Shown here piece after piece: positions 1-64,000 of a DNA stretch of 64,000 bases. A model generated the notes under the pieces. It had not been told where the DNA came from and did no database searches. It saw only the letters and a list, made by a program, of their open reading frames with translations. Source of the DNA: an uncultured Bacteroidia bacterium (GTDB lineage: Bacteria > Bacteroidota > Bacteroidia > Bacteroidales > ML635J-15); contig CACYQN010000008.1 in the NCBI GenBank assembly GCA_902776565.1, positions 89,526 to 153,525 on the forward strand. Reading direction: 5' to 3'. The translations under genes were made by a program, and so were the position numbers. Each line of letters begins with the position of its first letter. The first letter of the stretch is position 1.

Positions 1-489
1 TGGGAAATGGTCGGCAAGGCGTTTTACGAAGAATAAAGATGCTGCGAAAGTTGCAAAAACGGGAATGTCGTCGAGGTTGAACATCGAATGTCCGAAAATT
101 ACTGGCGAAAGTCCGAGTAACAGCATTGTGAAGCTTGCCGTGCGCCAGTTGCGGCAGCGTTTTGCAAGCAGGGCGGCGAAAAGTATTCCCACAAAGCCGA
201 ATATTGCGTTAGTGGCATGGCGTACACTGCGGATTTCAAATTTTGCAAACACATCGGACAGCGTGACTGTGAGCGCGTTGAACCATCCGCTATACATCGG
301 TCGGGTGTTTTCGAGTATGCTGGTGTCGTTGCCGAAACTTTTGTAGTAGCGGTCGAGCTGGATGGCGTTGTTTATCTGGTATTCGTCTTCGGCGGTGCTG
401 CTACCGTAGTCGCTGACGAGCGAAAACATTGTCGCTGCAATTGCTATTGCAATGATTATGAATATTATCCTATGGAATTTTTCGTTCAT
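1..489 (-). CDS. Polytopic membrane protein, N-terminal 163 codons (gene runs off the left edge); possibly GT-C (ArnT/PMT-like) glycosyltransferase
   Basis: Hand translation of the minus strand from ATG 489-487 is stop-free to nt 1 (MNEKFHRIIFIIIAIAIAATMF...RLADHFP). It shows an N-terminal TM helix, a loop with EDEY and further hydrophobic helices. It is missing from the ORF track only because it is open-ended. The family call is a guess. Confidence 0.6.
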   Translation of the reverse strand, partial: MNEKFHRIIFIIIAIAIAATMFSLVSDYGSSTAEDEYQINNAIQLDRYYKSFGNDTSILENTRPMYSGWFNALTVTLSDVFAKFEIRSVRHATNAIFGFVGILFAALLAKRCRNWRTASFTMLLLGLSPVIFGHSMFNLDDIPVFATFAASLFFVKRLADHFP

Positions 490-513
490 TTCGTATGTGT
501 TTCAAAAGTGGTG

Positions 514-521
514 CAAAGATA
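514..521 (-). promoter_or_regulatory. Bacteroidota-type -7 box (TAnnTTTG) for the 1..489 gene
   Basis: The minus strand reads TATCTTTG about 25 nt upstream of the ATG at 489. It lies inside a 41-nt block that recurs at 35362-35402. Confidence 0.5.
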
Positions 522-627
522 GAATTAATTTACGATTTGGGATTTACGAATGTAGATTATACGATTTAATTTGGCTCTAGTTTTATAAACAACTGAAATT
601 ATTCTGATTTTTTTTGCCAACCCTTTG

Positions 628-787
628 CCGTCATTCCGTAAAGTAGAACGAACAGCATAAGGAACGTTGCTTGTGAGTTCACTTATACGGAATCTCCCAT
701 TAGTACACAAAGGAGATTCCGCATAGTCGAACATTACAACGCTCCCCGTTCCGTATCGCGTGTATGTTCTGACTTGTGGAATGACGG
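628..787 (-). repeat. Nested inverted-repeat intergenic element, copy A (~160 nt; reverse orientation relative to copy B at 34408-34578)
   Basis: Outer arms are ccgtcattccg...ggaatgacgg and inner arms are tatacggaatctcc...ggagattccgcata. It shares the blocks gctccccgttccgtatcgc and cttgtgag with copy B (as reverse complement). Confidence 0.8.
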
Positions 788-966
788 TCTCTATTTATAA
801 CTTAATGATAATCCATTTATTACGACAACTGCAAAAAAATCAGTTAAATGTCGAACTAGAGCCTTTAATTTTCAATCAGAAGCAATCCAAAATATTTTTC
901 CCTTCCACTGGCAACCTTTTTCATTTTCTTTCGTTAGGCATACAGAAACATTAAAAATTTAGTGAC

Positions 967-3900
967 ATGAAAAAGTTAGTGATGCTATTATGTGCCGTGG
1001 TAATAAGTATATTTTCATATTCGCAACAACCACCTTGTCAGGATTTTACTGTAGTGCCTGACATCAATGCGCGGTGGAACGAAGAAGAAAACCGTTACGA
1101 GGCTTGTGCCGATTCGTATATTACACTATCTGCGCATGGCGTATTTCCCAATAATGATGCCCCCAATGGTTATCATCAGTCGGACGAGAATCTTATATAT
1201 TGTTGGAGTTGGTATGCTGAGGATGGTTTTCAAGGTGCCAACAATGTCTATTCGGTTGGAACAACTTTTGCACACGGTGGATATTACATAATGCTTCAAG
1301 CTACCGACCAGAATGGATGTAGATATGTTTATCCGGAACCGATTGTTTTGGTAGTTTCTGCTCCGCCTACTTTTGAAGGAACTGCTGTCACTCCGGAGAT
1401 TTGTCCAGGCGAAGCGGCATTGCTCGACGGTCGTGTACAACCTCCCGACCCTTGGGAGATGGAAATTCCCGAGCAAATCGTTGAACAGCACTGCTTTGTT
1501 GACGAGACTGGCTATGTGCAGTCGATGTGCTTTGAGCATAACGCATTTGCGCCCGGACAGTTAATACAAAGTGCAAACGACATTGAGTCCATTGCCATTG
1601 ATATGGAGCATTCGTATCTGGGCGACCTTGAGGTATGGATTACTTGTCCTTCGGGAAATAGGCTTACGCTTTTCGACGGCTATAACGGAGGTTCCGACTT
1701 GCAGTTTCTTGGTGAGCCTATTGACGATGATTATGACCCGTGTAATCCGGGCACGCCGTACCACTATACTTGGAGCCATAATGCAACGAGCACTATTGAA
1801 CAGGTTGCAAATAATGCACCTACATATAGTTACACAGATAATGCAGGAAATCATTATTACGGAGAAGAGTACATACCTGCCGGCGACTATCGTCCCACTG
1901 GCGACTGGTCGAGTCTTGTGGGGTGCCCTGTGAATGGAGAATGGTGCATTAATATTCAAGACCATAGGCATTGGGACGACGGGGTTGTGTTTTCTGTCGA
2001 ACTGCATTTTGCCGACTATCTTATTCCTATCGAGTCGCTTATCCGGTTTCAGACCGAATTTGCTTCTTCGGATATGACTTGGGACGGAGGCAATATAATT
2101 GGCGGTGTGGCGGCAAATACGACGGCTTTGCCAAATGTTCCAGGACAGCACGAATATGTGTTTTCGGCAACTGACGATTTCGGTTGCACCTACGATACCA
2201 CTTTGGTCGTTACTGTCCGCGACTACGACGACCCGAGATGCTGCATCACGCCTTCGACCACCATCCTGACTTCGACTGGAAATGTATGTTCAAACAGGAC
2301 AAGTCTTTCGGCTCGGCCATTGGCAAACGGAAATACTGGCGAATGGTCGGTGGTGGCATATCCCAATGGCGACAATGTGAACAATTCGGTAACTTTCACC
2401 AGTCCTAATGCTCCTAATACACAAGTTGTTGTAAATGGCTGGGGTACATATACTTTCCGTTGGATCGAACATTATATGGGACTGGCAGACTGCATCGATT
2501 TCGCAGATGTTGCGATAACTTTCAACCAGCAGCCGAATGCAAACTTTACCTATACGCCAATTTCTTGCTTTGGTGGTGAAACTTCTATTGCCTACACTGG
2601 AAATATGAGTGCCGATGCCGAATTTTCGTGGAACTTCGATGGCGGTTTTGTGCAGTATGGTGCTACTCCGTTGGGTCCTCATATAGTTTCTTGGCCGGAA
2701 TCCGGTACTCATGGGGTAACGCTTCGTGTCAACAATCACGGCTGTGTTTCAAACGATACGCTTGTTTCGATTTTTGTGCCCGACAAACTTGTGATTGACT
2801 CGATTTCTGTCGTAAACGACCCCTGTTATCACAGTAACGCTGGTTCTGCCGTTGTTGCCCATCACGGTGGGACGCTTCCTGTGTCGTATTCGTGGGCTGC
2901 TCCTGGCAACGAACTTTTGAATCTCGGCGTGGGAAACTACACGCTTTCGGTAACCGATGCCAACGGCTGTGTGGCGCAAAGGTCATTTGTAGTCACCGAA
3001 CCTGCCGAACTTGTAATCCAGTCGGTTGAATCGGCCAACCTTTCGTGTTATGCTTCGCACGACGGCACAATTTCGGTGTACGCAGGTGGTGGAACCGGTG
3101 AATTGCAATATATGTGGTCTGATGTAGGTGTTGCTTCTGCCGATAGGCGGAATTTGCCTGCTGGCGAATATTCGGTGACGGTGTCCGATGTAAATGGTTG
3201 TAGCCAAAGTGCGTATGTTGCTATAACTCAACCGGAAAGGTTTCTGTTGCAACTTACATCCGACTATGCCGTGTGTGAAGGCGAACCTACTCCCGTATAT
3301 GCCAATGCCTTTGGCGGAACTTCTCCCTACCGTTATTTCTGGAATGCTGGGGACGAAACTTTTGAAGCGGGCAATGGCCTTTCTGTCGGCCTTGATGTCA
3401 CAACGCATTACTCGGTCTTTGCACGCGATGCCCACAATTGTGTCAGCGAGACACAAACTATGACCGTGACAGTAAGTCCAAAGTTGTCAATCGACAGTAT
3501 TATTTTGCAGCAAATCAAGTGTTACGGGCATTGCGACGGCAGGGCGGAACTTATGGTCAGCGGTGGTCTTGCTCCTTTGCAATATAGTTGGCCGTCAGAC
3601 AATTATGTTTACGATGGAATTTGCAGTGGCTATTATGCTGTAACCGTCACCGACCGAATTGGATGTTCGGCGATTGGCACATTTGTAATCACTCAGCCAA
3701 ACGATTTTGTGGTTTCAACTTCGGTAGAGCCCGTAACCTGCAATGCTGGCGACGATGGTCGTGCAAGGATATTCGTTTCGGGTGCAACTCCGCCATATTC
3801 ATACCTTTGGCCAGATGGAACAACTTCCGAAACACTTATCGCGTCGGCTGGTTCATATACGGTTACCGTCCTCGACGACTATGGATGCCGCTATACTGAA

Positions 3901-5229
3901 AATTTGAATATTGAGGAGCCTCTGCCAATAATGTATCTGCCGATGAATAATGTTACTATTTGTAAGGGGCAGTCGGCAACCTTGACTACGCAGGTGTCTG
4001 GCGGAACGCCGTTCTACGACTATGCTTGGTCGGGTTCCGATGGCACTCAGTATTTCGGCTCAATCTGCACGGTTTCTCCGACCACAAATTCTACTTATTC
4101 GCTGACTATTACCGATTCGCAGGGATGTTCGGTGCAGGTGCCGTCGGTTACGGTGTCAATAAATCCCGACTTGCGCATTGCATCGGTCCTTACCAATCAC
4201 GACACAGTCTGTGCTGGCGATGAGGCTCTGATTTATGTCGAGGCTGATGGCGGCAATGGAGGACCTTATACGCTTATGCTTCAGGATGGTAGGGTAGTTG
4301 CGTCGCCATTCTCGGTTCGTCCCGACACTACCACGATGTACTACATTACGCTTTCGGATATGTGCGGAACGCCGTCGGTTGCCGATTCCATTGTAATAAA
4401 TGTTTATCCGTCACCCGATGAACTATTTGTAGCAGAAGGTGTTAGCGGATGCGTTCCGCTGTCGGTTGCATTTTCTCCGTTGAAAGCAAATGGTACAAAT
4501 TACTTGTGGCGGTTTGGCGATAACGATTTTTCCGAAGATGTCACACCTGTCCATATTTACCGAAAGTCTGGCGACTTTGATGTAACAATGTCGGTTACAA
4601 ACGAATACGGCTGCCGTGTTGAGCGGACTATTCCCAATATGATTCATGCTTATCCGCATCCGAAGGCTTTGTTCGATGCTGAGGTTCAGTCGGTGTCGGC
4701 GGTTTCTGCCGAGGTGCTTTTTACAAACAGGTCGGTCGATGCGGTTAGGTATTTCTGGTTTTTTGGCGACAGCGACAGTTCAATGTTCGAAAATCCGCGT
4801 CATCTTTATCCGAGTGCTGGCGAGTACGATGTAACGCTTGTTGCCGAGAATGAGCATTATTGTACTGACACGACAACGCGTAGAATAATGGTTTACAACG
4901 AGTTCTCGTTTTATGCACCGACATCTTTCACACCCAATGGCGATGGCATAAACGACTGCTTCAGGATTTGCGGAAGCGGTATTTCGAAGAACAATTTTCT
5001 GCTTATGGTTTACGACCGCTGGGGAGAACTGATATTCAGGACTACGGAGTACGACCCCGATGCACATTGTGATGCTTGTTCCGAAGGTTCGTGGGATGGC
5101 ACCGATATGGGGAGCAAGCGCAAAGGCGACAAGGTTTTGCCAAATGGGGTTTACCAGTGGTACTGCCAGTTTGAGGATGTGTTTGGAATAGAGCACAGGG
5201 AACAGGGAACGGTGAATTTGGCAAGATAA
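967..5229 (+). CDS. Large secreted T9SS type-B cargo protein: proprotein-convertase P-domain-like module, PKD and SprB-type repeats, gliding-motility-associated C-terminal domain
   Basis: 1420-aa ORF with signal peptide MKKLVMLLCAVVISIFSYSQ. It has the P-domain-like motif HSYLGDLEVWITCPSGNRLTLFDG and repeated C(Y/N)G..(D/N)G......GG..PY.Y.W...G.Y.VTVTD..GC units. PKD-like segments are present. The C-terminus (FTPNGDGINDCF...VYDRWGELIF) is typical of TIGR04131-type CTDs. Confidence 0.85.
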   Translation: MKKLVMLLCAVVISIFSYSQQPPCQDFTVVPDINARWNEEENRYEACADSYITLSAHGVFPNNDAPNGYHQSDENLIYCWSWYAEDGFQGANNVYSVGTTFAHGGYYIMLQATDQNGCRYVYPEPIVLVVSAPPTFEGTAVTPEICPGEAALLDGRVQPPDPWEMEIPEQIVEQHCFVDETGYVQSMCFEHNAFAPGQLIQSANDIESIAIDMEHSYLGDLEVWITCPSGNRLTLFDGYNGGSDLQFLGEPIDDDYDPCNPGTPYHYTWSHNATSTIEQVANNAPTYSYTDNAGNHYYGEEYIPAGDYRPTGDWSSLVGCPVNGEWCINIQDHRHWDDGVVFSVELHFADYLIPIESLIRFQTEFASSDMTWDGGNIIGGVAANTTALPNVPGQHEYVFSATDDFGCTYDTTLVVTVRDYDDPRCCITPSTTILTSTGNVCSNRTSLSARPLANGNTGEWSVVAYPNGDNVNNSVTFTSPNAPNTQVVVNGWGTYTFRWIEHYMGLADCIDFADVAITFNQQPNANFTYTPISCFGGETSIAYTGNMSADAEFSWNFDGGFVQYGATPLGPHIVSWPESGTHGVTLRVNNHGCVSNDTLVSIFVPDKLVIDSISVVNDPCYHSNAGSAVVAHHGGTLPVSYSWAAPGNELLNLGVGNYTLSVTDANGCVAQRSFVVTEPAELVIQSVESANLSCYASHDGTISVYAGGGTGELQYMWSDVGVASADRRNLPAGEYSVTVSDVNGCSQSAYVAITQPERFLLQLTSDYAVCEGEPTPVYANAFGGTSPYRYFWNAGDETFEAGNGLSVGLDVTTHYSVFARDAHNCVSETQTMTVTVSPKLSIDSIILQQIKCYGHCDGRAELMVSGGLAPLQYSWPSDNYVYDGICSGYYAVTVTDRIGCSAIGTFVITQPNDFVVSTSVEPVTCNAGDDGRARIFVSGATPPYSYLWPDGTTSETLIASAGSYTVTVLDDYGCRYTENLNIEEPLPIMYLPMNNVTICKGQSATLTTQVSGGTPFYDYAWSGSDGTQYFGSICTVSPTTNSTYSLTITDSQGCSVQVPSVTVSINPDLRIASVLTNHDTVCAGDEALIYVEADGGNGGPYTLMLQDGRVVASPFSVRPDTTTMYYITLSDMCGTPSVADSIVINVYPSPDELFVAEGVSGCVPLSVAFSPLKANGTNYLWRFGDNDFSEDVTPVHIYRKSGDFDVTMSVTNEYGCRVERTIPNMIHAYPHPKALFDAEVQSVSAVSAEVLFTNRSVDAVRYFWFFGDSDSSMFENPRHLYPSAGEYDVTLVAENEHYCTDTTTRRIMVYNEFSFYAPTSFTPNGDGINDCFRICGSGISKNNFLLMVYDRWGELIFRTTEYDPDAHCDACSEGSWDGTDMGSKRKGDKVLPNGVYQWYCQFEDVFGIEHREQGTVNLAR

Positions 5230-5323
5230 GGCTAAAAGGCAAACAGAAGACCAGTTGGTCAGACCGCCAGATTGTAAGACTGTTAGCCTGCAAGACCGTT
5301 AGCCTGTTGGCCTGTTAGCCTTT
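5228..5323. repeat. Quasi-palindromic 'ctgttagcc' element (terminator-like long hairpin), copy 1
   Basis: aaggctaaaaggcaaacag...ctgttggcctgttagcctt lies directly after the stop codon. It is related to the elements at 58333-58396 and 58671-58741. Confidence 0.65.
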
Positions 5324-5416
5324 CTTCTTCGGCATCATTTTTGTTTTATACCTCGCATTGTTCAAAAGTTAAGTTTTTTTTATAAGTTTTAATGGCAGCC
5401 GTAAAAATATAATGAC

Positions 5417-5424
5417 TATCTTTG
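5417..5424 (+). promoter_or_regulatory. -7 box TATCTTTG upstream of the 5490 gene
   Basis: Exact TAnnTTTG match. It lies downstream of the ORF-track start (5412), which argues for the ATG at 5490. Confidence 0.45.
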
Positions 5425-5489
5425 CGAACATTTTTTATATAGGTAGAATTTTAATTAAATTAGTAACAACAAATAAATTTATTTTGAAT

Positions 5490-6176
5490 ATGAAGACTTT
5501 AGTTAAAGTATTATGCGTTGCAATGGCACTGTTGGTGTCGTTCTCGGTTAGCGCACAGAAGAAGGAAAAGACTTTCGCAGGAATTATCAAGTATGCAATT
5601 ACTTACGAAGACCTTGACCCGCAGTACAAGGGACAGGTTCCTACCGAAATGATAACATACGTTAAGGACGGCAAGTTTAGAATGGACCAGGTTTCTCCAA
5701 TGTACACTATGGGTTCGGTTGTCCTCGAAGACGGTAGCGCAATCGTTCTTATTGATGTTATGGGCCAGAAGCTTGCTACACAGCAGTCTAAGGAAGACAT
5801 CGAAAAGGCTAAGACTGAAGCAAAGGAATCGGGCGACCTGAAGGACTCGGAACCTGTAGTTGAGAAGACCGACGAAACCAAGACAATCGCTGGTTACAAG
5901 TGTACCAAGTACAATGTTACAACCGATGGCGAGACTATGGAAGTTTTCGTAACAGAAGACATCGCTATGCCGGCAAGCTACTATGAAAATTCACAGGTTA
6001 AGGGTGTAAAGGGTGTTCCGATGCAGTACACTATGAGCACTCAGGGCATGAACATGACAATGACCGCAAAGGAAGTTAAGAAGGGTGGCGTAAACAACTC
6101 GATGTTTATGATTACCGACGACTACCAGAAGCTCTCGGCAGAAGAATTTGCTAAGATGCTCGGCGGTGGCATGTAG
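5490..6176 (+). CDS. Secreted protein of unknown function (DUF4412-like guess)
   Basis: Signal peptide MKTLVKVLCVAMALLVSFSVSAQ begins at the internal ATG 5490. A strong terminator follows the ORF. The family call is weak. Confidence 0.7.
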   Translation: MKTLVKVLCVAMALLVSFSVSAQKKEKTFAGIIKYAITYEDLDPQYKGQVPTEMITYVKDGKFRMDQVSPMYTMGSVVLEDGSAIVLIDVMGQKLATQQSKEDIEKAKTEAKESGDLKDSEPVVEKTDETKTIAGYKCTKYNVTTDGETMEVFVTEDIAMPASYYENSQVKGVKGVPMQYTMSTQGMNMTMTAKEVKKGGVNNSMFMITDDYQKLSAEEFAKMLGGGM

Positions 6177-6190
6177 AAAATATTTTAATG

Positions 6191-6225
6191 CAGAAAATCC
6201 TCGTAAGGGGATTTTCTGTTTTTTT
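6191..6225 (+). terminator. Rho-independent terminator
   Basis: Hairpin cagaaaatcc-tcgtaagg-ggattttctg followed by a run of 7 T. Confidence 0.8.
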
Positions 6226-6247
6226 ACAATATGATTAAATGAAATAA

Positions 6248-8920
6248 ATGTTCGGAAAATCAAAAGGAAAGAAAAAGGGAAAGCCCGAGGACAATGCGCC
6301 AAAGGAAGATTCCAAAGCAAAAAAGCCAGACTCCAAGAAAAAAGGTAAGGATGGCGATGCTGTCGTTGACGACGAATCGAAAGTAAAGCGTTCCGACCAG
6401 ATTAAAATCTGTATCGGATTTTTGCTTTTGGCGTTTGTCATATTGATGATTGTGTCGTTCATTTCCTACTTCTTTACGTGGAAGAGCGACCAGTCGCTGT
6501 CGAACTACGGCTTCTTCGAGGCTATGTTCAACTCCGACATACAGGTCGAGAACAAGGCTGGCAAGATTGGTGCAGTTGTGGCCAACTTCTTTATCCGCGA
6601 CACATTCGGTATCGCTTCGTTCGCAATAGTGGCAATGCTGACCGTAATAAGCCTTAGGCTGTTGAGGATAAGGAAGATTCGCATATTGTCGTTCATAATA
6701 AAGAGCACGGTCATAATGCTGTGGTTCAGCCTTGCATTGGCTTCCATTTTCAAGGACAGCCTGTTTATGCTGGGCGGAAAGCACGGTTATTTTATGTTCA
6801 ATGGAATGTGCAATTTGGTGGGGGCTGTGGGGGCTTACTCCATAATAATTGTACTTGCACTGGTTATAGTTATTTTCTGCTTCGAAAATTCCGTTCTTGG
6901 CATAAAGAAGATTCTGGAGAAAATAGCGGCATTTAGAGTTAAGGACATTAAGACGAAACTCACAAACGAGGAGGATGAAATAGATAAACCCGCAGAGCCG
7001 ACGGATGGCGAAGGTGGCGATGTGGACACCATACTTCCGATTGAACATGCTGGCGAAGAAAATACCGACGAGCCGACCGAACCGGAAGAAACAGAAACTC
7101 CAACGGTTATCGACCTTTACCAGAATCCCGATGGAAAGGAGGAAGATGCTGGCGGAATTGACTTGGAAATAACTCCTGTAAATGTGGAAAATCCCGATGA
7201 GGCATCAGATTCGGAACAGCCTCAAGACGAAGAAAATCAGCCTGTTGACGAAGAACCAGCGCAAGAGGACGAAGCCAATGAGGAGGATATGAGCCTTGAG
7301 ATAAACAAACCGCAGGAGGAGGAGATTGTTGATGAGAACGACCCCGACGAATGGCTGAAGAAAGTAGGTCCTTACGACCCACGTGCAGAACTTGAGGACT
7401 ACAAGTTCCCGTCGCTCGACTTGTTGAAGACTTACGACAACGAGAACGCGCCTATCATCAATCAGGAGGAACAGCGCGAAAACGCCAACCGCATTGTCAC
7501 TACCCTTCGCAACTACGGTGTGGAGATTGACTCCATCAAGGCTACTGTGGGACCAACTGTAACTCTGTATGAGGTTGTGCCGAAGGCTGGTGTACGTATC
7601 AGCAAGATACAGAGCCTCGAGAGCGACATTATGCTTTCACTTTCCGCTGCAGGAATACGTATTATTGCCCCGATGCCCGGCAAGGGAACTGTCGGTATAG
7701 AGGTGCCTAACGAAAAGCCGCAGATGGTATCGATGCACTCGGTAATCGCTTCCAAGCGTTTTCAGGAGGAGAAAAAGATGCGTCTGCCGATTGCTTACGG
7801 CCGAACAATTACCAACGAAATCTTTATGTTCGACCTTGCCAAGACTCCTCACTTGCTTGTGGCTGGTGCTACTGGAACAGGTAAGTCCGTGGCTATCAAT
7901 GCGATTATCACATCGTTGCTGTACAAGAAACATCCTGCCGAACTAAAACTCGTGATGGTTGACCCGAAGATGGTTGAGTTCGCTCCGTACAAGCCACTTA
8001 TCCGTCATTTCCTCGCTGCACAGCCCGATACCGACCCTCAGCAGGTTGTCATTACCGACTGCGACAAGGTCATCAACACACTCAATTCGCTCGTAGTGGA
8101 GATGGAAGAACGCTACAAACTGCTGATGGACGCAGGTGTACGTAACTTGGAGGAATACAACGAAAAATTCATCAACCGCCGTCTCAATCCGCAGAAAACT
8201 GTGCCGAATACCGCTATGCACCATCAGTTTTTGCCATATATCGTCATAATAATTGACGAGTACGGTGATTTCATTATGCAGGCGGGCAAGCAGGTTGAAA
8301 CTCCTATAGCGCGAATCACGCAGAAAGCGCGTGCCGTAGGTATGCACATGATTCTTGCTACCCAGCGTCCGTCGGTAAACATCGTAACTGGTGTCATCAA
8401 GGCCAATATTCCTACTCGTATAGCACTTCGTACTCAGTCGGTTATCGATTCACGAACCGTGCTTGATGCCAAAGGTGCCGAACAGCTTATCGGTCGCGGC
8501 GACTCGCTTTATGCCGGCAATGCAAGCGTAACACGTATCCAGTGCGCATTTGTTGACACCCCCGAAGTTGATGCCATTGTTGACCATATCGAGCACCAGC
8601 AACATTATATAGGTCCGTACGAACTTCCAGAAGTCAAGACCGAAGGCGGTGAAGATGCTGGCGGTGGAGCATCCCTCGACCCAAATAACCGCGACCCTCT
8701 GTTCGAGGAGGCAGCTCGTCTTGTGTGCAGTACACAGCAGGGCTCCACATCGATGTTGCAGCGTAAGTTTGGAATAGGCTACAACAGGGCAGGACGAATT
8801 GTTGACCAGCTCGAGGCAATGGGCATTGTCGGACCGTACGAAGGCAGTAAGGCTCGTCAGGTTATGTACGACGAAACATCTTTGGAACGATATTTGGAGT
8901 CATTGCGTGAAATTAAATAG
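6248..8920 (+). CDS. ftsK: DNA translocase FtsK/SpoIIIE
   Basis: 890 aa with a Lys-rich N-terminus, 4-5 TM helices and an acidic linker. The motor domain has Walker A GATGTGKSV and IIIDEYGD. A C-terminal winged-helix gamma-like segment is present (STSMLQRKFGIGYNRAGRIVDQLE). Confidence 0.95.
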   Translation: MFGKSKGKKKGKPEDNAPKEDSKAKKPDSKKKGKDGDAVVDDESKVKRSDQIKICIGFLLLAFVILMIVSFISYFFTWKSDQSLSNYGFFEAMFNSDIQVENKAGKIGAVVANFFIRDTFGIASFAIVAMLTVISLRLLRIRKIRILSFIIKSTVIMLWFSLALASIFKDSLFMLGGKHGYFMFNGMCNLVGAVGAYSIIIVLALVIVIFCFENSVLGIKKILEKIAAFRVKDIKTKLTNEEDEIDKPAEPTDGEGGDVDTILPIEHAGEENTDEPTEPEETETPTVIDLYQNPDGKEEDAGGIDLEITPVNVENPDEASDSEQPQDEENQPVDEEPAQEDEANEEDMSLEINKPQEEEIVDENDPDEWLKKVGPYDPRAELEDYKFPSLDLLKTYDNENAPIINQEEQRENANRIVTTLRNYGVEIDSIKATVGPTVTLYEVVPKAGVRISKIQSLESDIMLSLSAAGIRIIAPMPGKGTVGIEVPNEKPQMVSMHSVIASKRFQEEKKMRLPIAYGRTITNEIFMFDLAKTPHLLVAGATGTGKSVAINAIITSLLYKKHPAELKLVMVDPKMVEFAPYKPLIRHFLAAQPDTDPQQVVITDCDKVINTLNSLVVEMEERYKLLMDAGVRNLEEYNEKFINRRLNPQKTVPNTAMHHQFLPYIVIIIDEYGDFIMQAGKQVETPIARITQKARAVGMHMILATQRPSVNIVTGVIKANIPTRIALRTQSVIDSRTVLDAKGAEQLIGRGDSLYAGNASVTRIQCAFVDTPEVDAIVDHIEHQQHYIGPYELPEVKTEGGEDAGGGASLDPNNRDPLFEEAARLVCSTQQGSTSMLQRKFGIGYNRAGRIVDQLEAMGIVGPYEGSKARQVMYDETSLERYLESLREIK

Positions 8921-8936
8921 TTGAATGTAAAAATTT

Positions 8937-9590
8937 TTGAATATGAAAAAAGTTATATTGTTGATAATCGCTTCGATAGCATCGTTAATGATGTTGGCAC
9001 AGGGTTCTGTTCCGCAGATGGAAATACTCGACCAAGTAGCAGCCAAGACCGAAAAATACGTCGGTCTGAAGATTGATTTTACTATGTATGTAGAAAATTT
9101 GCACAATGCAAAGCGCGACTCGTACAAGGGTAATGCCATTTACAAGCAGGGCCTCTATAAGATGGACATCATGGGTCAGGTAGTTTATTCCGATGGAAAG
9201 ACAAATTGGACCTATCTGAAGGATGCCGACGAAATCAATATTACTAACAACAGCGACAACGAGGCTTTCATGACAAATCCTCAGGCTATCCTCAAGGACT
9301 ACAAGTCGAAGTTCAAAGTAAACTTTATTTCTGACAAGTTCGAGAAAAACCGTGCTTTGCTTGAGTTTGACTTCTATCCGAAGCAAATCGAGAACAAGAA
9401 GTACTCGAAGATTACTATCCGCATCGACAAGACCAAGAAGCAGATTTTCTCGGTTCGTTATGTTGGCAAGGACGGCGTAAACTATCTTGTTGAAATTGAC
9501 AAGATGCTTGAAAATCCGACAATCACCGATGCCGAAGTCAAGTTCAACAAGGCATCGTATCCAAATGCCGAACTTATTGACATGCGATAG
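8937..9590 (+). CDS. lolA: LolA-like outer-membrane lipoprotein carrier protein
   Basis: Signal peptide present. Size and position immediately after ftsK match the conserved Bacteroidota pairing. Motif DGKTNWTYLKDADEINI. The start may be the ATG at 8943. Confidence 0.7.
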   Translation: MNMKKVILLIIASIASLMMLAQGSVPQMEILDQVAAKTEKYVGLKIDFTMYVENLHNAKRDSYKGNAIYKQGLYKMDIMGQVVYSDGKTNWTYLKDADEINITNNSDNEAFMTNPQAILKDYKSKFKVNFISDKFEKNRALLEFDFYPKQIENKKYSKITIRIDKTKKQIFSVRYVGKDGVNYLVEIDKMLENPTITDAEVKFNKASYPNAELIDMR

Positions 9591-9592
9591 CG

Positions 9593-10435
9593 ATGAGGTT
9601 GAATCACATAAACATCAAAGGTTCGCTTTACGACTTTTCAAATCCCCGCATTATGGGGATTTTGAATTTTACGCCCGACTCGTTCAATCCCGCAAGCCGT
9701 GTGGTTGACAACGGCGAAATCAAGGAGCGCATCGAAAAGATGTTTGCCGATGGAGCCGATATGGTTGACATAGGTGGAATGTCAACCCGTCCCGGAAGCA
9801 GAATCATTGATGCTGACGAGGAATGGAGTAGGTTGGAGCCAGCATTGGAGATAGTAGCAAAACATTTTTCCAATCGAATTTTCTCGCTCGATACTTTTCG
9901 CGCAGAGATTGCCCGCCGTGCTGTGTCCGATTATGGCATATCAATAGTAAACGACATCAGTGCTGGTGATGCCGACCCGTTGATGTTCGAAACGGTTGCA
10001 AGTCTGCACGTACCTTATATTATTATGCACGGAGCATCCAATCCGTTGACAATGCATAATGGCACGGAATACACATCTTTCCCTGGTGACATACTGAATT
10101 TCTTTTCCGAGAAAGTCAATAAGTTGCATTCATTGGGTGTTTCCGACATCATCATCGACCCGGGCTTTGGCTTTTCCAAGACCGTTGACCAGAACTACGA
10201 GCTGATGGAGCATCTTGGCGATTTCGGAATGTTTGAACAGCCTTTGCTGGTGGGTATTTCGCGCAAGTCGATGCTTTGGAAATATCTGGGTATTACTGTC
10301 GAAAATGCGCTAAACGGCACTACCGTTCTAAATACAATCGCCTTGCAAAAAGGTGCTGATATTCTTCGTGTCCACGATGTGAAGGAGGCCGTTGAGGTGG
10401 TGAAGATTTGCAATAAGTTGCGAATCATACAGTAG
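9593..10435 (+). CDS. folP: Dihydropteroate synthase
   Basis: GILNFTPDSF, DIGGMSTRPG, NDISAG, IDPGFGF.K and ILRVHDV motifs appear in the canonical order. Confidence 0.93.
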   Translation: MRLNHINIKGSLYDFSNPRIMGILNFTPDSFNPASRVVDNGEIKERIEKMFADGADMVDIGGMSTRPGSRIIDADEEWSRLEPALEIVAKHFSNRIFSLDTFRAEIARRAVSDYGISIVNDISAGDADPLMFETVASLHVPYIIMHGASNPLTMHNGTEYTSFPGDILNFFSEKVNKLHSLGVSDIIIDPGFGFSKTVDQNYELMEHLGDFGMFEQPLLVGISRKSMLWKYLGITVENALNGTTVLNTIALQKGADILRVHDVKEAVEVVKICNKLRIIQ

Positions 10436-10492
10436 AGACGTTGCGAGCAACGTCTCACAATAATCAAAAATATTCAATGTTGTTTTTATATT

Positions 10493-11116
10493 TTAACCCA
10501 ACTGGCTTGCAATAACCTTATACCACCAGTCCCAAGAGTATCCTCTTGATGTTGACGGATGATATACTGCTATCACGCGAGATTTCTTTCCGTTTTTCAA
10601 TTGATAATAGCCGTTTCTCACATTGTAGCCGTCAACAACCAATGGCTCACCCTTAATCCAACCTTCGTTGGGCAAATTATCGTACAGGCGACCAACACCC
10701 CAGACGATTATCAAATCAGGTTGCAATTCATTGATTACCTCAAGAAATGCCGTTTGTCCTTCCATGTAGTCTTCGCCTGAGCCTGCTGTTCTTGTTTTTG
10801 TCATTGCAACCTGCAGGAAGTTGAAGAAAGCCAAAGACTGCCATATTTCATTTGAATCTTCAAGTGTAGTTTCCTTGTTGACAAGCGAACGTTCAAACTT
10901 TTTGAATGTATTCGCCCAACCGCCAGTACTGCCATCCAACAATGATTCAATTATTTTAGTGGTGTTTAAATCATTACATTCTGGTGCATATTTTATCCCA
11001 CATTTATCACATCCTCCGCAGTAATGGCTTTCGCCCAACACAAGGATTTTCTTCTTAAATATACCGCCATTCTGATAGTTTTTGCCAATCCAAGGCTTGA
11101 AAAATACATGTTCCAT
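10493..11116 (-). CDS. Hypothetical protein with uracil-DNA-glycosylase-superfamily-like motif order and a C-x2-C-x2-C-x7-C cluster
   Basis: 207 aa with LVLGESHY (aa 25-32), CGGCDKCGIKYAPEC (33-47), FFNF (97-100), IIVWG (136-140) and VYHPSTSRGYS (184-194). It lies 7 nt downstream of the preceding ORF. Confidence 0.7.
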   Translation of the reverse strand: MEHVFFKPWIGKNYQNGGIFKKKILVLGESHYCGGCDKCGIKYAPECNDLNTTKIIESLLDGSTGGWANTFKKFERSLVNKETTLEDSNEIWQSLAFFNFLQVAMTKTRTAGSGEDYMEGQTAFLEVINELQPDLIIVWGVGRLYDNLPNEGWIKGEPLVVDGYNVRNGYYQLKNGKKSRVIAVYHPSTSRGYSWDWWYKVIASQLG

Positions 11117-11123
11117 AGTAAAA

Positions 11124-12485
11124 TTACTTTATATTGTTAATCTTGTCACTCCATTTCCCAATATTTTGGGCAATATCGTCATCTGTTGTGTTTTTTGGCA
11201 ATGTTTCCAATAGTGCCATCTTATATCCGTCAACATCTTCAATTTCAGAAGCACTTGCTTTCTGTTGCAGAACTTTGAGTTTTTCAATGTCGTTGTTGTT
11301 TACAGCAAGCATTATTCTTGTGGTGTTGTCGTTGTTTTTATAGTCGCCATCCTTGTAGGCAAAAATGTAAGGATTGTTGTCTGTGTCATCTTTAATTTCG
11401 CATACAGTACCCCAGTGCCAAGTATAGACATTGTCGCCATATTTTCCCTTTAGCATCTTTTCCCACGAACTGGCTTTTGCCTGACGCTCGCAAGCATCCA
11501 CCAGATATGTGAACCAGTCAGCAAGACATTCTTGCAATTCCTTCGAGGTCGGGAAATACTTTGTCGCGTCGTTTTCTTTAAGGTCATAGAATTTGTCCAA
11601 ATGCCACCACCATAAGCCGTATTGTCTTCGTCCGCAACCTTCTTTCTCCTTTAAAAATTTTGAAAAATAAACTTCTGAACCATATTCTGCTTGAACGTAG
11701 TAATGCCCGTCGTAGAATCCGTATTTTACTTTTGCATCGCCTTTTGTGATTTCCTTGTATTCAAAACTATCGTCTGTTATATTCCAGCCTTTCGCTTCCC
11801 ATTCCTTGCGGGCGTTATCCCAGATTTCAACTTTAGCGTTGTCAGAATTTGCTGCAGACTCTTGCAAACTTTCTATTGAAATAACAGAATCTGTATTAAC
11901 TCTTTCTGTGCTGGATTCAAAAGCAGCAAATGCTTGCGAGAAAATTTTTGCGGCTTCATTCCTGCATTTGTCATTAGGTGTTTTGTCCTCGTAGATTTCT
12001 TCCTGAAAGTTTTTTACAACATTGAACAGTTCCTTTTGCAGTTTTTCTACATCGTATGGTTTATTTGGATACAGACAGACGCATTTTAGGATTTCCTCAA
12101 CGCTTTTGCTTATTGATTCTATGTGCTCGTCCGTTGTGTGCATTGTAATGTACGAAGTTTGGAATTGCAGGCGAATCTTTTCATCGTCGGACAGTTGCCT
12201 GTCCTCAATGGCATTGCATAGGGTTTGCAAGTACTCTTGGTATATACGCAGTTTTTCTTCGTAAATCTTCGACTTTGCAGTGCGCGAAAGTTCACTCTTG
12301 TCTTGGCTTCTCAGCAATATGAATGTTATAAGAATCGTGATTGCCGCTCCGAGAATTGCGGATAGAAACTGATATGGAACATCTGTCACCGTGAATAGTC
12401 GGCAGATATATGCGATGGCACATATTAACAGCACCGAAATTGCTGATATTAATATGCCGGTTGAGTTTTTAATTTTCTCTTTCAT
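11124..12485 (-). CDS. Membrane protein: two N-terminal TM helices, long coiled-coil region, Trp/Tyr-rich C-terminal domain; unknown family
   Basis: 453-aa ORF with TM segments GILISAISVLLICAIAYICRLF and FLSAILGAAITILITFILL. The rest is charged and helical, followed by a beta-rich-looking C-terminus. Confidence 0.75.
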   Translation of the reverse strand: MKEKIKNSTGILISAISVLLICAIAYICRLFTVTDVPYQFLSAILGAAITILITFILLRSQDKSELSRTAKSKIYEEKLRIYQEYLQTLCNAIEDRQLSDDEKIRLQFQTSYITMHTTDEHIESISKSVEEILKCVCLYPNKPYDVEKLQKELFNVVKNFQEEIYEDKTPNDKCRNEAAKIFSQAFAAFESSTERVNTDSVISIESLQESAANSDNAKVEIWDNARKEWEAKGWNITDDSFEYKEITKGDAKVKYGFYDGHYYVQAEYGSEVYFSKFLKEKEGCGRRQYGLWWWHLDKFYDLKENDATKYFPTSKELQECLADWFTYLVDACERQAKASSWEKMLKGKYGDNVYTWHWGTVCEIKDDTDNNPYIFAYKDGDYKNNDNTTRIMLAVNNNDIEKLKVLQQKASASEIEDVDGYKMALLETLPKNTTDDDIAQNIGKWSDKINNIK

Positions 12486-12508
12486 TTTTGTTTGTGTTTA
12501 AAAAGACG

Positions 12509-12736
12509 TTAATTTATTTTATGCCATTGATGGAAAGTCCCCTTTATACAGTATGAAAGAGTCGGTGTTTTTTTGCTTTTAAGAACAAGTCCACAATTTT
12601 TGCATTTATATGTATCAGTCCCAACTTCACCAAAGTCATACCATTGGTGGAAAGTTCCCTTTATACAACCTGATAAATTTGGTGTTCTCTCACTTTGAAT
12701 CAAAGTGTCACATTTTTTACACAGAAAATTTTTCAT
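12509..12736 (-). CDS. 75-aa internally duplicated Cys/His (zinc-ribbon-like) mini-protein
   Basis: There are two about 33-aa halves: CKKC..14..CIKGTFHQW and CKNC..14..CIKGTFHQW. It lies 23 nt upstream of the 453-aa ORF. Confidence 0.6.
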   Translation of the reverse strand: MKNFLCKKCDTLIQSERTPNLSGCIKGTFHQWYDFGEVGTDTYKCKNCGLVLKSKKTPTLSYCIKGTFHQWHKIN

Positions 12737-12805
12737 TGTATTATTCCTTTTTATTTAAATTTTGCCTACTTGTTTCAGGCATCGGCATTCCTTATTTTTT
12801 GATAA

Positions 12806-13621
12806 TTAGTTATCCTTAATGCAGCGAATGGAATAAAAAGCGTCATTTTCAAAATGAGTTTTAGAAACTTCATCTTTAGTAATGTATGGCTTATCGATAT
12901 TCATTTCTATATAATATTGATAAACACTGAAATCGTGCTTGCTCTCTGTTGACGTCCAGAATCTTGTGGCTTCACCATCTTTTTTCCAACTATAATAGTA
13001 ATATCCGCATCCTTGTGCAGAAAATCCGGAAGCATTATTTGTCGTCAATGGATTGTACCCAATATTAATAGAATCTTCAGGTCGTGGGTTAAGATAGTAT
13101 TTCCATTCAACAGAATCTGCCAATGCCTTTGCGATATGTGTGTTGCTAATTCCGCAAATATATTTTTTCTGGCTCATCATATAATGTTCCAATTCTTCCC
13201 ATTCCGATATAGAGGGAACGTGCCATCCTTCGGGACAAATATGTTCTGAAGAAGCGGTATTCTTGTCGTAAAAGATTCTACCATAGTCATCTACCTTATA
13301 ACATAAGGTTGAGTTACGTTTAACAGAGTCGTAGTCATAACGAAATTTATTAGTTGGTTTATAGTAATCATCAGGATTGTACTCCGTGAGATTTGACGTT
13401 GTCTGCAAGTTGCTTTTCATCCACACTTGATTTCCCAACTTTACGGCATCGTAGGTGTTTCCGTCAATGTCTTTTACCACATTCTCGATAACTCTGTCGC
13501 CTTCTTTTGTCATGGCCTTCTCTGGAGAATTTCCATCGCAACTATTAAGTGAAAAGGCAAACATAAGCGCAATTAACATCAAATTGGCACTAAACACTTT
13601 TTTTGTACTAAATCTATTCAT
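12806..13621 (-). CDS. Lipoprotein with Fibrobacter succinogenes major paralogous (FISUMP, TIGR02145-like) domain
   Basis: Lipobox FSLNSC is present from the internal ATG at 13621. FISUMP hallmarks are GNQVWMKSNL and CPEGWHVPSISEWEELE...FWTST...YSIRC. A -7 box lies at 13648-13655, inside the longer ORF-track extension. Confidence 0.85.
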   Translation of the reverse strand: MNRFSTKKVFSANLMLIALMFAFSLNSCDGNSPEKAMTKEGDRVIENVVKDIDGNTYDAVKLGNQVWMKSNLQTTSNLTEYNPDDYYKPTNKFRYDYDSVKRNSTLCYKVDDYGRIFYDKNTASSEHICPEGWHVPSISEWEELEHYMMSQKKYICGISNTHIAKALADSVEWKYYLNPRPEDSINIGYNPLTTNNASGFSAQGCGYYYYSWKKDGEATRFWTSTESKHDFSVYQYYIEMNIDKPYITKDEVSKTHFENDAFYSIRCIKDN

Positions 13622-13647
13622 ATATCCATTATTAAATTTAACATCTG

Positions 13648-13655
13648 CAAATTTA
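13648..13655 (-). promoter_or_regulatory. -7 box (minus strand TAAATTTG) for the FISUMP-led cassette
   Basis: The plus strand reads caaattta, so the minus strand is TAAATTTG, 27 nt upstream of ATG 13621. I found no further TAnnTTTG match between 12737 and 12805. Confidence 0.45.
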
Positions 13656-13943
13656 TTCCTATTATATTCTCTGCGCGTAATTTGCCGCCTACAGTTACTT
13701 TGCGTTCTGCACATAATTACTTTGCATATTTTCGTTTTGTCAGTCATTCTTTGAATTTTTGCTGCAATAATAGGCGGTAGGTACGCCAAAGCGTGTCGTA
13801 GGAGGGAAAAAATGTATAACCCATCATAAAGTTAATGTTGTGCGCCTTTTGTGTAAATTATATGATAGGTTGAATGTTTACTTTGGTCTTGACTTGTGCG
13901 ACCCTTTCCTGAAAAGTTATGTTTTTAGATTGATGTTTTAACT

Positions 13944-14168
13944 TTACTTCTCTTTATACCAGCGACTTAAATCGTCAAAAAAGTCGTGCTGTAATATTTG
14001 CGAGATTTTCATTAGAGTATCAGTGTCAATCCATGGGCGCGAGAATATGAGATAGATATTGTTGCGATGACAGCCCAACTGCTGTGCCAGCCACGAAACC
14101 TTTATGCCTTTCCGTGTCATCTGCTCCCTGATGAGCGAACCGATATGTAGCGTTGAAATGTCCTGCAT
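13944..14168 (-). CDS. Small XRE-type helix-turn-helix DNA-binding protein
   Basis: MQDISTLHIGSLIREQMTRKGIKVSWLAQQLGCHRNNIYLIFSRPWIDTDTLMKISQILQHDFF resembles a common about 75-100-aa Bacteroidales HTH family. The start is taken at the internal ATG. Confidence 0.65.
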   Translation of the reverse strand: MQDISTLHIGSLIREQMTRKGIKVSWLAQQLGCHRNNIYLIFSRPWIDTDTLMKISQILQHDFFDDLSRWYKEK

Positions 14169-14437
14169 CTGCCGTCGTTTGCCGATAACATACAAAAAGC
14201 GTGGAACTAATTTCTTGCCTGACTCTCGGGTTACCACGCCCAACATCTCTTACAAGTAATTCCACGCCGTAGCAATTACGGCGTTCGGCAACTTCCTTGA
14301 GATGTTGTCCTCTAAAAAAGAGGACTTTGTGGTAAATGAGAGCCAAGGGATAGTCACAAACGCTATCTGTCGTTATATGAGTTTTTTTAGTATCTCTGTT
14401 TCGTAGTCTTTATGTTTTTAGTTAAAAATATTGTGTG

Positions 14438-15052
14438 TCATTTATCTCTTACGATATGCTGCGCCCATTCGGGTAAATCGGAGACATATTGCTTCATAAT
14501 TTTACCTTCGTAAAATCGTATGAGCAGTTTCGCCTCCTTGTTTTCTGCTGAATTGTCATAAAGGTAAAGTCTGTCAACTTTATCAGCTATATGTTTGCAG
14601 TTCAATATTGATTTTTGGTAGCGCGAGATTACTTTTGATATAGGCACATCATGTCCGCCTTCCATAACTCTACGAGCAATCCTCGATGCATTGATTATTG
14701 GTGTTTCAGTACAAACGAAAAAAATTCTGACAAAAAATCCAGAATTTAATGCTCTCAAAATGAAATCAACTTTGTCTTGGGCGGATAGAACCGTTTCAAA
14801 GATTAAGCTCTGTTTGTCGTTTAGGCATTGTTCTCGCCATTTTTCGCAGTATTCTACAGACTGCAATATGGCATCCTTTGAGTTCCAGTCGCCAAAGCGT
14901 TCCTGTGCAACAATGTCGGGATTGATGTACACGCAATTCTCAATCCATTCGTGATTAAGGATTTTGCTTGTCACCGAAGTCTTGCCACTTCCATTTGGTC
15001 CTGCGATTACAATCAGTACAGGTTTTTTATTGTTGGAGTTCTCCATTACCAT
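14438..15052 (-). CDS. Zeta-toxin-like P-loop kinase (AAA/zeta toxin family)
   Basis: Walker A VIAGPNGSGKTS is near the N-terminus and the size is about 200 aa. The gene overlaps a small upstream acidic ORF. Confidence 0.7.
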   Translation of the reverse strand: MVMENSNNKKPVLIVIAGPNGSGKTSVTSKILNHEWIENCVYINPDIVAQERFGDWNSKDAILQSVEYCEKWREQCLNDKQSLIFETVLSAQDKVDFILRALNSGFFVRIFFVCTETPIINASRIARRVMEGGHDVPISKVISRYQKSILNCKHIADKVDRLYLYDNSAENKEAKLLIRFYEGKIMKQYVSDLPEWAQHIVRDK

Positions 15053-15218
15053 ATTGTTTTCGATACATTTCAGTCATTTCTGAAAAATATTTTTCAATGG
15101 CGATATTGTATTGGTTCTTGGCTTCCTCAGCGACTTCGTGCATAATGTATTCTAACATTTCATCACTTGGTTCTTCCATATCGGTGAGCCTATACTTATT
15201 AATTTCATCTTTAGACAT
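15027..15218 (-). CDS. 63-aa acidic helical protein, putative cognate antitoxin
   Basis: MSKDEINKYRLTDMEEPSDEMLEYIMHEVAEEAKNQ... Its 3' end overlaps the zeta-like gene start by 26 nt. A -7 box lies 22 nt upstream. Confidence 0.55.
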   Translation of the reverse strand: MSKDEINKYRLTDMEEPSDEMLEYIMHEVAEEAKNQYNIAIEKYFSEMTEMYRKQYGNGELQQ

Positions 15219-15239
15219 AATTATTTGTTTTTTGCATTG

Positions 15240-15247
15240 CAAAGGTA
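15240..15247 (-). promoter_or_regulatory. -7 box (minus strand TACCTTTG) for the TA pair
   Basis: The plus strand reads caaaggta, so the minus strand is TACCTTTG, just upstream of ATG 15218. Confidence 0.4.
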
Positions 15248-15277
15248 CAAAATATTCCGATATATGTTGAATATGTG

Positions 15278-15925
15278 TTATATGATTTCCACAAACGTGG
15301 AAATTATTGTATAGATACCTAACAGTATTATTATCGAGCCACCTACACGGTTGATTACTAGGAAGTGGCGAGGTCTTATCTTTTTTCGGAAGAAACTGAG
15401 CGACATTGTGAGGAAGGTCCACCACGAGAACGAACCAAGGATGAAGCCAAGCATTATGAATACGCCCTTTATCAGTTCGTTGCTGTCGGAAACACCATCG
15501 CCAACTCCAACGTTGAACATTGCAAAGAAGGCAAAGATGTAGGTCATTGCCCCGATGAAGTTCGAAAGCGTGAGCCCAACCACCGATATGAAATCCTGCC
15601 ATAACGAGTTGCGGTTGTCCTTGCTTTGCCTGATGTCCTTAATGACATTGCGCTTGAACATGAACACGCCGAAAATGATGACAATGATTCCACCGACAAC
15701 GCCAAGTATTGGTTTGTATTCCTGTATTGTGTTGAAAATTAATGAATAAAGGAAGTAGGAGAGTGCAGCCATCAGCGTGTCGGCAAACACAACGCCAACT
15801 CCCGAAATGAACGACGATATGCGCGGACGCGTGAGCGCACGCTGTATGCACAATACAGCTACTGGCCCCACTGTTATGGAAGCCGTAAGCCCTACCATTG
15901 CCCCGTCACATATCTCAGAAATCAT
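15278..15925 (-). CDS. LysE/RhtB-family amino-acid exporter
   Basis: About 215 aa and about 6 TM helices, with the N-terminal GLTASITVGPVAVLCIQRAL motif typical of the family. Confidence 0.75.
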   Translation of the reverse strand: MISEICDGAMVGLTASITVGPVAVLCIQRALTRPRISSFISGVGVVFADTLMAALSYFLYSLIFNTIQEYKPILGVVGGIIVIIFGVFMFKRNVIKDIRQSKDNRNSLWQDFISVVGLTLSNFIGAMTYIFAFFAMFNVGVGDGVSDSNELIKGVFIMLGFILGSFSWWTFLTMSLSFFRKKIRPRHFLVINRVGGSIIILLGIYTIISTFVEII

Positions 15926-15976
15926 ACTGCAAAGAAACAAACTTTTTTTTAAAGTAGGTGTTTTTTTATTTTATTC

Positions 15977-16070
15977 GTTTAAAGAAGTTGTTTGAGGTTG
16001 TTTGAAATTGTTTCATATTGTTAGTTTTTAACTTTCAAACCATCTTAAACTCATAAACTTATAAACCATT
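15977..16070 (+). repeat. Phased TTGTTT decamer repeat plus 'aaacttataaac' block (same family as 29036-29150)
   Basis: TTGTTT occurs at 15988, 15998 and 16008 (TTGTTA at 16018), an exact 10-nt period. It is followed by tttttaactttcaaac...aaacttataaac. Confidence 0.7.
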
Positions 16071-16074
16071 TAAC

Positions 16075-16287
16075 TTACTTTTCGTTTCCATCAAGCATAA
16101 TAAACGCCGCCCAGAATCTTGGATTCTCGAAGCCAGCGGTAGTTTTCAAGGTGCGTTGTGCCTTCAGGAAGGCTTCACGCTTGGTCATGCCTTTTATAAG
16201 ATTCGAGTAAAACTCGTCCGCGCTGAAGTCCGAAAACGCCTTCACCTGTGATTTCTCCAAGAGCGGTCTGGCAAGCGGACAGTACAA
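16075..16287 (-). pseudogene. Out-of-frame C-terminal remnant of the CHAT-1 gene
   Basis: The 70-aa ORF ends ...EFYSNLIKGMTKREAFLKAQRTLKTTAGFENPRFWAAFIMLDGNEK, the same as the C-terminus of the 19490 gene. It is in a different frame from the 1028-aa ORF because of a 38-nt deletion at 16216/16217. Confidence 0.8.
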
Positions 16288-19261
16288 CCAAATCGGTCTT
16301 GCGCAAGTCCATGAAACTTATTTCCTTGGCGGTGAGAATACCATCTTCGATGCCTTCGGGCAGAGGTTTGTTCTGCCAAGCGTAGTTTGCACCCGACAGC
16401 AATAATCCCGACTGGATGAGCGACTGGTCGCCCGACATTTTTTCGTCGGTGGGGAGGAAGAATCCGTGGGTTGCAATGTGCAATACTGAAATATCGCTAC
16501 CCGACAATGCTTTGAACGATTCCTCGTTTGCTTGAGAACCTTCGTAGAGGATTGTGGAAATCTTTTTTTTCTTCATCTTGGCGGCAATGTCCTCAACTTC
16601 GTTTTTTGTGCCTTGCAGATATAATAATGGCGACCGGCTTTCGCCCTTGTTGAGGTCGGAGAATGAATTTACTTCGGCACTGCGGGTTGTAAATCTTTCG
16701 CTTTCGAACTTCATAGTGGTCGTGTCGCTGTCGTAGAAAACGCCGCCGTATAGCACCGAGTTTTTCATCGGTTTTTGCTTGTAGTCCATTGCGAGGAATC
16801 GAGTTGACGAAACGCGGTAAATCTCGTACTTGTCCGAAATGGTCTTGCCGTTGCCGACAGGTGCGTACTCTACTGCAATTCGGTGCAACATTCCCGATGG
16901 AGCAAAGAAAATTCGCGGATTTTCAGGAAAATATTTTTCCAAAGGCTTCCAAATCAGGTCGTACATTTCGGGTGTGTCGTATATGTTGCGCAAATGCTTC
17001 TGCATTTCTGACTGCTCGAAAAGCGGTACGCAAACTGGTGCTTCCATGTCTTTTGTAAGAACAAGTGCGACATATTTTGTCGTATCTTCCTCGGTGAATC
17101 CTGAAAATTCTATTGCAACATCGTTAGCCTTCAACGAGTTCTGTACCTCTTTCCAGTCGATTTTTATGAAATGAGTAACATCTCCGAACTCCTTGCAACT
17201 TTCCATCATGTGACGTTCCGTCTTCTGTATTTCGTTTTCGAGCGAATCGCAGTTGTATATGCGTTCTGTAATAGGTTTTTCGAGTTCCTTGTTAAGTTGC
17301 AGGTGCAAGGTCTTCATGTTTTCGTATTCGGCTATCAAAGCAGTGTCGCCGCTTTCCATTATAGTGTTTGCTATGCTTATTTCCGATGCAAGCAGCAAAC
17401 CTTTGGTAATCAGTTCGGTGTCGTATGATGTTTTTGTGCCAAGCGTATCATCGGAAGCATGGTATAAGTATTTAATATTTAGACGCAAGTAACCGCCATT
17501 TTCGTTCCTATATGCTTCTCGCTCATGCGCCGTCATATATGAGAAATTTCTTATAAGGTTATTTTTATATATATCAGTTGCATGTTTTGTCGTCTTTATT
17601 GCATTATGGTAATCGCCCATTCCGTAATATGCAATCGCAGTATTAATAATATTGCCCAGCGATTTTGTATTATCAGAATTTAACTCACCATATGCTTCTT
17701 TTGTTATTTCTGCCGAGCGAATCAGGTATTTCAAAGCACTCTGATAGTCGCCCATGCTATTATATACAACACCAATATTGTTTAGCGATTCGGCGTAATA
17801 ATAATTTTTCCCTTCCCAAATTTTTTCCCTTATTTCCATCGCCTGCAAATGATATTTCAAAGCATTCTGATAGTCGTCCAAGCTGTAATATAAACTCCCT
17901 ATATTGTTTAATGATGCTGCATAGGCAGGATGGTCATCTCCATAGAACTTTTTTCTTAATTCCATTGATTTTAAATAATATTTCATTGCATTCTCGTAGT
18001 CTTCCATTCCTTTATATGCTGCGCCTACATTATTTAGAGATGCCGCACAATCGGGGTGGTCTTCGCCTAATATTTTCCTTTGTATTTCTACCGTCCGCAA
18101 AAAACATTTCAAGGCATTATCCCAGTCTCCCATATAGGAATATGTATTACCGATATTATTTATCAAACTGGCAACTCCTACATGTTCTTCGCCATAAATA
18201 TTTTTGAATATTTCCATTGCCTGATGTTGACATTTCAGCGCATTTTGGAAGTCGCCTATATCCGAATATATTATACCGATATTAGTTAAGGAGTATGCAT
18301 ATTTCGGGTGATTCTCTCCATAAATTTTTTTATATATTTCCATTGCTTGTGTGTAAAATGTCATAGCATTCTGTAAATCACCTAAATCAGAATATATGTT
18401 ACCTGCATTATTTAGCGAAGCGGCAAGGAGTTTTTCATCGGAAAATCTTTTGTTTAATTCGATTGCCAGCAATTGATATTTCAAGGCATTATCCCAGTCG
18501 CCCATTTTTATATATGAGATAACAATGTTGTTAAATGATGCTGCGTATTTAGAGTGCTCGTTTCCATATATTTTTTTTGTTAACTCCATTGATTTGAAGA
18601 AATATTCCAAAGCTATTTTGTATTCTCCTAAACCATTATATGCAAGACCTACACCGCTTAGCACTTCTGCATAATTTGGATGATCTTCTCCGAAAACTTC
18701 CTTAAAAACCTCCATTGCTTTTTGTCCGTATATCAAAGCGTTCTTATAGTCGCCCATATTTTCATAAACGGAAGCAATGCCATATAGCGAGATTGCATAA
18801 TCTGGATGTCCTTCTCCGAGGACTTTTTTTCTTATTTCCAATGCTTGCGAATAGTATCTCAAGGCGTTTTGCTGGTCATCAATATAAGAATATGTGCCAC
18901 CTATGCCATTTAGCGTTTTTGCATATTTAGGGTGTTCTGCTCCCAAAATTACTTTTTGAATTTCTGCCGTCTGAATGAAATACTCAAGGGCGTTCTCGTA
19001 ATTTCCAATGCTAGAATATACCCAAGCAATATTGTACAATGAGGTAGCGTAATGGATATTGTTTCCTTTTTCAACATCTTTGGTCATTTCAGCCGCTTGG
19101 TTGTACAGTTCAAAAGCTTCATTGTATTTTTGGGCATCATAAAAGGTGTCACCAAGGGTATTCAGTGAATCCGCCTTATGGAATATGGCGGTTGTGTCGG
19201 CTTGGGAGAAAGCGGTGGCGCACAGGAGTGCGAGGATGGTTAGGGAAAATATATTCTTCAT
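16175..19261 (-). CDS. Exported TPR-repeat + CHAT (caspase-like) domain protein, C-terminally truncated by frameshift (CHAT-1)
   Basis: Signal peptide MKNIFSLTILALLCATAFSQ. There are about 12 kinesin-light-chain-type TPRs (Y..A.....G.Y..AL.Y). The CHAT His/Cys motifs HIATHGFF and VVLSACQT are present. Confidence 0.85.
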   Translation of the reverse strand: MKNIFSLTILALLCATAFSQADTTAIFHKADSLNTLGDTFYDAQKYNEAFELYNQAAEMTKDVEKGNNIHYATSLYNIAWVYSSIGNYENALEYFIQTAEIQKVILGAEHPKYAKTLNGIGGTYSYIDDQQNALRYYSQALEIRKKVLGEGHPDYAISLYGIASVYENMGDYKNALIYGQKAMEVFKEVFGEDHPNYAEVLSGVGLAYNGLGEYKIALEYFFKSMELTKKIYGNEHSKYAASFNNIVISYIKMGDWDNALKYQLLAIELNKRFSDEKLLAASLNNAGNIYSDLGDLQNAMTFYTQAMEIYKKIYGENHPKYAYSLTNIGIIYSDIGDFQNALKCQHQAMEIFKNIYGEEHVGVASLINNIGNTYSYMGDWDNALKCFLRTVEIQRKILGEDHPDCAASLNNVGAAYKGMEDYENAMKYYLKSMELRKKFYGDDHPAYAASLNNIGSLYYSLDDYQNALKYHLQAMEIREKIWEGKNYYYAESLNNIGVVYNSMGDYQSALKYLIRSAEITKEAYGELNSDNTKSLGNIINTAIAYYGMGDYHNAIKTTKHATDIYKNNLIRNFSYMTAHEREAYRNENGGYLRLNIKYLYHASDDTLGTKTSYDTELITKGLLLASEISIANTIMESGDTALIAEYENMKTLHLQLNKELEKPITERIYNCDSLENEIQKTERHMMESCKEFGDVTHFIKIDWKEVQNSLKANDVAIEFSGFTEEDTTKYVALVLTKDMEAPVCVPLFEQSEMQKHLRNIYDTPEMYDLIWKPLEKYFPENPRIFFAPSGMLHRIAVEYAPVGNGKTISDKYEIYRVSSTRFLAMDYKQKPMKNSVLYGGVFYDSDTTTMKFESERFTTRSAEVNSFSDLNKGESRSPLLYLQGTKNEVEDIAAKMKKKKISTILYEGSQANEESFKALSGSDISVLHIATHGFFLPTDEKMSGDQSLIQSGLLLSGANYAWQNKPLPEGIEDGILTAKEISFMDLRKTDLVVLSACQTALGEITGEGVFGLQRGRVLLESYKRHDQA

Positions 19262-19489
19262 AGCGTTTAAGTTTCTAGGTTTAACTTCGTTGAGGGCTTC
19301 GCCGTTCTATGCCTTCGGCGTTTCTGGTTTTGAAAGTTTCTGTGTTTCACGTTTTTGGTTTCTATTGTTGGGTCGCAAAATTTTGCGACCTTACTTTAAT
19401 GTTTGATGTTGTTTCTAGTGTCATTCGTAAATCCCTTTGCATCTTGTTGTCCAATCTAAAATCGTCAATCGTACTTCGTAAATCTAAAA

Positions 19490-22400
19490 TTACCTTTCGT
19501 TTCCGTCCAGCATTATAAACGCCGCCCAGAACCTTGGATTCTCGAAGCCAGCGGTAGTTTTCAAGGTGCGTTGTGCCTTCAGGAAGGCTTCACGCTTGGT
19601 CATGCCTTTTATAAGATTCGAGTAAAACTCGAGGCTCATGATAATGGTATGTACGCCAGCCTTCTTGAATCCGCGCTGCAAACCGAAAACCCCTTCGTCG
19701 GTAATTTCGCCAAGACCAGTCTGGCAGGCCGAAAGCACGACCATGTCGGTGCTGCGCAAGTCCATTCCGCTGATTTCCTTGGCAGTGAGAATGCCGTCCT
19801 CGATGCCTTCGGGGATACTGCGGTTTTGCCAGATATTGTTGGCACCTGCAAGCATAAGTCCCGACAAGTTGAGCGACTGGCTCGAATTCAGCTTTTCGTC
19901 GGTAGGCAGGAAGAAACCATGTGTGGCAATATGCAAGAGCGAAACTTTCTTGCCCGACAAGTCCTTGAACGATTCCTCGTTGGCCTGTTCGCCTTCGCGA
20001 AGGTCGGTATTCCACTTGCCCGACTTCATCATCGATGCAATGGCTTCAACTTCTGACTTCGTTCCCGGCAGGTAGTTGAGCGACGAACGGTCTTCGTCCT
20101 TGTTGATTTCGGCAAACGAGTTGTACGAGACAGCTCGCGTTCCAAAACGTTCGTTCTCACGCTTCATGGCGGCGGTGTCGGAATCGTACTTTATGCCTCC
20201 GTATAGCACAGCATCCTCGAATGGTCGCGGTGAATAGTCGGTTGCAAGGAATCGGGTGGAGGATATGCGGTACATTTCGTACTTGTCGGAAATGCTTGTC
20301 TTTGCATCGACTGGCGCGTATTCGATTGCCACCTGATGCAGAATCCCTGCCGGAGCAAAATATATGCGGGCATTCTTGCCGAAATATTTTTCCATCGGTT
20401 TCCAGATGGCTGTGTAGAGGTCGGTGGAAGTGTATAAGCCCATACGCTTGTCGCGCAAGACGGTTGCACCTCTGCCGTCGTCTTGCTTGTCGGGAAGCGA
20501 GCCTGTACGCATCAGCTTTTGCAGGTCGCTGGCGGTGCATAATGTCACGAGCACTGGCGATTTCATTTCCTTTGTGAGCACAAGTGCGGCATATTGGGTT
20601 TTGGTGGAGTCAACCTCGAACTTTGTAAATTCAATTGCAACGTCGCCGCTTTTCATTGCCGACTGCACATCTTTCCAAGTGAGTTCAACCGAACCTGCAA
20701 TGTTGCCGTATTTTGCAGTTCTTGCAACCAAATCGCGTTCGGCATTGTTTATTTTTTCCTTCAGTTCGCGGGTGTCGATATATCTTTCCTCTACGGGCAT
20801 TTCGTAAGCCTTGTTGAGCGTCTCGTTAAGCGAAACCAGTCTCATGTAGTCGGAGATGAGGGAAGAGTCGCCGCTTTCGTAGATTGTGCGTGTGAATTCA
20901 ATGTCGGAAGTGAGCAGAAGTCCTTTGGTGATGAGTTCGGCATCGTAGGCACCGCCCGAAATCAAGTCGTTGTTGGGCAATTTGCTTCCGCAACGAAGGA
21001 TGCGCTGGCACATCGAGCCGTTGTTTTCCCAGTACATTTCGCGTTCGGCTGCGGTGAGGAACGAAAAATCGGAAACAAGATGCTTGCGGTTAATCGTGAG
21101 TGCCGAAATGTAGCATTCGGCGGCTTTCTGGTAGTCGCCCGAGGCGAAATACACGTCGCCCTTGTTGTTGGTCATGTCGGCGTAGCGGGCATGGTCGGTG
21201 CCATAGACTTCGGCTGCAATTTTCAGTGCATTATCGAAGTACGAAAGTGCTTTCGTATGTTCGCCCTGCGCATTGTAGGCAAGGGCAATGTTGGCGATGG
21301 TATTTGCGTAGTCGCCAGTGTTTTCCATCTTGCTGGCGGAAATTATCGAGCGGCATTTCTCGTACGAAGTCAGTGCCTCATCGTATTTGCCCGTGTCATA
21401 ATATACATTGCCGATATTGTTGTAGCTGGCGGCGCAGTTTATGTCGTTGTCGCCAAAATTCCGCTTGTAAATTGCAAGCGATTCGTTGTAGAAGTCGAGG
21501 GCAACCTTGTCGTTTTTCGTCTTGCGGTTCAGATTGCCGAGGTTGTTGAGCGTATTGGCAACCGACGGCGAAGTTTCGTCGAGGCTGGTTCTTGCACATT
21601 CTTGTGCAATATTGAAACAGATAGACGACTTTTCGTAGTTTCCGAGGTGCAGGTAAGCATTTCCGAGAAGGTTGTAGATGTCAACATATAGTTCAGCATC
21701 AATCAGTCCGCAGAAAACCTTGTCCATTTTTGGCTCGAGGCATCCTATTGCCGAAGCGTAGTCGTCCGTAAGGCAGTAGGTCGATGCAATTGAGTGTATC
21801 AGGAGGTAATAGATGTCGCTGTTGTCGGTTTCGTCGAAAAGCGCGAGCATGCCATTGTAGTATTTGAAAGCCTTGTCGAAGTTGTGCGAGTTGGCATACA
21901 GGTCGGCGGCATTTATAAGATTCGAAAATTCGGGATATGAAAATTGGTAGTACCTGTCGAGAGCCATGTAATATTCGAAAAGTTCGTCGTATGTTTTCGT
22001 TAGGGATGCCATGTCTTGTTTCTCCTTGAATATTGTAATCCGATAGTCGAGGTATGGAAGATATATGCTAACGGATTTTTCGTCTTTTCTATCGCCGAGA
22101 CGAATAAAATTGTCGAGTTCATCAAGATATTTGGCGGCGGAATCGTAGTTGGCGAAAACGATTTCGATGAATGCGGTGTGTAAAAGCGATACAGAATAAA
22201 TCACGCTGTCGTTTTCGCTTGTATATCCATTGGTCGTGAAGTATTTTTTCAAATCGTTGAAAGCTTTTATGCCCGAATTGCGGTCGTTTTCGTCATTACT
22301 GCCGGACATCTCAATGTACGACGAAACGTTGTACAGCGACTGATACAGCGAGTCGAGTTCGCTCATCGGCACCATTCCGTAAATATCTAGGTCGTCAATG

Positions 22401-24841
22401 CCCTCTATGGTGTCGGGACCGTCCCACAATGTCATTTCTTCATCTTCGTCGGGCATGAAGTTTTTCGACATCTTTTCGTATTTCTTGCGGTACTTTTTTG
22501 CATTTTTTGTGTCGCCAGCGAATTCGTATGTCTTGTAAAGATTTTTCAAAGTTTGGCAGTACCTATATGATGTCTTGGTATTCTTGTCTTTTTCCATCTC
22601 CGACAAGGACTTTTGGTAGCAGTTGGCTGCATTCAGAAAATTAGCCATATAGTTATATATTTCAGCCTTCGTCTCATAGATGGAAACTTTGTATTCGCTG
22701 ATTTCGTAGTCTTCGAGAATGCCACCCGACTTGTCAAGAAGTGCCAGATATTCGTCACATATTTCCAACATCAATTTGCTGTCATTCAAATTGGTATATT
22801 GGTTCATCAGTTCGTTTAGTAAACTTTTGCATCTCTTTATGGTGAAGCTATTTACAGGCAAATTGTTGTAAATGTTGTATGCAAGTTTGCAATATTTTAT
22901 TGTTTCGTCACTTTCGTTCAGATTGCTCTTGTTTTCAGCTATTTCGTAAAGAGTGTTGGCATAGTTGCGGGTGTTTGTGAGCGACAACTTTTCAAAGATA
23001 GCCTTTGCCTCGTCCAAGTATTCCAAAGCCTTGTTTGCACCTGTGGTTTCGCCGTAGAAACGTCCAACGTTGTAGAGTGAATAAGCGTAGTAAAGGCTGT
23101 CGGTGGCTGTTGCTTTGCCGGTTGCAATGTATTCGCGGAAAGCGACCATTGGTGTGCGTGCCTTGTTTAGGCGTTGGCTGGGGTTGCTTTCTTGCGACTT
23201 GTACAGGGCGCAGACGACATCGTAGCGTAGCGAGTCGCTGTGTGAGCCTGTCGGGCGGAAAGTGCCGTCGTAAAGTGGTTGCACTTCCTCGTCGTCAACG
23301 GCAATGTCCATATAATCAAAAACCGTCATGTATGAAGTTGGGATTTCCGCTCCGTCGAAATCATTTACCTCATTTTCAATTATATAGTTGTACTCCTTGC
23401 GGTATTTTTCGGCTTCCTTGTGGTTGCCAGCCTTTTCGTAGGCATCGGCCAACTTCAGTATCACATTTGCATTTCCTCCGTTTGTGCTGTCGTCGCTGCT
23501 GTAGGCTTGCTGGTAGTACTCGATGGCCTTGTCGGTGTTGCCTTTTTGCATGTAGCAGTTGCCGATGTTAGTGAGTGCATAGATGTACTGGTCAATGTCG
23601 TTGTCACGGCTGAATTCTGCCATTTTTTCGTAGTACAGGATTGCGTTGTCGTAGTCGTGAAGGGCATCGCTGCTATAATGGTCGCCGAGGGCTGTCAGAA
23701 TGTTAATGATGCTTTGGTAGCGATAGTCGTTGCTTGGCAGTTTGGTGAAGATGTCGAGGGCAGATTCGGCATACTTCATTGCAGTTTGCTGGTCGTTGTA
23801 TAGGTTGTTGTACGTGATTGCAAGTTCGTAAAGAATATCGGCGTGGTTTTCTGTGGTTGCATTTTGAGGTGACGAGCAGGCGGCATCGGCAAGCTTGAAA
23901 TAGTGTAGTGCGCGGGCTTTCATAAGGTTACGACCTTCGTCACCATCTTCGTACAATAGTTGCTGTTTACTAAAGTCGCCCATATTGTAGAGCGCATTGG
24001 CATACAGAAGGCTGTCGGCGGAATTTTTCATACCGCCTTTCTCGAACATCGTTTGAAGCGTATCGAACAGGGCAAATACATTGTCTCCGTAGCCGAAATC
24101 GCCATCAACGACTATGTTGTAGAGCGAATCGCGGCGAGTTGCGGGCTTTTCAATCAAAGTACGGACGTCTGGCCGGTAGGTTTCTGGAATTTCGTATTCC
24201 TTTTCCCATCCGATGAGGTCTTTTTTTTGCAGAAGATTTTCGTATGTTCCAGGTTCGTCGCCTTTCTTGGCATACATTATAGCCTCATCAATAGCTTTTT
24301 CTGCATTGTCGTACTCTTTTAGCGATACATAAGCATCAGAAACCATTTCCATGGCGGATGCAAGCTCGTTATATTGCACCTTGAGGTATTTCTTTGTTAA
24401 ATCGGCGTTCAGCAGGGCATATTGCAGATGTTTTTTGTCGTAACTGTAGTAGGCATTCAGCACATCAAGCATCTCGAAGCATCGCCAGACGTCGTTGTTG
24501 TCGAGTTTGTCAAATTTTGCAAACACGTTCATCGCCGAATCGTAGTACGGGATGTTTTTATAGATGTTTTCGTTTAAATAAATGTAATAGCCAACGTGGA
24601 ACATCATTCGTGCATAGTCGAGGTCGCTGATTTTCTCACGCAAGTGTGGGTTGGCAAGGAACTCGCTGTATGCGGTCTTGTACATTTCGTTGGCTTCGCC
24701 GAGGCATTCGGCATATATGTCGGCATTGCTCGAAAGACATTTCGAGGCAAGCGAGTTGGCCTTTTGCAAGGTATTTTCAATCTGCGAAAACGATTGCAGG
24801 CATATTGTAATGGATGCAAGCAGGAGGATAATCTTTCTCAT
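19490..24841 (-). CDS. Exported giant TPR-repeat + CHAT domain protein (CHAT-2)
   Basis: The ORF is 1787 aa in the track. The start is taken at MRKIILLLASITICLQSFSQ (ATG 24841), downstream of a -7 box. It has many TPRs, and its C-terminal CHAT domain is about 80% identical to CHAT-1 (HIATHGFF, VVLSACQT). Confidence 0.88.
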   Translation of the reverse strand: MRKIILLLASITICLQSFSQIENTLQKANSLASKCLSSNADIYAECLGEANEMYKTAYSEFLANPHLREKISDLDYARMMFHVGYYIYLNENIYKNIPYYDSAMNVFAKFDKLDNNDVWRCFEMLDVLNAYYSYDKKHLQYALLNADLTKKYLKVQYNELASAMEMVSDAYVSLKEYDNAEKAIDEAIMYAKKGDEPGTYENLLQKKDLIGWEKEYEIPETYRPDVRTLIEKPATRRDSLYNIVVDGDFGYGDNVFALFDTLQTMFEKGGMKNSADSLLYANALYNMGDFSKQQLLYEDGDEGRNLMKARALHYFKLADAACSSPQNATTENHADILYELAITYNNLYNDQQTAMKYAESALDIFTKLPSNDYRYQSIINILTALGDHYSSDALHDYDNAILYYEKMAEFSRDNDIDQYIYALTNIGNCYMQKGNTDKAIEYYQQAYSSDDSTNGGNANVILKLADAYEKAGNHKEAEKYRKEYNYIIENEVNDFDGAEIPTSYMTVFDYMDIAVDDEEVQPLYDGTFRPTGSHSDSLRYDVVCALYKSQESNPSQRLNKARTPMVAFREYIATGKATATDSLYYAYSLYNVGRFYGETTGANKALEYLDEAKAIFEKLSLTNTRNYANTLYEIAENKSNLNESDETIKYCKLAYNIYNNLPVNSFTIKRCKSLLNELMNQYTNLNDSKLMLEICDEYLALLDKSGGILEDYEISEYKVSIYETKAEIYNYMANFLNAANCYQKSLSEMEKDKNTKTSYRYCQTLKNLYKTYEFAGDTKNAKKYRKKYEKMSKNFMPDEDEEMTLWDGPDTIEGIDDLDIYGMVPMSELDSLYQSLYNVSSYIEMSGSNDENDRNSGIKAFNDLKKYFTTNGYTSENDSVIYSVSLLHTAFIEIVFANYDSAAKYLDELDNFIRLGDRKDEKSVSIYLPYLDYRITIFKEKQDMASLTKTYDELFEYYMALDRYYQFSYPEFSNLINAADLYANSHNFDKAFKYYNGMLALFDETDNSDIYYLLIHSIASTYCLTDDYASAIGCLEPKMDKVFCGLIDAELYVDIYNLLGNAYLHLGNYEKSSICFNIAQECARTSLDETSPSVANTLNNLGNLNRKTKNDKVALDFYNESLAIYKRNFGDNDINCAASYNNIGNVYYDTGKYDEALTSYEKCRSIISASKMENTGDYANTIANIALAYNAQGEHTKALSYFDNALKIAAEVYGTDHARYADMTNNKGDVYFASGDYQKAAECYISALTINRKHLVSDFSFLTAAEREMYWENNGSMCQRILRCGSKLPNNDLISGGAYDAELITKGLLLTSDIEFTRTIYESGDSSLISDYMRLVSLNETLNKAYEMPVEERYIDTRELKEKINNAERDLVARTAKYGNIAGSVELTWKDVQSAMKSGDVAIEFTKFEVDSTKTQYAALVLTKEMKSPVLVTLCTASDLQKLMRTGSLPDKQDDGRGATVLRDKRMGLYTSTDLYTAIWKPMEKYFGKNARIYFAPAGILHQVAIEYAPVDAKTSISDKYEMYRISSTRFLATDYSPRPFEDAVLYGGIKYDSDTAAMKRENERFGTRAVSYNSFAEINKDEDRSSLNYLPGTKSEVEAIASMMKSGKWNTDLREGEQANEESFKDLSGKKVSLLHIATHGFFLPTDEKLNSSQSLNLSGLMLAGANNIWQNRSIPEGIEDGILTAKEISGMDLRSTDMVVLSACQTGLGEITDEGVFGLQRGFKKAGVHTIIMSLEFYSNLIKGMTKREAFLKAQRTLKTTAGFENPRFWAAFIMLDGNER

Positions 24842-24864
24842 ATAAAAACACAAAAATTTTTAGG

Positions 24865-24872
24865 CAAAGATA
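24865..24872 (-). promoter_or_regulatory. -7 box TATCTTTG for CHAT-2
   Basis: The plus strand reads caaagata, 24 nt upstream of ATG 24841. Confidence 0.5.
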
Positions 24873-24955
24873 TGCAAATTTATGAATTATAAAACTTTAG
24901 AAGAAAAATATTTGGTTAGTTTTTGATTTGCCGATAATAAATTGGCAGATGCATA

Positions 24956-24985
24956 ACAAAAAAGGTATGCTATGAGGCATACCTT
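24956..24985 (-). terminator. Rho-independent terminator after the 25013 gene
   Basis: The minus strand reads aaggtatgc-ctcata-gcatacctt followed by a T run. Confidence 0.7.
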
Positions 24986-25012
24986 ATAATATAAATAATA
25001 GTTTGTTTTCTT

Positions 25013-25705
25013 TTAGTGTGCAACAACAACCTTTACGGTCTTTTCTGCCTTTCCGTCCTTGTAGAGGCGGCAAACATAATATCCGTTCTTCCAATCGCTA
25101 CAGTTAACCGATATGCTATTGGTGTTGTCTGACGGAATGCGTCTTACAATTTGTCCCAGAACGTTGTAGATTTCAACATAGCTGTTCTTGCCAAAACCGT
25201 TCTCGATGGTGAATGATTCGTCAGCTGGACTTGGGTAAACGTTGAAAGTATTTGCTGAAATGTTTGAAATGCCAGTTGTTACAGCGTGAATATTGAAGTT
25301 TGCTTCTGGTGAACCGCCTGTAGGATAAACTGTTATTTTGAAATCGTTGGCAGCAAGAGTCGTGATAGTAAGGTGAATTGTCTGTTCTCCGTTTGCTTCG
25401 AGACTAAACTTAGGACTTGCTGCACCTACACCACATTGACCTCCAGGCTCAGTACACAATTGGAATTGTGCGTCTGTGCCGTTTACTGCGTTTTCGTCGT
25501 TTACTCTAAGGTATGCTTTTAGGTTTTCTATTGTAGAAGAACCTGTATTTTTTACTTTAAAGTAGTAGCTTGTTTCAACTCCAGCCTGTATGTTTATCGT
25601 TGTTCCTGTTATTTCAGCGCCTTGTTCACTTAATATCGATAATTGTGCGAACATCTGTGATGCACAAGCAATTAAGGCGACGATGAGTACAAATACACGT
25701 TTCAT
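25013..25705 (-). CDS. Small secreted protein with T9SS type-A C-terminal sorting domain
   Basis: Signal peptide MKRVFVLIVALIACASQMFAQ starts at the internal ATG. The C-terminus (FNVYPSPADESFTIE...VEIYNVLGQIV...GYYVCRL..DGK...KVVV) is a typical Por/T9SS CTD. Confidence 0.8.
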   Translation of the reverse strand: MKRVFVLIVALIACASQMFAQLSILSEQGAEITGTTINIQAGVETSYYFKVKNTGSSTIENLKAYLRVNDENAVNGTDAQFQLCTEPGGQCGVGAASPKFSLEANGEQTIHLTITTLAANDFKITVYPTGGSPEANFNIHAVTTGISNISANTFNVYPSPADESFTIENGFGKNSYVEIYNVLGQIVRRIPSDNTNSISVNCSDWKNGYYVCRLYKDGKAEKTVKVVVAH

Positions 25706-25804
25706 TTGTCTAAAATTTTTTGCAAAAATAAAAAAATATTCTCGTCTGAACAAAGTTTTTTTTGAAAAAAATAGCATGGTGTGGAATAGTTTTTGAAAAA
25801 GTAT

Positions 25805-25812
25805 TATTTTTG
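25805..25812 (+). promoter_or_regulatory. -7 box TATTTTTG for the 25834 operon
   Basis: Exact TAnnTTTG match 22 nt upstream of the ATG. Confidence 0.45.
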
Positions 25813-25833
25813 TTTTCGTAAAATTTTACAGAT

Positions 25834-26367
25834 ATGAAGAAAATTGTTTTTGCAATGTTGCTTGCGTTTGTAGTGTCGGCAGTGGCATACTCGCAGGAAG
25901 TTCCACAGGTACAACTGAAAAACCTGAAGGGAAAGGTTGTCAATTCACAGGAGATAATCGAAAATGACGGCAAGCCGGTAATGGTATGCTTCTTTGCTAC
26001 TTGGTGCAAACCCTGTATCAAGGAGTTGACTGCTTTCAGCGAGGCCTACGAGGACTGGGCTGACGAAACCGGTGTAAAGATAATTGCTGTGTCGATTGAC
26101 GATGCCCGCAGTACCAATTCGGTCGGTCCGTTTGTAAATGCCCGTGGCTGGGATTTCGATGTTTACCTTGATGCCAACGGCGACTTCAAGCGTGCGATGA
26201 ACGTGAACAATGTTCCCCATTCGTTCCTGCTCGACGGCAAGGGCAATGTGGCTTGGCAGCACACTTCGTACCTCGAGGGCGACGAAGCCGAAACTTTCGA
26301 GATGATAAAGAAAGTTGCAGCTGGCGAATCGCTGAAGGACGAGAAGAAAGAAAAGGAAGAGGAATAG
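25834..26367 (+). CDS. TlpA-like periplasmic thiol:disulfide oxidoreductase (thioredoxin fold)
   Basis: Signal peptide present. Active site FFATWCKPCIKEL. It has a Lys/Glu-rich tail. Confidence 0.85.
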   Translation: MKKIVFAMLLAFVVSAVAYSQEVPQVQLKNLKGKVVNSQEIIENDGKPVMVCFFATWCKPCIKELTAFSEAYEDWADETGVKIIAVSIDDARSTNSVGPFVNARGWDFDVYLDANGDFKRAMNVNNVPHSFLLDGKGNVAWQHTSYLEGDEAETFEMIKKVAAGESLKDEKKEKEEE

Positions 26368-26434
26368 TATTCCTACTTCCATTTTCCCCTAAAAAGGAAT
26401 CATTTTGCAACTAATAATGCGAACATTATAGTAT

Positions 26435-28096
26435 ATGAAGAGATTTTTATTTCTGCTTGTTGCCTTTTTGTCTGCAATTCAACTCTTTGCACAGAAGGAC
26501 GGCAAGAACGAGAACAAGTTTAATGTCTCGGGTAATTTCCAGAGCGATTTGCAATATTATTTTGAAGACCAGAAGATTGGCGCAGTAGCCGTTGATGAAC
26601 GATTGCTGTCGAACTCGTATGCCAACTTTATGATTTCATACGGAAAATTTTCTGCTGGCGTGCGTTTCGAAGGTTACTACAACACCTTGCTCGGTTTCCC
26701 GAATTCGGGTGGCAAGAACGATGGTTTCGGAGTTCCGTCGTATTGGGCTAACTTTACCAACGACAAGCTAGAAGTCACAGTAGGGCATTTCTACGAGCAG
26801 TTCGGCAACGGCCTTACCCTGCGTTCGTACGAGGAAAAGTCGCTCGGTATCGACAATGCGATTCTCGGTGCGCGTGTGAAATATACGATTGTACCTGGTG
26901 TAAACATCAAGGGCTTGGTCGGCAAACAGCGCTACTACTGGGAACTTTCCGATGGTATCCTTCGTGGCGTTGACGGTGAAATCCAGTTCAACGAGATGAT
27001 AAAGTCGCTCAACGAAAGCCAGTTCCGTTTCGGAATCGGCGGTAGTTTCGTAAGCAAGTACCAGAAGGAGGACAATCCTATCTACAACCTGCCCAACAAC
27101 GTGGCAACAGGCGCCGGTCGAATCAACATCGGCTATTCTGACTTCAACCTGATTTCGGAATACGCCTACAAGATAAACGACCCTTCGGCCGACAACAACT
27201 ACATCTACCGTCCCGGACAGGCTTTCCTCATCAATGCTACATATTCGCAGAAGGGTTTGGGCGTGATACTTTCTACCAAGTGGGTTGACAACATGTCGCT
27301 TCGTAGCGACCGCAATGCAACGCTTTCGGACCTTACCGTCAGCTATCTGCCCGAAATCACACGCAACTACACCTATGTCTTGCAGGCTTTCTATCCTTAC
27401 GCAAGCCAGCCGATGGGCGAATGGGGCGTGAAGGGAGAATTCTTCTACAAGTTCAAGAAGGGCACTAAGTTGGGCGGAAAATACGGAACGACAATCACCT
27501 TGAACTATTCGCGTGTCCACAACATAAAGAAGACCGCAATCAACGATTCCACACCTATAGGCACCACTGGAACCTACGGCTACAACACCTCGTTGTTCGC
27601 CATCGGCAAGGAGCTGTACTATCAGGACATCAATGTGGAAATCTCGAAGAAATGGTCGAAGAAGTGGTACACCAACATTGCATACATGAACTTGTACTAC
27701 AACTACAATGTGCTTATGGGTACGGCTGGTCACGACAATGTGAAGGCGAACATCGCTGTTGTGGAGGCTACCTACAAGATTACCGACAAATATGCTTTGA
27801 AGGGTGAAGTTCAGGCAATGTTCACCAAGCAGGACAAGGGCAATTGGATTCTCGGACAGCTTGAGTTCACAATGCCAAACTGGTTCTTTACCGTGTTCGA
27901 CAACTGGAACTACGGCAATCCCGATAAGAGCGCACGAGTCCACTATTTCAATGTTGGCTTTGGCTATGTGAAGGGTGGCAACCGCATTCAGCTTACCTAC
28001 GGCAAGCAGCGCGAAGGCGTGATGTGCGTGGGTGGTGTGTGCAGACATGTTCCTGCATCCAACGGATTTGCACTTTCAATTTCGAGTACATTCTAA
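26435..28096 (+). CDS. Outer-membrane beta-barrel protein (porin-like, unknown family)
   Basis: Signal peptide MKRFLFLLVAFLSAIQLFAQ. It shows an alternating amphipathic pattern rich in Y/G/N and ends ...FALSISSTF (C-terminal Phe). Confidence 0.75.
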   Translation: MKRFLFLLVAFLSAIQLFAQKDGKNENKFNVSGNFQSDLQYYFEDQKIGAVAVDERLLSNSYANFMISYGKFSAGVRFEGYYNTLLGFPNSGGKNDGFGVPSYWANFTNDKLEVTVGHFYEQFGNGLTLRSYEEKSLGIDNAILGARVKYTIVPGVNIKGLVGKQRYYWELSDGILRGVDGEIQFNEMIKSLNESQFRFGIGGSFVSKYQKEDNPIYNLPNNVATGAGRINIGYSDFNLISEYAYKINDPSADNNYIYRPGQAFLINATYSQKGLGVILSTKWVDNMSLRSDRNATLSDLTVSYLPEITRNYTYVLQAFYPYASQPMGEWGVKGEFFYKFKKGTKLGGKYGTTITLNYSRVHNIKKTAINDSTPIGTTGTYGYNTSLFAIGKELYYQDINVEISKKWSKKWYTNIAYMNLYYNYNVLMGTAGHDNVKANIAVVEATYKITDKYALKGEVQAMFTKQDKGNWILGQLEFTMPNWFFTVFDNWNYGNPDKSARVHYFNVGFGYVKGGNRIQLTYGKQREGVMCVGGVCRHVPASNGFALSISSTF

Positions 28097-28105
28097 AAAC
28101 TGCAC

Positions 28106-28133
28106 AGCTCCCTGAGCTTGTCGAAGGGGCGGT
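28106..28133. repeat. REP-like half-palindrome 'agctccctgagcttgtcgaaggggc'
   Basis: It has one mismatch to the reverse complement of 35561-35585. Confidence 0.6.
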
Positions 28134-28157
28134 GTATTTAACGATAACGAAAACAAA

Positions 28158-29030
28158 ATGATTATGAAGAAGATAGCATTTTTATTAATATTTGTAGTAG
28201 CAGGGCTTTTCCTTGCTTCGTGCGACAAGATTGAAGAAGGCGAATATGTAAAGGAAGGTTCGGCTATTTGGTACGGACGCAAGATTGTAATTTTCGACTT
28301 TACCGGGCACAAGTGCGGCAACTGCCCCAAAGGGCACAAGGCTATTAATGCACTTGAGGAAAAGTTTGGCGAGGCAGTTGTGCCGATTGCAGTTCATTGC
28401 ACATACTATGGAAATACAAATCCCAATGCATCGCCTCATACAACCGACACTTCTTTCAACTACGATTTCCGTTGCGAGGAAGGCATATTTCTTGGCGGTG
28501 GCGATGCCGATGGCGGTTATTTGGACCTTGATGCTGTGCCTGCTGGATTAATCAATACTTTTGAACCTGCATTGCTAAATGCTTCCACAAACGGCTGGGC
28601 AACCGATTTTGCAAAATATTACTCCACATATCCCGAATTTTCGTTCGATGTGACCGCTTCGTTTGCCGACAGCACAATTACCGCCGACATTAAGATGACA
28701 TCGGAAGTGGTGGTTTCGCGCAAGCTTTCGCTTGTGGCGTATGTTATCGAGGACGGCATTGTCGGCTGGCAGTTCGACTACGAGTCCAATCCGCAGGAAA
28801 TAGGCAACTATGTACACAACCACGTCCTTCGCACCAGCTTCAATGGAGTTTTTGGCGAGGAGGTCAAGACCGACAATGCTCAGTTGTCTGCTGGCGATGT
28901 TATCGAAAAGAGCTATTCGAAGGCAGTCAAGTCCGACTGGGACATTGCCAACTGCAAGGTTGTGGCGTTTGTTTACGATACCGATACCAAGGAAATTCTG
29001 CAGGCGGAAGTGGTTGAAGTTGCTGAATAG
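28158..29030 (+). CDS. Omp28-like lipoprotein with thioredoxin-like CxxC
   Basis: Lipobox FLASC is present, and FDFTGHKCGNCPKGH resembles Omp28-related thioredoxin-fold proteins. The family name is from memory. Confidence 0.65.
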   Translation: MIMKKIAFLLIFVVAGLFLASCDKIEEGEYVKEGSAIWYGRKIVIFDFTGHKCGNCPKGHKAINALEEKFGEAVVPIAVHCTYYGNTNPNASPHTTDTSFNYDFRCEEGIFLGGGDADGGYLDLDAVPAGLINTFEPALLNASTNGWATDFAKYYSTYPEFSFDVTASFADSTITADIKMTSEVVVSRKLSLVAYVIEDGIVGWQFDYESNPQEIGNYVHNHVLRTSFNGVFGEEVKTDNAQLSAGDVIEKSYSKAVKSDWDIANCKVVAFVYDTDTKEILQAEVVEVAE

Positions 29031-29035
29031 GCACA

Positions 29036-29150
29036 AAGTTGTTGGAAGTTGTTTTCAGATAGTTTGAGATAGTTTCAGATTGTTTGAAGTTGTTTGAAAT
29101 GGTTTCGGATGGTTTTAACCTCCTAAACTTAGGAACATTCAAACTTATAA
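29036..29150 (+). repeat. Phased GTTT decamer repeat plus 'aaacttataaac' block
   Basis: GTTT starts at 29051, 29062, 29072, 29082, 29092, 29102 and 29112, followed by ttttaacctcctaaactt...aaacttataaac. It is homologous to 15977-16070. Confidence 0.75.
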
Positions 29151-29367
29151 ACGTGCGTAGCACATCAAACGGCGTACTTCGACAACACTTCGATTTCACT
29201 CAGTGACGGTTCAGCAACCGCCAGCCCTTAAACGCCGCAGGCATTCAAACCCAGAAACGGCGAAGCCATTGAACGGCGTCAGCCCTCAACAATATTTCCC
29301 CTTAATTTCCGTTATTTCAGCAGATTTTTTTATTGAAAAATAAATTATTGCGAATAACTATTTTACT

Positions 29368-29375
29368 TATCTTTG
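29368..29375 (+). promoter_or_regulatory. -7 box TATCTTTG abutting the bamD start codon
   Basis: tatctttgcaagATG: only 4 nt separate the box from the ATG at 29380. Confidence 0.45.
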
Positions 29376-29379
29376 CAAG

Positions 29380-30201
29380 ATGTTTAATTGGAAAGGTATA
29401 TATTGTTTTTTAGTAGGTCTAATCGCCTTGTTTTCAGTGTCTTGTGGTGAATATTCCAAGATAATGAAAAGTGCCGACAGCGACATGAAATACCAGAAAG
29501 TCTTCGAATACTACGAAGCCGAGGACTATTACAAGGCTCTCGGTCTCATCGAGGACATAAGGGCTGTCTATAAGGGAACCGACAAGTACGAGACCCTCTG
29601 CTTCTACAATGCCTACTGCAACTACCATCAGAAGGAGTACTCGCTGGCTGGCTATCTTTTCAAGGAATACGCAAGGCTTTACTCCAATACCGAGCGTACC
29701 GAGGAAGCTGAATATATGGCGGCATACTGCTACTATCTGATTTCACCGAGCGTTTCGCTTGAGCAGACTTATACCGAACTGGGACTTAGGGAGTTGCAGG
29801 CTTTCTTGGACAAATATCCCGAATCGAAGTACCGCGAACAGGTCGAAGGCTACATAAAGGATTTGGATTTCAAGCTTGAGACAAAAGCCTACAACAATGC
29901 AATGCTCTATTACAAGATAAGCGACTACAAGGCTGCGATAGTTGCTCTGCGCAATATGCTCTACGACTATCCGACGACAACTTATCGCGAAGAAATTATG
30001 TTTACCATGGTGAAGGCGTCGTACATTCTTGCTACAAAGAGCGTTGAGAGCAAAAAACTCGAACGCCACAAGAACACCGTTCAGGCATATTACGCCTTTG
30101 TGGACAAATTCCCGAACTCAAAGAAACTAAAGGAAGCTGAAAGATATTTTACAAATTCACATAATTATATAGAAAACAAAGATGGATTACAAAAAGACTA
30201 A
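29380..30201 (+). CDS. bamD: Outer-membrane assembly lipoprotein BamD/YfiO
   Basis: Lipobox FSVSC is present with a TPR-like helical content (YYEAEDYYKA..., YPESKYREQ). It has the conserved bamD-rpoZ-coaBC context. Confidence 0.8.
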   Translation: MFNWKGIYCFLVGLIALFSVSCGEYSKIMKSADSDMKYQKVFEYYEAEDYYKALGLIEDIRAVYKGTDKYETLCFYNAYCNYHQKEYSLAGYLFKEYARLYSNTERTEEAEYMAAYCYYLISPSVSLEQTYTELGLRELQAFLDKYPESKYREQVEGYIKDLDFKLETKAYNNAMLYYKISDYKAAIVALRNMLYDYPTTTYREEIMFTMVKASYILATKSVESKKLERHKNTVQAYYAFVDKFPNSKKLKEAERYFTNSHNYIENKDGLQKD

Positions 30202-30574
30202 TGCACCGACAAACTGCATCACCCGCGATGTGGTAGAAATGGCCGACAAGACCGGAAACGTTTACGAATCGGTAGTCATCTGCTCGAAGATGGCAGACCA
30301 GGTTAATGCCGACATCAGGAAGGAACTATACAAGAAACTCGAAGAATTTTCAAGTTTCAACGACAATCTTGAGGAAATCCACGAGAACCGCGAGCAGATA
30401 GAGGTGTCGAAGTATTATGAGAAGCTCCCGAAGCCGACTAACATCGCAATTGAGGAGTTTATGAACGATAACGTTTACTACACCAACCAGGAAATCAACC
30501 TTAAGAAGGCTGAAGCTGAAGAAGAACCAGAACCTGTGGTTGTTGCAGAAGCTAAGGTCGAAAGCGTTGAATAA
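30182..30574 (+). CDS. rpoZ: RNA polymerase omega-like subunit (Bacteroidota type)
   Basis: MDYKKTNAPTNCITRDVVEMADKTGNVYESVVICSKMADQVN matches my recollection of the flavobacterial/Bacteroides omega N-terminus. It has an acidic tail and the expected position. Confidence 0.6.
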   Translation: MDYKKTNAPTNCITRDVVEMADKTGNVYESVVICSKMADQVNADIRKELYKKLEEFSSFNDNLEEIHENREQIEVSKYYEKLPKPTNIAIEEFMNDNVYYTNQEINLKKAEAEEEPEPVVVAEAKVESVE

Positions 30575-30581
30575 TATCACG

Positions 30582-31781
30582 ATGCTTGGCGGAAAACACA
30601 TATTGCTTGGCGTTACGGGAAGTATCGCGGCATACAAGGCTGCGAACATCGTCCGTCTGCTCGTTACGCAGGGCGCCGAAGTCAAGATTGTGATGACTCC
30701 GCTAGCAAAGCAGTTTATTACTCCGCTGACACTTGCAACGTTGGCGAAGAATCCAATCTACGTCGATTTCTTCAATCCCGAAAACGGCGAGTGGAATTCG
30801 CATGTGAGCCTTGGAATGTGGGCAGATGCCTACCTAATCGCACCTGCAACAGCCAACACCATCGGCAAGATGGCAAACGGAATAGCCGACAACCTTTTGC
30901 TCACCTCCTACCTTTCGGCAAAATGCCCGGTTTTCGTTGCTCCGGCAATGGACTTGGATATGTACGTCCACCCTGCAGTGCAGAAAAACATCGAGACACT
31001 GAAGTCGTACGGCGTGCATTTCATTGATGCCGAGGACGGCGAACTGGCAAGCGGACTTGTCGGTAAAGGTCGTCTGGCAGCTCCGGAACGCATTGTCGAA
31101 AACCTTGATACTTTCTTCAACGGGCAGATGTCGCTGACAGGAAAGAAGGTAATGGTGACCGCTGGCCCGACCTACGAGAAGATTGACGCAGTGCGCTTTA
31201 TCGGCAACTACTCGTCAGGGAAGATGGGCTACGCCATAGCCGAGGAATGTGCAAATCGTGGGGCTGAGGTCGTTCTGGTGTCGGGACCTACATCGCTGAA
31301 TGTCCACAACAGCAATATAAAGTTGGTTAGGGTTAACTCGGCACGCGAAATGTACGAGGCTTGCAATCAGGAATTTCCGCAATGCAATGCTGCCGTGCTT
31401 TCGGCTGCTGTTGCCGACTTTACACCGCAGAATGTTTCGGACACCAAAATCAAGCGCAAGGACAATAACCTTGAAATCACGCTCAAGCCTACCGACGATA
31501 TTGCTGCAAGCCTCGGAAAGCAAAAGGGCGACCGCGTTCTGGTCGGTTTCGCTCTCGAAAAGGAAAACGAACTTGAAAACGCCATCGGCAAGCTCGAACG
31601 GAAAAACTTCGATTTCATCGTGCTCAACTCGATGAACGACAAGGGCGCAGGATTCAACCACGACACCAATAAGATTACAATCATCAACCGTAGCAAGGAA
31701 GTGAAAAACTACGACCTGAAGTCAAAAGTTATGGTTGCAAAGGATATTGTTGATGAGATAGAAAAACTTTTAAAGCCTTGA
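30582..31781 (+). CDS. coaBC: Bifunctional phosphopantothenoylcysteine decarboxylase / phosphopantothenate-cysteine ligase
   Basis: The flavoprotein N-terminus is ILLGVTGSIAAYKA with PAMD..M. The CoaB half has GPT.E.ID.VR.I.N.SSGKMG and AAVADF. The ORF-track start is a TTG at 30540, so the start is taken at ATG 30582. Confidence 0.92.
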   Translation: MLGGKHILLGVTGSIAAYKAANIVRLLVTQGAEVKIVMTPLAKQFITPLTLATLAKNPIYVDFFNPENGEWNSHVSLGMWADAYLIAPATANTIGKMANGIADNLLLTSYLSAKCPVFVAPAMDLDMYVHPAVQKNIETLKSYGVHFIDAEDGELASGLVGKGRLAAPERIVENLDTFFNGQMSLTGKKVMVTAGPTYEKIDAVRFIGNYSSGKMGYAIAEECANRGAEVVLVSGPTSLNVHNSNIKLVRVNSAREMYEACNQEFPQCNAAVLSAAVADFTPQNVSDTKIKRKDNNLEITLKPTDDIAASLGKQKGDRVLVGFALEKENELENAIGKLERKNFDFIVLNSMNDKGAGFNHDTNKITIINRSKEVKNYDLKSKVMVAKDIVDEIEKLLKP

Positions 31782-32686
31782 TTATGAAAAAGATTGTTTC
31801 CATTATCGTCGCAATGCTCGTGGCTGTGGCTGCTATGGCGCAGGAGTTTGAATGCCAGATTCAGATTACGCACCAACAGCTTCAAGGAACCAACTACGAG
31901 AAGATTTTTCAGGAGATGCGCAAGGACTTGTACGAGTTCATCAACAATACAAAATGGACTAACAATGTGTTCTCGAAGAATGAGCGTATCGAGTGCAACA
32001 TTTCAATAACGGTTGAAAAGGAAGTCGCTTCCGACGAATATTCTGGCAAACTCCAAGTGACATCTTCGCGACCGGTTTATGGCACTTCGTATATGTCGCC
32101 GCTTTTCAACTATCTTGACGACAAGTTTCAGTTCAAATATGTCGAAATGGAACCTATTGAGTTCAATCCCAATGTGTTTACAAGTAATTTGTCGGCTGTG
32201 ATTGCCTACTATTGCTACATAATGCTCGGCTTGGACTACGACAGTTTCGGTTCGCAGGCTGGCACGCAATACTACCAGATGGCTGAAAAGATTGTACAAA
32301 ACGCACAGAGTGCGCAGGAGCCTGGGTGGAAGCAGTACGAAAGCACAAAGAACCGCTACTGGCTCACCGAAAATCTGCTCAACGACCAGTATTCTGGCTT
32401 CCGCGACTTTATGTACACCTACCATCGCCAAGGTCTCGACCGCCTTGCCGACAAGCCAAGCGATGCACGCGCATCGGTCGAAGAATCGCTCGAAAGCCTC
32501 AGGTCGATGCACCGCCGTCGTCCAGGTTCGTTCCTGATGTCGATTGTTAGCACCGTAAAGAGTGATGAAATCATAAATATATTCTCGGACGGCTTCTCCG
32601 ACGAGAAGGCGCGCGTTGCCAACCTGATGAAAGAAATAGATGCTGCAAACTCAAGCAAGTACGACAAGATAACCCGTTCGGAATAA
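31778..32686 (+). CDS. DUF4835-like secreted protein (conserved coaBC-recN neighbour in Bacteroidota)
   Basis: Signal peptide present. About 300 aa, between coaBC and recN as in many Bacteroidota. The family name is recalled, not verified. Confidence 0.6.
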   Translation: MIMKKIVSIIVAMLVAVAAMAQEFECQIQITHQQLQGTNYEKIFQEMRKDLYEFINNTKWTNNVFSKNERIECNISITVEKEVASDEYSGKLQVTSSRPVYGTSYMSPLFNYLDDKFQFKYVEMEPIEFNPNVFTSNLSAVIAYYCYIMLGLDYDSFGSQAGTQYYQMAEKIVQNAQSAQEPGWKQYESTKNRYWLTENLLNDQYSGFRDFMYTYHRQGLDRLADKPSDARASVEESLESLRSMHRRRPGSFLMSIVSTVKSDEIINIFSDGFSDEKARVANLMKEIDAANSSKYDKITRSE

Positions 32687-34341
32687 TGATTAGGAACCTT
32701 TCAGTCAGAAATTATATTCTAATTGAAAAACTCGACATTGACTTCAATTCGGGTTTTTCCGTTATTACTGGCGAGACCGGTTCCGGAAAATCTATGATAA
32801 TAGGTGCTATTTCGCTACTTCTGGGCAAACGCGCCGACACCGATGTGCTTCTCTTTAAGGACAAGAAATGTGTAATCGAAGCCACTTTTGACATTAAAAA
32901 CCTCGGCTTGAAGGACTTGTTTGCCGAAAACGAGGTTGACTATTCCGACCAGACCATTGTTAGGCGCGAGATTATGCCCGAAGGAAAGTCGCGTGCTTTC
33001 GTGAACGATATGCCAGTGACATTGACCGTGTTAAAGGCACTTACCGACAATTTCCTCGACTTGCATTCACAGCACGAAAACCTTTCGCTCACGACCTTGC
33101 CCTACCGTCTGCGCATTGTTGATTCGGCTGCTGGAACATTGGCACTTTTCGAGGAATACAAGCAAAAATATGCAGAGTACCAATCGGTTGCGCAATTACT
33201 AAAAAGCAAGAAGGACGCTCTCGCAAAGGCTCAGAAGGATTTAGATTATTATAGGTATCAGGCACTGGAGATTGAAAATGCAAAACTTTCGTCCGACGAT
33301 GAGCTTGAAGAACTTGAAGCCCGCGCCTCGATGCTCGAAAATGCCGAGGAGATAAAATCGGCCTTGTACGAGACTACCAACCTGTACGACGGTGGCGAAT
33401 ACTCGGCTTCGGCCTTGCTGAAACAGATGCGCAGCAACCTTGCAAAAATCGGCAAGAACTACAAGCCAGCGCAGGAACTTGAACAGCGCTTAGAATCCTC
33501 AATTATAGAACTATCAGACATCAACGATACCATTTCGCAGCAGTTGTCGCAGGTGGAAGTAAACCCACAGCAACTGCAACTCACCAACGAGCGCATCGAC
33601 CTACTGATGAGCCTATTGGCAAAGCACCGCGCTGCCGACATTGCCGAACTCAAGCAGAAGTACGAGGAATACAAGGGCTATGTTGACAACAGCGGAAACC
33701 TTGAAGACGAAATCGCCGACCTCGAGAAGCAACATTCAGCCAAGGCGAAGGAAGTGAAAACCGCTGCCGAGAATCTGAGCAAGAAGCGTTCGGCTTCGTT
33801 CAAGAAGACGCAGGAATACATAAACTCTATGCTTCACGACTTGGGAATGCCGCACGGAGTGTTTGAGATTGGCAACGAAATCTCGGAAATTTCGGCAAAC
33901 GGCATCGACAATATTTCCTTCCTTTTCAGTGCCAACAAGGCAGTAGCAGTGGAGCCAATCGAGAAGGTTGCATCGGGAGGTGAGTTGTCGCGTCTTATGC
34001 TTGCACTGAAGTCGCTTATGGCAAATTCGATGAATATTCCTACCATACTTTTCGATGAGATTGACACTGGCGTTTCGGGCGAAATTGCAGCCCGTATGGG
34101 CAAGATTATGCAGCGCATTGCCGAGAATGTGCAGGTGTTGAGCATAACGCATCTTCCGCAGGTTGCAGCGATGGGCAGTGAGCATTTTAAGGTTTACAAG
34201 CATACCGACGACCAACGCACAATTTCCAGCATCAAAAAGCTCTCTGCCGACGAGCGCATTACCGAAATCGCCTTGATGATGAGCGGCGAAAAACTTACGC
34301 CCGAGGCATTGGAGAATGCGAAGGTGTTGCTGGGGAAATAA
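32686..34341 (+). CDS. recN: DNA repair protein RecN
   Basis: Walker A GETGSGKSM. It has a long coiled coil, the SMC signature ASGGELSRLMLALK and Walker B ILFDEIDTGVSG. Confidence 0.93.
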   Translation: MIRNLSVRNYILIEKLDIDFNSGFSVITGETGSGKSMIIGAISLLLGKRADTDVLLFKDKKCVIEATFDIKNLGLKDLFAENEVDYSDQTIVRREIMPEGKSRAFVNDMPVTLTVLKALTDNFLDLHSQHENLSLTTLPYRLRIVDSAAGTLALFEEYKQKYAEYQSVAQLLKSKKDALAKAQKDLDYYRYQALEIENAKLSSDDELEELEARASMLENAEEIKSALYETTNLYDGGEYSASALLKQMRSNLAKIGKNYKPAQELEQRLESSIIELSDINDTISQQLSQVEVNPQQLQLTNERIDLLMSLLAKHRAADIAELKQKYEEYKGYVDNSGNLEDEIADLEKQHSAKAKEVKTAAENLSKKRSASFKKTQEYINSMLHDLGMPHGVFEIGNEISEISANGIDNISFLFSANKAVAVEPIEKVASGGELSRLMLALKSLMANSMNIPTILFDEIDTGVSGEIAARMGKIMQRIAENVQVLSITHLPQVAAMGSEHFKVYKHTDDQRTISSIKKLSADERITEIALMMSGEKLTPEALENAKVLLGK

Positions 34342-34407
34342 TTATACCCCATCGGGTATAAAATCATAAGAATATAGCATAATTATACCTTATCGGGTAT
34401 AGTAGAA

Positions 34408-34578
34408 CGTCATTCCGCAAGACAAAACAATAATGCGATACGGAACGGGGAGCATAGTATTGTTTGTCTATGCGGAATCTCATGCTTGGTATCTAATTAA
34501 TACACATTGGAGATTCCGCATAGACAGGCTCACAAGGCTCGTGCCTGCGCCTGTTCGCTTTGTCTTGCGGAATGACGG
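34408..34578 (+). repeat. Nested inverted-repeat intergenic element, copy B (~171 nt)
   Basis: Outer arms are cgtcattccgcaagacaaa...tttgtcttgcggaatgacgg and inner arms are gtctatgcggaatctc...gagattccgcatagac. Confidence 0.8.
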
Positions 34579-34580
34579 TA

Positions 34581-34607
34581 AAAAAAAGGGACTTGCAAGT
34601 CCCTTTT
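34581..34607. terminator. Bidirectional Rho-independent terminator between convergent recN and pepE
   Basis: aaaaaaa-gggactt-gc-aagtccc-tttt. Confidence 0.8.
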
Positions 34608-34617
34608 CTCAGTTTAT

Positions 34618-35343
34618 CTAAACCATTGCTTTCTTTAATAAGAATGTAAAGTCCTCGGTTGGAGCAATTTCGCGGGTTTCTTCGCCATACTTGAAAAGAC
34701 GGAGGTTGCGCTGTCCGATGATTTTCATCGTGTCGCCTTCTACAACGAACATACAGCCTTCGCGGAGACCTGCTACGTAAACGTCGCGGTTAACTTCGAT
34801 GAATTCCAATATCCTGTCTTCGCGCGATTCGCCACCGTGACCTTCAACTTTCTTGTCGAGGTAGTGGGGGTTAATCTGGAACGGGATGAGGTTGAGAGCA
34901 TCGAATCCCAGCGGGTCGATGATAGGCATATCGTTGGTTGTCATAAGGGTAGGGCAGGTTACGTTTGAACCGGCACTCCATCCTATATATGGTGTTCCGC
35001 CAAGAACTTTCTTCCGGATAGGCTCGATGAGCTTGTTGGCGTGCATATCGTGCAGAAGTTTCCAGGTGTTTCCGCCACCGATTACTATGCAGTCGGCTTC
35101 CTCAACGGCCTTTACAGGGTCATCGAAATGGTGTATCGAAACAATGTCGTGACCAACTTCGTTGAAACGGTTCTTAACCTTCTTCTCGTAGTCGTCCCAA
35201 GTTACTGTTACGCCTGCGTAGGGAATAAAGAGGCATTTAACGCATTTTTCGCCAAGGAAATCGTGGATGTTGTGCTTAGGATAGTCGAGATATGCTTCGC
35301 CGGCATTCGTCGAATTGCTGATAAGTAATAGTCTCATAGTCAT
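34618..35343 (-). CDS. pepE: Dipeptidase E (peptidase S51)
   Basis: (MT)MRLLLISNSTNAGEAYLDY... and GGGNTWKLL...GWSAGSN are typical S51 motifs. The ORF-track start at 35367 is a TTG inside the -7 box. Confidence 0.85.
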   Translation of the reverse strand: MTMRLLLISNSTNAGEAYLDYPKHNIHDFLGEKCVKCLFIPYAGVTVTWDDYEKKVKNRFNEVGHDIVSIHHFDDPVKAVEEADCIVIGGGNTWKLLHDMHANKLIEPIRKKVLGGTPYIGWSAGSNVTCPTLMTTNDMPIIDPLGFDALNLIPFQINPHYLDKKVEGHGGESREDRILEFIEVNRDVYVAGLREGCMFVVEGDTMKIIGQRNLRLFKYGEETREIAPTEDFTFLLKKAMV

Positions 35344-35364
35344 ATTCTTATAAAATTGTTTGTG

Positions 35365-35372
35365 CAAAGATA
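35365..35372 (-). promoter_or_regulatory. -7 box TATCTTTG for pepE
   Basis: The plus strand reads caaagata. It is part of the 41-nt block shared with 511-551. Confidence 0.5.
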
Positions 35373-35497
35373 AAATTAATTTACGATTTAGGATTTACGA
35401 TTTACGATTATTTTTTGATTTTTTGGTTGTGTCGTACGTTTCTTTCTTTTGGACAATGTTATTATTTATGATACAAGCAATTAGCATAAAAAAAATC

Positions 35498-35585
35498 CGC
35501 TGACTGAGCTTGTCGAAGTCAAGATGGCGAAATGATATAATGCACATTAACCAGATCCTTGCCCCTTCGACAGGCTCAGGGAGCT
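35498..35585. repeat. REP-like palindromic element
   Basis: The arms ctgagcttgtcgaag (35506-35520) and cttcgacaggctcag (35565-35579) are inverted repeats with 1 mismatch, about 45 nt apart. Confidence 0.65.
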
Positions 35586-35634
35586 AAAGGAGGCGGGGAT
35601 TAGTTTTCAAATGAAAGAGCTGTGGTTGTGCTGC

Positions 35635-36198
35635 TCATACTTTTATTCCTTTTTTTGCGGCGTATTCCTTCCAACTCTTGCAGGGACTTTCGCCCGACAC
35701 TATGCTGCCCTTCTGATAATAATGGCACATTGCGATTGCAATGGCATCGGTGGCATCAAGTTTTTCGGGAAGTTCCTCTATTTTCAGCAGTTTCTGCAAC
35801 ATTGCGGCTACCTGTTCCTTCGAGGCGGCACCATTGCCAGTGATTGCCAGCTTTACCTTTCGCGGTGCATATTCAAATATAGGTATTGTGCGTTGAAGTC
35901 CCGCTGCGATGGCTGCACCCTGAGCTCGTCCCAATTTCAGCATCGACTGCACGTTTTTACCTTGGAACGGTGCCTCAATTGCAATTTCGTCGGGATGAAA
36001 TTCGTCAATCAGTTGTGTCGTGCGTTCGAAGATGTATTTCAGTTTGGTGAAATGGTCGTCCATCTTGCGCATATCGACAATACCGAAGGCTACTAAATTT
36101 ATGGTTTTCCCTTTCTCGTGGATTATGCCGTAGCCCATAATGTTGCTTCCCGGGTCGATGCCGAGAATAATCCTGTCCTTTTCACTCGTCTGTGCCAT
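35635..36198 (-). CDS. ruvC: Holliday junction resolvase RuvC
   Basis: ILGIDPGSNIMGYGII..., EIAIEAPF and DATDAIAIAMCH motifs are present. Confidence 0.92.
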   Translation of the reverse strand: MAQTSEKDRIILGIDPGSNIMGYGIIHEKGKTINLVAFGIVDMRKMDDHFTKLKYIFERTTQLIDEFHPDEIAIEAPFQGKNVQSMLKLGRAQGAAIAAGLQRTIPIFEYAPRKVKLAITGNGAASKEQVAAMLQKLLKIEELPEKLDATDAIAIAMCHYYQKGSIVSGESPCKSWKEYAAKKGIKV

Positions 36199-37996
36199 TG
36201 CGCAATGCCCTCATTCTTTTTCTTGCCTCCACGGTATAGATGCTTCCCGCGTAGTCGGAAATGATTTTGAAATATGAATTTTCGGCTTCCTCCCTGTTGT
36301 TTTGCCTTTCGCAAATCTGCGCATAGCGGAAAAGTGCATTGTCGGCAAGCACATCGTACTGGTATTTTGTGAAAACCTCCTTGTACAGCGAAGCTGCCTT
36401 TGTAAGGTCGTTGGAATTTTCGTAAATCTGCGCCTTGCGGAACAGCACGTCGTCGATGAGCGAATGGCTTGGGTACTTCTGCTCGATACTGTCTAGGCAT
36501 TGCAAAGCCTTGGTGTATTGTTTCGAGAATGTGAAGAAGTCGGCACGGGCAAAGGTCTGCATTGTGCTTTCGGTGGTGTCCATATCGTAGTTTTCGGTTA
36601 TGAACAGACTGAGTTCCAGTGCATCGTTTGATATAAGTTTGGAAGTTCCAGCCTTCAGTACGTCTAATTGTGCCTGCGCCCACTCGAACTGTCCCGTATA
36701 GTATGCCAGTTTTGCCTTGCGGAAACGTGCCTCGTTTGTAATGTCGGCGCTGGCGTTCGACTTTTCAATCTGCGCGTACAGCAAGGTTGCATCCCACGGA
36801 TTGTTGTTGAGCATATATATGTCGCCCAAAAGCATTTTCATTTCGGGGTTTTTGTTCTTGTAGTAGTTGCTTGCAATGGCTTCGTTTATGACCTCGATGG
36901 CCTCGTCGCACTTGTTCAGGTAAAAAGCTTTAAGTTGTGCCGATGTTATTATTATATCGTAAGCCTTAGCGATTGCCACATCCTTTAGAGCCAAGTTGAT
37001 AGTTGAATCAAGTGCTTTGAGTTCATTGATGTCGGGGTTAAGTTTTGAGACGGCTTTCTTGTACGAAACGTTGAGCAGACCGATGTATGCCTCGTTGTGC
37101 AAGACGGAGCGAGTTTTCCGTTTTACAAGGTAATTGAAGGCTCTTATGGAGGTTTCGTATTCTCCTATTTCAGCCATTTCGTTTCCAAATTCCACAATTT
37201 CCTTGTCGTTGCTTTGTGCTGCGCGCTTGTTGTAGGCAATAAGCTGGTTTAGAGCCATTTCGTTGCGTCCTGTCTGTGTGTACAGCCAGATTGTCAGAGA
37301 GTTCAACGATGCGCTATTGGGCTTTTTCTGTGCCTGTGCGATGAGAGCCTTTTCAATTATTGGTTCTGCCTTGTCTTCGCTGTCGTTGGCAAGCACATAC
37401 GACAGTCGCGATTCGATGGTGGCAAGAGTTTCTCCGTTCAGATAGTCGAGGTAATGCTCCATCATTTGCTCGTAGTTCTTTTCGACGCTGTAGATGTTGC
37501 CTATTTCGAGTCCGTATTTTTTGTTTGGAAATTTTTTTTCTGCCCGTTCGTAAATGTCGATTGCGTGCTGGAACTGGCGGTACATCTGGAATGCGCTGGC
37601 GGCATTTGCCACCGAACTTTCGTTGGCTAGGGCAATTTCCTTTGCCTTGGCAAATTGTTCTTCACTTTCGCTTGTACGGTTGAGGTTATAGTAAACCATG
37701 CCGAGGTCGATGAGAATGTAGAAGTCGTTTTTCTTCTTTTTGGCTTCTTTTTTCAAGAATTTCTCGGCGGCATCGAATTGTTTCAGCAGCGTGAGGCACG
37801 ACAGGTACATGTCGCGGTAACTCTTGTATTCGGTCTGTGCATAAAGGTCCTGATATATTGTAAGAGCCTTCTCGTACTCGCCGTTCTGGTAGTATTTGCT
37901 GGCAAGCTGCACGTTGTTTGTCTCGTCCTGGGACATCGATGGCAATGAAATTGCCATGCAGACAGCGGTGAGTATGATAAGCCAAAAGTGTTTCAT
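36182..37996 (-). CDS. Secreted tetratricopeptide-repeat protein
   Basis: Signal peptide MKHFWLIILTAVCMAISLPSMSQ starts at the internal ATG. It has multiple TPR-like helical repeats. Its stop overlaps the ruvC start. Confidence 0.75.
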   Translation of the reverse strand: MKHFWLIILTAVCMAISLPSMSQDETNNVQLASKYYQNGEYEKALTIYQDLYAQTEYKSYRDMYLSCLTLLKQFDAAEKFLKKEAKKKKNDFYILIDLGMVYYNLNRTSESEEQFAKAKEIALANESSVANAASAFQMYRQFQHAIDIYERAEKKFPNKKYGLEIGNIYSVEKNYEQMMEHYLDYLNGETLATIESRLSYVLANDSEDKAEPIIEKALIAQAQKKPNSASLNSLTIWLYTQTGRNEMALNQLIAYNKRAAQSNDKEIVEFGNEMAEIGEYETSIRAFNYLVKRKTRSVLHNEAYIGLLNVSYKKAVSKLNPDINELKALDSTINLALKDVAIAKAYDIIITSAQLKAFYLNKCDEAIEVINEAIASNYYKNKNPEMKMLLGDIYMLNNNPWDATLLYAQIEKSNASADITNEARFRKAKLAYYTGQFEWAQAQLDVLKAGTSKLISNDALELSLFITENYDMDTTESTMQTFARADFFTFSKQYTKALQCLDSIEQKYPSHSLIDDVLFRKAQIYENSNDLTKAASLYKEVFTKYQYDVLADNALFRYAQICERQNNREEAENSYFKIISDYAGSIYTVEARKRMRALRNGTDE

Positions 37997-38077
37997 CAAG
38001 TTCCGATTTAGAAATTGCAAAAATATTTCATTAGGCGCATTTTTCAAAAATAATTTTGCAAGCAATCAAAATATATA

Positions 38078-38085
38078 TATTTTTG
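38078..38085 (+). promoter_or_regulatory. -7 box TATTTTTG upstream of tRNA-Gln
   Basis: TAnnTTTG match 27 nt before the tRNA 5' end. A second match, TAATTTTG, lies at 38051-38058. Confidence 0.4.
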
Positions 38086-38111
38086 CAGTCCCAAAATCAA
38101 TGGGAAATGAT

Positions 38112-38182
38112 TGTCCCTTTGCATAATGGTAGTGCACCAGATTTTGGTTCTGGCTGTGGAGGTTCGATTCCTCCAGGGACAA
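38112..38182 (+). tRNA. tRNA-Gln (anticodon UUG)
   Basis: Cloverleaf folded by hand. The acceptor is tgtccct/agggaca (U1:A72), the D stem gcat/gtgc and the anticodon stem ccaga/tctgg. The anticodon loop is tt-TTG-gt and the T arm is ggagg-ttcgatt-cctcc. No CCA is encoded. Confidence 0.9.
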
Positions 38183-38307
38183 CGACGGAAAAATGCAAGT
38201 GCTTAATTTTAAGTTGCTTGCATTTTTTTGTTGACTATATTTATTTGCCTAAGGATTGTTTTTTGTTCTGCAAATAGCAGAATTCGTTTATCTGGAGTTA
38301 CCTGAAA

Positions 38308-38643
38308 TTATAATTCATTATACTTTTTTGCCGTTCCCTTGGCTTTCTCGACTGGGTATTTCTCTGCATTCTTTTTCAACTTGTCCCTTACAATCTGTTC
38401 TACATCCAGATTGTATTTTGTTGCTATTTGCATCGCATAGTTAATCACATCGGCAAGTTCTTCCTTCACTTTCTCAACATTCACATCTTCAGGTTGTTTC
38501 CATAGATATGCCTCTAGCAATTCATTTGCCTCTATCGATAAGGCAATAGCCAAATCCTTTCCATTGTGGAATTGTTCCCAGTCGCGTTCTTCACTAAACT
38601 TTTGTATGTCCCGCTGAAGTTCTTCTATCTGTGTCATAGGCAT
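38308..38643 (-). CDS. MazG-like nucleotide pyrophosphohydrolase (small all-alpha NTP-PPase)
   Basis: 111 aa. FSEERDWEQFHNGKDLAIALSIEANELLE...EELADVINY is the typical MazG/dCTPase-like EExxE motif arrangement. Confidence 0.75.
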   Translation of the reverse strand: MPMTQIEELQRDIQKFSEERDWEQFHNGKDLAIALSIEANELLEAYLWKQPEDVNVEKVKEELADVINYAMQIATKYNLDVEQIVRDKLKKNAEKYPVEKAKGTAKKYNEL

Positions 38644-38823
38644 TTTTATGCAAACTTACATAAAAATTGTTGATTTTTATACTAGTAAATAAAGAAAATT
38701 TATCATTGATAGTCAATGTGTTATAATTTTTCTTTAGAGGAAAAATAGTAAAACTTTTTTAAAAATCAAAAAAGTATAGAAGTCTTGCTTATGACTGTGT
38801 ATGTTTGCGAGCCTGCTAGTCTG

Positions 38824-39402
38824 TCAAAAACTATATCCCAACTTTATTGCAAATGTCATTGCAATGTTTTTGCAGTATGTGCCGAAGCATTTCCAAAGAA
38901 TAAATCCGTGATGGTAGTTTGTTTCGGATTCGTGACCAAATGAATTCCCAATGCCTACATAGCCGTCGATAATGAATCTTTTCCGTGCCCATTGGTAACC
39001 TGTGCAAGCAAAAAGAGCACCCATATTCGACTTTGTGCGGAAATCTTCGTCACGCTTGTCGTAGTCGAAGTTAGACCACACAAGCTCTGGTTTTACGTAG
39101 AAACCATTCAGCGCATAGTTGGTATGATTTATAAGTATGAACTTGTGCGCATATCTTATGGTAAATCCTTTGGGATGATTCTTGAACCTGTCGTAGCCGG
39201 CACAGATTACGCCTACTGTCAGTTCGCCTGTATGTATGGGAGTGAAAGAGCGTTCGTAACTTATTTTTGTAGAACCTGTGAGCCACGATAGGAATGTGAT
39301 TTTTATCGCATTACGCCGTTCCATAAGTTCCTGTGCCCTGCTGTTGCTAAACGGTACAGAAAGCAAGGCTATCAAAAGGATTTTTACGATTTTTCCCATC
39401 AT
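38824..39402 (-). CDS. Small outer-membrane beta-barrel protein (unknown family)
   Basis: Signal peptide MMGKIVKILLIALLSVPFSNSRAQ. It is aromatic and Gly rich and ends ...AIKLGYSF. The ORF-track start at 39432 lies inside the pnp terminator. Confidence 0.65.
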   Translation of the reverse strand: MMGKIVKILLIALLSVPFSNSRAQELMERRNAIKITFLSWLTGSTKISYERSFTPIHTGELTVGVICAGYDRFKNHPKGFTIRYAHKFILINHTNYALNGFYVKPELVWSNFDYDKRDEDFRTKSNMGALFACTGYQWARKRFIIDGYVGIGNSFGHESETNYHHGFILWKCFGTYCKNIAMTFAIKLGYSF

Positions 39403-39405
39403 ATC

Positions 39406-39442
39406 AAAAAAAGAAAGAAGCCTCGCATACAAGGCTTCTTTC
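39406..39442 (-). terminator. Rho-independent terminator after pnp
   Basis: An 11-bp stem gaaagaagcct/aggcttctttc with an 8-nt loop, followed on the minus strand by 7 T. Confidence 0.85.
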
Positions 39443-39452
39443 GTATCACAAA

Positions 39453-41642
39453 TTAAATGTTAGAATCGGTGTTTGGTGCTTCGCCAGCGTTTTCTTCCTT
39501 CTTGTTGTGGTGAGGCTTTTCGGGCTTTGGAAGCAGTGCCTTGCGGCTGAGCTTTATCTTGTTCGACTTGGTGTCGATTTCGATAATCTTAACTTCCACT
39601 TCCTGACCTTCCTTCAGCACTTCCTCAACGGTCTTGATGCGTTTCCAGTCAATTTCTGAAATGTGCAACAATCCCTGGCAGTTTGGAAGAATCTCAACAA
39701 AAGCTCCGAAAGTTGTGATGCCCTTTACAACACCAGTGTAAACTTCGCCTACTTCGGGACGCTTAACGATTGCGTTAATCTTTGCGCGTGCAGCCTTCAT
39801 GTCGGCAGCATTGCTTGCAGAAATCTCAACATAACCCTTTTCGTTCTCTTCGGTTATTGCGATAATAGTGTTGGTAGTAGCCTGGATTTCCTGGATAATC
39901 TTTCCGCCCGGGCCAATTACAGCACCAATCAAATCCTTCGGGATTACCATAGTTTCGATTTGTGGAGCGTAGTCCTTGTAGGTAGGACGTGGACCTGGCA
40001 ATGTTTCAAGCATCTTGCCGAGGATGTGTTCTCTACCGCGCTTAGCCTGATTGAGGGCTTCCTCGAGGGTTGCGTACGAAAGTCCGTCAACCTTTATATC
40101 CATCTGGGTTGCAGTAATACCCTTTTCGGTACCGCAAACCTTGAAGTCCATGTCACCAAGGTGGTCTTCGTCACCAAGAATATCGCTCAAGATTGCATAT
40201 TTGCCAGTCTTGGGGTCGGCAATAAGTCCCATTGCAATACCCGAAACTGGACGGGAAATCGGAACACCAGCGTCCATAAGAGCAAGACAGCCAGCGCAAA
40301 CGGTAGCCATTGACGACGAACCGTTCGATTCGAGGATGTCGGAAACAACTCTTGTTGTGTAAGGATAATTTTCGCCCTTAACAGGCATTACCTTCTGCAA
40401 TGCACGGTGAGCGAGGTTTCCGTGACCTATTTCGCGACGGCCAACGCCTCTGTAAGCCTTTGCTTCGCCAGTTGCGAATGGTGGGAAGTTGTAGTGAAGC
40501 AGGAACGATTCCGAACCAGCTATCATAGCACCGTCGATTGTCTGTTCGTCGAGCTTGTTGCCGAGGGTAACTGTCGAGAGCGACTGTGTTTCGCCACGGG
40601 TGAAGATTGCCGAACCGTGTACTGTCGGCAAGTAATCAACTTCGCACCAAATAGGACGGATTTCGTCGGTCTTACGACCATCGAGACGAACTCTCTCGTT
40701 GAGAACCATCTGACGGACAGCTTCCTTCTGAACATCGTGGTAGTAACGGTCAACCATTTTTTCTACCGTTTCGAGTTCTTCTTCGGTGTACTGTGCGAGG
40801 AAGTTTTCCTTAACCTCGTTGAAGAGTCTTTCGCGTTCGTGCTTGTTGGCAGTCTGAGTCATAGCTGCTGCGTATGCCTTGTCGTAAGTTTCGTCCCAAA
40901 CCTTCTTGCGGAGGTCTTCGTCGTTAACTTCGTGGCAGTAAGGAGCAGGTTCGGTAACACCGCACATTTCGCGGAGTTCCTTCTGTGCCAAGCACATAGG
41001 TTTAATTGCTTCGTGAGCAAACTTTATTGCATCAAGCATTTCGGCTTCGCTGACCTCATTGAGTTCGCCTTCTACCATCATAATGTTTTCGTAGGTAGCA
41101 GCCACAATCATGTCGATGTCGGCTCTCTGGCACTCGTCGTAAGGCGGATTAATCTTGAACTGACCGTCGATGCGGGCTACGCGCACTTCCGAAATCGGGC
41201 CTTCGAACGGAAGGTCGGTGATTGTGAGCGCTGCCGAAGCTGCAAGACCTGCAAGTGCATCGGGAGTGTCGTTCTTGTCTGCCGAAAGCAAGTTTACATT
41301 TACGAATACTTCTGCGTGGAAATCGCTCGGGAACAACGGACGCAATGCACGGTCAATCAGACGTGAAACGAGAATTTCGTAGTCCGAAAGACGACCTTCC
41401 CTCTTGTTGAATCCGCCTGGGAAACGGCCTACTGCCGAATATTTCTCCTTGTATTCAACCGAAAGAGGCATGAAGTCAACGTCTTCCTTCGCATCATCTG
41501 CAGCAACAACTGTTGCCAATAACATGGTTTTACCCATCTTCACCACTACCGAACCAGTTGCCTGCTTCGCCAGTTTACCGGTGGAAATTTCAATTTCTCT
41601 GCCATCAGCCAAAGTGATGACTTTCTTAATTTCGTTGTACAT
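39453..41642 (-). CDS. pnp: Polynucleotide phosphorylase
   Basis: 729 aa with two RNase PH domains, KH ([10 protein letters not shown]) and S1 ([20 protein letters not shown]) domains, and a basic tail. Confidence 0.96.
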
Positions 41643-41671
41643 TATCTATTGTGTTTAATTAATTTGCAAAT

Positions 41672-41705
41672 AAAAAAGGAAAGCAAAACATTTGTCTTGC
41701 TTTCC
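41672..41705 (-). terminator. Hairpin + U-tract between rpsO and pnp (terminator/attenuator)
   Basis: A 9-bp stem ggaaagcaa/ttgctttcc followed on the minus strand by 6 T. This is the classical location of the rpsO terminator / pnp leader hairpin. Confidence 0.7.
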
Positions 41706-41712
41706 GAATGTC

Positions 41713-41988
41713 TTAACGACGTAAGCCTAATTCTTTAACTATCGCCCTGTATCTTTCGATATCCTTGGTCTTTAGATAGTCGAGTAATTTTCTTCTCTTA
41801 CCTACAAGACCAGTCAAGGCACGCTGAGTACTGAAATCCTTGCGATTCGACTTCAAGTGCTCGGTTAAGTGACTGATACGGTAGGAAAATAAGGCTATTT
41901 GTGACTCAGCTGAGCCAGTGTCTGTATTAGACTTCCCGTGTTTTGAAAAGATTTCTTTCTTCTTTTCTGAATCTAAATAATTCTTCAT
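41713..41988 (-). CDS. rpsO: 30S ribosomal protein S15
   Basis: ...GKSNTDTGSAESQIALFSYRISHLTEHLKSNRKDFSTQRALTGLVGKRRKLLDYLK... The ATG at 41988 follows the GTG used by the ORF track. Confidence 0.95.
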   Translation of the reverse strand: MKNYLDSEKKKEIFSKHGKSNTDTGSAESQIALFSYRISHLTEHLKSNRKDFSTQRALTGLVGKRRKLLDYLKTKDIERYRAIVKELGLRR

Positions 41989-42125
41989 CACTTATAATTT
42001 ATAATTAAAAAACGGCGCGAAATTACTGCTTTATTTTTGAACAGCAAAATTTATTTTAAATGATTCTTGCATTACAATCGCCAAAAGTCTCTTATATAGG
42101 TTTTCCTTGATTTATAGACATTTAA

Positions 42126-42176
42126 TTATTCATTGCCCATTTCTAAATGTCAATTAGAAATTATCCATTGTTCATT
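42126..42176 (+). promoter_or_regulatory. Two direct copies of a 16-nt motif (TTATyCATTGyyCATT) upstream of giant gene 1
   Basis: ttattcattgcccatt lies at 42126-42141 and ttatccattgttcatt at 42161-42176. The same motif occurs twice upstream of giant gene 2 (58875-58904). Confidence 0.45.
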
Positions 42177-42189
42177 ATTAAAATTTCTT

Positions 42190-42197
42190 TAACTTTG
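42190..42197 (+). promoter_or_regulatory. -7 box TAACTTTG for giant gene 1
   Basis: taactttgtggctt is paralogous to tatatttgtggctt at 58951. It overlaps the GTG that the ORF track used as the start. Confidence 0.5.
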
Positions 42198-42220
42198 TGG
42201 CTTTCAAAAATTTGATAACA

Positions 42221-45200
42221 ATGAATAAATTAGATATGTGTTTTTCTACAAAAAACAATACAAATATGGACAAAATCCACAGGAACTCTCTTGCTGCAGC
42301 CTTATGTGCTGCTTTTTTGTTTTTAATGTCGTTCTCTTCGTTTGGGCAGATGGTTACTACTATAGCCGTTGACGAAGGTGACCTGACTTCCACCTCGGCA
42401 GTCCTGAAAGGTCATTTCGAGAACAACGAGGGAATAGCGGTTACAAGCTACGGTTTCAAGTACAGCGACAATGCAATGAGCCTTAGCAATGACTTGCCTG
42501 CCGATTATACGGGAGACCCATTCTCGGCTACGCTTACTGGCCTTACTCCAGGCACCACATACTACTACAGAGCCTATGTATATACCGACGCTCAAGGTCA
42601 AATCAATGGTAGCGTGGAAAGTTTCACCACTCCTACTGGAAGTTCTAATCCCACCGCAGGTGGCAGTGTCAATTGGATAACCATAGGTGGTGGTCCTGGT
42701 AATAACACGAATCTGCCAGTCAACATCTATTACAAATATTCTCTCTCGCAGCAGATTTATACTCCCGCAGAAATAGGGCGCGCAGGAACTATTGAGCGCA
42801 TTGCGTTCTACAACAATACGGATAATATTGCTCGTACAATCGACTTGTATATGTTTACTTCCGACAGGCAATCTTTTACCAGTACAACCGATTGGGAAAC
42901 TGTAAGTTCAAGCGACCGTGTATTTTCGGGTGAAGTTACATTTTTATCTGGCGAGTGGACAGAAATAGCACTTACTACTCCTTTTGAATACGATGGCGTA
43001 AGCAACCTTATCGTTGTAACCGACGATAATACCGCGTATGACGCCACCACTCAGAGATTCCTTACATTCGAGGCTTCTGGTCAGTCCATATATGTCAACG
43101 GTGATGATACCGACTTCGACCCGACTGATCTTAGTAGCACTACCGCCATCGGCTTAGAGGACGTCAAGAACCAGATTAAACTTGGGTTTACCTCTACCAA
43201 CCCGACTTTCGAATATGTTGACCTTGGTTTGCCGAGTGGCACCAAGTGGGCAACAATGAATATTGGAGCCGAAAGACCCGAAGATTTCGGAACTTATTTC
43301 GCTTGGGGCGAAACATCGCCTAAGACTGTATACGATTGGGAGAGTTATATATACGCCGATGGCGACAGCGACTCCGACCCGCAACTTACAAAATACTGCA
43401 ATGATTCTGGATTAGGCATTACCGACGCCCTTACCGAATTGGAGACTGGTGACGATGCCGCTACCGCTATCTTGGGCAGCAACTGGAGAATGCCGACCTA
43501 CGATGAAGTGATAGAATTGAGAGAATATTGCGAACATGTATTTACTACGCAAAACGGAGTAGCCGGCACTCTTGTTACAGGACCAAACAACCAATCCATT
43601 TTTATACCTGCTGCTGCAGGTCGCTACTACAATAATCTAATATTGTCGGAGGGCACTGGTTCCTACTGGTCAAGTTCGCTCGACACGGACGATCCGACCA
43701 AAGCACAGGGTCTTTCCTTAGGATCTGACGGTTTCGGTACTATCACCTCCCCGCGTTATTTTGGTCTTCCAATCCGTCCGGTATATGATCCGTCGCAAAC
43801 CGCTAACAACAACTCCGAAGACGTTATCTATGAGTGCGACTTCGAGGACGATACCGAAATCGCCAACTGGACACTTAATACTGGCGGTCAGACAAACCAC
43901 TGGGAGATTGGTATTCCATCAATGACAAATGCTGAAAAATCTCTTTACATTACCAACGGAAACGGCAACGAATACACCAACACATCGGCATCTTACGCCT
44001 ACGCATACCGCGAAGTAGAAATAACCGAAGCAGGCAACTACCAGTTCGAATTCGACTGGATGGCAAATGGCGAAAGCAATTACGACAACCTTAGGGCGTT
44101 CTTTATTCCTACAACAGCTAGCCCTAATTTAACCGATGGAGAATCCAACGGAATGACGAGTAGTAACAATGATGCGCCTACCGGCTGGATCGACCTCTAT
44201 AGTCAATCGGGAATAATGGCGGGACAATCGGACTGGCAGCATAACACAAAGTCGCTCTCAATTGATGTAACAGGAACATATTATCTTGTCTTCTTCTGGA
44301 AAAATGATAGTGGGGATGGCAACAATCCACCAGCAGCAGTCGATAACATTGTGGTAAGTAGGGAACAACAGACTAACGCCAATACATTTACCGATAACCG
44401 CGATGGAAAAACATACTCGTATGTTACCATTGGCAATCAAACATGGATGGCGGAAAACCTGAGATACGAAGGCAACATACCGTTAGGGAGCTCGACAAGC
44501 ACGACAGAAGCCTACCGCTACAATCCTAACGACGATGCCGACAATGTTGCCACCTACGGCTACTTGTACAACTGGACGGCTGCAATGAACAGCGAGAGCA
44601 GTAGTGCTTCTAACCCGAGCGGCGTGCAGGGTATTTGTCCTAATGGCTGGCATTTGCCGAGCATTGACGAATGGTTAGAATTGGCAGATGCTCTTGATGG
44701 TGACACAGATAAGGGTTCGCAATTGGCTGGACATTCTGACTTGTGGACTGCACAAGCACTTACCAACTCCACTTATTTTGGCGCTAGCGGTTTCGATGCA
44801 TTACCTGCTGGATATTATGGTGGTGCTTACCAAGGTATAGGAAGAAATACCTACTTTTGGTGTGCTACCGAAAGTGCACTCAATAATAGCAGCGCGTTTT
44901 ATCAGGGTATCAGCTATGACTACACTACTCTGTCTAATAGCGGTGGTCAAGCATATAGCGGCAAGGATTATGCATATAGTGTCCGCTGTGTAAAGGATGC
45001 TGACCAGACCGCAGATAATTATCAATGCGGTTTCGATGACGACACCGAAATCGCTAACTGGACAATACAAGGTGTAAACAGTGGGCAGACAAACTACTGG
45101 ACAATAGGAATGACCGAGCAGGGCGAAGCAAACCTTAACAGCCTATTTGTTACAAACGATGGAGGAAGTTATTCATATACAAACACTTCCACATCGGCAG

Positions 45201-48200
45201 TATATGCTTACCGTAGTTTGAGTTTTACAGAACGACTCAACTACAACATATCCTTCGACTGGCAGTGCAACGGTGAATCGAATTACGACTACCTGCGCGC
45301 ATTCTTGATTCCGACATCGGCAGAACCCAATCTTTCTGCCGGAAACGAAATAGCAAATGGCCACACCGAAACGCCAAATGGTTGGATTGATATCAACAAT
45401 GGACGTATGAATCAGGCTGGTCGCGAATGGATGCATGCAGACAAGACTATGATTATCGAACCAGGAGACTATTACCTGGTGTTCTACTGGCGAAACGATG
45501 ATGGCGCAGGTGATAATCCCCCCGCAGCCGTCGATAACATCAGAATAGTCAAGCTTTCATGTCCGCCGGTGACCGACATAACAGCATCCGAAATTACAAC
45601 CGAATCGGCAACATTGACCTGGACAGAAATCGGTTCGGCAGGAAGCTGGGAAGTTATTGTTTCCGAAACAGAACTTACCGATACCGAACTCGAAACAAAC
45701 AATAACGTCACAACTGTATCATCGCCATCTTATTCCGCAACAGGATTGGAACAGGCGCACACATATTATATATATGTACGCGCCGCTTGTTCGTCCGACG
45801 AGAAAAGCCGATGGGCATCAGGAGAATTCTCTTCTGCTTTTTGTGCTGCCGAAGATATGTGCGAAATACGTTACGAACTTGAAGATAGTTACGGCGACGG
45901 ATGGAACGACAACACTCTCAATGTAGTTGATGCTTCAACTGGCGATGTGTTGGCATCGTGGACAATACAGGATGGGTCGTCGGCATCAGGAACACTCGCT
46001 GTTTGCGACGGCAGGGACATCCGCTTCGAATATGTTGGTGATAATTTTACCAATGAAACTTCGTACAAGGTATATGATGTCAACGGCGATTTGATATTTG
46101 AAGGAAGCGATAAATTTACAGACCCCATACACTATATGATGTCTTGTTCGTCTTGCTTGTCCGTAAATAACTTAATGGCAACAGGAGTTAATGACGAATC
46201 GGCAACAATAAGTTGGGGAGATAGAAATTCTACAGGAACTTGGGAATTTATTGTTTCCGACCAGAATCTATCCGGCCTGGAACTCGACGGTGCAACGGTG
46301 CAGACATTGACCGACTCTACCTATTCATTATCAGGTCTTACTCCTACGACAATATATTATGTATATGTACGCTCGGTTTGTTCGGCAGAAGAAAAGAGCG
46401 GCTGGAAATCGTTGACATTCCGCACAACACAGGTACCTGCACAAATACCTTACAGTTATGGCTTCGAGGATGAGTCCGAAAACGCTATATGGACACTTAA
46501 TGTGGGAGCAAGCAACGGATGGTCCGTTGGCGAGGCTGCTTACAATGATGGTAGCAAGGGACTTTATGTTTCCAATGACAATGGTGCAAGCAACTCATAC
46601 GATACCGGTTCAGAAACAAGCATATATGCTTACCGTACATTGAATGTTCCTGAACTGTGCTACTATTCTGTAAGTTTCGACTGGATGGCAAAAGGTGAAT
46701 CTGGATATGACTACTTGCGCGCATTTATGGTTCCTACTTCGCTCAATGCTGATTTGTCGTCAGGCGTACAAAACGAGATTAATGTATCATCGACTCCTGC
46801 AAACTGGATTGAACTATATTCTAATGGTGGCAAAATGAATGATTCGGATTCGTGGCAGACCAACACTATTGAAGTTGCTCTCGAACAAGGTTTGTATAAT
46901 CTTGTGTTCTACTGGAGAAACGACAATGGAGGTGGCGAAATTCCTCCCGCAGCAATCGACAATATATCGGTAACCAAACTGGTACCGTTCAGGTTATCGG
47001 CTCAGGTTCAGCCCGGTTGGGGTTCAACTGCTGCAACTCTCGAAGGTAATATTGATTTCCTAGGTGAAGTGCAGACACTTACGGCTGGTTTCGAGTTTGG
47101 TGTTGATAATACACACTTTGCCGATTCTGTACCTGTTGTTTCAAGCGATGGAACATTCTCCCACGAATTTACTGGACTTGATGCACAGACAATATATTAC
47201 TACAGAGCCTTTGTAATATATAATGACGAACCAGTTTACTCCGACATTGCACAATTCAAGACCAGAAACAACGATAACGGAACCGAATCGAGTCCGCTCA
47301 TCATCGAAAGTGAAACTGACTGGGGCGAATTTGTTGCTGCAATACAGAACGGAGCTGGTTCTGGTGCCGATGCGGCAGGCGACTACAAGGGCAGTGAAAT
47401 AGTTGACGGCGCATTGGGAATGTACTTCAAGATTGGTAACGATTTTACTCTTACTTCAAGCAACATAACGGTCAATGGGTTCAAGGGAATATTGCTGGGC
47501 GATGGAAAAACAATAACTCTTGATAACTCCGCCGGCTACGGTACCGATTTCAAGGGTTTGTTCAGTACTATCTACAATGCTACTATCGACAGCCTTAATG
47601 TTTTGGTGGCACAGTCGATAACAATACCTTCGCCGGAAACATCCGACAACAATGGTTTTGGTCTATTATGCAGCGAAGCTTATTCTTCGTCTGTAATTTC
47701 TAACTGTACGCTTTCCGGTGGTGAAAACATATTGCTTAATTGCAATGAGGCAAGATTTGGAGTTGGTGCACTTGTCGGAAGCGTAAACGATGCTACAATA
47801 ACCAATTGTACCAACAATTTGGATGTAGATGGCTACTATGTAGCAGGTATTGCTGGACTAATGAAAGGCGGAACGATAAGCAAATGTACCAATAATGCGG
47901 CAATAAAATCGGAAACCGAAGGCTACTATGTTGGCGGAATAGTTTACTCCATAGAAGGCAATGTACAGTCAACCATAACCGAATGTCTCAACACTGGTGC
48001 TCTGACTAGCGGAGGTATAGCTGGTGGTATTGTGGCACGTATTAATGGCAGCAATTCTACCATCAGTAAATGTATGAATATTGGCCAGATAACTACAAAT
48101 TACACTGATTGGAGTACTGGAGAATATGCAGGTGGTATAGTTGGAGGAAGTAGGATGAGTTCTACAATCACCAACAATGCAAACTATGGTTCGTTCGGTA

Positions 48201-51200
48201 GGTTGTCATCTAATATAGGTGGCATTGCTGGAAACAACATGACATCACTGAGCAAGAATGTATCGGCACCAGTATATTTGAGCGAAAGTATTGCAGGAAA
48301 TTCGTCGTACAATATTTTTGCGACTATGTCTGTATCTGTGGATAATTACGAAACAGCCAACGAAGAGGACGATGATTTCTTCGACGAGCAGATAGGTGAC
48401 ATAAAGGTCGATTCGCTTCGTCTGAGATTTGCATCTCATGCTACGGCAATGCCGACAAGCGATATGGTAGGTTCGGCACTTAGCAGTTCGCTTTCGAGTG
48501 AAAACTGGATTTTCACAAACGGTCTTTACCCGATGCCCGCTGGCATTCCCGAATCACCGAAGACAACCGTAGCCAGAATACCTATGTATTTAGCCGAGAA
48601 CGAAACTGTTTTCGGTGTGATGAGCAACTTCACTGTTCCAACCACCATTTCGGGACAGACGGTAGAATGGACATCTAGCAGTCCCGATGTCATAGCAATA
48701 AGCGATGGCTCGGCAACTGTCACCCGACCAGCCAGTGGCGAAGCAGATGTAGATGTAACATTGACTGCAACTTGTCAGGGAGAAACCAAGTCATTCATAG
48801 TAAGAGTAATAGGACCGAAACAAGTTCCTGTGCTCACCGAGGGGGCAACTGTTGGTACAAGTGTAATTTTAAACGGTGAGTTCGGTTCTGAGGCAGAAGG
48901 AATTATTACATACACCAAGGAGTATGGCTTTAAGTATGGAAAGGAGAGTGACCTTTCTGATGCTGTAAATCTTGTAAGTACTAACCTTGGTATTGACCTT
49001 CACGAATCAACACGCTTCACGGCCGTAATCAATGATTTTGACGATAGCAAATACTATTATGCAGCATACGCCACTACCGCCGACGCCACAACGCTCGGTG
49101 AAATTAAGAGTTTCAAGAAATCAACCGCACCAGAGGTAATTGCAAAGTACCCGATGTGGCGTACCAACTCAGAGGCCACTATTGAATTTGACATTACACT
49201 TAACGATGGCGAGGAGTTCTATGGGGTGGAAAGTGCATTTCACTATGGTACAGAACGCACCAACCTGAACTTAACCGGAATTATCAACTACGATGACGAC
49301 TACGGCTATTATTCTACAGACCTTTCCAACCTTACCGCCGACACCAAGTACTACTATATGGCTGAGGTTTCCAATGACTTAGGTACAACCCGCAGCGACA
49401 CCCTTGAGTTCCTGACCTGTGGCACAATGACAGACAGCCGTGATGGCACCCAGTACTATACAATAAGGATTGGAAATCAGACTTGGATGGCGCAAAACTT
49501 GAAGTATGCAGGGAATATTCCCCAAGGTTCAGAAACAAGTTCCACCGATGCATACCGCTACAATCCAGATGACTTTTCTGATGCTGTTGATGAGTACGGT
49601 TACTTGTACAACTGGGCAGCCACGATGAATGGGGAAAATCCCACTAACGAAAATCCGAGCAGTGTGCAAGGAATTTGTCCTAGTGGATGGCATTTGCCAA
49701 GTGATGCAGAATGGACTCAGTTGACAGATTATTTAGGTGGAACAGGAAATGCAGGTGTTATGCTTGCAGGACAGCCAGCCGCACAAGACCGATACTGGCA
49801 AACTAGTGATATGACAATGTCGGTAACCTTTGGCAAAAGCGGTTTCAATGCTTTGCCTGCCGGTTACTATGTCGGCACCAATTATAGCAGTTTCGGCAGC
49901 GGCACTGGTTTCTGGAGTGCTACCGAGAACACCAGTGAATACGCATACGTCCGCAGCATTTACTACGAATCCACTAGCATGGATAGGAATTACGACAACA
50001 AGGTCAAAGGCAATAGTGTCCGCTGTGTAAAGGGATCGGTAGTATATGCCTACGATACATTACCATATTGTGGTGAATCGTATACTTACCACGATACTGT
50101 CATCACTGCAAGTGGCGACTATACAGTCCGTATTCAGAACGGGGAAACCGAAAACATCTACAAGTTACACCTTACATTATACCCCGCGCTTGTGCCAACA
50201 ATAAGCAGTTATAGCAACGGTTGCTACGGAGAAAATAACGGCTATGTGGAAGTAGGCGTAAGCGGTGGTGCAGGCACATACACATACAACTGGAGCACTC
50301 CCGATATGCAGACTGATGCCCGATTGAGCAATCTTGCCGATGGCGAATATACCGTGACCGTAACCGATGCGGCTGGCTGTACTGCTACTATTTCGCAGAC
50401 ACTCATCACCCCCGGAGAACTTACGGCATCGGTAAGCGGAAACAATCCTAACTGCTACGGCGACCAGACAACATTGACAGCAAATGCAAACGGTGGTACG
50501 ACAGACTATTCCTACGCTTGGAGCAGCGGTGAAAGCACATCCTCAATCACAGTTTCGCCTACCGCAACCACTACCTACACCGTTACCGTAACCGATGCAA
50601 ACAATTGTACTGTCGTAGCTTCGAAGAACATAGTTGTAAATACAGAACTCACGGTTTCAATTTCGGGCGATACCGAAGTACAGTGCTTTGGCGATATTAC
50701 AGCATCCCTTACAGCCACAGCAAATGGCGGTTCAATGGCAATGGGCTACACCTACGCTTGGAGCAACTCACAAAGCGGTCAGATTATTTCGACTCTTGGC
50801 GCAGGAAACTACAGCGTAACCGTAACCGATGGCAATAGTTGTACGGCAAGCGCAAGCACAACGATAACAGGTCCGAGCGCAGCACTTTCGATAAACATTT
50901 CGGCTACAAATAATACTCTTACTTGTAGCAATTTATCAGCAACAATTACTGCAACCGTAACTGGCGGAACTGAAGGTTATACTTATAATTGGAGCAATAG
51001 TGGGACAAATAACACATCTGAGGTTACAGCCCCAGGTTCATATACGGTAACCGTTACCGATGCAAACGGATGTTCTGTAGAGGCTGCACAGACTATAACG
51101 GAAGATAAGACTGCACCAACCGTTACAATTGATAACAACGAAACTGAACTCAACTGCAACCGCACATCGATAACACTTACGGCAACTGGCAGTGACGCTT

Positions 51201-54200
51201 CGTATGTTTGGTCAAATGGCGGAACCAATGCTGCAAATACAGTGACAGCACCTGCTACCTACACAGTAACGGCAACCGGCGCAAACGGCTGTACCAGCGA
51301 TGCAAGCACAACAATAACCCAGGTTGATAACCCGACAGTTTCGGTTACGTCTGCCGAAATCCAATGCTACGGCGAAAGCACTACTTTCACAGCCAATGCA
51401 AATGGCGGAGCAGCACCATACACATACAGTTGGCAAGACGATTTGGGGAGCGGACAGACCCTTGAAGCCCAAGCAGGAACATACGCAGTTACCGTAACTG
51501 ATAACAACGGATGTACAGCAAGCGCAAATGGAACTGCAAGCCAGCCCACCCAGTTGACGGCAAGCATAACCGACACCGACTTCACTCTTACATGTAGCAA
51601 TACATCAGTAACCCTTACCGCAAGCGTGACCGGTGGAACATCGGGATATACTTACAACTGGAGCAATAATGAGAGCAACGGTTCTTTGGTAGTTACCGAG
51701 CCGGGAACATACGTTGTAACCGTCACCGATGCAAACGGCTGTACAACAATGGCATCACAGTCCGTAATGCAGGATGTTGCAGTTCCGACCGTTTCAATAA
51801 GTAGCGATGCAACCGAACTCAACTGCAACCGCACATCGATAACGCTTACCGCATCTGCCGAAGGTACAGGAGTCACCTACCAATGGTCAAATGGAGGAAA
51901 TACTGCAGTAAACAATGTAACAGCTCCTGCGACCTACACAGTAACGGCAACTGGTTCAAATGGCTGTACCAGCGATGCAAGCACAACAATCACCCAGGTT
52001 GATAACCCGACAGTTTCGGTTACGTCTTCCGAAATCCAATGCTACGGCGAAAGCACTACTTTCACAGCCAATGCAAATGGCGGAGCAGCACCATACACAT
52101 ACAGTTGGCAAGACGATTTGGGAAGCGGACAGACCCTTGAAGCCCAAGCAGGAACATACGCAGTTACCGTAACTGATAACAACGGCTGTACAGCAAGCGC
52201 AAATGGAACTGCAAGCCAGCCCACCCAGTTGACGGCAAGCATAAGCAGTCCTACCAATGTATCCTGCAACGGAGCAAGCGACGGCTCTGCAACCGTAACG
52301 GCTAACGGTGGAACGACAGACTACACTTATCTGTGGAGCAATGCTGCAACCACACCAACCGTCAACGGCCTTGCAGCAGGAACATACAATGTAACTATAA
52401 CCGATGCAAATAGTTGTGTTGCTACAGCAAGCATAACCGTCAACGAGCCGGAAGAACTTATATCGGAACTTTCGGCTGGCACAATCGCTTGCAACGGCAG
52501 TACAACCGACATTACAAATGCTGTTAGTGGAGGAACAACACCTATTACTTACAACTGGAGCAACGGAGCAAACACACAGAATCTTACTGGCGTTGTAGCA
52601 GGAACCTACAGCGTAACCGTAAGGGACAACAACAGCTGTTCTGTTGTAAGGGAAATAACAATCACCCAGCCCAATGTGCTCACGGTTTCTGTTAATGCAG
52701 GTTCAGTAGCCTGCAATGGCTCCACGACGACAGCGAGCGCAGTAGTAAGCGGTGGTACTGAACCTTACGAGTACCAATGGAGCAATAGTGCTACCACTCA
52801 GACCATCACAGACATTATTGCAGGAACTTACAGCGTAACCGTAACTGATGACAATGGCTGTTCTACGAATGCGTTTACCACAATTACACAGCCCGATGCA
52901 CTTGCCGTAACGATTTCCGGTTCTACATCGGTTTGCGAAGGAACAACTACAACCCTCACCGCAAATGTTCAGGGCGGAACGGCTGATTTCACTTATTCGT
53001 GGAGCAACGGAGAAACAACCAACGCCATCACAACTCCACAACTCACAGTGGCAACAGAATACTCTGTTACCGTAACCGATGCAAACAACTGCATAGTTTC
53101 TACAAATGTAAATGTTGAAATCGGCGATACCCCAGGAATTGAAATCTCTCAAGTATCGGCAATCTGCGTAGGCAACGAAGTCATGTTGCAGGCAAATGTT
53201 TCCAATGCAGGAAGCGATTACACGGTTCAATGGTCAAGTTCGGACACTGGCGCAGGCTTGCCCGACATAACTTATACCGAAACTATCACCGTAACCCCCA
53301 CCGCAGCAGGAATCTACACCTATACGGCAAGCCTCACGGCAACATCGTGTAGCGATGGTCAGCCTTTCAATAGTTCGGCGAATGTACAGCTCACGGTAAA
53401 TGAATTGCCAGACGCAGCAATCACCAACAACACCAACGAAACGACAATCACTTGTAGCACAACCGAAATTTCGCTTACTGCAACTGGCGGAACAAACTAC
53501 GTTTGGTCAAATGGTGTTGAAACCGCAGATAACAATATTACTGCAGCTGGAAACTATACCGTCACCGTTACCGATGCGAACGGTTGTTCCAACACAGAAA
53601 GCATTGTTATAACCGAAGATGTTGTAGCACCGACTGTAAGCATAATCAACTCGACAGGAACAACCTTGCTTACCTGTACAACGACTGCAATAAATGTTGA
53701 GGCGCAAGGAACTGGCACATCATACCTGTGGTCAAATGATACAATTACTGCAACAAACACCTTTACAGAAGCAGGAACTTACTTTGTTACCGCAACTGCT
53801 GAAAATGGGTGTTCTTCAAGTGCTTCATTGGCAATTACTCAACCTGAAACGCTCACAGCAACCGCATCGGCTGAGCCTTTGGGAAATGACAATACAACAA
53901 GTGCAAGCGTGACTGTCAATGGTGGAACTGCTCCGTATAACTACTTGTGGAGCAACGGAGAGACATCGCAGACAATTAATAATATTTCTGTTGGAACATA
54001 TAGCGTAACGGTTACTGACGCTAACGATTGCAGCGTGACAAGTTCAGTAGCAATTTCGCTGTCCGAAGTCACTGCTTATTATCCTGCGCGTACAACAACA
54101 TCGGCAGAACTTAAAGCCAAAATTGTTGGTTCTGAAGATTTGGAATCATATAAGTTCTATTTTGGCACAGCAAGAAACAATCTTGCAGAAGTAAATGAAT

Positions 54201-57200
54201 CAATGACAAGTTTCAACAATGAGGACAGCACAATTATTGCTTATGTCAGCGACCTTACCGCTGAAACCAGATATTATTATGTTGCCGAAGTAACCAACAG
54301 TTATGGTACATCATATAGCGACACAATTTCGTTCTACACTTATGGACAAATAACCGATGACCGTGATGGCAATCAGTACTACACAATACAGATTGGCGAA
54401 CAAAAATGGATGGCAGAAAACTTGAGAGCTACGCGTTTTGCCAACGGCATAGAAATTTCTCTTGGTACAAGCATAAGTTCAACAGAACCATACCGCTACT
54501 ATCCAAATGGTGACGAAGCAAATGCAGCAGGATACGGCTATCTATACAACTGGACGGCAGTAATGAACGGAGAAAACAGCAGCAATGCTAATCCGAGCGG
54601 CGTACAAGGTATCTGTCCTAATGGATGGCATGTACCATCCAATGCAGAGTGGACGCAGTTGACAAATTATGTAGGTAGCGAATATGCTTGTGGTGGCGAT
54701 AGCAACCAAATTACCAAGGCTTTGTCTGCCAATACAGGATGGATAACATATTCTAATCCTTGTGCACCTGGTGACAACCAAAATCTAAACAATGCATCTG
54801 GTTTCAATGCTCTTACTGCTGGACACTTTAGCGGCAGCTATGGCGCATTCGGTGAAGGTCCGTATTTCTGGACTGCCACCGAAAACGATGAATCCAGGGC
54901 CCAATGTCTTACATGGAATTATAGTACTAGGGAAGTGCAGGTAAGTGGCGGAAATGACAAATATAGCAGTTTCTCAATCCGTTGCGTAAAGGGTTCGATG
55001 ACATACGTCTACGACACAGTTAACTTCTGCGGTGAAGAATATGCTTACCACGATACAACCTATACGGAAAGCGGCGACTATGTGCGCCAGATAAACATAA
55101 GTGAGGATGTTGACAGCACATTCTACCTGCACTTGACAATGTTCGATGAACTTGTTGCAACCATCAGCGACTACAACAACGGTTGCTACGGACAGGATAA
55201 TGGTTTCGCAACAGTAAGCGCAGAAGGTGGTTCCGAACCTTACAACTACGCATGGAACAATGGTGCTACCACACAAACTGCCAATGGCCTTGGTTCTGGG
55301 ACTTACAACATAACCATTACCGATGCAAATGGTTGTATTGCAATAAGTTCGGTCGAAATAACCCAACCCGATGCTATAACATCTTCATTTGCAGAAACCG
55401 CTTGCGATTCATACGAATGGAATGGAACTACTTACACCGAAACTGACGACTACACACAGACATTCCTTGCTGCTAATGGATGCGACAGCATTGTTACATT
55501 GCATTTGACAATCAACAACGCCACAACGGGCATTGATACGCAGGTTGCTTGCGATAGTTACACTTGGATTGACGGCGTAACCTACACCGAAAGCACAGAT
55601 GTTCCGACATTCACACTTAGCAATGCAGAAGGCTGCGACTCGGTAGTAACCTTGCACCTGACTATTAATCATAGCAACACAGGCATTGATGAGCAGACCG
55701 CTTGCGACAGCTACGAGTGGATTGACGGTGTAACCTATACCGAAAGCACCGATGCTCCGACATTTACATTGACGAATGCCGAAGGTTGCGACAGCATTGT
55801 AACCCTGCACCTGACAATCAATAACAGCAATACTGGCGAATTTGCCGACCAGATGTGTTCGGGTGTGCCGTATGTATATGAAGGCGAAACTTTCACCGAG
55901 GCAGGTACATACACGGTAACACTTGTCAACTCGCACGGTTGCGATAGCATTGTAACACTTACACTTACTTATTCCAACACTTGTGGTGGAATAGTAAGCG
56001 GTATAGTTACCGACGAGAATACAGGCGATGCAATTCCTAATGCAAAGGTTACCATTGGAAACAGAGTTACACGCACCAATGCCGAAGGTCAGTACTCGCT
56101 TGAAGTTATCCGTGGACTTAAAGCATTGAGGGTATCGGCAACAGGCTATATTTCGTATAGCAGAACAGTTGATATTCAGTCGGATACCACTTTCAATGCA
56201 TCGCTCAATTCGCCTCAAATTCATACCGATACCGATAGTATAATAGTGTCGTCGTATCCATATCTTGAACAGAGCGATTCCATTACACTCAGCAACAACG
56301 GCAATGGCACATTAGTATGGAGTTCTATCACCGAGTACGACAACCTTGAACTTATCGAGGATTCAACAATACAGCGCCGTAACACACGCAGCCTATGGGA
56401 CAGCATACAGACCTTCGCAACACGCGAGAACGCCGAGCAGGCAATCGCTACCGATGGCTTCTTCATCTACACTGCTTCGTGGATGCGTCCGGGCGAGTTC
56501 AACAGATATACTCCGAATGGCGAATATGTTGAAACATTCTATGTGGAAAATGTAGGTTCAATCAGGAACTTGTCCTACGACGGAACTTATTTCTACGGAA
56601 CGGAAGCAACTAATATCATTTTCAAGATTGACCTTGACAACCAAATGCTTGTCGATAGCATAGAAACCGACATTCCAGAAATCCGCCACTGCTCGTTCAA
56701 CCGTCAGGACGGTAGCCTGCTCGCTGGTAGCTGGAACTCGCTGTACAGGATTGACACAGCCAGCGGTACTTCTCAGCAAATAAGAGACGACCTTGCAAAT
56801 GTATATAGCTCTGCATTCGACAACCTATCGGCTGGCGGGCCTTATCTGTGGCTGTTCTCGCAGACTTCGCAGAACAATGGACCATCGGCTTGTATCAGGC
56901 AGTTTAATATCAGCACTGGCGAATACACCAGCAAGACGCATTATCTTGACGACATAAATCTTACAAATTCGTCGCTGGCAGGTGGTATCTGTGCTTCGGA
57001 ATATGTTTGCGAAGGCAGGTTTGTACTTCTCGCCGATGTTCAGAACCCGGCAGGGAGCAATACAATCGCAACATACGAAATAGGCCGTACCAGCAATGTA
57101 GTGAAGACTGGAAAGAAGAGCGGCATGATAGAGCCTAACGGCAGCGAAAGCATATCGGTTAAGGCTAACGCAACCGCAACCGGCGACTACACCGCAACCA

Positions 57201-58321
57201 TAAAGTACCGTGCCGCAGTTATGGGACGGCAGTCTAACGACATAAATGTAAGCATATCGGCTGTTGCTCCCGAATGTGAGGCTGTACAGCAAATCAGCAT
57301 TGTAACCGACACATTCCACACCGTAACATTGGATTGGCAGCCGGTAGAACTCGGTGACTACGAAAATATTTCGTACTTTGTTTACAACGCTGCATCGCAG
57401 TATCCGATTGATACGCTGAGCGGTACGACAGTAACATACGACGGACTTCCAGTAGGTGAACATTGCTTCTATGTACGCGCACTTTCGTCGTCGAACTACA
57501 CCTGTCTGTCGGAAGCTTCCGATACGGTTTGTGCCGAAATCCAGAACATTCCTTGCAATGTTTCGCTGATTGTAGAAGCAAGGAACGACGGCGAAGCGAT
57601 AACAATTTCGTGGAATATGCCAGTCGGTGTTGACTACTTTAATATATATAGGTATAGCGAACCGCTTGCAGAGCATCTCACATCTACGACATTTGTCGAT
57701 ACTGATGTTGAGCCGGAAACCGACTACTGCTACATTATCATTGCCCATTTCGAAAACGGAATATGCGGTGAAATATCGGCAACTGTATGCACAAGGATTA
57801 CCGGTGACGGATGCGCCGAAGCACCTGTCCTGACAGCCGAAGCGCTTGGTGCTTATGTTGCCCTTGAGTGGACAGGAAATGGAGCACTCAGCTATAGTGT
57901 ATTCAGGGATAATGAATTTGTCGGAACAACCGATGGTTTATCTTATATGGATAATGTCCCCGAATCTGGCAATTACTGCTACCGCGTTGAAAGCACTTGC
58001 GAATATGGAATGTACAACTCGTCGAACGAAGCCTGCGTATCGGCCGAAGTTAGCGAAGAAGGTGATGCAATCGACGAATGGTCTGCCGACAACCTGACCC
58101 TTTATCCGAACCCGACCTACGGTCAGTTCTTCATCGAGGGACAGCGTATTGCAGTAGTACAGATTTTCAACGCAGCAGGAATGCTTGTTACTGAAATAGA
58201 AAATACCGAAGTCGAACGCATTACCATCAACTGCGATGGTTGGAATCCGGGAATATACAATGTCCGCATTATCTCGGCAGAAGGCGAATCGGCAACACGG
58301 AAGGTGACGATATTTAGATAG
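42221..58321 (+). CDS. Giant (5366-aa) modular T9SS type-A cargo / surface adhesin-like protein
   Basis: Uninterrupted ORF with signal peptide ...LAAALCAAFLFLMSFSSFGQ. It contains Fn3-like, lectin-like (FISUMP x3 plus one related), MAM/choice-of-anchor-J-like x3, GLUG-repeat, Ig-like, 17+1 SprB-type repeats, CDS..W.G.TYT repeats and a CarboxypepD_reg-like module. The T9SS CTD reads LTLYPNPTYGQFFIEG...IYNVRIISAEGESATRKVTIFR. Confidence 0.9.
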   Translation: MNKLDMCFSTKNNTNMDKIHRNSLAAALCAAFLFLMSFSSFGQMVTTIAVDEGDLTSTSAVLKGHFENNEGIAVTSYGFKYSDNAMSLSNDLPADYTGDPFSATLTGLTPGTTYYYRAYVYTDAQGQINGSVESFTTPTGSSNPTAGGSVNWITIGGGPGNNTNLPVNIYYKYSLSQQIYTPAEIGRAGTIERIAFYNNTDNIARTIDLYMFTSDRQSFTSTTDWETVSSSDRVFSGEVTFLSGEWTEIALTTPFEYDGVSNLIVVTDDNTAYDATTQRFLTFEASGQSIYVNGDDTDFDPTDLSSTTAIGLEDVKNQIKLGFTSTNPTFEYVDLGLPSGTKWATMNIGAERPEDFGTYFAWGETSPKTVYDWESYIYADGDSDSDPQLTKYCNDSGLGITDALTELETGDDAATAILGSNWRMPTYDEVIELREYCEHVFTTQNGVAGTLVTGPNNQSIFIPAAAGRYYNNLILSEGTGSYWSSSLDTDDPTKAQGLSLGSDGFGTITSPRYFGLPIRPVYDPSQTANNNSEDVIYECDFEDDTEIANWTLNTGGQTNHWEIGIPSMTNAEKSLYITNGNGNEYTNTSASYAYAYREVEITEAGNYQFEFDWMANGESNYDNLRAFFIPTTASPNLTDGESNGMTSSNNDAPTGWIDLYSQSGIMAGQSDWQHNTKSLSIDVTGTYYLVFFWKNDSGDGNNPPAAVDNIVVSREQQTNANTFTDNRDGKTYSYVTIGNQTWMAENLRYEGNIPLGSSTSTTEAYRYNPNDDADNVATYGYLYNWTAAMNSESSSASNPSGVQGICPNGWHLPSIDEWLELADALDGDTDKGSQLAGHSDLWTAQALTNSTYFGASGFDALPAGYYGGAYQGIGRNTYFWCATESALNNSSAFYQGISYDYTTLSNSGGQAYSGKDYAYSVRCVKDADQTADNYQCGFDDDTEIANWTIQGVNSGQTNYWTIGMTEQGEANLNSLFVTNDGGSYSYTNTSTSAVYAYRSLSFTERLNYNISFDWQCNGESNYDYLRAFLIPTSAEPNLSAGNEIANGHTETPNGWIDINNGRMNQAGREWMHADKTMIIEPGDYYLVFYWRNDDGAGDNPPAAVDNIRIVKLSCPPVTDITASEITTESATLTWTEIGSAGSWEVIVSETELTDTELETNNNVTTVSSPSYSATGLEQAHTYYIYVRAACSSDEKSRWASGEFSSAFCAAEDMCEIRYELEDSYGDGWNDNTLNVVDASTGDVLASWTIQDGSSASGTLAVCDGRDIRFEYVGDNFTNETSYKVYDVNGDLIFEGSDKFTDPIHYMMSCSSCLSVNNLMATGVNDESATISWGDRNSTGTWEFIVSDQNLSGLELDGATVQTLTDSTYSLSGLTPTTIYYVYVRSVCSAEEKSGWKSLTFRTTQVPAQIPYSYGFEDESENAIWTLNVGASNGWSVGEAAYNDGSKGLYVSNDNGASNSYDTGSETSIYAYRTLNVPELCYYSVSFDWMAKGESGYDYLRAFMVPTSLNADLSSGVQNEINVSSTPANWIELYSNGGKMNDSDSWQTNTIEVALEQGLYNLVFYWRNDNGGGEIPPAAIDNISVTKLVPFRLSAQVQPGWGSTAATLEGNIDFLGEVQTLTAGFEFGVDNTHFADSVPVVSSDGTFSHEFTGLDAQTIYYYRAFVIYNDEPVYSDIAQFKTRNNDNGTESSPLIIESETDWGEFVAAIQNGAGSGADAAGDYKGSEIVDGALGMYFKIGNDFTLTSSNITVNGFKGILLGDGKTITLDNSAGYGTDFKGLFSTIYNATIDSLNVLVAQSITIPSPETSDNNGFGLLCSEAYSSSVISNCTLSGGENILLNCNEARFGVGALVGSVNDATITNCTNNLDVDGYYVAGIAGLMKGGTISKCTNNAAIKSETEGYYVGGIVYSIEGNVQSTITECLNTGALTSGGIAGGIVARINGSNSTISKCMNIGQITTNYTDWSTGEYAGGIVGGSRMSSTITNNANYGSFGRLSSNIGGIAGNNMTSLSKNVSAPVYLSESIAGNSSYNIFATMSVSVDNYETANEEDDDFFDEQIGDIKVDSLRLRFASHATAMPTSDMVGSALSSSLSSENWIFTNGLYPMPAGIPESPKTTVARIPMYLAENETVFGVMSNFTVPTTISGQTVEWTSSSPDVIAISDGSATVTRPASGEADVDVTLTATCQGETKSFIVRVIGPKQVPVLTEGATVGTSVILNGEFGSEAEGIITYTKEYGFKYGKESDLSDAVNLVSTNLGIDLHESTRFTAVINDFDDSKYYYAAYATTADATTLGEIKSFKKSTAPEVIAKYPMWRTNSEATIEFDITLNDGEEFYGVESAFHYGTERTNLNLTGIINYDDDYGYYSTDLSNLTADTKYYYMAEVSNDLGTTRSDTLEFLTCGTMTDSRDGTQYYTIRIGNQTWMAQNLKYAGNIPQGSETSSTDAYRYNPDDFSDAVDEYGYLYNWAATMNGENPTNENPSSVQGICPSGWHLPSDAEWTQLTDYLGGTGNAGVMLAGQPAAQDRYWQTSDMTMSVTFGKSGFNALPAGYYVGTNYSSFGSGTGFWSATENTSEYAYVRSIYYESTSMDRNYDNKVKGNSVRCVKGSVVYAYDTLPYCGESYTYHDTVITASGDYTVRIQNGETENIYKLHLTLYPALVPTISSYSNGCYGENNGYVEVGVSGGAGTYTYNWSTPDMQTDARLSNLADGEYTVTVTDAAGCTATISQTLITPGELTASVSGNNPNCYGDQTTLTANANGGTTDYSYAWSSGESTSSITVSPTATTTYTVTVTDANNCTVVASKNIVVNTELTVSISGDTEVQCFGDITASLTATANGGSMAMGYTYAWSNSQSGQIISTLGAGNYSVTVTDGNSCTASASTTITGPSAALSINISATNNTLTCSNLSATITATVTGGTEGYTYNWSNSGTNNTSEVTAPGSYTVTVTDANGCSVEAAQTITEDKTAPTVTIDNNETELNCNRTSITLTATGSDASYVWSNGGTNAANTVTAPATYTVTATGANGCTSDASTTITQVDNPTVSVTSAEIQCYGESTTFTANANGGAAPYTYSWQDDLGSGQTLEAQAGTYAVTVTDNNGCTASANGTASQPTQLTASITDTDFTLTCSNTSVTLTASVTGGTSGYTYNWSNNESNGSLVVTEPGTYVVTVTDANGCTTMASQSVMQDVAVPTVSISSDATELNCNRTSITLTASAEGTGVTYQWSNGGNTAVNNVTAPATYTVTATGSNGCTSDASTTITQVDNPTVSVTSSEIQCYGESTTFTANANGGAAPYTYSWQDDLGSGQTLEAQAGTYAVTVTDNNGCTASANGTASQPTQLTASISSPTNVSCNGASDGSATVTANGGTTDYTYLWSNAATTPTVNGLAAGTYNVTITDANSCVATASITVNEPEELISELSAGTIACNGSTTDITNAVSGGTTPITYNWSNGANTQNLTGVVAGTYSVTVRDNNSCSVVREITITQPNVLTVSVNAGSVACNGSTTTASAVVSGGTEPYEYQWSNSATTQTITDIIAGTYSVTVTDDNGCSTNAFTTITQPDALAVTISGSTSVCEGTTTTLTANVQGGTADFTYSWSNGETTNAITTPQLTVATEYSVTVTDANNCIVSTNVNVEIGDTPGIEISQVSAICVGNEVMLQANVSNAGSDYTVQWSSSDTGAGLPDITYTETITVTPTAAGIYTYTASLTATSCSDGQPFNSSANVQLTVNELPDAAITNNTNETTITCSTTEISLTATGGTNYVWSNGVETADNNITAAGNYTVTVTDANGCSNTESIVITEDVVAPTVSIINSTGTTLLTCTTTAINVEAQGTGTSYLWSNDTITATNTFTEAGTYFVTATAENGCSSSASLAITQPETLTATASAEPLGNDNTTSASVTVNGGTAPYNYLWSNGETSQTINNISVGTYSVTVTDANDCSVTSSVAISLSEVTAYYPARTTTSAELKAKIVGSEDLESYKFYFGTARNNLAEVNESMTSFNNEDSTIIAYVSDLTAETRYYYVAEVTNSYGTSYSDTISFYTYGQITDDRDGNQYYTIQIGEQKWMAENLRATRFANGIEISLGTSISSTEPYRYYPNGDEANAAGYGYLYNWTAVMNGENSSNANPSGVQGICPNGWHVPSNAEWTQLTNYVGSEYACGGDSNQITKALSANTGWITYSNPCAPGDNQNLNNASGFNALTAGHFSGSYGAFGEGPYFWTATENDESRAQCLTWNYSTREVQVSGGNDKYSSFSIRCVKGSMTYVYDTVNFCGEEYAYHDTTYTESGDYVRQINISEDVDSTFYLHLTMFDELVATISDYNNGCYGQDNGFATVSAEGGSEPYNYAWNNGATTQTANGLGSGTYNITITDANGCIAISSVEITQPDAITSSFAETACDSYEWNGTTYTETDDYTQTFLAANGCDSIVTLHLTINNATTGIDTQVACDSYTWIDGVTYTESTDVPTFTLSNAEGCDSVVTLHLTINHSNTGIDEQTACDSYEWIDGVTYTESTDAPTFTLTNAEGCDSIVTLHLTINNSNTGEFADQMCSGVPYVYEGETFTEAGTYTVTLVNSHGCDSIVTLTLTYSNTCGGIVSGIVTDENTGDAIPNAKVTIGNRVTRTNAEGQYSLEVIRGLKALRVSATGYISYSRTVDIQSDTTFNASLNSPQIHTDTDSIIVSSYPYLEQSDSITLSNNGNGTLVWSSITEYDNLELIEDSTIQRRNTRSLWDSIQTFATRENAEQAIATDGFFIYTASWMRPGEFNRYTPNGEYVETFYVENVGSIRNLSYDGTYFYGTEATNIIFKIDLDNQMLVDSIETDIPEIRHCSFNRQDGSLLAGSWNSLYRIDTASGTSQQIRDDLANVYSSAFDNLSAGGPYLWLFSQTSQNNGPSACIRQFNISTGEYTSKTHYLDDINLTNSSLAGGICASEYVCEGRFVLLADVQNPAGSNTIATYEIGRTSNVVKTGKKSGMIEPNGSESISVKANATATGDYTATIKYRAAVMGRQSNDINVSISAVAPECEAVQQISIVTDTFHTVTLDWQPVELGDYENISYFVYNAASQYPIDTLSGTTVTYDGLPVGEHCFYVRALSSSNYTCLSEASDTVCAEIQNIPCNVSLIVEARNDGEAITISWNMPVGVDYFNIYRYSEPLAEHLTSTTFVDTDVEPETDYCYIIIAHFENGICGEISATVCTRITGDGCAEAPVLTAEALGAYVALEWTGNGALSYSVFRDNEFVGTTDGLSYMDNVPESGNYCYRVESTCEYGMYNSSNEACVSAEVSEEGDAIDEWSADNLTLYPNPTYGQFFIEGQRIAVVQIFNAAGMLVTEIENTEVERITINCDGWNPGIYNVRIISAEGESATRKVTIFR
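43207..43790 (+). other. Lectin-like module related to FISUMP/DUF1566 (within giant gene 1)
   Basis: YVDLGLPSGTKWATMNIGA...YFAWGET...DDAATAILGSNWRMPT..E..EL...IFIPAAG.....YWSSS...GLPIRPV. The same module type occurs twice in giant gene 2. Confidence 0.5.
43821..44365 (+). other. MAM/choice-of-anchor-J-like ~180-aa module, copy 1 of 3 (others ~45012-45555 and ~46440-46980)
   Basis: The shared pattern is CDFEDD.E.ANWT...Q.N.W.IG...YAYR...FDW..NGES.YD.LRAF.IPT...YYLVF.W.ND.G...PPAAVDNI. The family name is from memory. Confidence 0.5.
44385..44998 (+). other. FISUMP (TIGR02145-like) domain, copy 1 of 3 (others ~49425-50030 and ~54350-55000)
   Basis: F.D.RDG..Y..V.IGNQTWMAENLRY...YGYLYNW.AAM....GICPNGWHLPS..EW..L...GF.ALPAG...FW.ATE...VRCVK. 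Confidence 0.75.
47280..48260 (+). other. GLUG-motif / beta-helix-like repeat region
   Basis: There are about 25-30-aa repeats of I..C.N.G.I......GGI(V/A)G (VGALVG, AGIAGL, GGIVYS, AGGIVA, AGGIVGG, GGIAGN). Confidence 0.55.
50180..54060 (+). repeat. In-frame array of 17 SprB-type ~75-aa repeats
   Basis: I counted the units by eye. Each contains C.G....L.A...GG...Y.Y.WS.G......V...G.Y.VTVTD.NGC. Confidence 0.85.
51100..52235 (+). repeat. 675-nt (225-aa, three-unit) intragenic tandem duplication
   Basis: 51287-51560 and 51962-52235 differ at only 4 positions that I could find. This is mirrored by duplicated antisense ORFs in the track (51212..51472 and 51956..52147). Confidence 0.9.
55385..55985 (+). 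repeat. Four ~46-aa 'CDSY.W.G.TYTES....T..N..GCDS.VTLHLTIN' repeats
   Basis: Read directly from the translation (ACDSYEWNGTTYTETDDY...GCDSIVTLHLTIN x4). Confidence 0.8.
58085..58318 (+). other. T9SS type-A C-terminal sorting domain of giant gene 1
   Basis: WSADNLTLYPNPTYGQFFIEGQRIAVVQIFNAAGMLV...WNPGIYNVRIISAEGESATRKVTIFR. Confidence 0.85.
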
Positions 58322-58332
58322 GCGAAAAGTCG

Positions 58333-58396
58333 AAAAGGCTAACAGGCTTGCAGTCTGACAGATTGACTGGTTTTCTGCAAGACTGTTAGCCTTTTT
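58333..58396. repeat. Quasi-palindromic 'ctgttagcc' element, copy 2 (terminator-like)
   Basis: aaaaggctaacaggcttgcag...ctgcaagactgttagccttttt is a long imperfect hairpin plus a T run, 12 nt after the stop. Confidence 0.75.
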
Positions 58397-58454
58397 ATCG
58401 TGCAAAAAAATGTAAAAATCATCGCTTTGTTCGTGCAAAAAAATGTATTTTAAT

Positions 58455-58655
58455 ATGAAGCGATTATTATTCAACGACTTATCAAAATGGAAAAATAGTA
58501 ACAACAGAAAGCCTTTGATTTTGAATGGATCGCGTCAGGTTGGAAAGACTTGGTTGCTTCAAAATTTGAAAGGTATTAGATTCTCAATGAAACCACACAT
58601 CGACCAAGGCTGGATGGAAAATGTACCATTGTATGCACTTGAGACGGTAATGTAG
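58455..58655 (+). pseudogene. Relic of an AAA ATPase (AAA_14/DUF4143-type) gene with the middle deleted
   Basis: MKRLLFNDLSKWKNSNNRKPLILNGSRQVGKTWLLQ (N-terminus with Walker A) is joined after about 10 aa to ...GWMENVPLYALE (a typical C-terminal end). The total is 66 aa, against about 400 aa for intact members as I recall. Confidence 0.55.
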
Positions 58656-58670
58656 GGAGACGAAATGTCT

Positions 58671-58741
58671 AAAAGGCGAACAGGCTTGCAGTCCAACAGA
58701 CCGACAGTCTGACTGGTCTTCTGCAAGACTTTTAGCCTTTT
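58671..58741. repeat. Quasi-palindromic 'ctgttagcc' element, copy 3
   Basis: aaaaggcgaacaggcttgcagtcc...gactggtcttctgcaagacttttagcctttt. Confidence 0.75.
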
Positions 58742-58874
58742 CATTATGCAGAAAATTCCATACAACCCGCTTTTTTTTGTCCCTAAAAATACAATTTCGT
58801 CACAATTGTCATCCAATAAAATACAAACAAAATCCCATAACTACATCTTTCTCAATATTTTAGCACCCCACAAA

Positions 58875-58904
58875 TTATCAATTGTCAATTATCCATTGTC
58901 AATT
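58875..58904 (+). promoter_or_regulatory. Two overlapping direct copies of the TTATyCATTGyyCAWT motif upstream of giant gene 2
   Basis: ttatcaattgtcaatt lies at 58875-58890 and ttatccattgtcaatt at 58889-58904. Confidence 0.45.
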
Positions 58905-58950
58905 TATAAAAAAATCCACTTTTTGTTAAATGTTAATTCAAAAATCTTTT

Positions 58951-58958
58951 TATATTTG
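58951..58958 (+). promoter_or_regulatory. -7 box TATATTTG for giant gene 2
   Basis: tatatttgtggcttcac is paralogous to the giant gene 1 promoter. Confidence 0.5.
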
Positions 58959-58993
58959 TGGCTTCACCGTGGACAAATATACACTTTAATACA

Positions 58994-61900
58994 ATGAATA
59001 ACTCATATATGAGGTTTCTTAACCAAAACAACAATAGTATGGACAATATCCAAAAGCATTTTTCTGCTGCAGCATTGTGTGCTGCTTTTTTGTTTTTTAC
59101 CGCATTTGCATCGTTCGGGCAGAATGTGATTTATTCCTGCGACTTCGAGGATGCAACCGAAAACGCCAACTGGATTCTCGCAAATGGTGACCAGACAAAC
59201 CAGTGGTACATTGGCACGGCGGCAAACAACGGAGGTAGCAACGGATTGTACATATCTAACGACGGAGGTACAAGCAATGCCTACGACAATACCTCAACTT
59301 CCTATGTATATGCCTACCGCGAAATAAATTTCACGGAGAACGCATGGTATAACTTTGAACTAGACTGGCGTGGATATGGACAATACTACTACGACATTAT
59401 GAATATGTTTTTAATCCCCACTTCTGTCAATCCCGACCTGTCGGCTGGTAATGCCAATGGTATGGAATACTCTCCATATTCCACACCATCGGAATGGATA
59501 GTGATATTGGGAGCACAGTCTGAATATCAAGAATGGCAACACGCCTTTATTGAACAGGAAATCGAAGCTGGAACATACTATCTTGTCCTATTCTGGAAAA
59601 ACAATAATTCATACGGCGATAACCCGCCAGCGGCTATCGACAACATCAGCATTGCTAAGAACAATTGTGTGTCTATATCCAATGTGTGGGTAGAAGACGT
59701 TGAGGCAGAATCGGCTACAATAGTCTGGGAAGAACGCGGAACGGCTACAAGCTGGGATATTGTCATTTCTCTCGATTATCTTGAAGATGCTGACCTCGAA
59801 TCAGCAGATTTCATAACAGTTACCGATATGACATATTCGCTTACAGGACTTGAACCACTGACCTACTATTATATATATGTCCGTGCGGCCTGTTCCAACA
59901 ACGAACACAGCCTGTGGAAAAGTACAAGTTTCGAAACACCTCGCATTCCAGCCACATTGCCCTATTCATTCGGTTTTGAGGATGACACAGAAAATGCCAA
60001 CTGGGAACTTTCCGACGAAGCAGACAACTTGTGGGCTATAGGCACGGCAGTAAGCAACGGCGGAGAAAAAGGCTTGTACATTTCCGAAAACCGTGGCATA
60101 AGCAATACTTATAACAATTCAAAGCAATCATACGCGTATGCATTCCGAACTATTAATATAACCGAACCCGACGAATATCAGTTCGACTTCGACTGGCGAG
60201 CAAACGGCGGTGATTCTGGATACGACCTTCTGAGAGCCTTTGTCATTCCTACCTCGCTCGACCCAAGCATAAGTTATGGTTACCACAATGATATGTATTC
60301 CAATTATAACGATGCACCTTCGGGCTGGATAGATGCAAGCGCGGACGGACTGATGAGCGGACAGCCGAGATGGCAACACAGTTCAAAAGTCCTTGACCTC
60401 GATGCTGGGACATATTATTTCGTGTTTTTCTGGAAAAACAGTGATGGAGGCGATGGAAACAATCCGCCTGCCGCCATCGACAACATTAGCATACAGAGAG
60501 TTATAAATCCTGCTGTTGCCACATTTTCTGTTACTGGCCTAAACTCTACTTCGGCGACTTTGCACGGCAACATATTAAGTCAGGGAACTTCTTATATTAC
60601 GGCGCGTGGATTCGAGTATGGCACCGACAGCGAAAACCTTTCTGAAAACACACAAAGCACCGACGACACAGATGAATTCTCTTCTACAATTACTGGACTT
60701 GCACCCAACACAACCTACTACTACCGGGCATACGCAACCAACAGCGAAGGTACTGGCTACGGAACAATAAAATCGTTCACAACCAATGGCTCGTATAGTG
60801 GATTCGATTTTGTTGACCTCGGCTTGCCGAGCAAAACATACTGGGCGACAATGAATATAGGAGCAACCTCTACCGAAGATATGGGCGACTATTTTGCTTG
60901 GGGCGAAACAACGCCAAAGGATACATACGAGTGGAGCACATACCAATATTGTAACGGAAGTGATGAGTCTATGACCAAGTATTGCAACAACCCAGACTTC
61001 GGCGACAACGGTTTCACCGACAACTTGACAACCCTCGAAGCAAGCGACGATGCCGCAACAGCCAACTGGGGCAGTGGATGGCGTATGCCTATAGCCGACG
61101 AAGCGGAAGAATTGTACACATATTGTTCTCATGTATGGACAACTCAGAATGGTGTTACAGGCCGCCTGTTTACAGGACCTAACGGGAGAAGCATTTTCTT
61201 GCCTGGCATATATAATGGTATGTCGAACCACTACTGGACGAATTCTCTATATTCGAGCTATCCAAGCGAAGCAACTACTCTTCTTTTCGGTTCTGGCACT
61301 AGAGCGGAGTTAGGTGATTATTACCGATACGATGGGTTACCAGTGCGGGCAGTTTACAGGGTGGCACCTTACTTGGCAACTGTTTCACAATCCAATGTAA
61401 CACTATCTTCGGCAACCTTGAGCGGATTCTTCTACGACAACGGAAATTCGGATGTTATTGAACGCGGATTCCAATATGGTACCAATCCCGATAACCTCAC
61501 CGAAACCATACAGAGCGAACTGGGGGCAAACGAATTTACCGCTACGCTTACAGGTCTTGCCCCCAATACGACCTACTACTACCGTGCATACGCAACAAAC
61601 AGCGACGATACCGGCTATGGCGAAATAAAATCTTTTAGGACACCGAGCGGTCAATTGGGCGACCACTACTATGTTAACCTTGGCTTGCCAAGCGGCACAA
61701 TGTGGGCTACTTGTAATGTAGGTGGAACAAATTTCGAAGATTTAGGAAACGAATATGCTTGGGGCGAAACAACAACTAAGGATGAATATACCCAGAACAA
61801 TTACACATATTCCGACAATCCAGCAACGCTTCCTGCCGATGCCGATGCCGCTGCAGTAAACTGGAACGAAGACTGGGTTATGCCAACTCAGGCAGATATG

Positions 61901-64000
61901 CAGGAACTGATTGATTATTGCGACACTACTTGGACTATAATTAACGGAATAGTAGGATTGTTGTTTACAAGTGGAAACGGAAATAGCATTTTTATACCTA
62001 CCGAGTATGATGGATATACCTTGTATGCATACTATTGGACAAGTTCTCTAAACACAGATAATCCTACATCAGCAGTGTACATGAATCTTTATCCAGGAGA
62101 TTACGAATCTGATCCAGGATTAGGAATAGGAAATATTGATAGAAGTTACCCTGCTCGTGTGCGTCCGGTTTACAAGGTAGCGCCAACTGCTTTTGAATTA
62201 GGCGACGAACCATACAGCTGTGATTTCGAGAATGCCGACGAGAATGCCCAGTGGGTACTTGCCAACGGCAGACAGCCAAGCAAGTGGTATATTGGCACGG
62301 CTGCCAGCAACGGCGGAGCAAACGGACTGTACATTTCCGCAGACGATGGTGCGCACAATTCATACAACTTCGCCGAGCCATCATCCACATACGCCTATCG
62401 CCTAATAAACATAACCACCGCCGACCTATACCAATTCGATTTCGACTGGCGAGCAGCCGGAAACGAAGATTACGACTACCTTAGGGCATTCCTCATTCCT
62501 GCCTCTATCGACCCCGACCTTACCCTGGGTGCAGGCTACGATCCAGACTGGATAAATATATGCAGTACGGAAATAATGTCGGAACAACCGGAATGGCAGC
62601 ACAGCAGAACGGCTGTGAACATTGAGGAAACAGGCATGTACTACCTTGCTTTCTTCTGGGAAAATGATGATTACTATTATGGTAATAACCCGTCTGCCGC
62701 AATCGACAACATAAGTATATGCAAGGCAACCAACTTCTTCATTGACAATCGCGACGGCAACATATATTCGTTTGTAACCATCGGCGACCAGACTTGGCTG
62801 GCCGAAAACCTGCGCTACGCAGGCAACATACAGTTGGGAACGGAAATAAGCGAAACCGTGCCTTACCTCTACTATCCCGACGGAAACGAATATAATGTTT
62901 CGACTTACGGCTACCTCTACAACTGGCCTGCTGCAATGAACGGCGAAGAAAGCAGCTACGAAACCCCAAGCGGAGTACAGGGCATTTGTCCCGAAGGATG
63001 GCACTTGCCAAGCGAACAGGAGTGGGTGCAACTTGATGATTATCTGGGACGCAACAATACAGGCTCAATGCTTGCTGGATATGCCGACTCTTGGTTCTAC
63101 GGAAGTTTGAAACAATCGGAATATTTCGGGGCAACAGGCTTCAATGCATTGCCAGCAGGTGTTTACAGTGGCACAAGCATAGAATTTGGTCACATAACTC
63201 GTTTCTGGACAACAACTACAAGTGTGAACAATAGTGATTTAATATACCACAAAGATATTATAAGCACATATACCACACTTTATTCAGACCTTAATAGCAA
63301 GGACTTCGGCAACTCTGTGCGCTGTGTCCGCAACATAGGAAGCATCACAGCTACTCTGCCCTACGACTGCGACTTCGAAGATGACAACGAAAACGCCAAC
63401 TGGGTACTAGCAAACGGTGACGAGACAAACAAATGGTACATTGGTTCAGCAACAAACAACGGCGGGAACAATGGACTTTACATATCGAACGATGGCGGAA
63501 CAACCAACGCATACACAAGCACATCAGAATCAGTTGTGTACGCATATCGTTCCATAGACATTGACGAAAACGCCTTTTATGAAATAAGTTTTGACTGGCG
63601 GTCGTTTGGTGATGTCGATAATTTTGATGGTATTCTTGGTGTATTCATGGCTCCAGTATCGTCTGATTTCGATTTGTCGGGTGGAAACAATCTGACTGTT
63701 TTGCCCGACGGCTGGATAGTTATAGCCGAAGAACCATTGGCAGGAGCACCTTTCTGGCTAAACTTCAGCAATACAATTTATATTGACGAAGGAAACTACA
63801 ATCTCATATTCTACTGGGCAAACGAAGATAATGGTGGCGACTTTAATCCACCTGCCGCAATCGACAATGTTAGCGTAACCAAAGTTGCTAATCCTATTGT
63901 TGCCACATCCTCTGTTTCTGACATAAGCACTACTTCGGCAACTTTGCACGGAAGCATATTAAGTCATGGTACTTCTGACATTACGGTGCGTGGATTCGAG
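58994..64000 (+). CDS. Second giant modular surface protein, paralog of 42221..58321 (5' 1669 codons; runs off the right edge)
   Basis: Hand-checked frame: the codons at 58994, 62210 and 63356 are all in the same phase, and the window ends on a complete codon ...VRGFE. N-terminus MNNSYMRFLNQNNNSMDNIQKHFSAAALCAAFLFFTAFASFGQ. It then alternates choice-of-anchor-J-like, Fn3-like, DUF1566-like and FISUMP modules. It is absent from the ORF track because it is open-ended. Confidence 0.85.
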   Translation, partial: MNNSYMRFLNQNNNSMDNIQKHFSAAALCAAFLFFTAFASFGQNVIYSCDFEDATENANWILANGDQTNQWYIGTAANNGGSNGLYISNDGGTSNAYDNTSTSYVYAYREINFTENAWYNFELDWRGYGQYYYDIMNMFLIPTSVNPDLSAGNANGMEYSPYSTPSEWIVILGAQSEYQEWQHAFIEQEIEAGTYYLVLFWKNNNSYGDNPPAAIDNISIAKNNCVSISNVWVEDVEAESATIVWEERGTATSWDIVISLDYLEDADLESADFITVTDMTYSLTGLEPLTYYYIYVRAACSNNEHSLWKSTSFETPRIPATLPYSFGFEDDTENANWELSDEADNLWAIGTAVSNGGEKGLYISENRGISNTYNNSKQSYAYAFRTINITEPDEYQFDFDWRANGGDSGYDLLRAFVIPTSLDPSISYGYHNDMYSNYNDAPSGWIDASADGLMSGQPRWQHSSKVLDLDAGTYYFVFFWKNSDGGDGNNPPAAIDNISIQRVINPAVATFSVTGLNSTSATLHGNILSQGTSYITARGFEYGTDSENLSENTQSTDDTDEFSSTITGLAPNTTYYYRAYATNSEGTGYGTIKSFTTNGSYSGFDFVDLGLPSKTYWATMNIGATSTEDMGDYFAWGETTPKDTYEWSTYQYCNGSDESMTKYCNNPDFGDNGFTDNLTTLEASDDAATANWGSGWRMPIADEAEELYTYCSHVWTTQNGVTGRLFTGPNGRSIFLPGIYNGMSNHYWTNSLYSSYPSEATTLLFGSGTRAELGDYYRYDGLPVRAVYRVAPYLATVSQSNVTLSSATLSGFFYDNGNSDVIERGFQYGTNPDNLTETIQSELGANEFTATLTGLAPNTTYYYRAYATNSDDTGYGEIKSFRTPSGQLGDHYYVNLGLPSGTMWATCNVGGTNFEDLGNEYAWGETTTKDEYTQNNYTYSDNPATLPADADAAAVNWNEDWVMPTQADMQELIDYCDTTWTIINGIVGLLFTSGNGNSIFIPTEYDGYTLYAYYWTSSLNTDNPTSAVYMNLYPGDYESDPGLGIGNIDRSYPARVRPVYKVAPTAFELGDEPYSCDFENADENAQWVLANGRQPSKWYIGTAASNGGANGLYISADDGAHNSYNFAEPSSTYAYRLINITTADLYQFDFDWRAAGNEDYDYLRAFLIPASIDPDLTLGAGYDPDWINICSTEIMSEQPEWQHSRTAVNIEETGMYYLAFFWENDDYYYGNNPSAAIDNISICKATNFFIDNRDGNIYSFVTIGDQTWLAENLRYAGNIQLGTEISETVPYLYYPDGNEYNVSTYGYLYNWPAAMNGEESSYETPSGVQGICPEGWHLPSEQEWVQLDDYLGRNNTGSMLAGYADSWFYGSLKQSEYFGATGFNALPAGVYSGTSIEFGHITRFWTTTTSVNNSDLIYHKDIISTYTTLYSDLNSKDFGNSVRCVRNIGSITATLPYDCDFEDDNENANWVLANGDETNKWYIGSATNNGGNNGLYISNDGGTTNAYTSTSESVVYAYRSIDIDENAFYEISFDWRSFGDVDNFDGILGVFMAPVSSDFDLSGGNNLTVLPDGWIVIAEEPLAGAPFWLNFSNTIYIDEGNYNLIFYWANEDNGGDFNPPAAIDNVSVTKVANPIVATSSVSDISTTSATLHGSILSHGTSDITVRGFE

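Follow-up and report, generated by a model that had tools for sequence, protein, structure and literature searches.

Family-4 UDGs, a branch of the repair UDGs, carry a motif A of the form G-E-[AG]-P-G and hold a 4Fe-4S cluster on four dispersed cysteines. Other members of the UDG superfamily serve in phage defence: Brig1, Brig2 and Brig3 are glycosylases directed against modified-base phages, and Brig3 acts with an operon partner, BapA, so that there is a precedent for defence glycosylases with operon partners (PMC11078745; 10.1101/2025.10.29.685425; PMC13160076). The Brig enzymes are encoded by short, mostly stand-alone genes in contexts that are A/T-rich, like defence islands or mobile, and no membrane-anchored or zinc-ribbon partner has been described for them. 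Also close to the subject of this study are the GmrSD/HEC-06-type islands of Bacteroidales, whose arrays hold DUF6140, DUF262/GmrSD, a PDC-S48-like DEDDh exonuclease, Fic/RhuM, a small PLD nuclease and WYL/WCX (BrxR-like) regulators. In Bacteroides, defence against modified phage has been validated for a HEC-06 homologue (10.1101/2025.02.28.640651). PDC-S48 is itself a PADLOC candidate, on which we found no paper.

The locus studied here lies in a 64,000-nt stretch of a contig from an uncultured Bacteroidia bacterium (hereafter the window). It consists of four minus-strand genes: a FISUMP lipoprotein gene (12806..13621), ZR75 (75 aa, 12509..12736), TM453 (453 aa, 11124..12485) and UDGL207 (207 aa, 10493..11116). 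Recomputed from the ORF coordinates, their shared orientation and the gaps of 69, 23 and 7 nt agree with a preliminary description of this DNA, which had thought the four genes plausibly one transcript on the strength of a TAnnTTTG box present only 5' of the first gene. The box is indeed there (TAAATTTG, 13648-13655, minus strand), and the three internal gaps contain none. Because the window holds about as many such motifs as expected (57 found vs 54 expected), the box is weak support for a single transcript. The composition of the cassette, suspected to be foreign, is indeed atypical. Its G+C content is 37.9%, vs 44.7% for the whole window, where stretches of cassette size have an sd of 2.6 points, and no region is lower; the eight lowest-G+C 3.1-kb windows (step 100 nt) all begin within 10.7-12.4 kb, and GC3 is 0.25-0.42 in the four cassette genes vs 0.53-0.57 in folP, ftsK and LolA. 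The flanks are also as claimed, with folP (Pterin_bind, 5e-65) on one side and, on the other, a zeta-toxin gene and a gene for a Cro/C1-type HTH protein (100 aa, 13944..14246, minus strand; PF13443 HTH_26, 7.3e-7). No conjugation, integrase or tRNA features were found near this locus or near the Bacteroidales loci examined.

UDGL207 had been singled out for a UDG-like order of motifs, and modelling bears this out: the predicted structure shows that, by its fold, it is a member of the UDG superfamily, with catalytic-type motifs kept. The AF2 model (pLDDT 87.4, pTM 0.88) has a central parallel sheet of four strands in an alpha/beta fold. UDG-superfamily structures (UdgX, TDG, MUG, family 4) fill Foldseek ranks 1-44, the best of them at E 4e-5 and probability 1.00, with modest TM values of 0.44-0.56. 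The best structural matches are repair UDGs (family 4/UDGa, UdgX, MUG/TDG family 2), which share with UDGL207 the same order of elements, namely an acidic residue, an Asn and His-Pro-Ser following strands 1, 2 and 4, respectively. In the model, motif A (G28-E29-S-H-Y32) follows strand 24-28, N99 of the F-F-N99-F-L-Q102 motif ends strand 95-99 and H186-P-S ends strand 178-185; the remaining motifs are F-x-P-W-x-G-x2-Y (6-14) and W139-G140. By analogy, the motifs can be matched to the catalytic elements of UDGs. Conservation among 120 members (28-52% identity) is high at G28 (97%), the acidic residue at 29 (83%), S30 (87%), H31 (82%), Y32 (82%), N99 (97%), Q102 (94%), H186 (95%) and P187 (97%). 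The family is large (2,887 representative clusters at E<=1e-3) and unnamed. UDGL207 has no match to the Pfam UDG family (PF03167) at E<=1, and three relatives match it below threshold (P0152, E 0.0028; E. coli plasmid homologues, 0.0048 and 0.0093; 16.5-18.2 bits vs a cut-off of 24.3). We considered whether UDGL207 is a family 4 UDG or UdgX. Its motif A speaks against this, reading G-E-S-H-Y vs G-E-[AG]-P-G in repair UDGs, and so do its cysteines: the four (33, 36, 39 and 47) lie in one low-confidence loop (33-47), and the E. coli homologues lack them, as do some subfamilies, P0111, P0113 and P0116 among them.

Like the Brig enzymes, UDGL207 has the superfamily fold with low identity to repair enzymes and is encoded by a short gene that mostly stands alone, in contexts that are A/T-rich, like defence islands or mobile; as with Brig3, it has candidate partners. 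The distance between UDGL207 and the solved UDGs is of the same order as that reported between Brig1 and Brig2 (Foldseek E 2.5e-5, rmsd 7.3). No sequence similarity to Brig1 was detected with a Brig1 query from a machine-read PDF, in which minor errors are possible (hhalign of the UDGL207 family profile, probability 0.8%; BLASTP, E 0.51), and no Brig structure was among the PDB Foldseek matches of UDGL207. The UDGL207 family differs in having a motif set of its own (G-[ED]-S-H-Y, F-Y-N-Y-x-Q, an N-terminal F-x-P-W-x-G and an optional Cys4 loop), and the window locus encodes both a membrane-anchored and a zinc-ribbon protein, partners not described for any Brig enzyme.

The three proteins downstream of the lipoprotein could not be named in the preliminary description, and none has a family in Pfam, NCBIfam, PHROG or PADLOC. 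For TM453, the AF2 model (pLDDT 78) agrees with the architecture proposed earlier: two TM helices at the N-terminus, then a helical region, then an alpha/beta domain at the C-terminus. The protein is membrane-anchored and is predicted to face the cytoplasm. Its juxtamembrane helical domain is conserved (K73, EEKLRIYQ 76-83, H116), and its C-terminal domain is duplicated and bears the motif GGRR-x-YG-x-WW. None of its 21 homologues is named. Neither PDB nor BFVD yielded a match, by fold or by sequence, and NCBIfam and PHROGs yielded none; comparison with described two-TM effector and membrane families (SLATT-type etc.) gave only sub-threshold Pfam matches (DUF2207_C, 0.0049; DUF6320, 0.0072). 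The best PADLOC match, PDC-S48, is not significant (E 0.049). It places the conserved helix region weakly against profile positions 207-254, and the N-terminal part of the same profile corresponds to an exonuclease found after TM453 homologues. A census of 14 subfamilies showed that the gene next downstream of TM453-family genes, -4 to 64 nt away, encodes one of a set of interchangeable DNA-acting enzymes: UDGL-family proteins, a divergent 293-aa relative, a DEDDh exonuclease (PADLOC PDC-S48, 1.8e-28) and DUF262/GmrSD-type nucleases that match HEC-06. About five of the subfamilies stand alone, and one of these five is in a housekeeping neighbourhood.

ZR75 is the duplicated protein it was taken for, an 84-nt direct repeat at 117-nt spacing giving two repeats of C-x2-C-x14-C-x5-H-x-W, a pattern that probably binds zinc. 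Across loci its amino acid identity is 100% and its nucleotide identity 95.6-98.7%, while its neighbours there fall to 80-94%. The contrast shows that purifying selection on ZR75 within the array is very strong. In related arrays its place as the small gene is taken by DUF6140, and the ZR75 repeat family, as collected by jackhmmer, includes a three-repeat protein at another locus (L177).

The first gene is of a different kind. It encodes a FISUMP lipoprotein (PF09603, 4e-26, 92.9 bits vs a cut-off of 33.9; TIGR02145, 1.7e-22, 80.9 bits vs a cut-off of 41.65) in an ORF of 12806-13789, in which translation from the ATG at 13621 yields 271 aa, with a signal peptide and lipobox cysteine at the N-terminus (MNRF...AFSLNSC; MNRFSTKKVFSANLMLIALMFAFSLNSC). 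Gene calls in relatives, at 270-271 aa, agree with this. Unrelated proteins of 787, 569 or 715 aa are found at this position in related genomes, the latter two with N-terminal signal peptides. Because the lipoprotein gene gives way at this locus to genes for unrelated secreted proteins, there is no four-gene unit of the kind first envisaged. The FISUMP gene is probably co-transcribed with the genes below it, and it is a swappable gene outside the conserved module.

Linkage among the other three families does extend beyond this genome. The order ZR75-TM453-UDGL was found on at least 12 contigs, and the 7-nt gap between TM453 and UDGL207 is constant in all ten related loci that have both genes adjacent. 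The pair also occurs without ZR75 at a different chromosomal site (L027), and in L177 the order is permuted, with a TM homologue followed by the three-repeat ZR protein and then UDGL. Elsewhere, a TM homologue with 32% identity is separated by 12 nt from its partner, the 293-aa protein, which enters the UDGL family in jackhmmer round 2 and has a family-4 UDG as its best PDB sequence match; its pairwise identity to UDGL is below detection. The triplet is nevertheless the exception for a gene that mostly stands alone, because in our survey of 80 loci from GTDB species-representative genomes, 79 of which have a recognisable relative, a TM453 partner lies beside UDGL in 1 of the 79. In the closest species-level relatives (L026 and L028), UDGL adjoins folP and a 101-aa gene is found where ZR75 and TM453 would be. 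Since these loci keep UDGL without the other two, co-function of UDGL with its partners is not obligatory. A 91-aa gene lies between TM453 and UDGL in L019 and L024, and nucleotide identity across loci is a mosaic (TM453 86-98%, UDGL 80-96%).

We next asked what company these genes keep. The likeness to known anti-phage systems that had been suggested found no counterpart in PADLOC, which detected no known defence system among the cassette proteins; PADLOC-DB v2.0.0 (2023, before Brig1-3) holds no defence model for the 207-, 75- or 271-aa proteins. The expected defence-island surroundings were found elsewhere, in other genomes where the three families sit among such genes. WYL regulators are present at 27 of the 80 species-level UDGL loci, DUF6140 at 23 and Fic/RhuM at 9, as raw, uncontrolled counts, and other neighbours of the UDGL and TM453 families across species include GmrSD/HEC-06 and a small, DrmC-like PLD nuclease. 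TM453 and UDGL homologues occur in the same co-oriented arrays in GmrSD/HEC-06-type islands, but the window locus, unlike these, has no GmrSD, WYL, DUF6140 or exonuclease gene. The UDGL family is patchily distributed, with paralogues within one genome, and has relatives fused to AAA_15/AAA_21 ATPases (OLD/ABC-type; NsnB/AriA/GajA-like) or to a PDC-S26 domain. It is nearly absent from phage genomes. One relative is carried by a 3.7-kb ColE1-type plasmid with Rop, MbeD (mobilisation/exclusion), one small hypothetical gene and no other cargo; others are on plasmids of 2.1-2.5 kb and on conjugative plasmids. By association, we infer a defence role for the cassette. Because the three families recur together and beside anti-phage genes, the locus is a plausible relative of the DNA-glycosylase phage defences.

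Our leading reading, which we hold tentatively and would place somewhat short of probable, is that ZR75-TM453-UDGL207 is a three-gene operon for Brig-like DNA-glycosylase defence with a membrane partner, set behind an unrelated, swappable lipoprotein gene. As part of the same tentative reading, the segment from the HTH gene to folP would be a variable cargo slot of the rumen Bacteroidales chromosome. UDGL207 would be an active DNA N-glycosylase that attacks the DNA of invading phages by excising a non-canonical base, a modified pyrimidine being the likeliest, and the resulting abasic sites would block replication, as with Brig1, Brig2 and Brig3. TM453 would be the shared partner, holding the enzyme at the membrane, sensing on its behalf or keeping it in check there, and, in the weakest step, ZR75 might be a clade-specific zinc-ribbon adaptor in the position of DUF6140 in sister arrays. 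A wider generalisation, which we think unlikely, is that a ZR or DUF6140 protein, a TM453-family protein and a DNA enzyme form a modular defence architecture, not described before, in the Bacteroidales of gut and rumen, with UDGL207 founding a cross-phylum family of defence glycosylases of about 2,900 clusters. If true, one membrane partner would serve swappable effectors on foreign DNA (a new family of UDG-superfamily glycosylases, the DEDDh exonuclease and GmrSD-type nucleases), and might either sense at the DNA entry site or tether the enzyme off the chromosome.

Alternatively, the locus could be an accessory recombination slot in which single genes are packed head to tail, UDGL207 acting alone and TM453 and ZR75 being separate cargo with functions of their own. 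In its favour, every position is swappable: the first gene comes in four unrelated versions, ZR75 and TM453 give way to the 101-aa gene, the 91-aa gene is inserted, and adjacent genes differ sharply in identity. UDGL is mostly without TM453, which in turn has several different downstream neighbours, or none. We regard this as somewhat unlikely, since independent genes fit poorly with the recurrence of the TM453/UDGL-family pairing in two diverged versions (TM 32%) with gaps of 7 and 12 nt, with the reunion of the three families in permuted form in L177, and with the very strong selection on ZR75 within the array.

UDGL207 could also be a base-excision-repair glycosylase for the cell's own damaged or deaminated bases, perhaps joining a WYL-regulated response, with its neighbours incidental. 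The superfamily fold and motifs agree with this, as does the fact that UDGL stays beside folP in three related species. In other phyla, DNA-damage responses are run by WYL-domain regulators of this architecture (PafBC, DriD), and on an Aureimonas plasmid a UDGL homologue sits beside an HTH regulator and an SOS-response-associated peptidase, an enzyme that acts on abasic sites. However, repair UDGs are core, whereas the genomic behaviour of UDGL207 is accessory: its patchy distribution, paralogues, low G+C, carriage on small and conjugative plasmids, fusions to ATPases typical of conflict systems and a neighbourhood of GmrSD, Fic and PLD genes, not of repair genes, make a repair role quite improbable. 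Still less probable, in our estimation, is that the family serves mobile elements in anti-defence or establishment. It might, for instance, excise bases placed or recognised by the defences of the host, and its copies on Bacteroidales chromosomes would be remnants of such elements. An E. coli IncX1-type homologue, present in 65 of 5,426 genomes, is on plasmids in 65 of its 67 places. The E. coli plasmid homologue shares its orientation with genes for a DNA methyltransferase and DEAD-box helicase and adjoins MobA/MobX; its place near the relaxase and beside this methyltransferase-helicase pair also suits anti-defence. The array resembles a leading region, and leading regions are reported to be rich in anti-defence genes (PMC11541004). 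Yet mobility features are lacking at the Bacteroidales loci examined, the neighbours there are of defence rather than anti-defence type, and the scarcity of the family in phages also speaks against such a role.

A conserved 30-nt junction element (12762..12791, minus strand; GGAATGCCGATGCCTGAAACAAGTAGGCAA) lies just 3' of the variable first gene. It was found once per locus in all variants, below a FISUMP, 787-aa, 569-aa or 715-aa gene and above ZR75, the 101-aa gene or UDGL. It has no Rfam match, and its hairpin prediction is no better than that of shuffled sequences. The upstream region that contains the TAnnTTTG box (13622..13813, minus strand) is conserved at 85-100% nucleotide identity in L001, L018-L021, L023, L026 and L028, loci that carry different first genes; in L029 it can be aligned over a 47-nt stretch only (83%). 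HTH homologues are found upstream in L001, L002, L018-L020, L024, L026, L028 and L029. Sharing the orientation of the locus and being conserved upstream of all its variants, the HTH gene is a candidate regulator. Depending on the locus, a HipA/HTH_31 pair, a zeta toxin-antitoxin pair or nothing is inserted after it.

The ORF listing confirmed the four minus-strand genes, and the gaps of 69, 23 and 7 nt between them, that had been read from the sequence. Beginning with the first gene, they encode a lipoprotein (12806-13621, minus strand; 271 aa from the ATG that opens its lipoprotein signal peptide, the mechanically called ORF extending to 13789), a 75-aa zinc-ribbon repeat protein (ZR75; 12509-12736, minus strand), a 453-aa membrane protein (TM453; 11124-12485, minus strand), and a 207-aa protein related to uracil-DNA glycosylases (UDGs) (UDGL207; 10493-11116, minus strand), whose family we denote UDGL. 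The TAAATTTG box is present upstream of the first gene, at 13648-13655, and is missing from the internal gaps as described, but the motif is not enriched in the window (57 found versus 54 expected). The suggestion that the cassette is compositionally atypical held: its G+C content is 37.9%, versus 44.7% for the window, and when 3.1-kb windows were sampled every 100 nt over the 64 kb, the eight with the lowest G+C all lay at the cassette. GC3 is 0.25-0.42 in the cassette genes, versus 0.53-0.57 in folP, ftsK and LolA. At one end the cassette adjoins folP; at the other lie genes for an HTH_26 protein, a zeta toxin and LysE. We rejected an integrative element, as there is no tRNA near the cassette and the ORFs checked for Pfam domains include no integrase; elsewhere the window, where examined, is chromosomal in appearance.

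Do these four genes travel together? Comparison with related genomic loci (L numbers) in relatives indicates that they are not one conserved cassette and that the lipoprotein gene is a neighbour. ZR75, TM453 and UDGL genes occur together in at least 12 contigs of close relatives, always with 7 nt between TM453 and UDGL, and are preceded either by the FISUMP lipoprotein gene or by a gene for an unrelated 787-aa protein. At the same chromosomal site, L026 and L028 encode LysE, HTH_26, a 569-aa secreted protein with a 101-aa gene, UDGL and folP, and ZR75 and TM453 are absent; the UDGL gene of L026 (RUG13567, a rumen Bacteroidia MAG) is 98% identical to that of the window. L029 has a 715-aa secreted protein immediately before UDGL, and L027 has TM453 and UDGL alone at a different site. 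The four-gene cassette of the preliminary description is therefore not borne out: with the lipoprotein exchanged at the locus, what remains is a module of three families whose composition varies.

The first protein carries a FISUMP domain (PF09603, 4e-26), and its gene gives way in other genomes to those for unrelated proteins of 787, 569 or 715 aa, the latter two of which have signal peptides. The upstream region (13622-13813, minus strand, about 190 nt) and the protein start MNRF are kept despite this exchange. The pattern suggests cassette replacement of surface or secreted proteins behind a fixed promoter. Two conserved non-coding pieces bracket the variable gene, namely this upstream region and, directly after the gene, a 30-nt junction element (12762-12791, minus strand; GGAATGCCGATGCCTGAAMCAAGTAGGCAA) that is kept whatever genes flank it (L001 5744-5769; L018 7950-7975; L028 9587-9612; L029 9957-9982). 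No Rfam family matches the junction element, whose small predicted hairpin does not rise above shuffled sequences. The element possibly marks a recombination junction, or serves as an internal site of regulation. An invertible promoter or dispersed repeat was rejected, as no convincing inverted repeats surround the upstream region and the junction element is present in a single copy per locus.

A further observation concerns the zeta-toxin gene (14438-15052, minus strand), which overlaps a possible 77-aa upstream ORF without a family match (15027-15260, minus strand), the pair being located between LysE and the HTH_26 gene. In related genomes the HTH_26 gene is followed by a HipA/HTH_31 pair or by nothing. 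Because it is replaced or absent in relatives, this toxin-antitoxin module is a further swappable insert of the slot.

The UDG-like, TM453 and zinc-ribbon repeat families appear to be undescribed so far. None of UDGL207, TM453 and ZR75 gave a significant match in curated Pfam, NCBIfam, PHROGs or PADLOC, and a search of the PDB by sequence with UDGL207, its profile, the TM453 profile and ZR75 likewise returned nothing significant. UDGL207 has 316 word-index homologues, none of them named. When 1.84 billion representatives were searched with its profile, 2,887 clusters (at 50% identity) fell in its family at E<=1e-3 and 1,469 at E<=1e-10, ranging over Bacteroidota and enterobacterial and alphaproteobacterial plasmids. 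An AlphaFold model built with 42 relatives as input was confident (pLDDT 87.4, pTM 0.88), and when it was compared with the PDB using Foldseek, ranks 1-44 were all UDG-superfamily structures, comprising UdgX, human TDG, E. coli MUG and family-4 UDG (best E-value 4e-5; TM-scores 0.44-0.56). Across 120 members with 28-52% identity, the conserved positions coincide with the sites of UDG catalytic elements: G28-[E/D]29-S-H-Y32 follows strand 1, F-Y-N99-Y-x-Q102 lies where strand 2 ends, and W139-G140 and H186-P-S follow strands 3 and 4, respectively. Three relatives also gave sub-threshold matches to the Pfam UDG model. The early guess of a UDG-like fold proved right, with the model and the Foldseek matches making a predicted UDG-superfamily fold well supported; that UDGL207 is an active glycosylase is likely but unproven. 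A Cys4 loop (residues 33-47) is poorly modelled, and is missing from some subfamilies.

TM453 has 21 homologues, and is built of two TM helices, a juxtamembrane domain, helical and strongly conserved (K73, EEKLRIYQ, H116), and a C-terminal region that is a duplicated alpha/beta domain. Its fold gave non-significant matches alone in the PDB and BFVD (ARPC2, LAGLIDADG and type III chaperone-like; E >= 0.01). In two TM453 subfamilies, representing 26 loci, a DEDDh exonuclease gene comes next after gaps of 9-27 nt. Other subfamilies have DUF262/GmrSD proteins or a WYL regulator next, often with a 73-aa DUF6140 gene before, and about 5 of 14 subfamilies have no classified neighbour, one of these being in a housekeeping context.

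ZR75 consists of two copies of a C-x2-C...C...H-x-W unit, the product of an internal duplication. Across loci the protein is 100% identical while its DNA differs by 1.3-4.4%, every change being synonymous, and purifying selection is accordingly unusually strong for a 75-aa protein without an assigned function. DNA identity of related loci to the window is mosaic: 96-99% for ZR75, 86-98% for TM453 and 80-96% for UDGL. Two-repeat zinc-ribbon proteins adjoin other TM453 homologues as well. ZnR71 was rejected as a homologue of ZR75; since jackhmmer from each family failed to recover the other, their likeness is one of position only. As a side observation, the repeat (C-x2-C...S-G-C...H-x-W) is found in human gut metagenomes in two-repeat proteins of 83 aa encoded beside TM453 homologues, and also at the C-terminus of 220-aa proteins that open with a lipoprotein signal (L080 3388-4050; L081 3620-4282; L114-L121 about 7421-7672, minus strand; L086; L088). 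Given the signal on these 220-aa carriers, the domain may also act outside the cytoplasm.

The partners and neighbours of UDGL and TM453 are of the defence-island kind. The DEDDh exonuclease matches the PADLOC candidate model PDC-S48 (1.8e-28), the GmrSD proteins match HEC-06, and a small PLD protein matches DrmC; the cassette proteins themselves match no PADLOC model. A Bacteroides HEC-06 homologue blocks phages with modified DNA (10.1101/2025.02.28.640651). Among 80 UDGL loci, WYL/WCX regulators were found at 27, DUF6140 at 23 and Fic/RhuM at 9, as raw counts. Certain UDGL relatives carry a fused AAA_15/AAA_21 ATPase (NsnB, AriA, GajA-like), DnaJ-type zinc fingers, or a VWA or PDC-S26 domain.

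DUF6140 (about 73 aa) has a small gene of its own immediately before UDGL or TM453 homologues, and it also forms the N-terminus of a 649-aa nuclease of the GmrSD/HEC-06-like type (DUF6140 cases: L109 2454-8174; L005 7767-9163; L103 121-348). Because it is found both as a gene and as a fused domain, it looks like a detachable accessory domain of Bacteroidales DNA-targeting enzymes. A full-text literature search returned no paper on DUF6140 or PDC-S48.

We rejected a phage origin of UDGL, as tblastn gave no match in 50,697 phage records. Three of 2.9 million viral contigs hold a UDGL relative, in each case at most about 3.5 kb from the contig end, and the family is nearly absent from phages. It is found on 100 plasmid records. 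On enterobacterial plasmids the UDGL207 homologues are 172-180 aa long and annotated as hypothetical (in E. coli, L192 7001-7519; L193 2398-2928; L198 8977-9519). The one 3.7-kb ColE1-type plasmid inspected has four annotated genes, encoding the UDGL homologue, Rop, MbeD (mobilisation/exclusion) and a small hypothetical protein, and the homologue is also carried by ColE1-size plasmids of 2.1-2.5 kb. Of 5,426 complete E. coli genomes, 65 carry it on IncX1-type plasmids, where its array also includes genes for a DNA methyltransferase and a DEAD-box helicase and adjoins the MobA/MobX relaxase genes.

Three UDG-superfamily glycosylases defend by excising modified phage bases: Brig1 (PMC11078745), Brig2 (10.1101/2025.10.29.685425) and Brig3, which acts with the partner BapA (PMC13160076). 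Homology of UDGL207 to Brig1, the one Brig sequence compared, was rejected, as the two share no sequence similarity. Drawing on the neighbours, the fusions, the distribution over phages and plasmids and the Brig precedent, we consider glycosylase defence of the Brig kind with a membrane partner the most likely reading, at somewhat less than an even chance. A defence role for the module is plausible by association, and the module is best filed with the UDG-superfamily glycosylases of conflict systems, a kind already known.

Other readings also fit. The modular swapping at the locus is in keeping with independent genes in a recombination-prone slot. TM453 lies beside UDGL at one of 80 GTDB species-representative loci (79 with a recognisable UDGL relative), which counts against obligatory linkage, as do the TM453 subfamilies that lack a classified neighbour. 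Linkage is favoured by two TM453 homologues (P0124 and P0125, 32% identity) that are followed, after 12 nt, by a 293-aa protein carrying Y-H-P-S-A, which recruits the whole UDGL family in jackhmmer round 2 and has the family-4 UDG 4zbx as its best PDB sequence match. It is also favoured by L177, where a truncated TM453 homologue, a three-repeat zinc-ribbon protein and a UDGL gene are consecutive in changed order, and by the two-repeat zinc-ribbon proteins that adjoin other TM453 homologues. Elsewhere, DUF6140 or another small zinc ribbon often stands just before UDGL (gaps of -14 to 12 nt), and what recurs is a small protein followed by a DNA-acting enzyme, with or without a TM453-type protein between them. 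A repair role for UDGL207 is consistent with the stable position of UDGL beside folP and with an Aureimonas homologue that adjoins an abasic-site peptidase. An anti-defence role for the family fits the plasmid-borne location of 65 of the 67 E. coli copies, and their array with methyltransferase and helicase by the relaxase genes.

It was only in 2024-2026 that DNA glycosylases came to be known as anti-phage effectors (Brig1-3 and the Dag families). To our knowledge, few defence-glycosylase families have been identified, none of them characterised from Bacteroidales, which are dominant in gut and rumen communities and whose accessory-island genes are mostly unannotated. If UDGL207 is a defence glycosylase, its substrate would indicate DNA modifications of gut phages, and a new base-specific enzyme would be gained; a membrane partner that recurs with exchangeable DNA enzymes would give an organising principle for these islands. 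Should UDGL instead act in repair or anti-defence, the family is still a large branch, so far without a name, of a superfamily that has been studied closely.

Several smaller observations were made along the way. In three species a DnaJ-type CXXCXGXG zinc-finger protein is either fused to the C-terminus of UDGL proteins or encoded immediately downstream with a 4-nt overlap (L051 6645-7826; proteins P0155, P0156 and P0166), a second, independent tie of the family to zinc-finger modules. Some genomes have two UDGL paralogues (L048 and L049 in one Barnesiella MAG; L079 and L081 in one horse-faeces MAG), and the array at Segatella copri-type loci contains, some 5 kb upstream of the main copy, a second paralogue that is divergent (hhalign E 1.5e-12; L089 4093-4803). 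Just past the island of the window are two neighbouring genes for large TPR-CHAT proteins of 1,028 aa (16175-19261, minus strand) and 1,787 aa (19490-24853, minus strand), both with hydrophobic signal-like N-termini, the former gene being low in G+C (40.2%).
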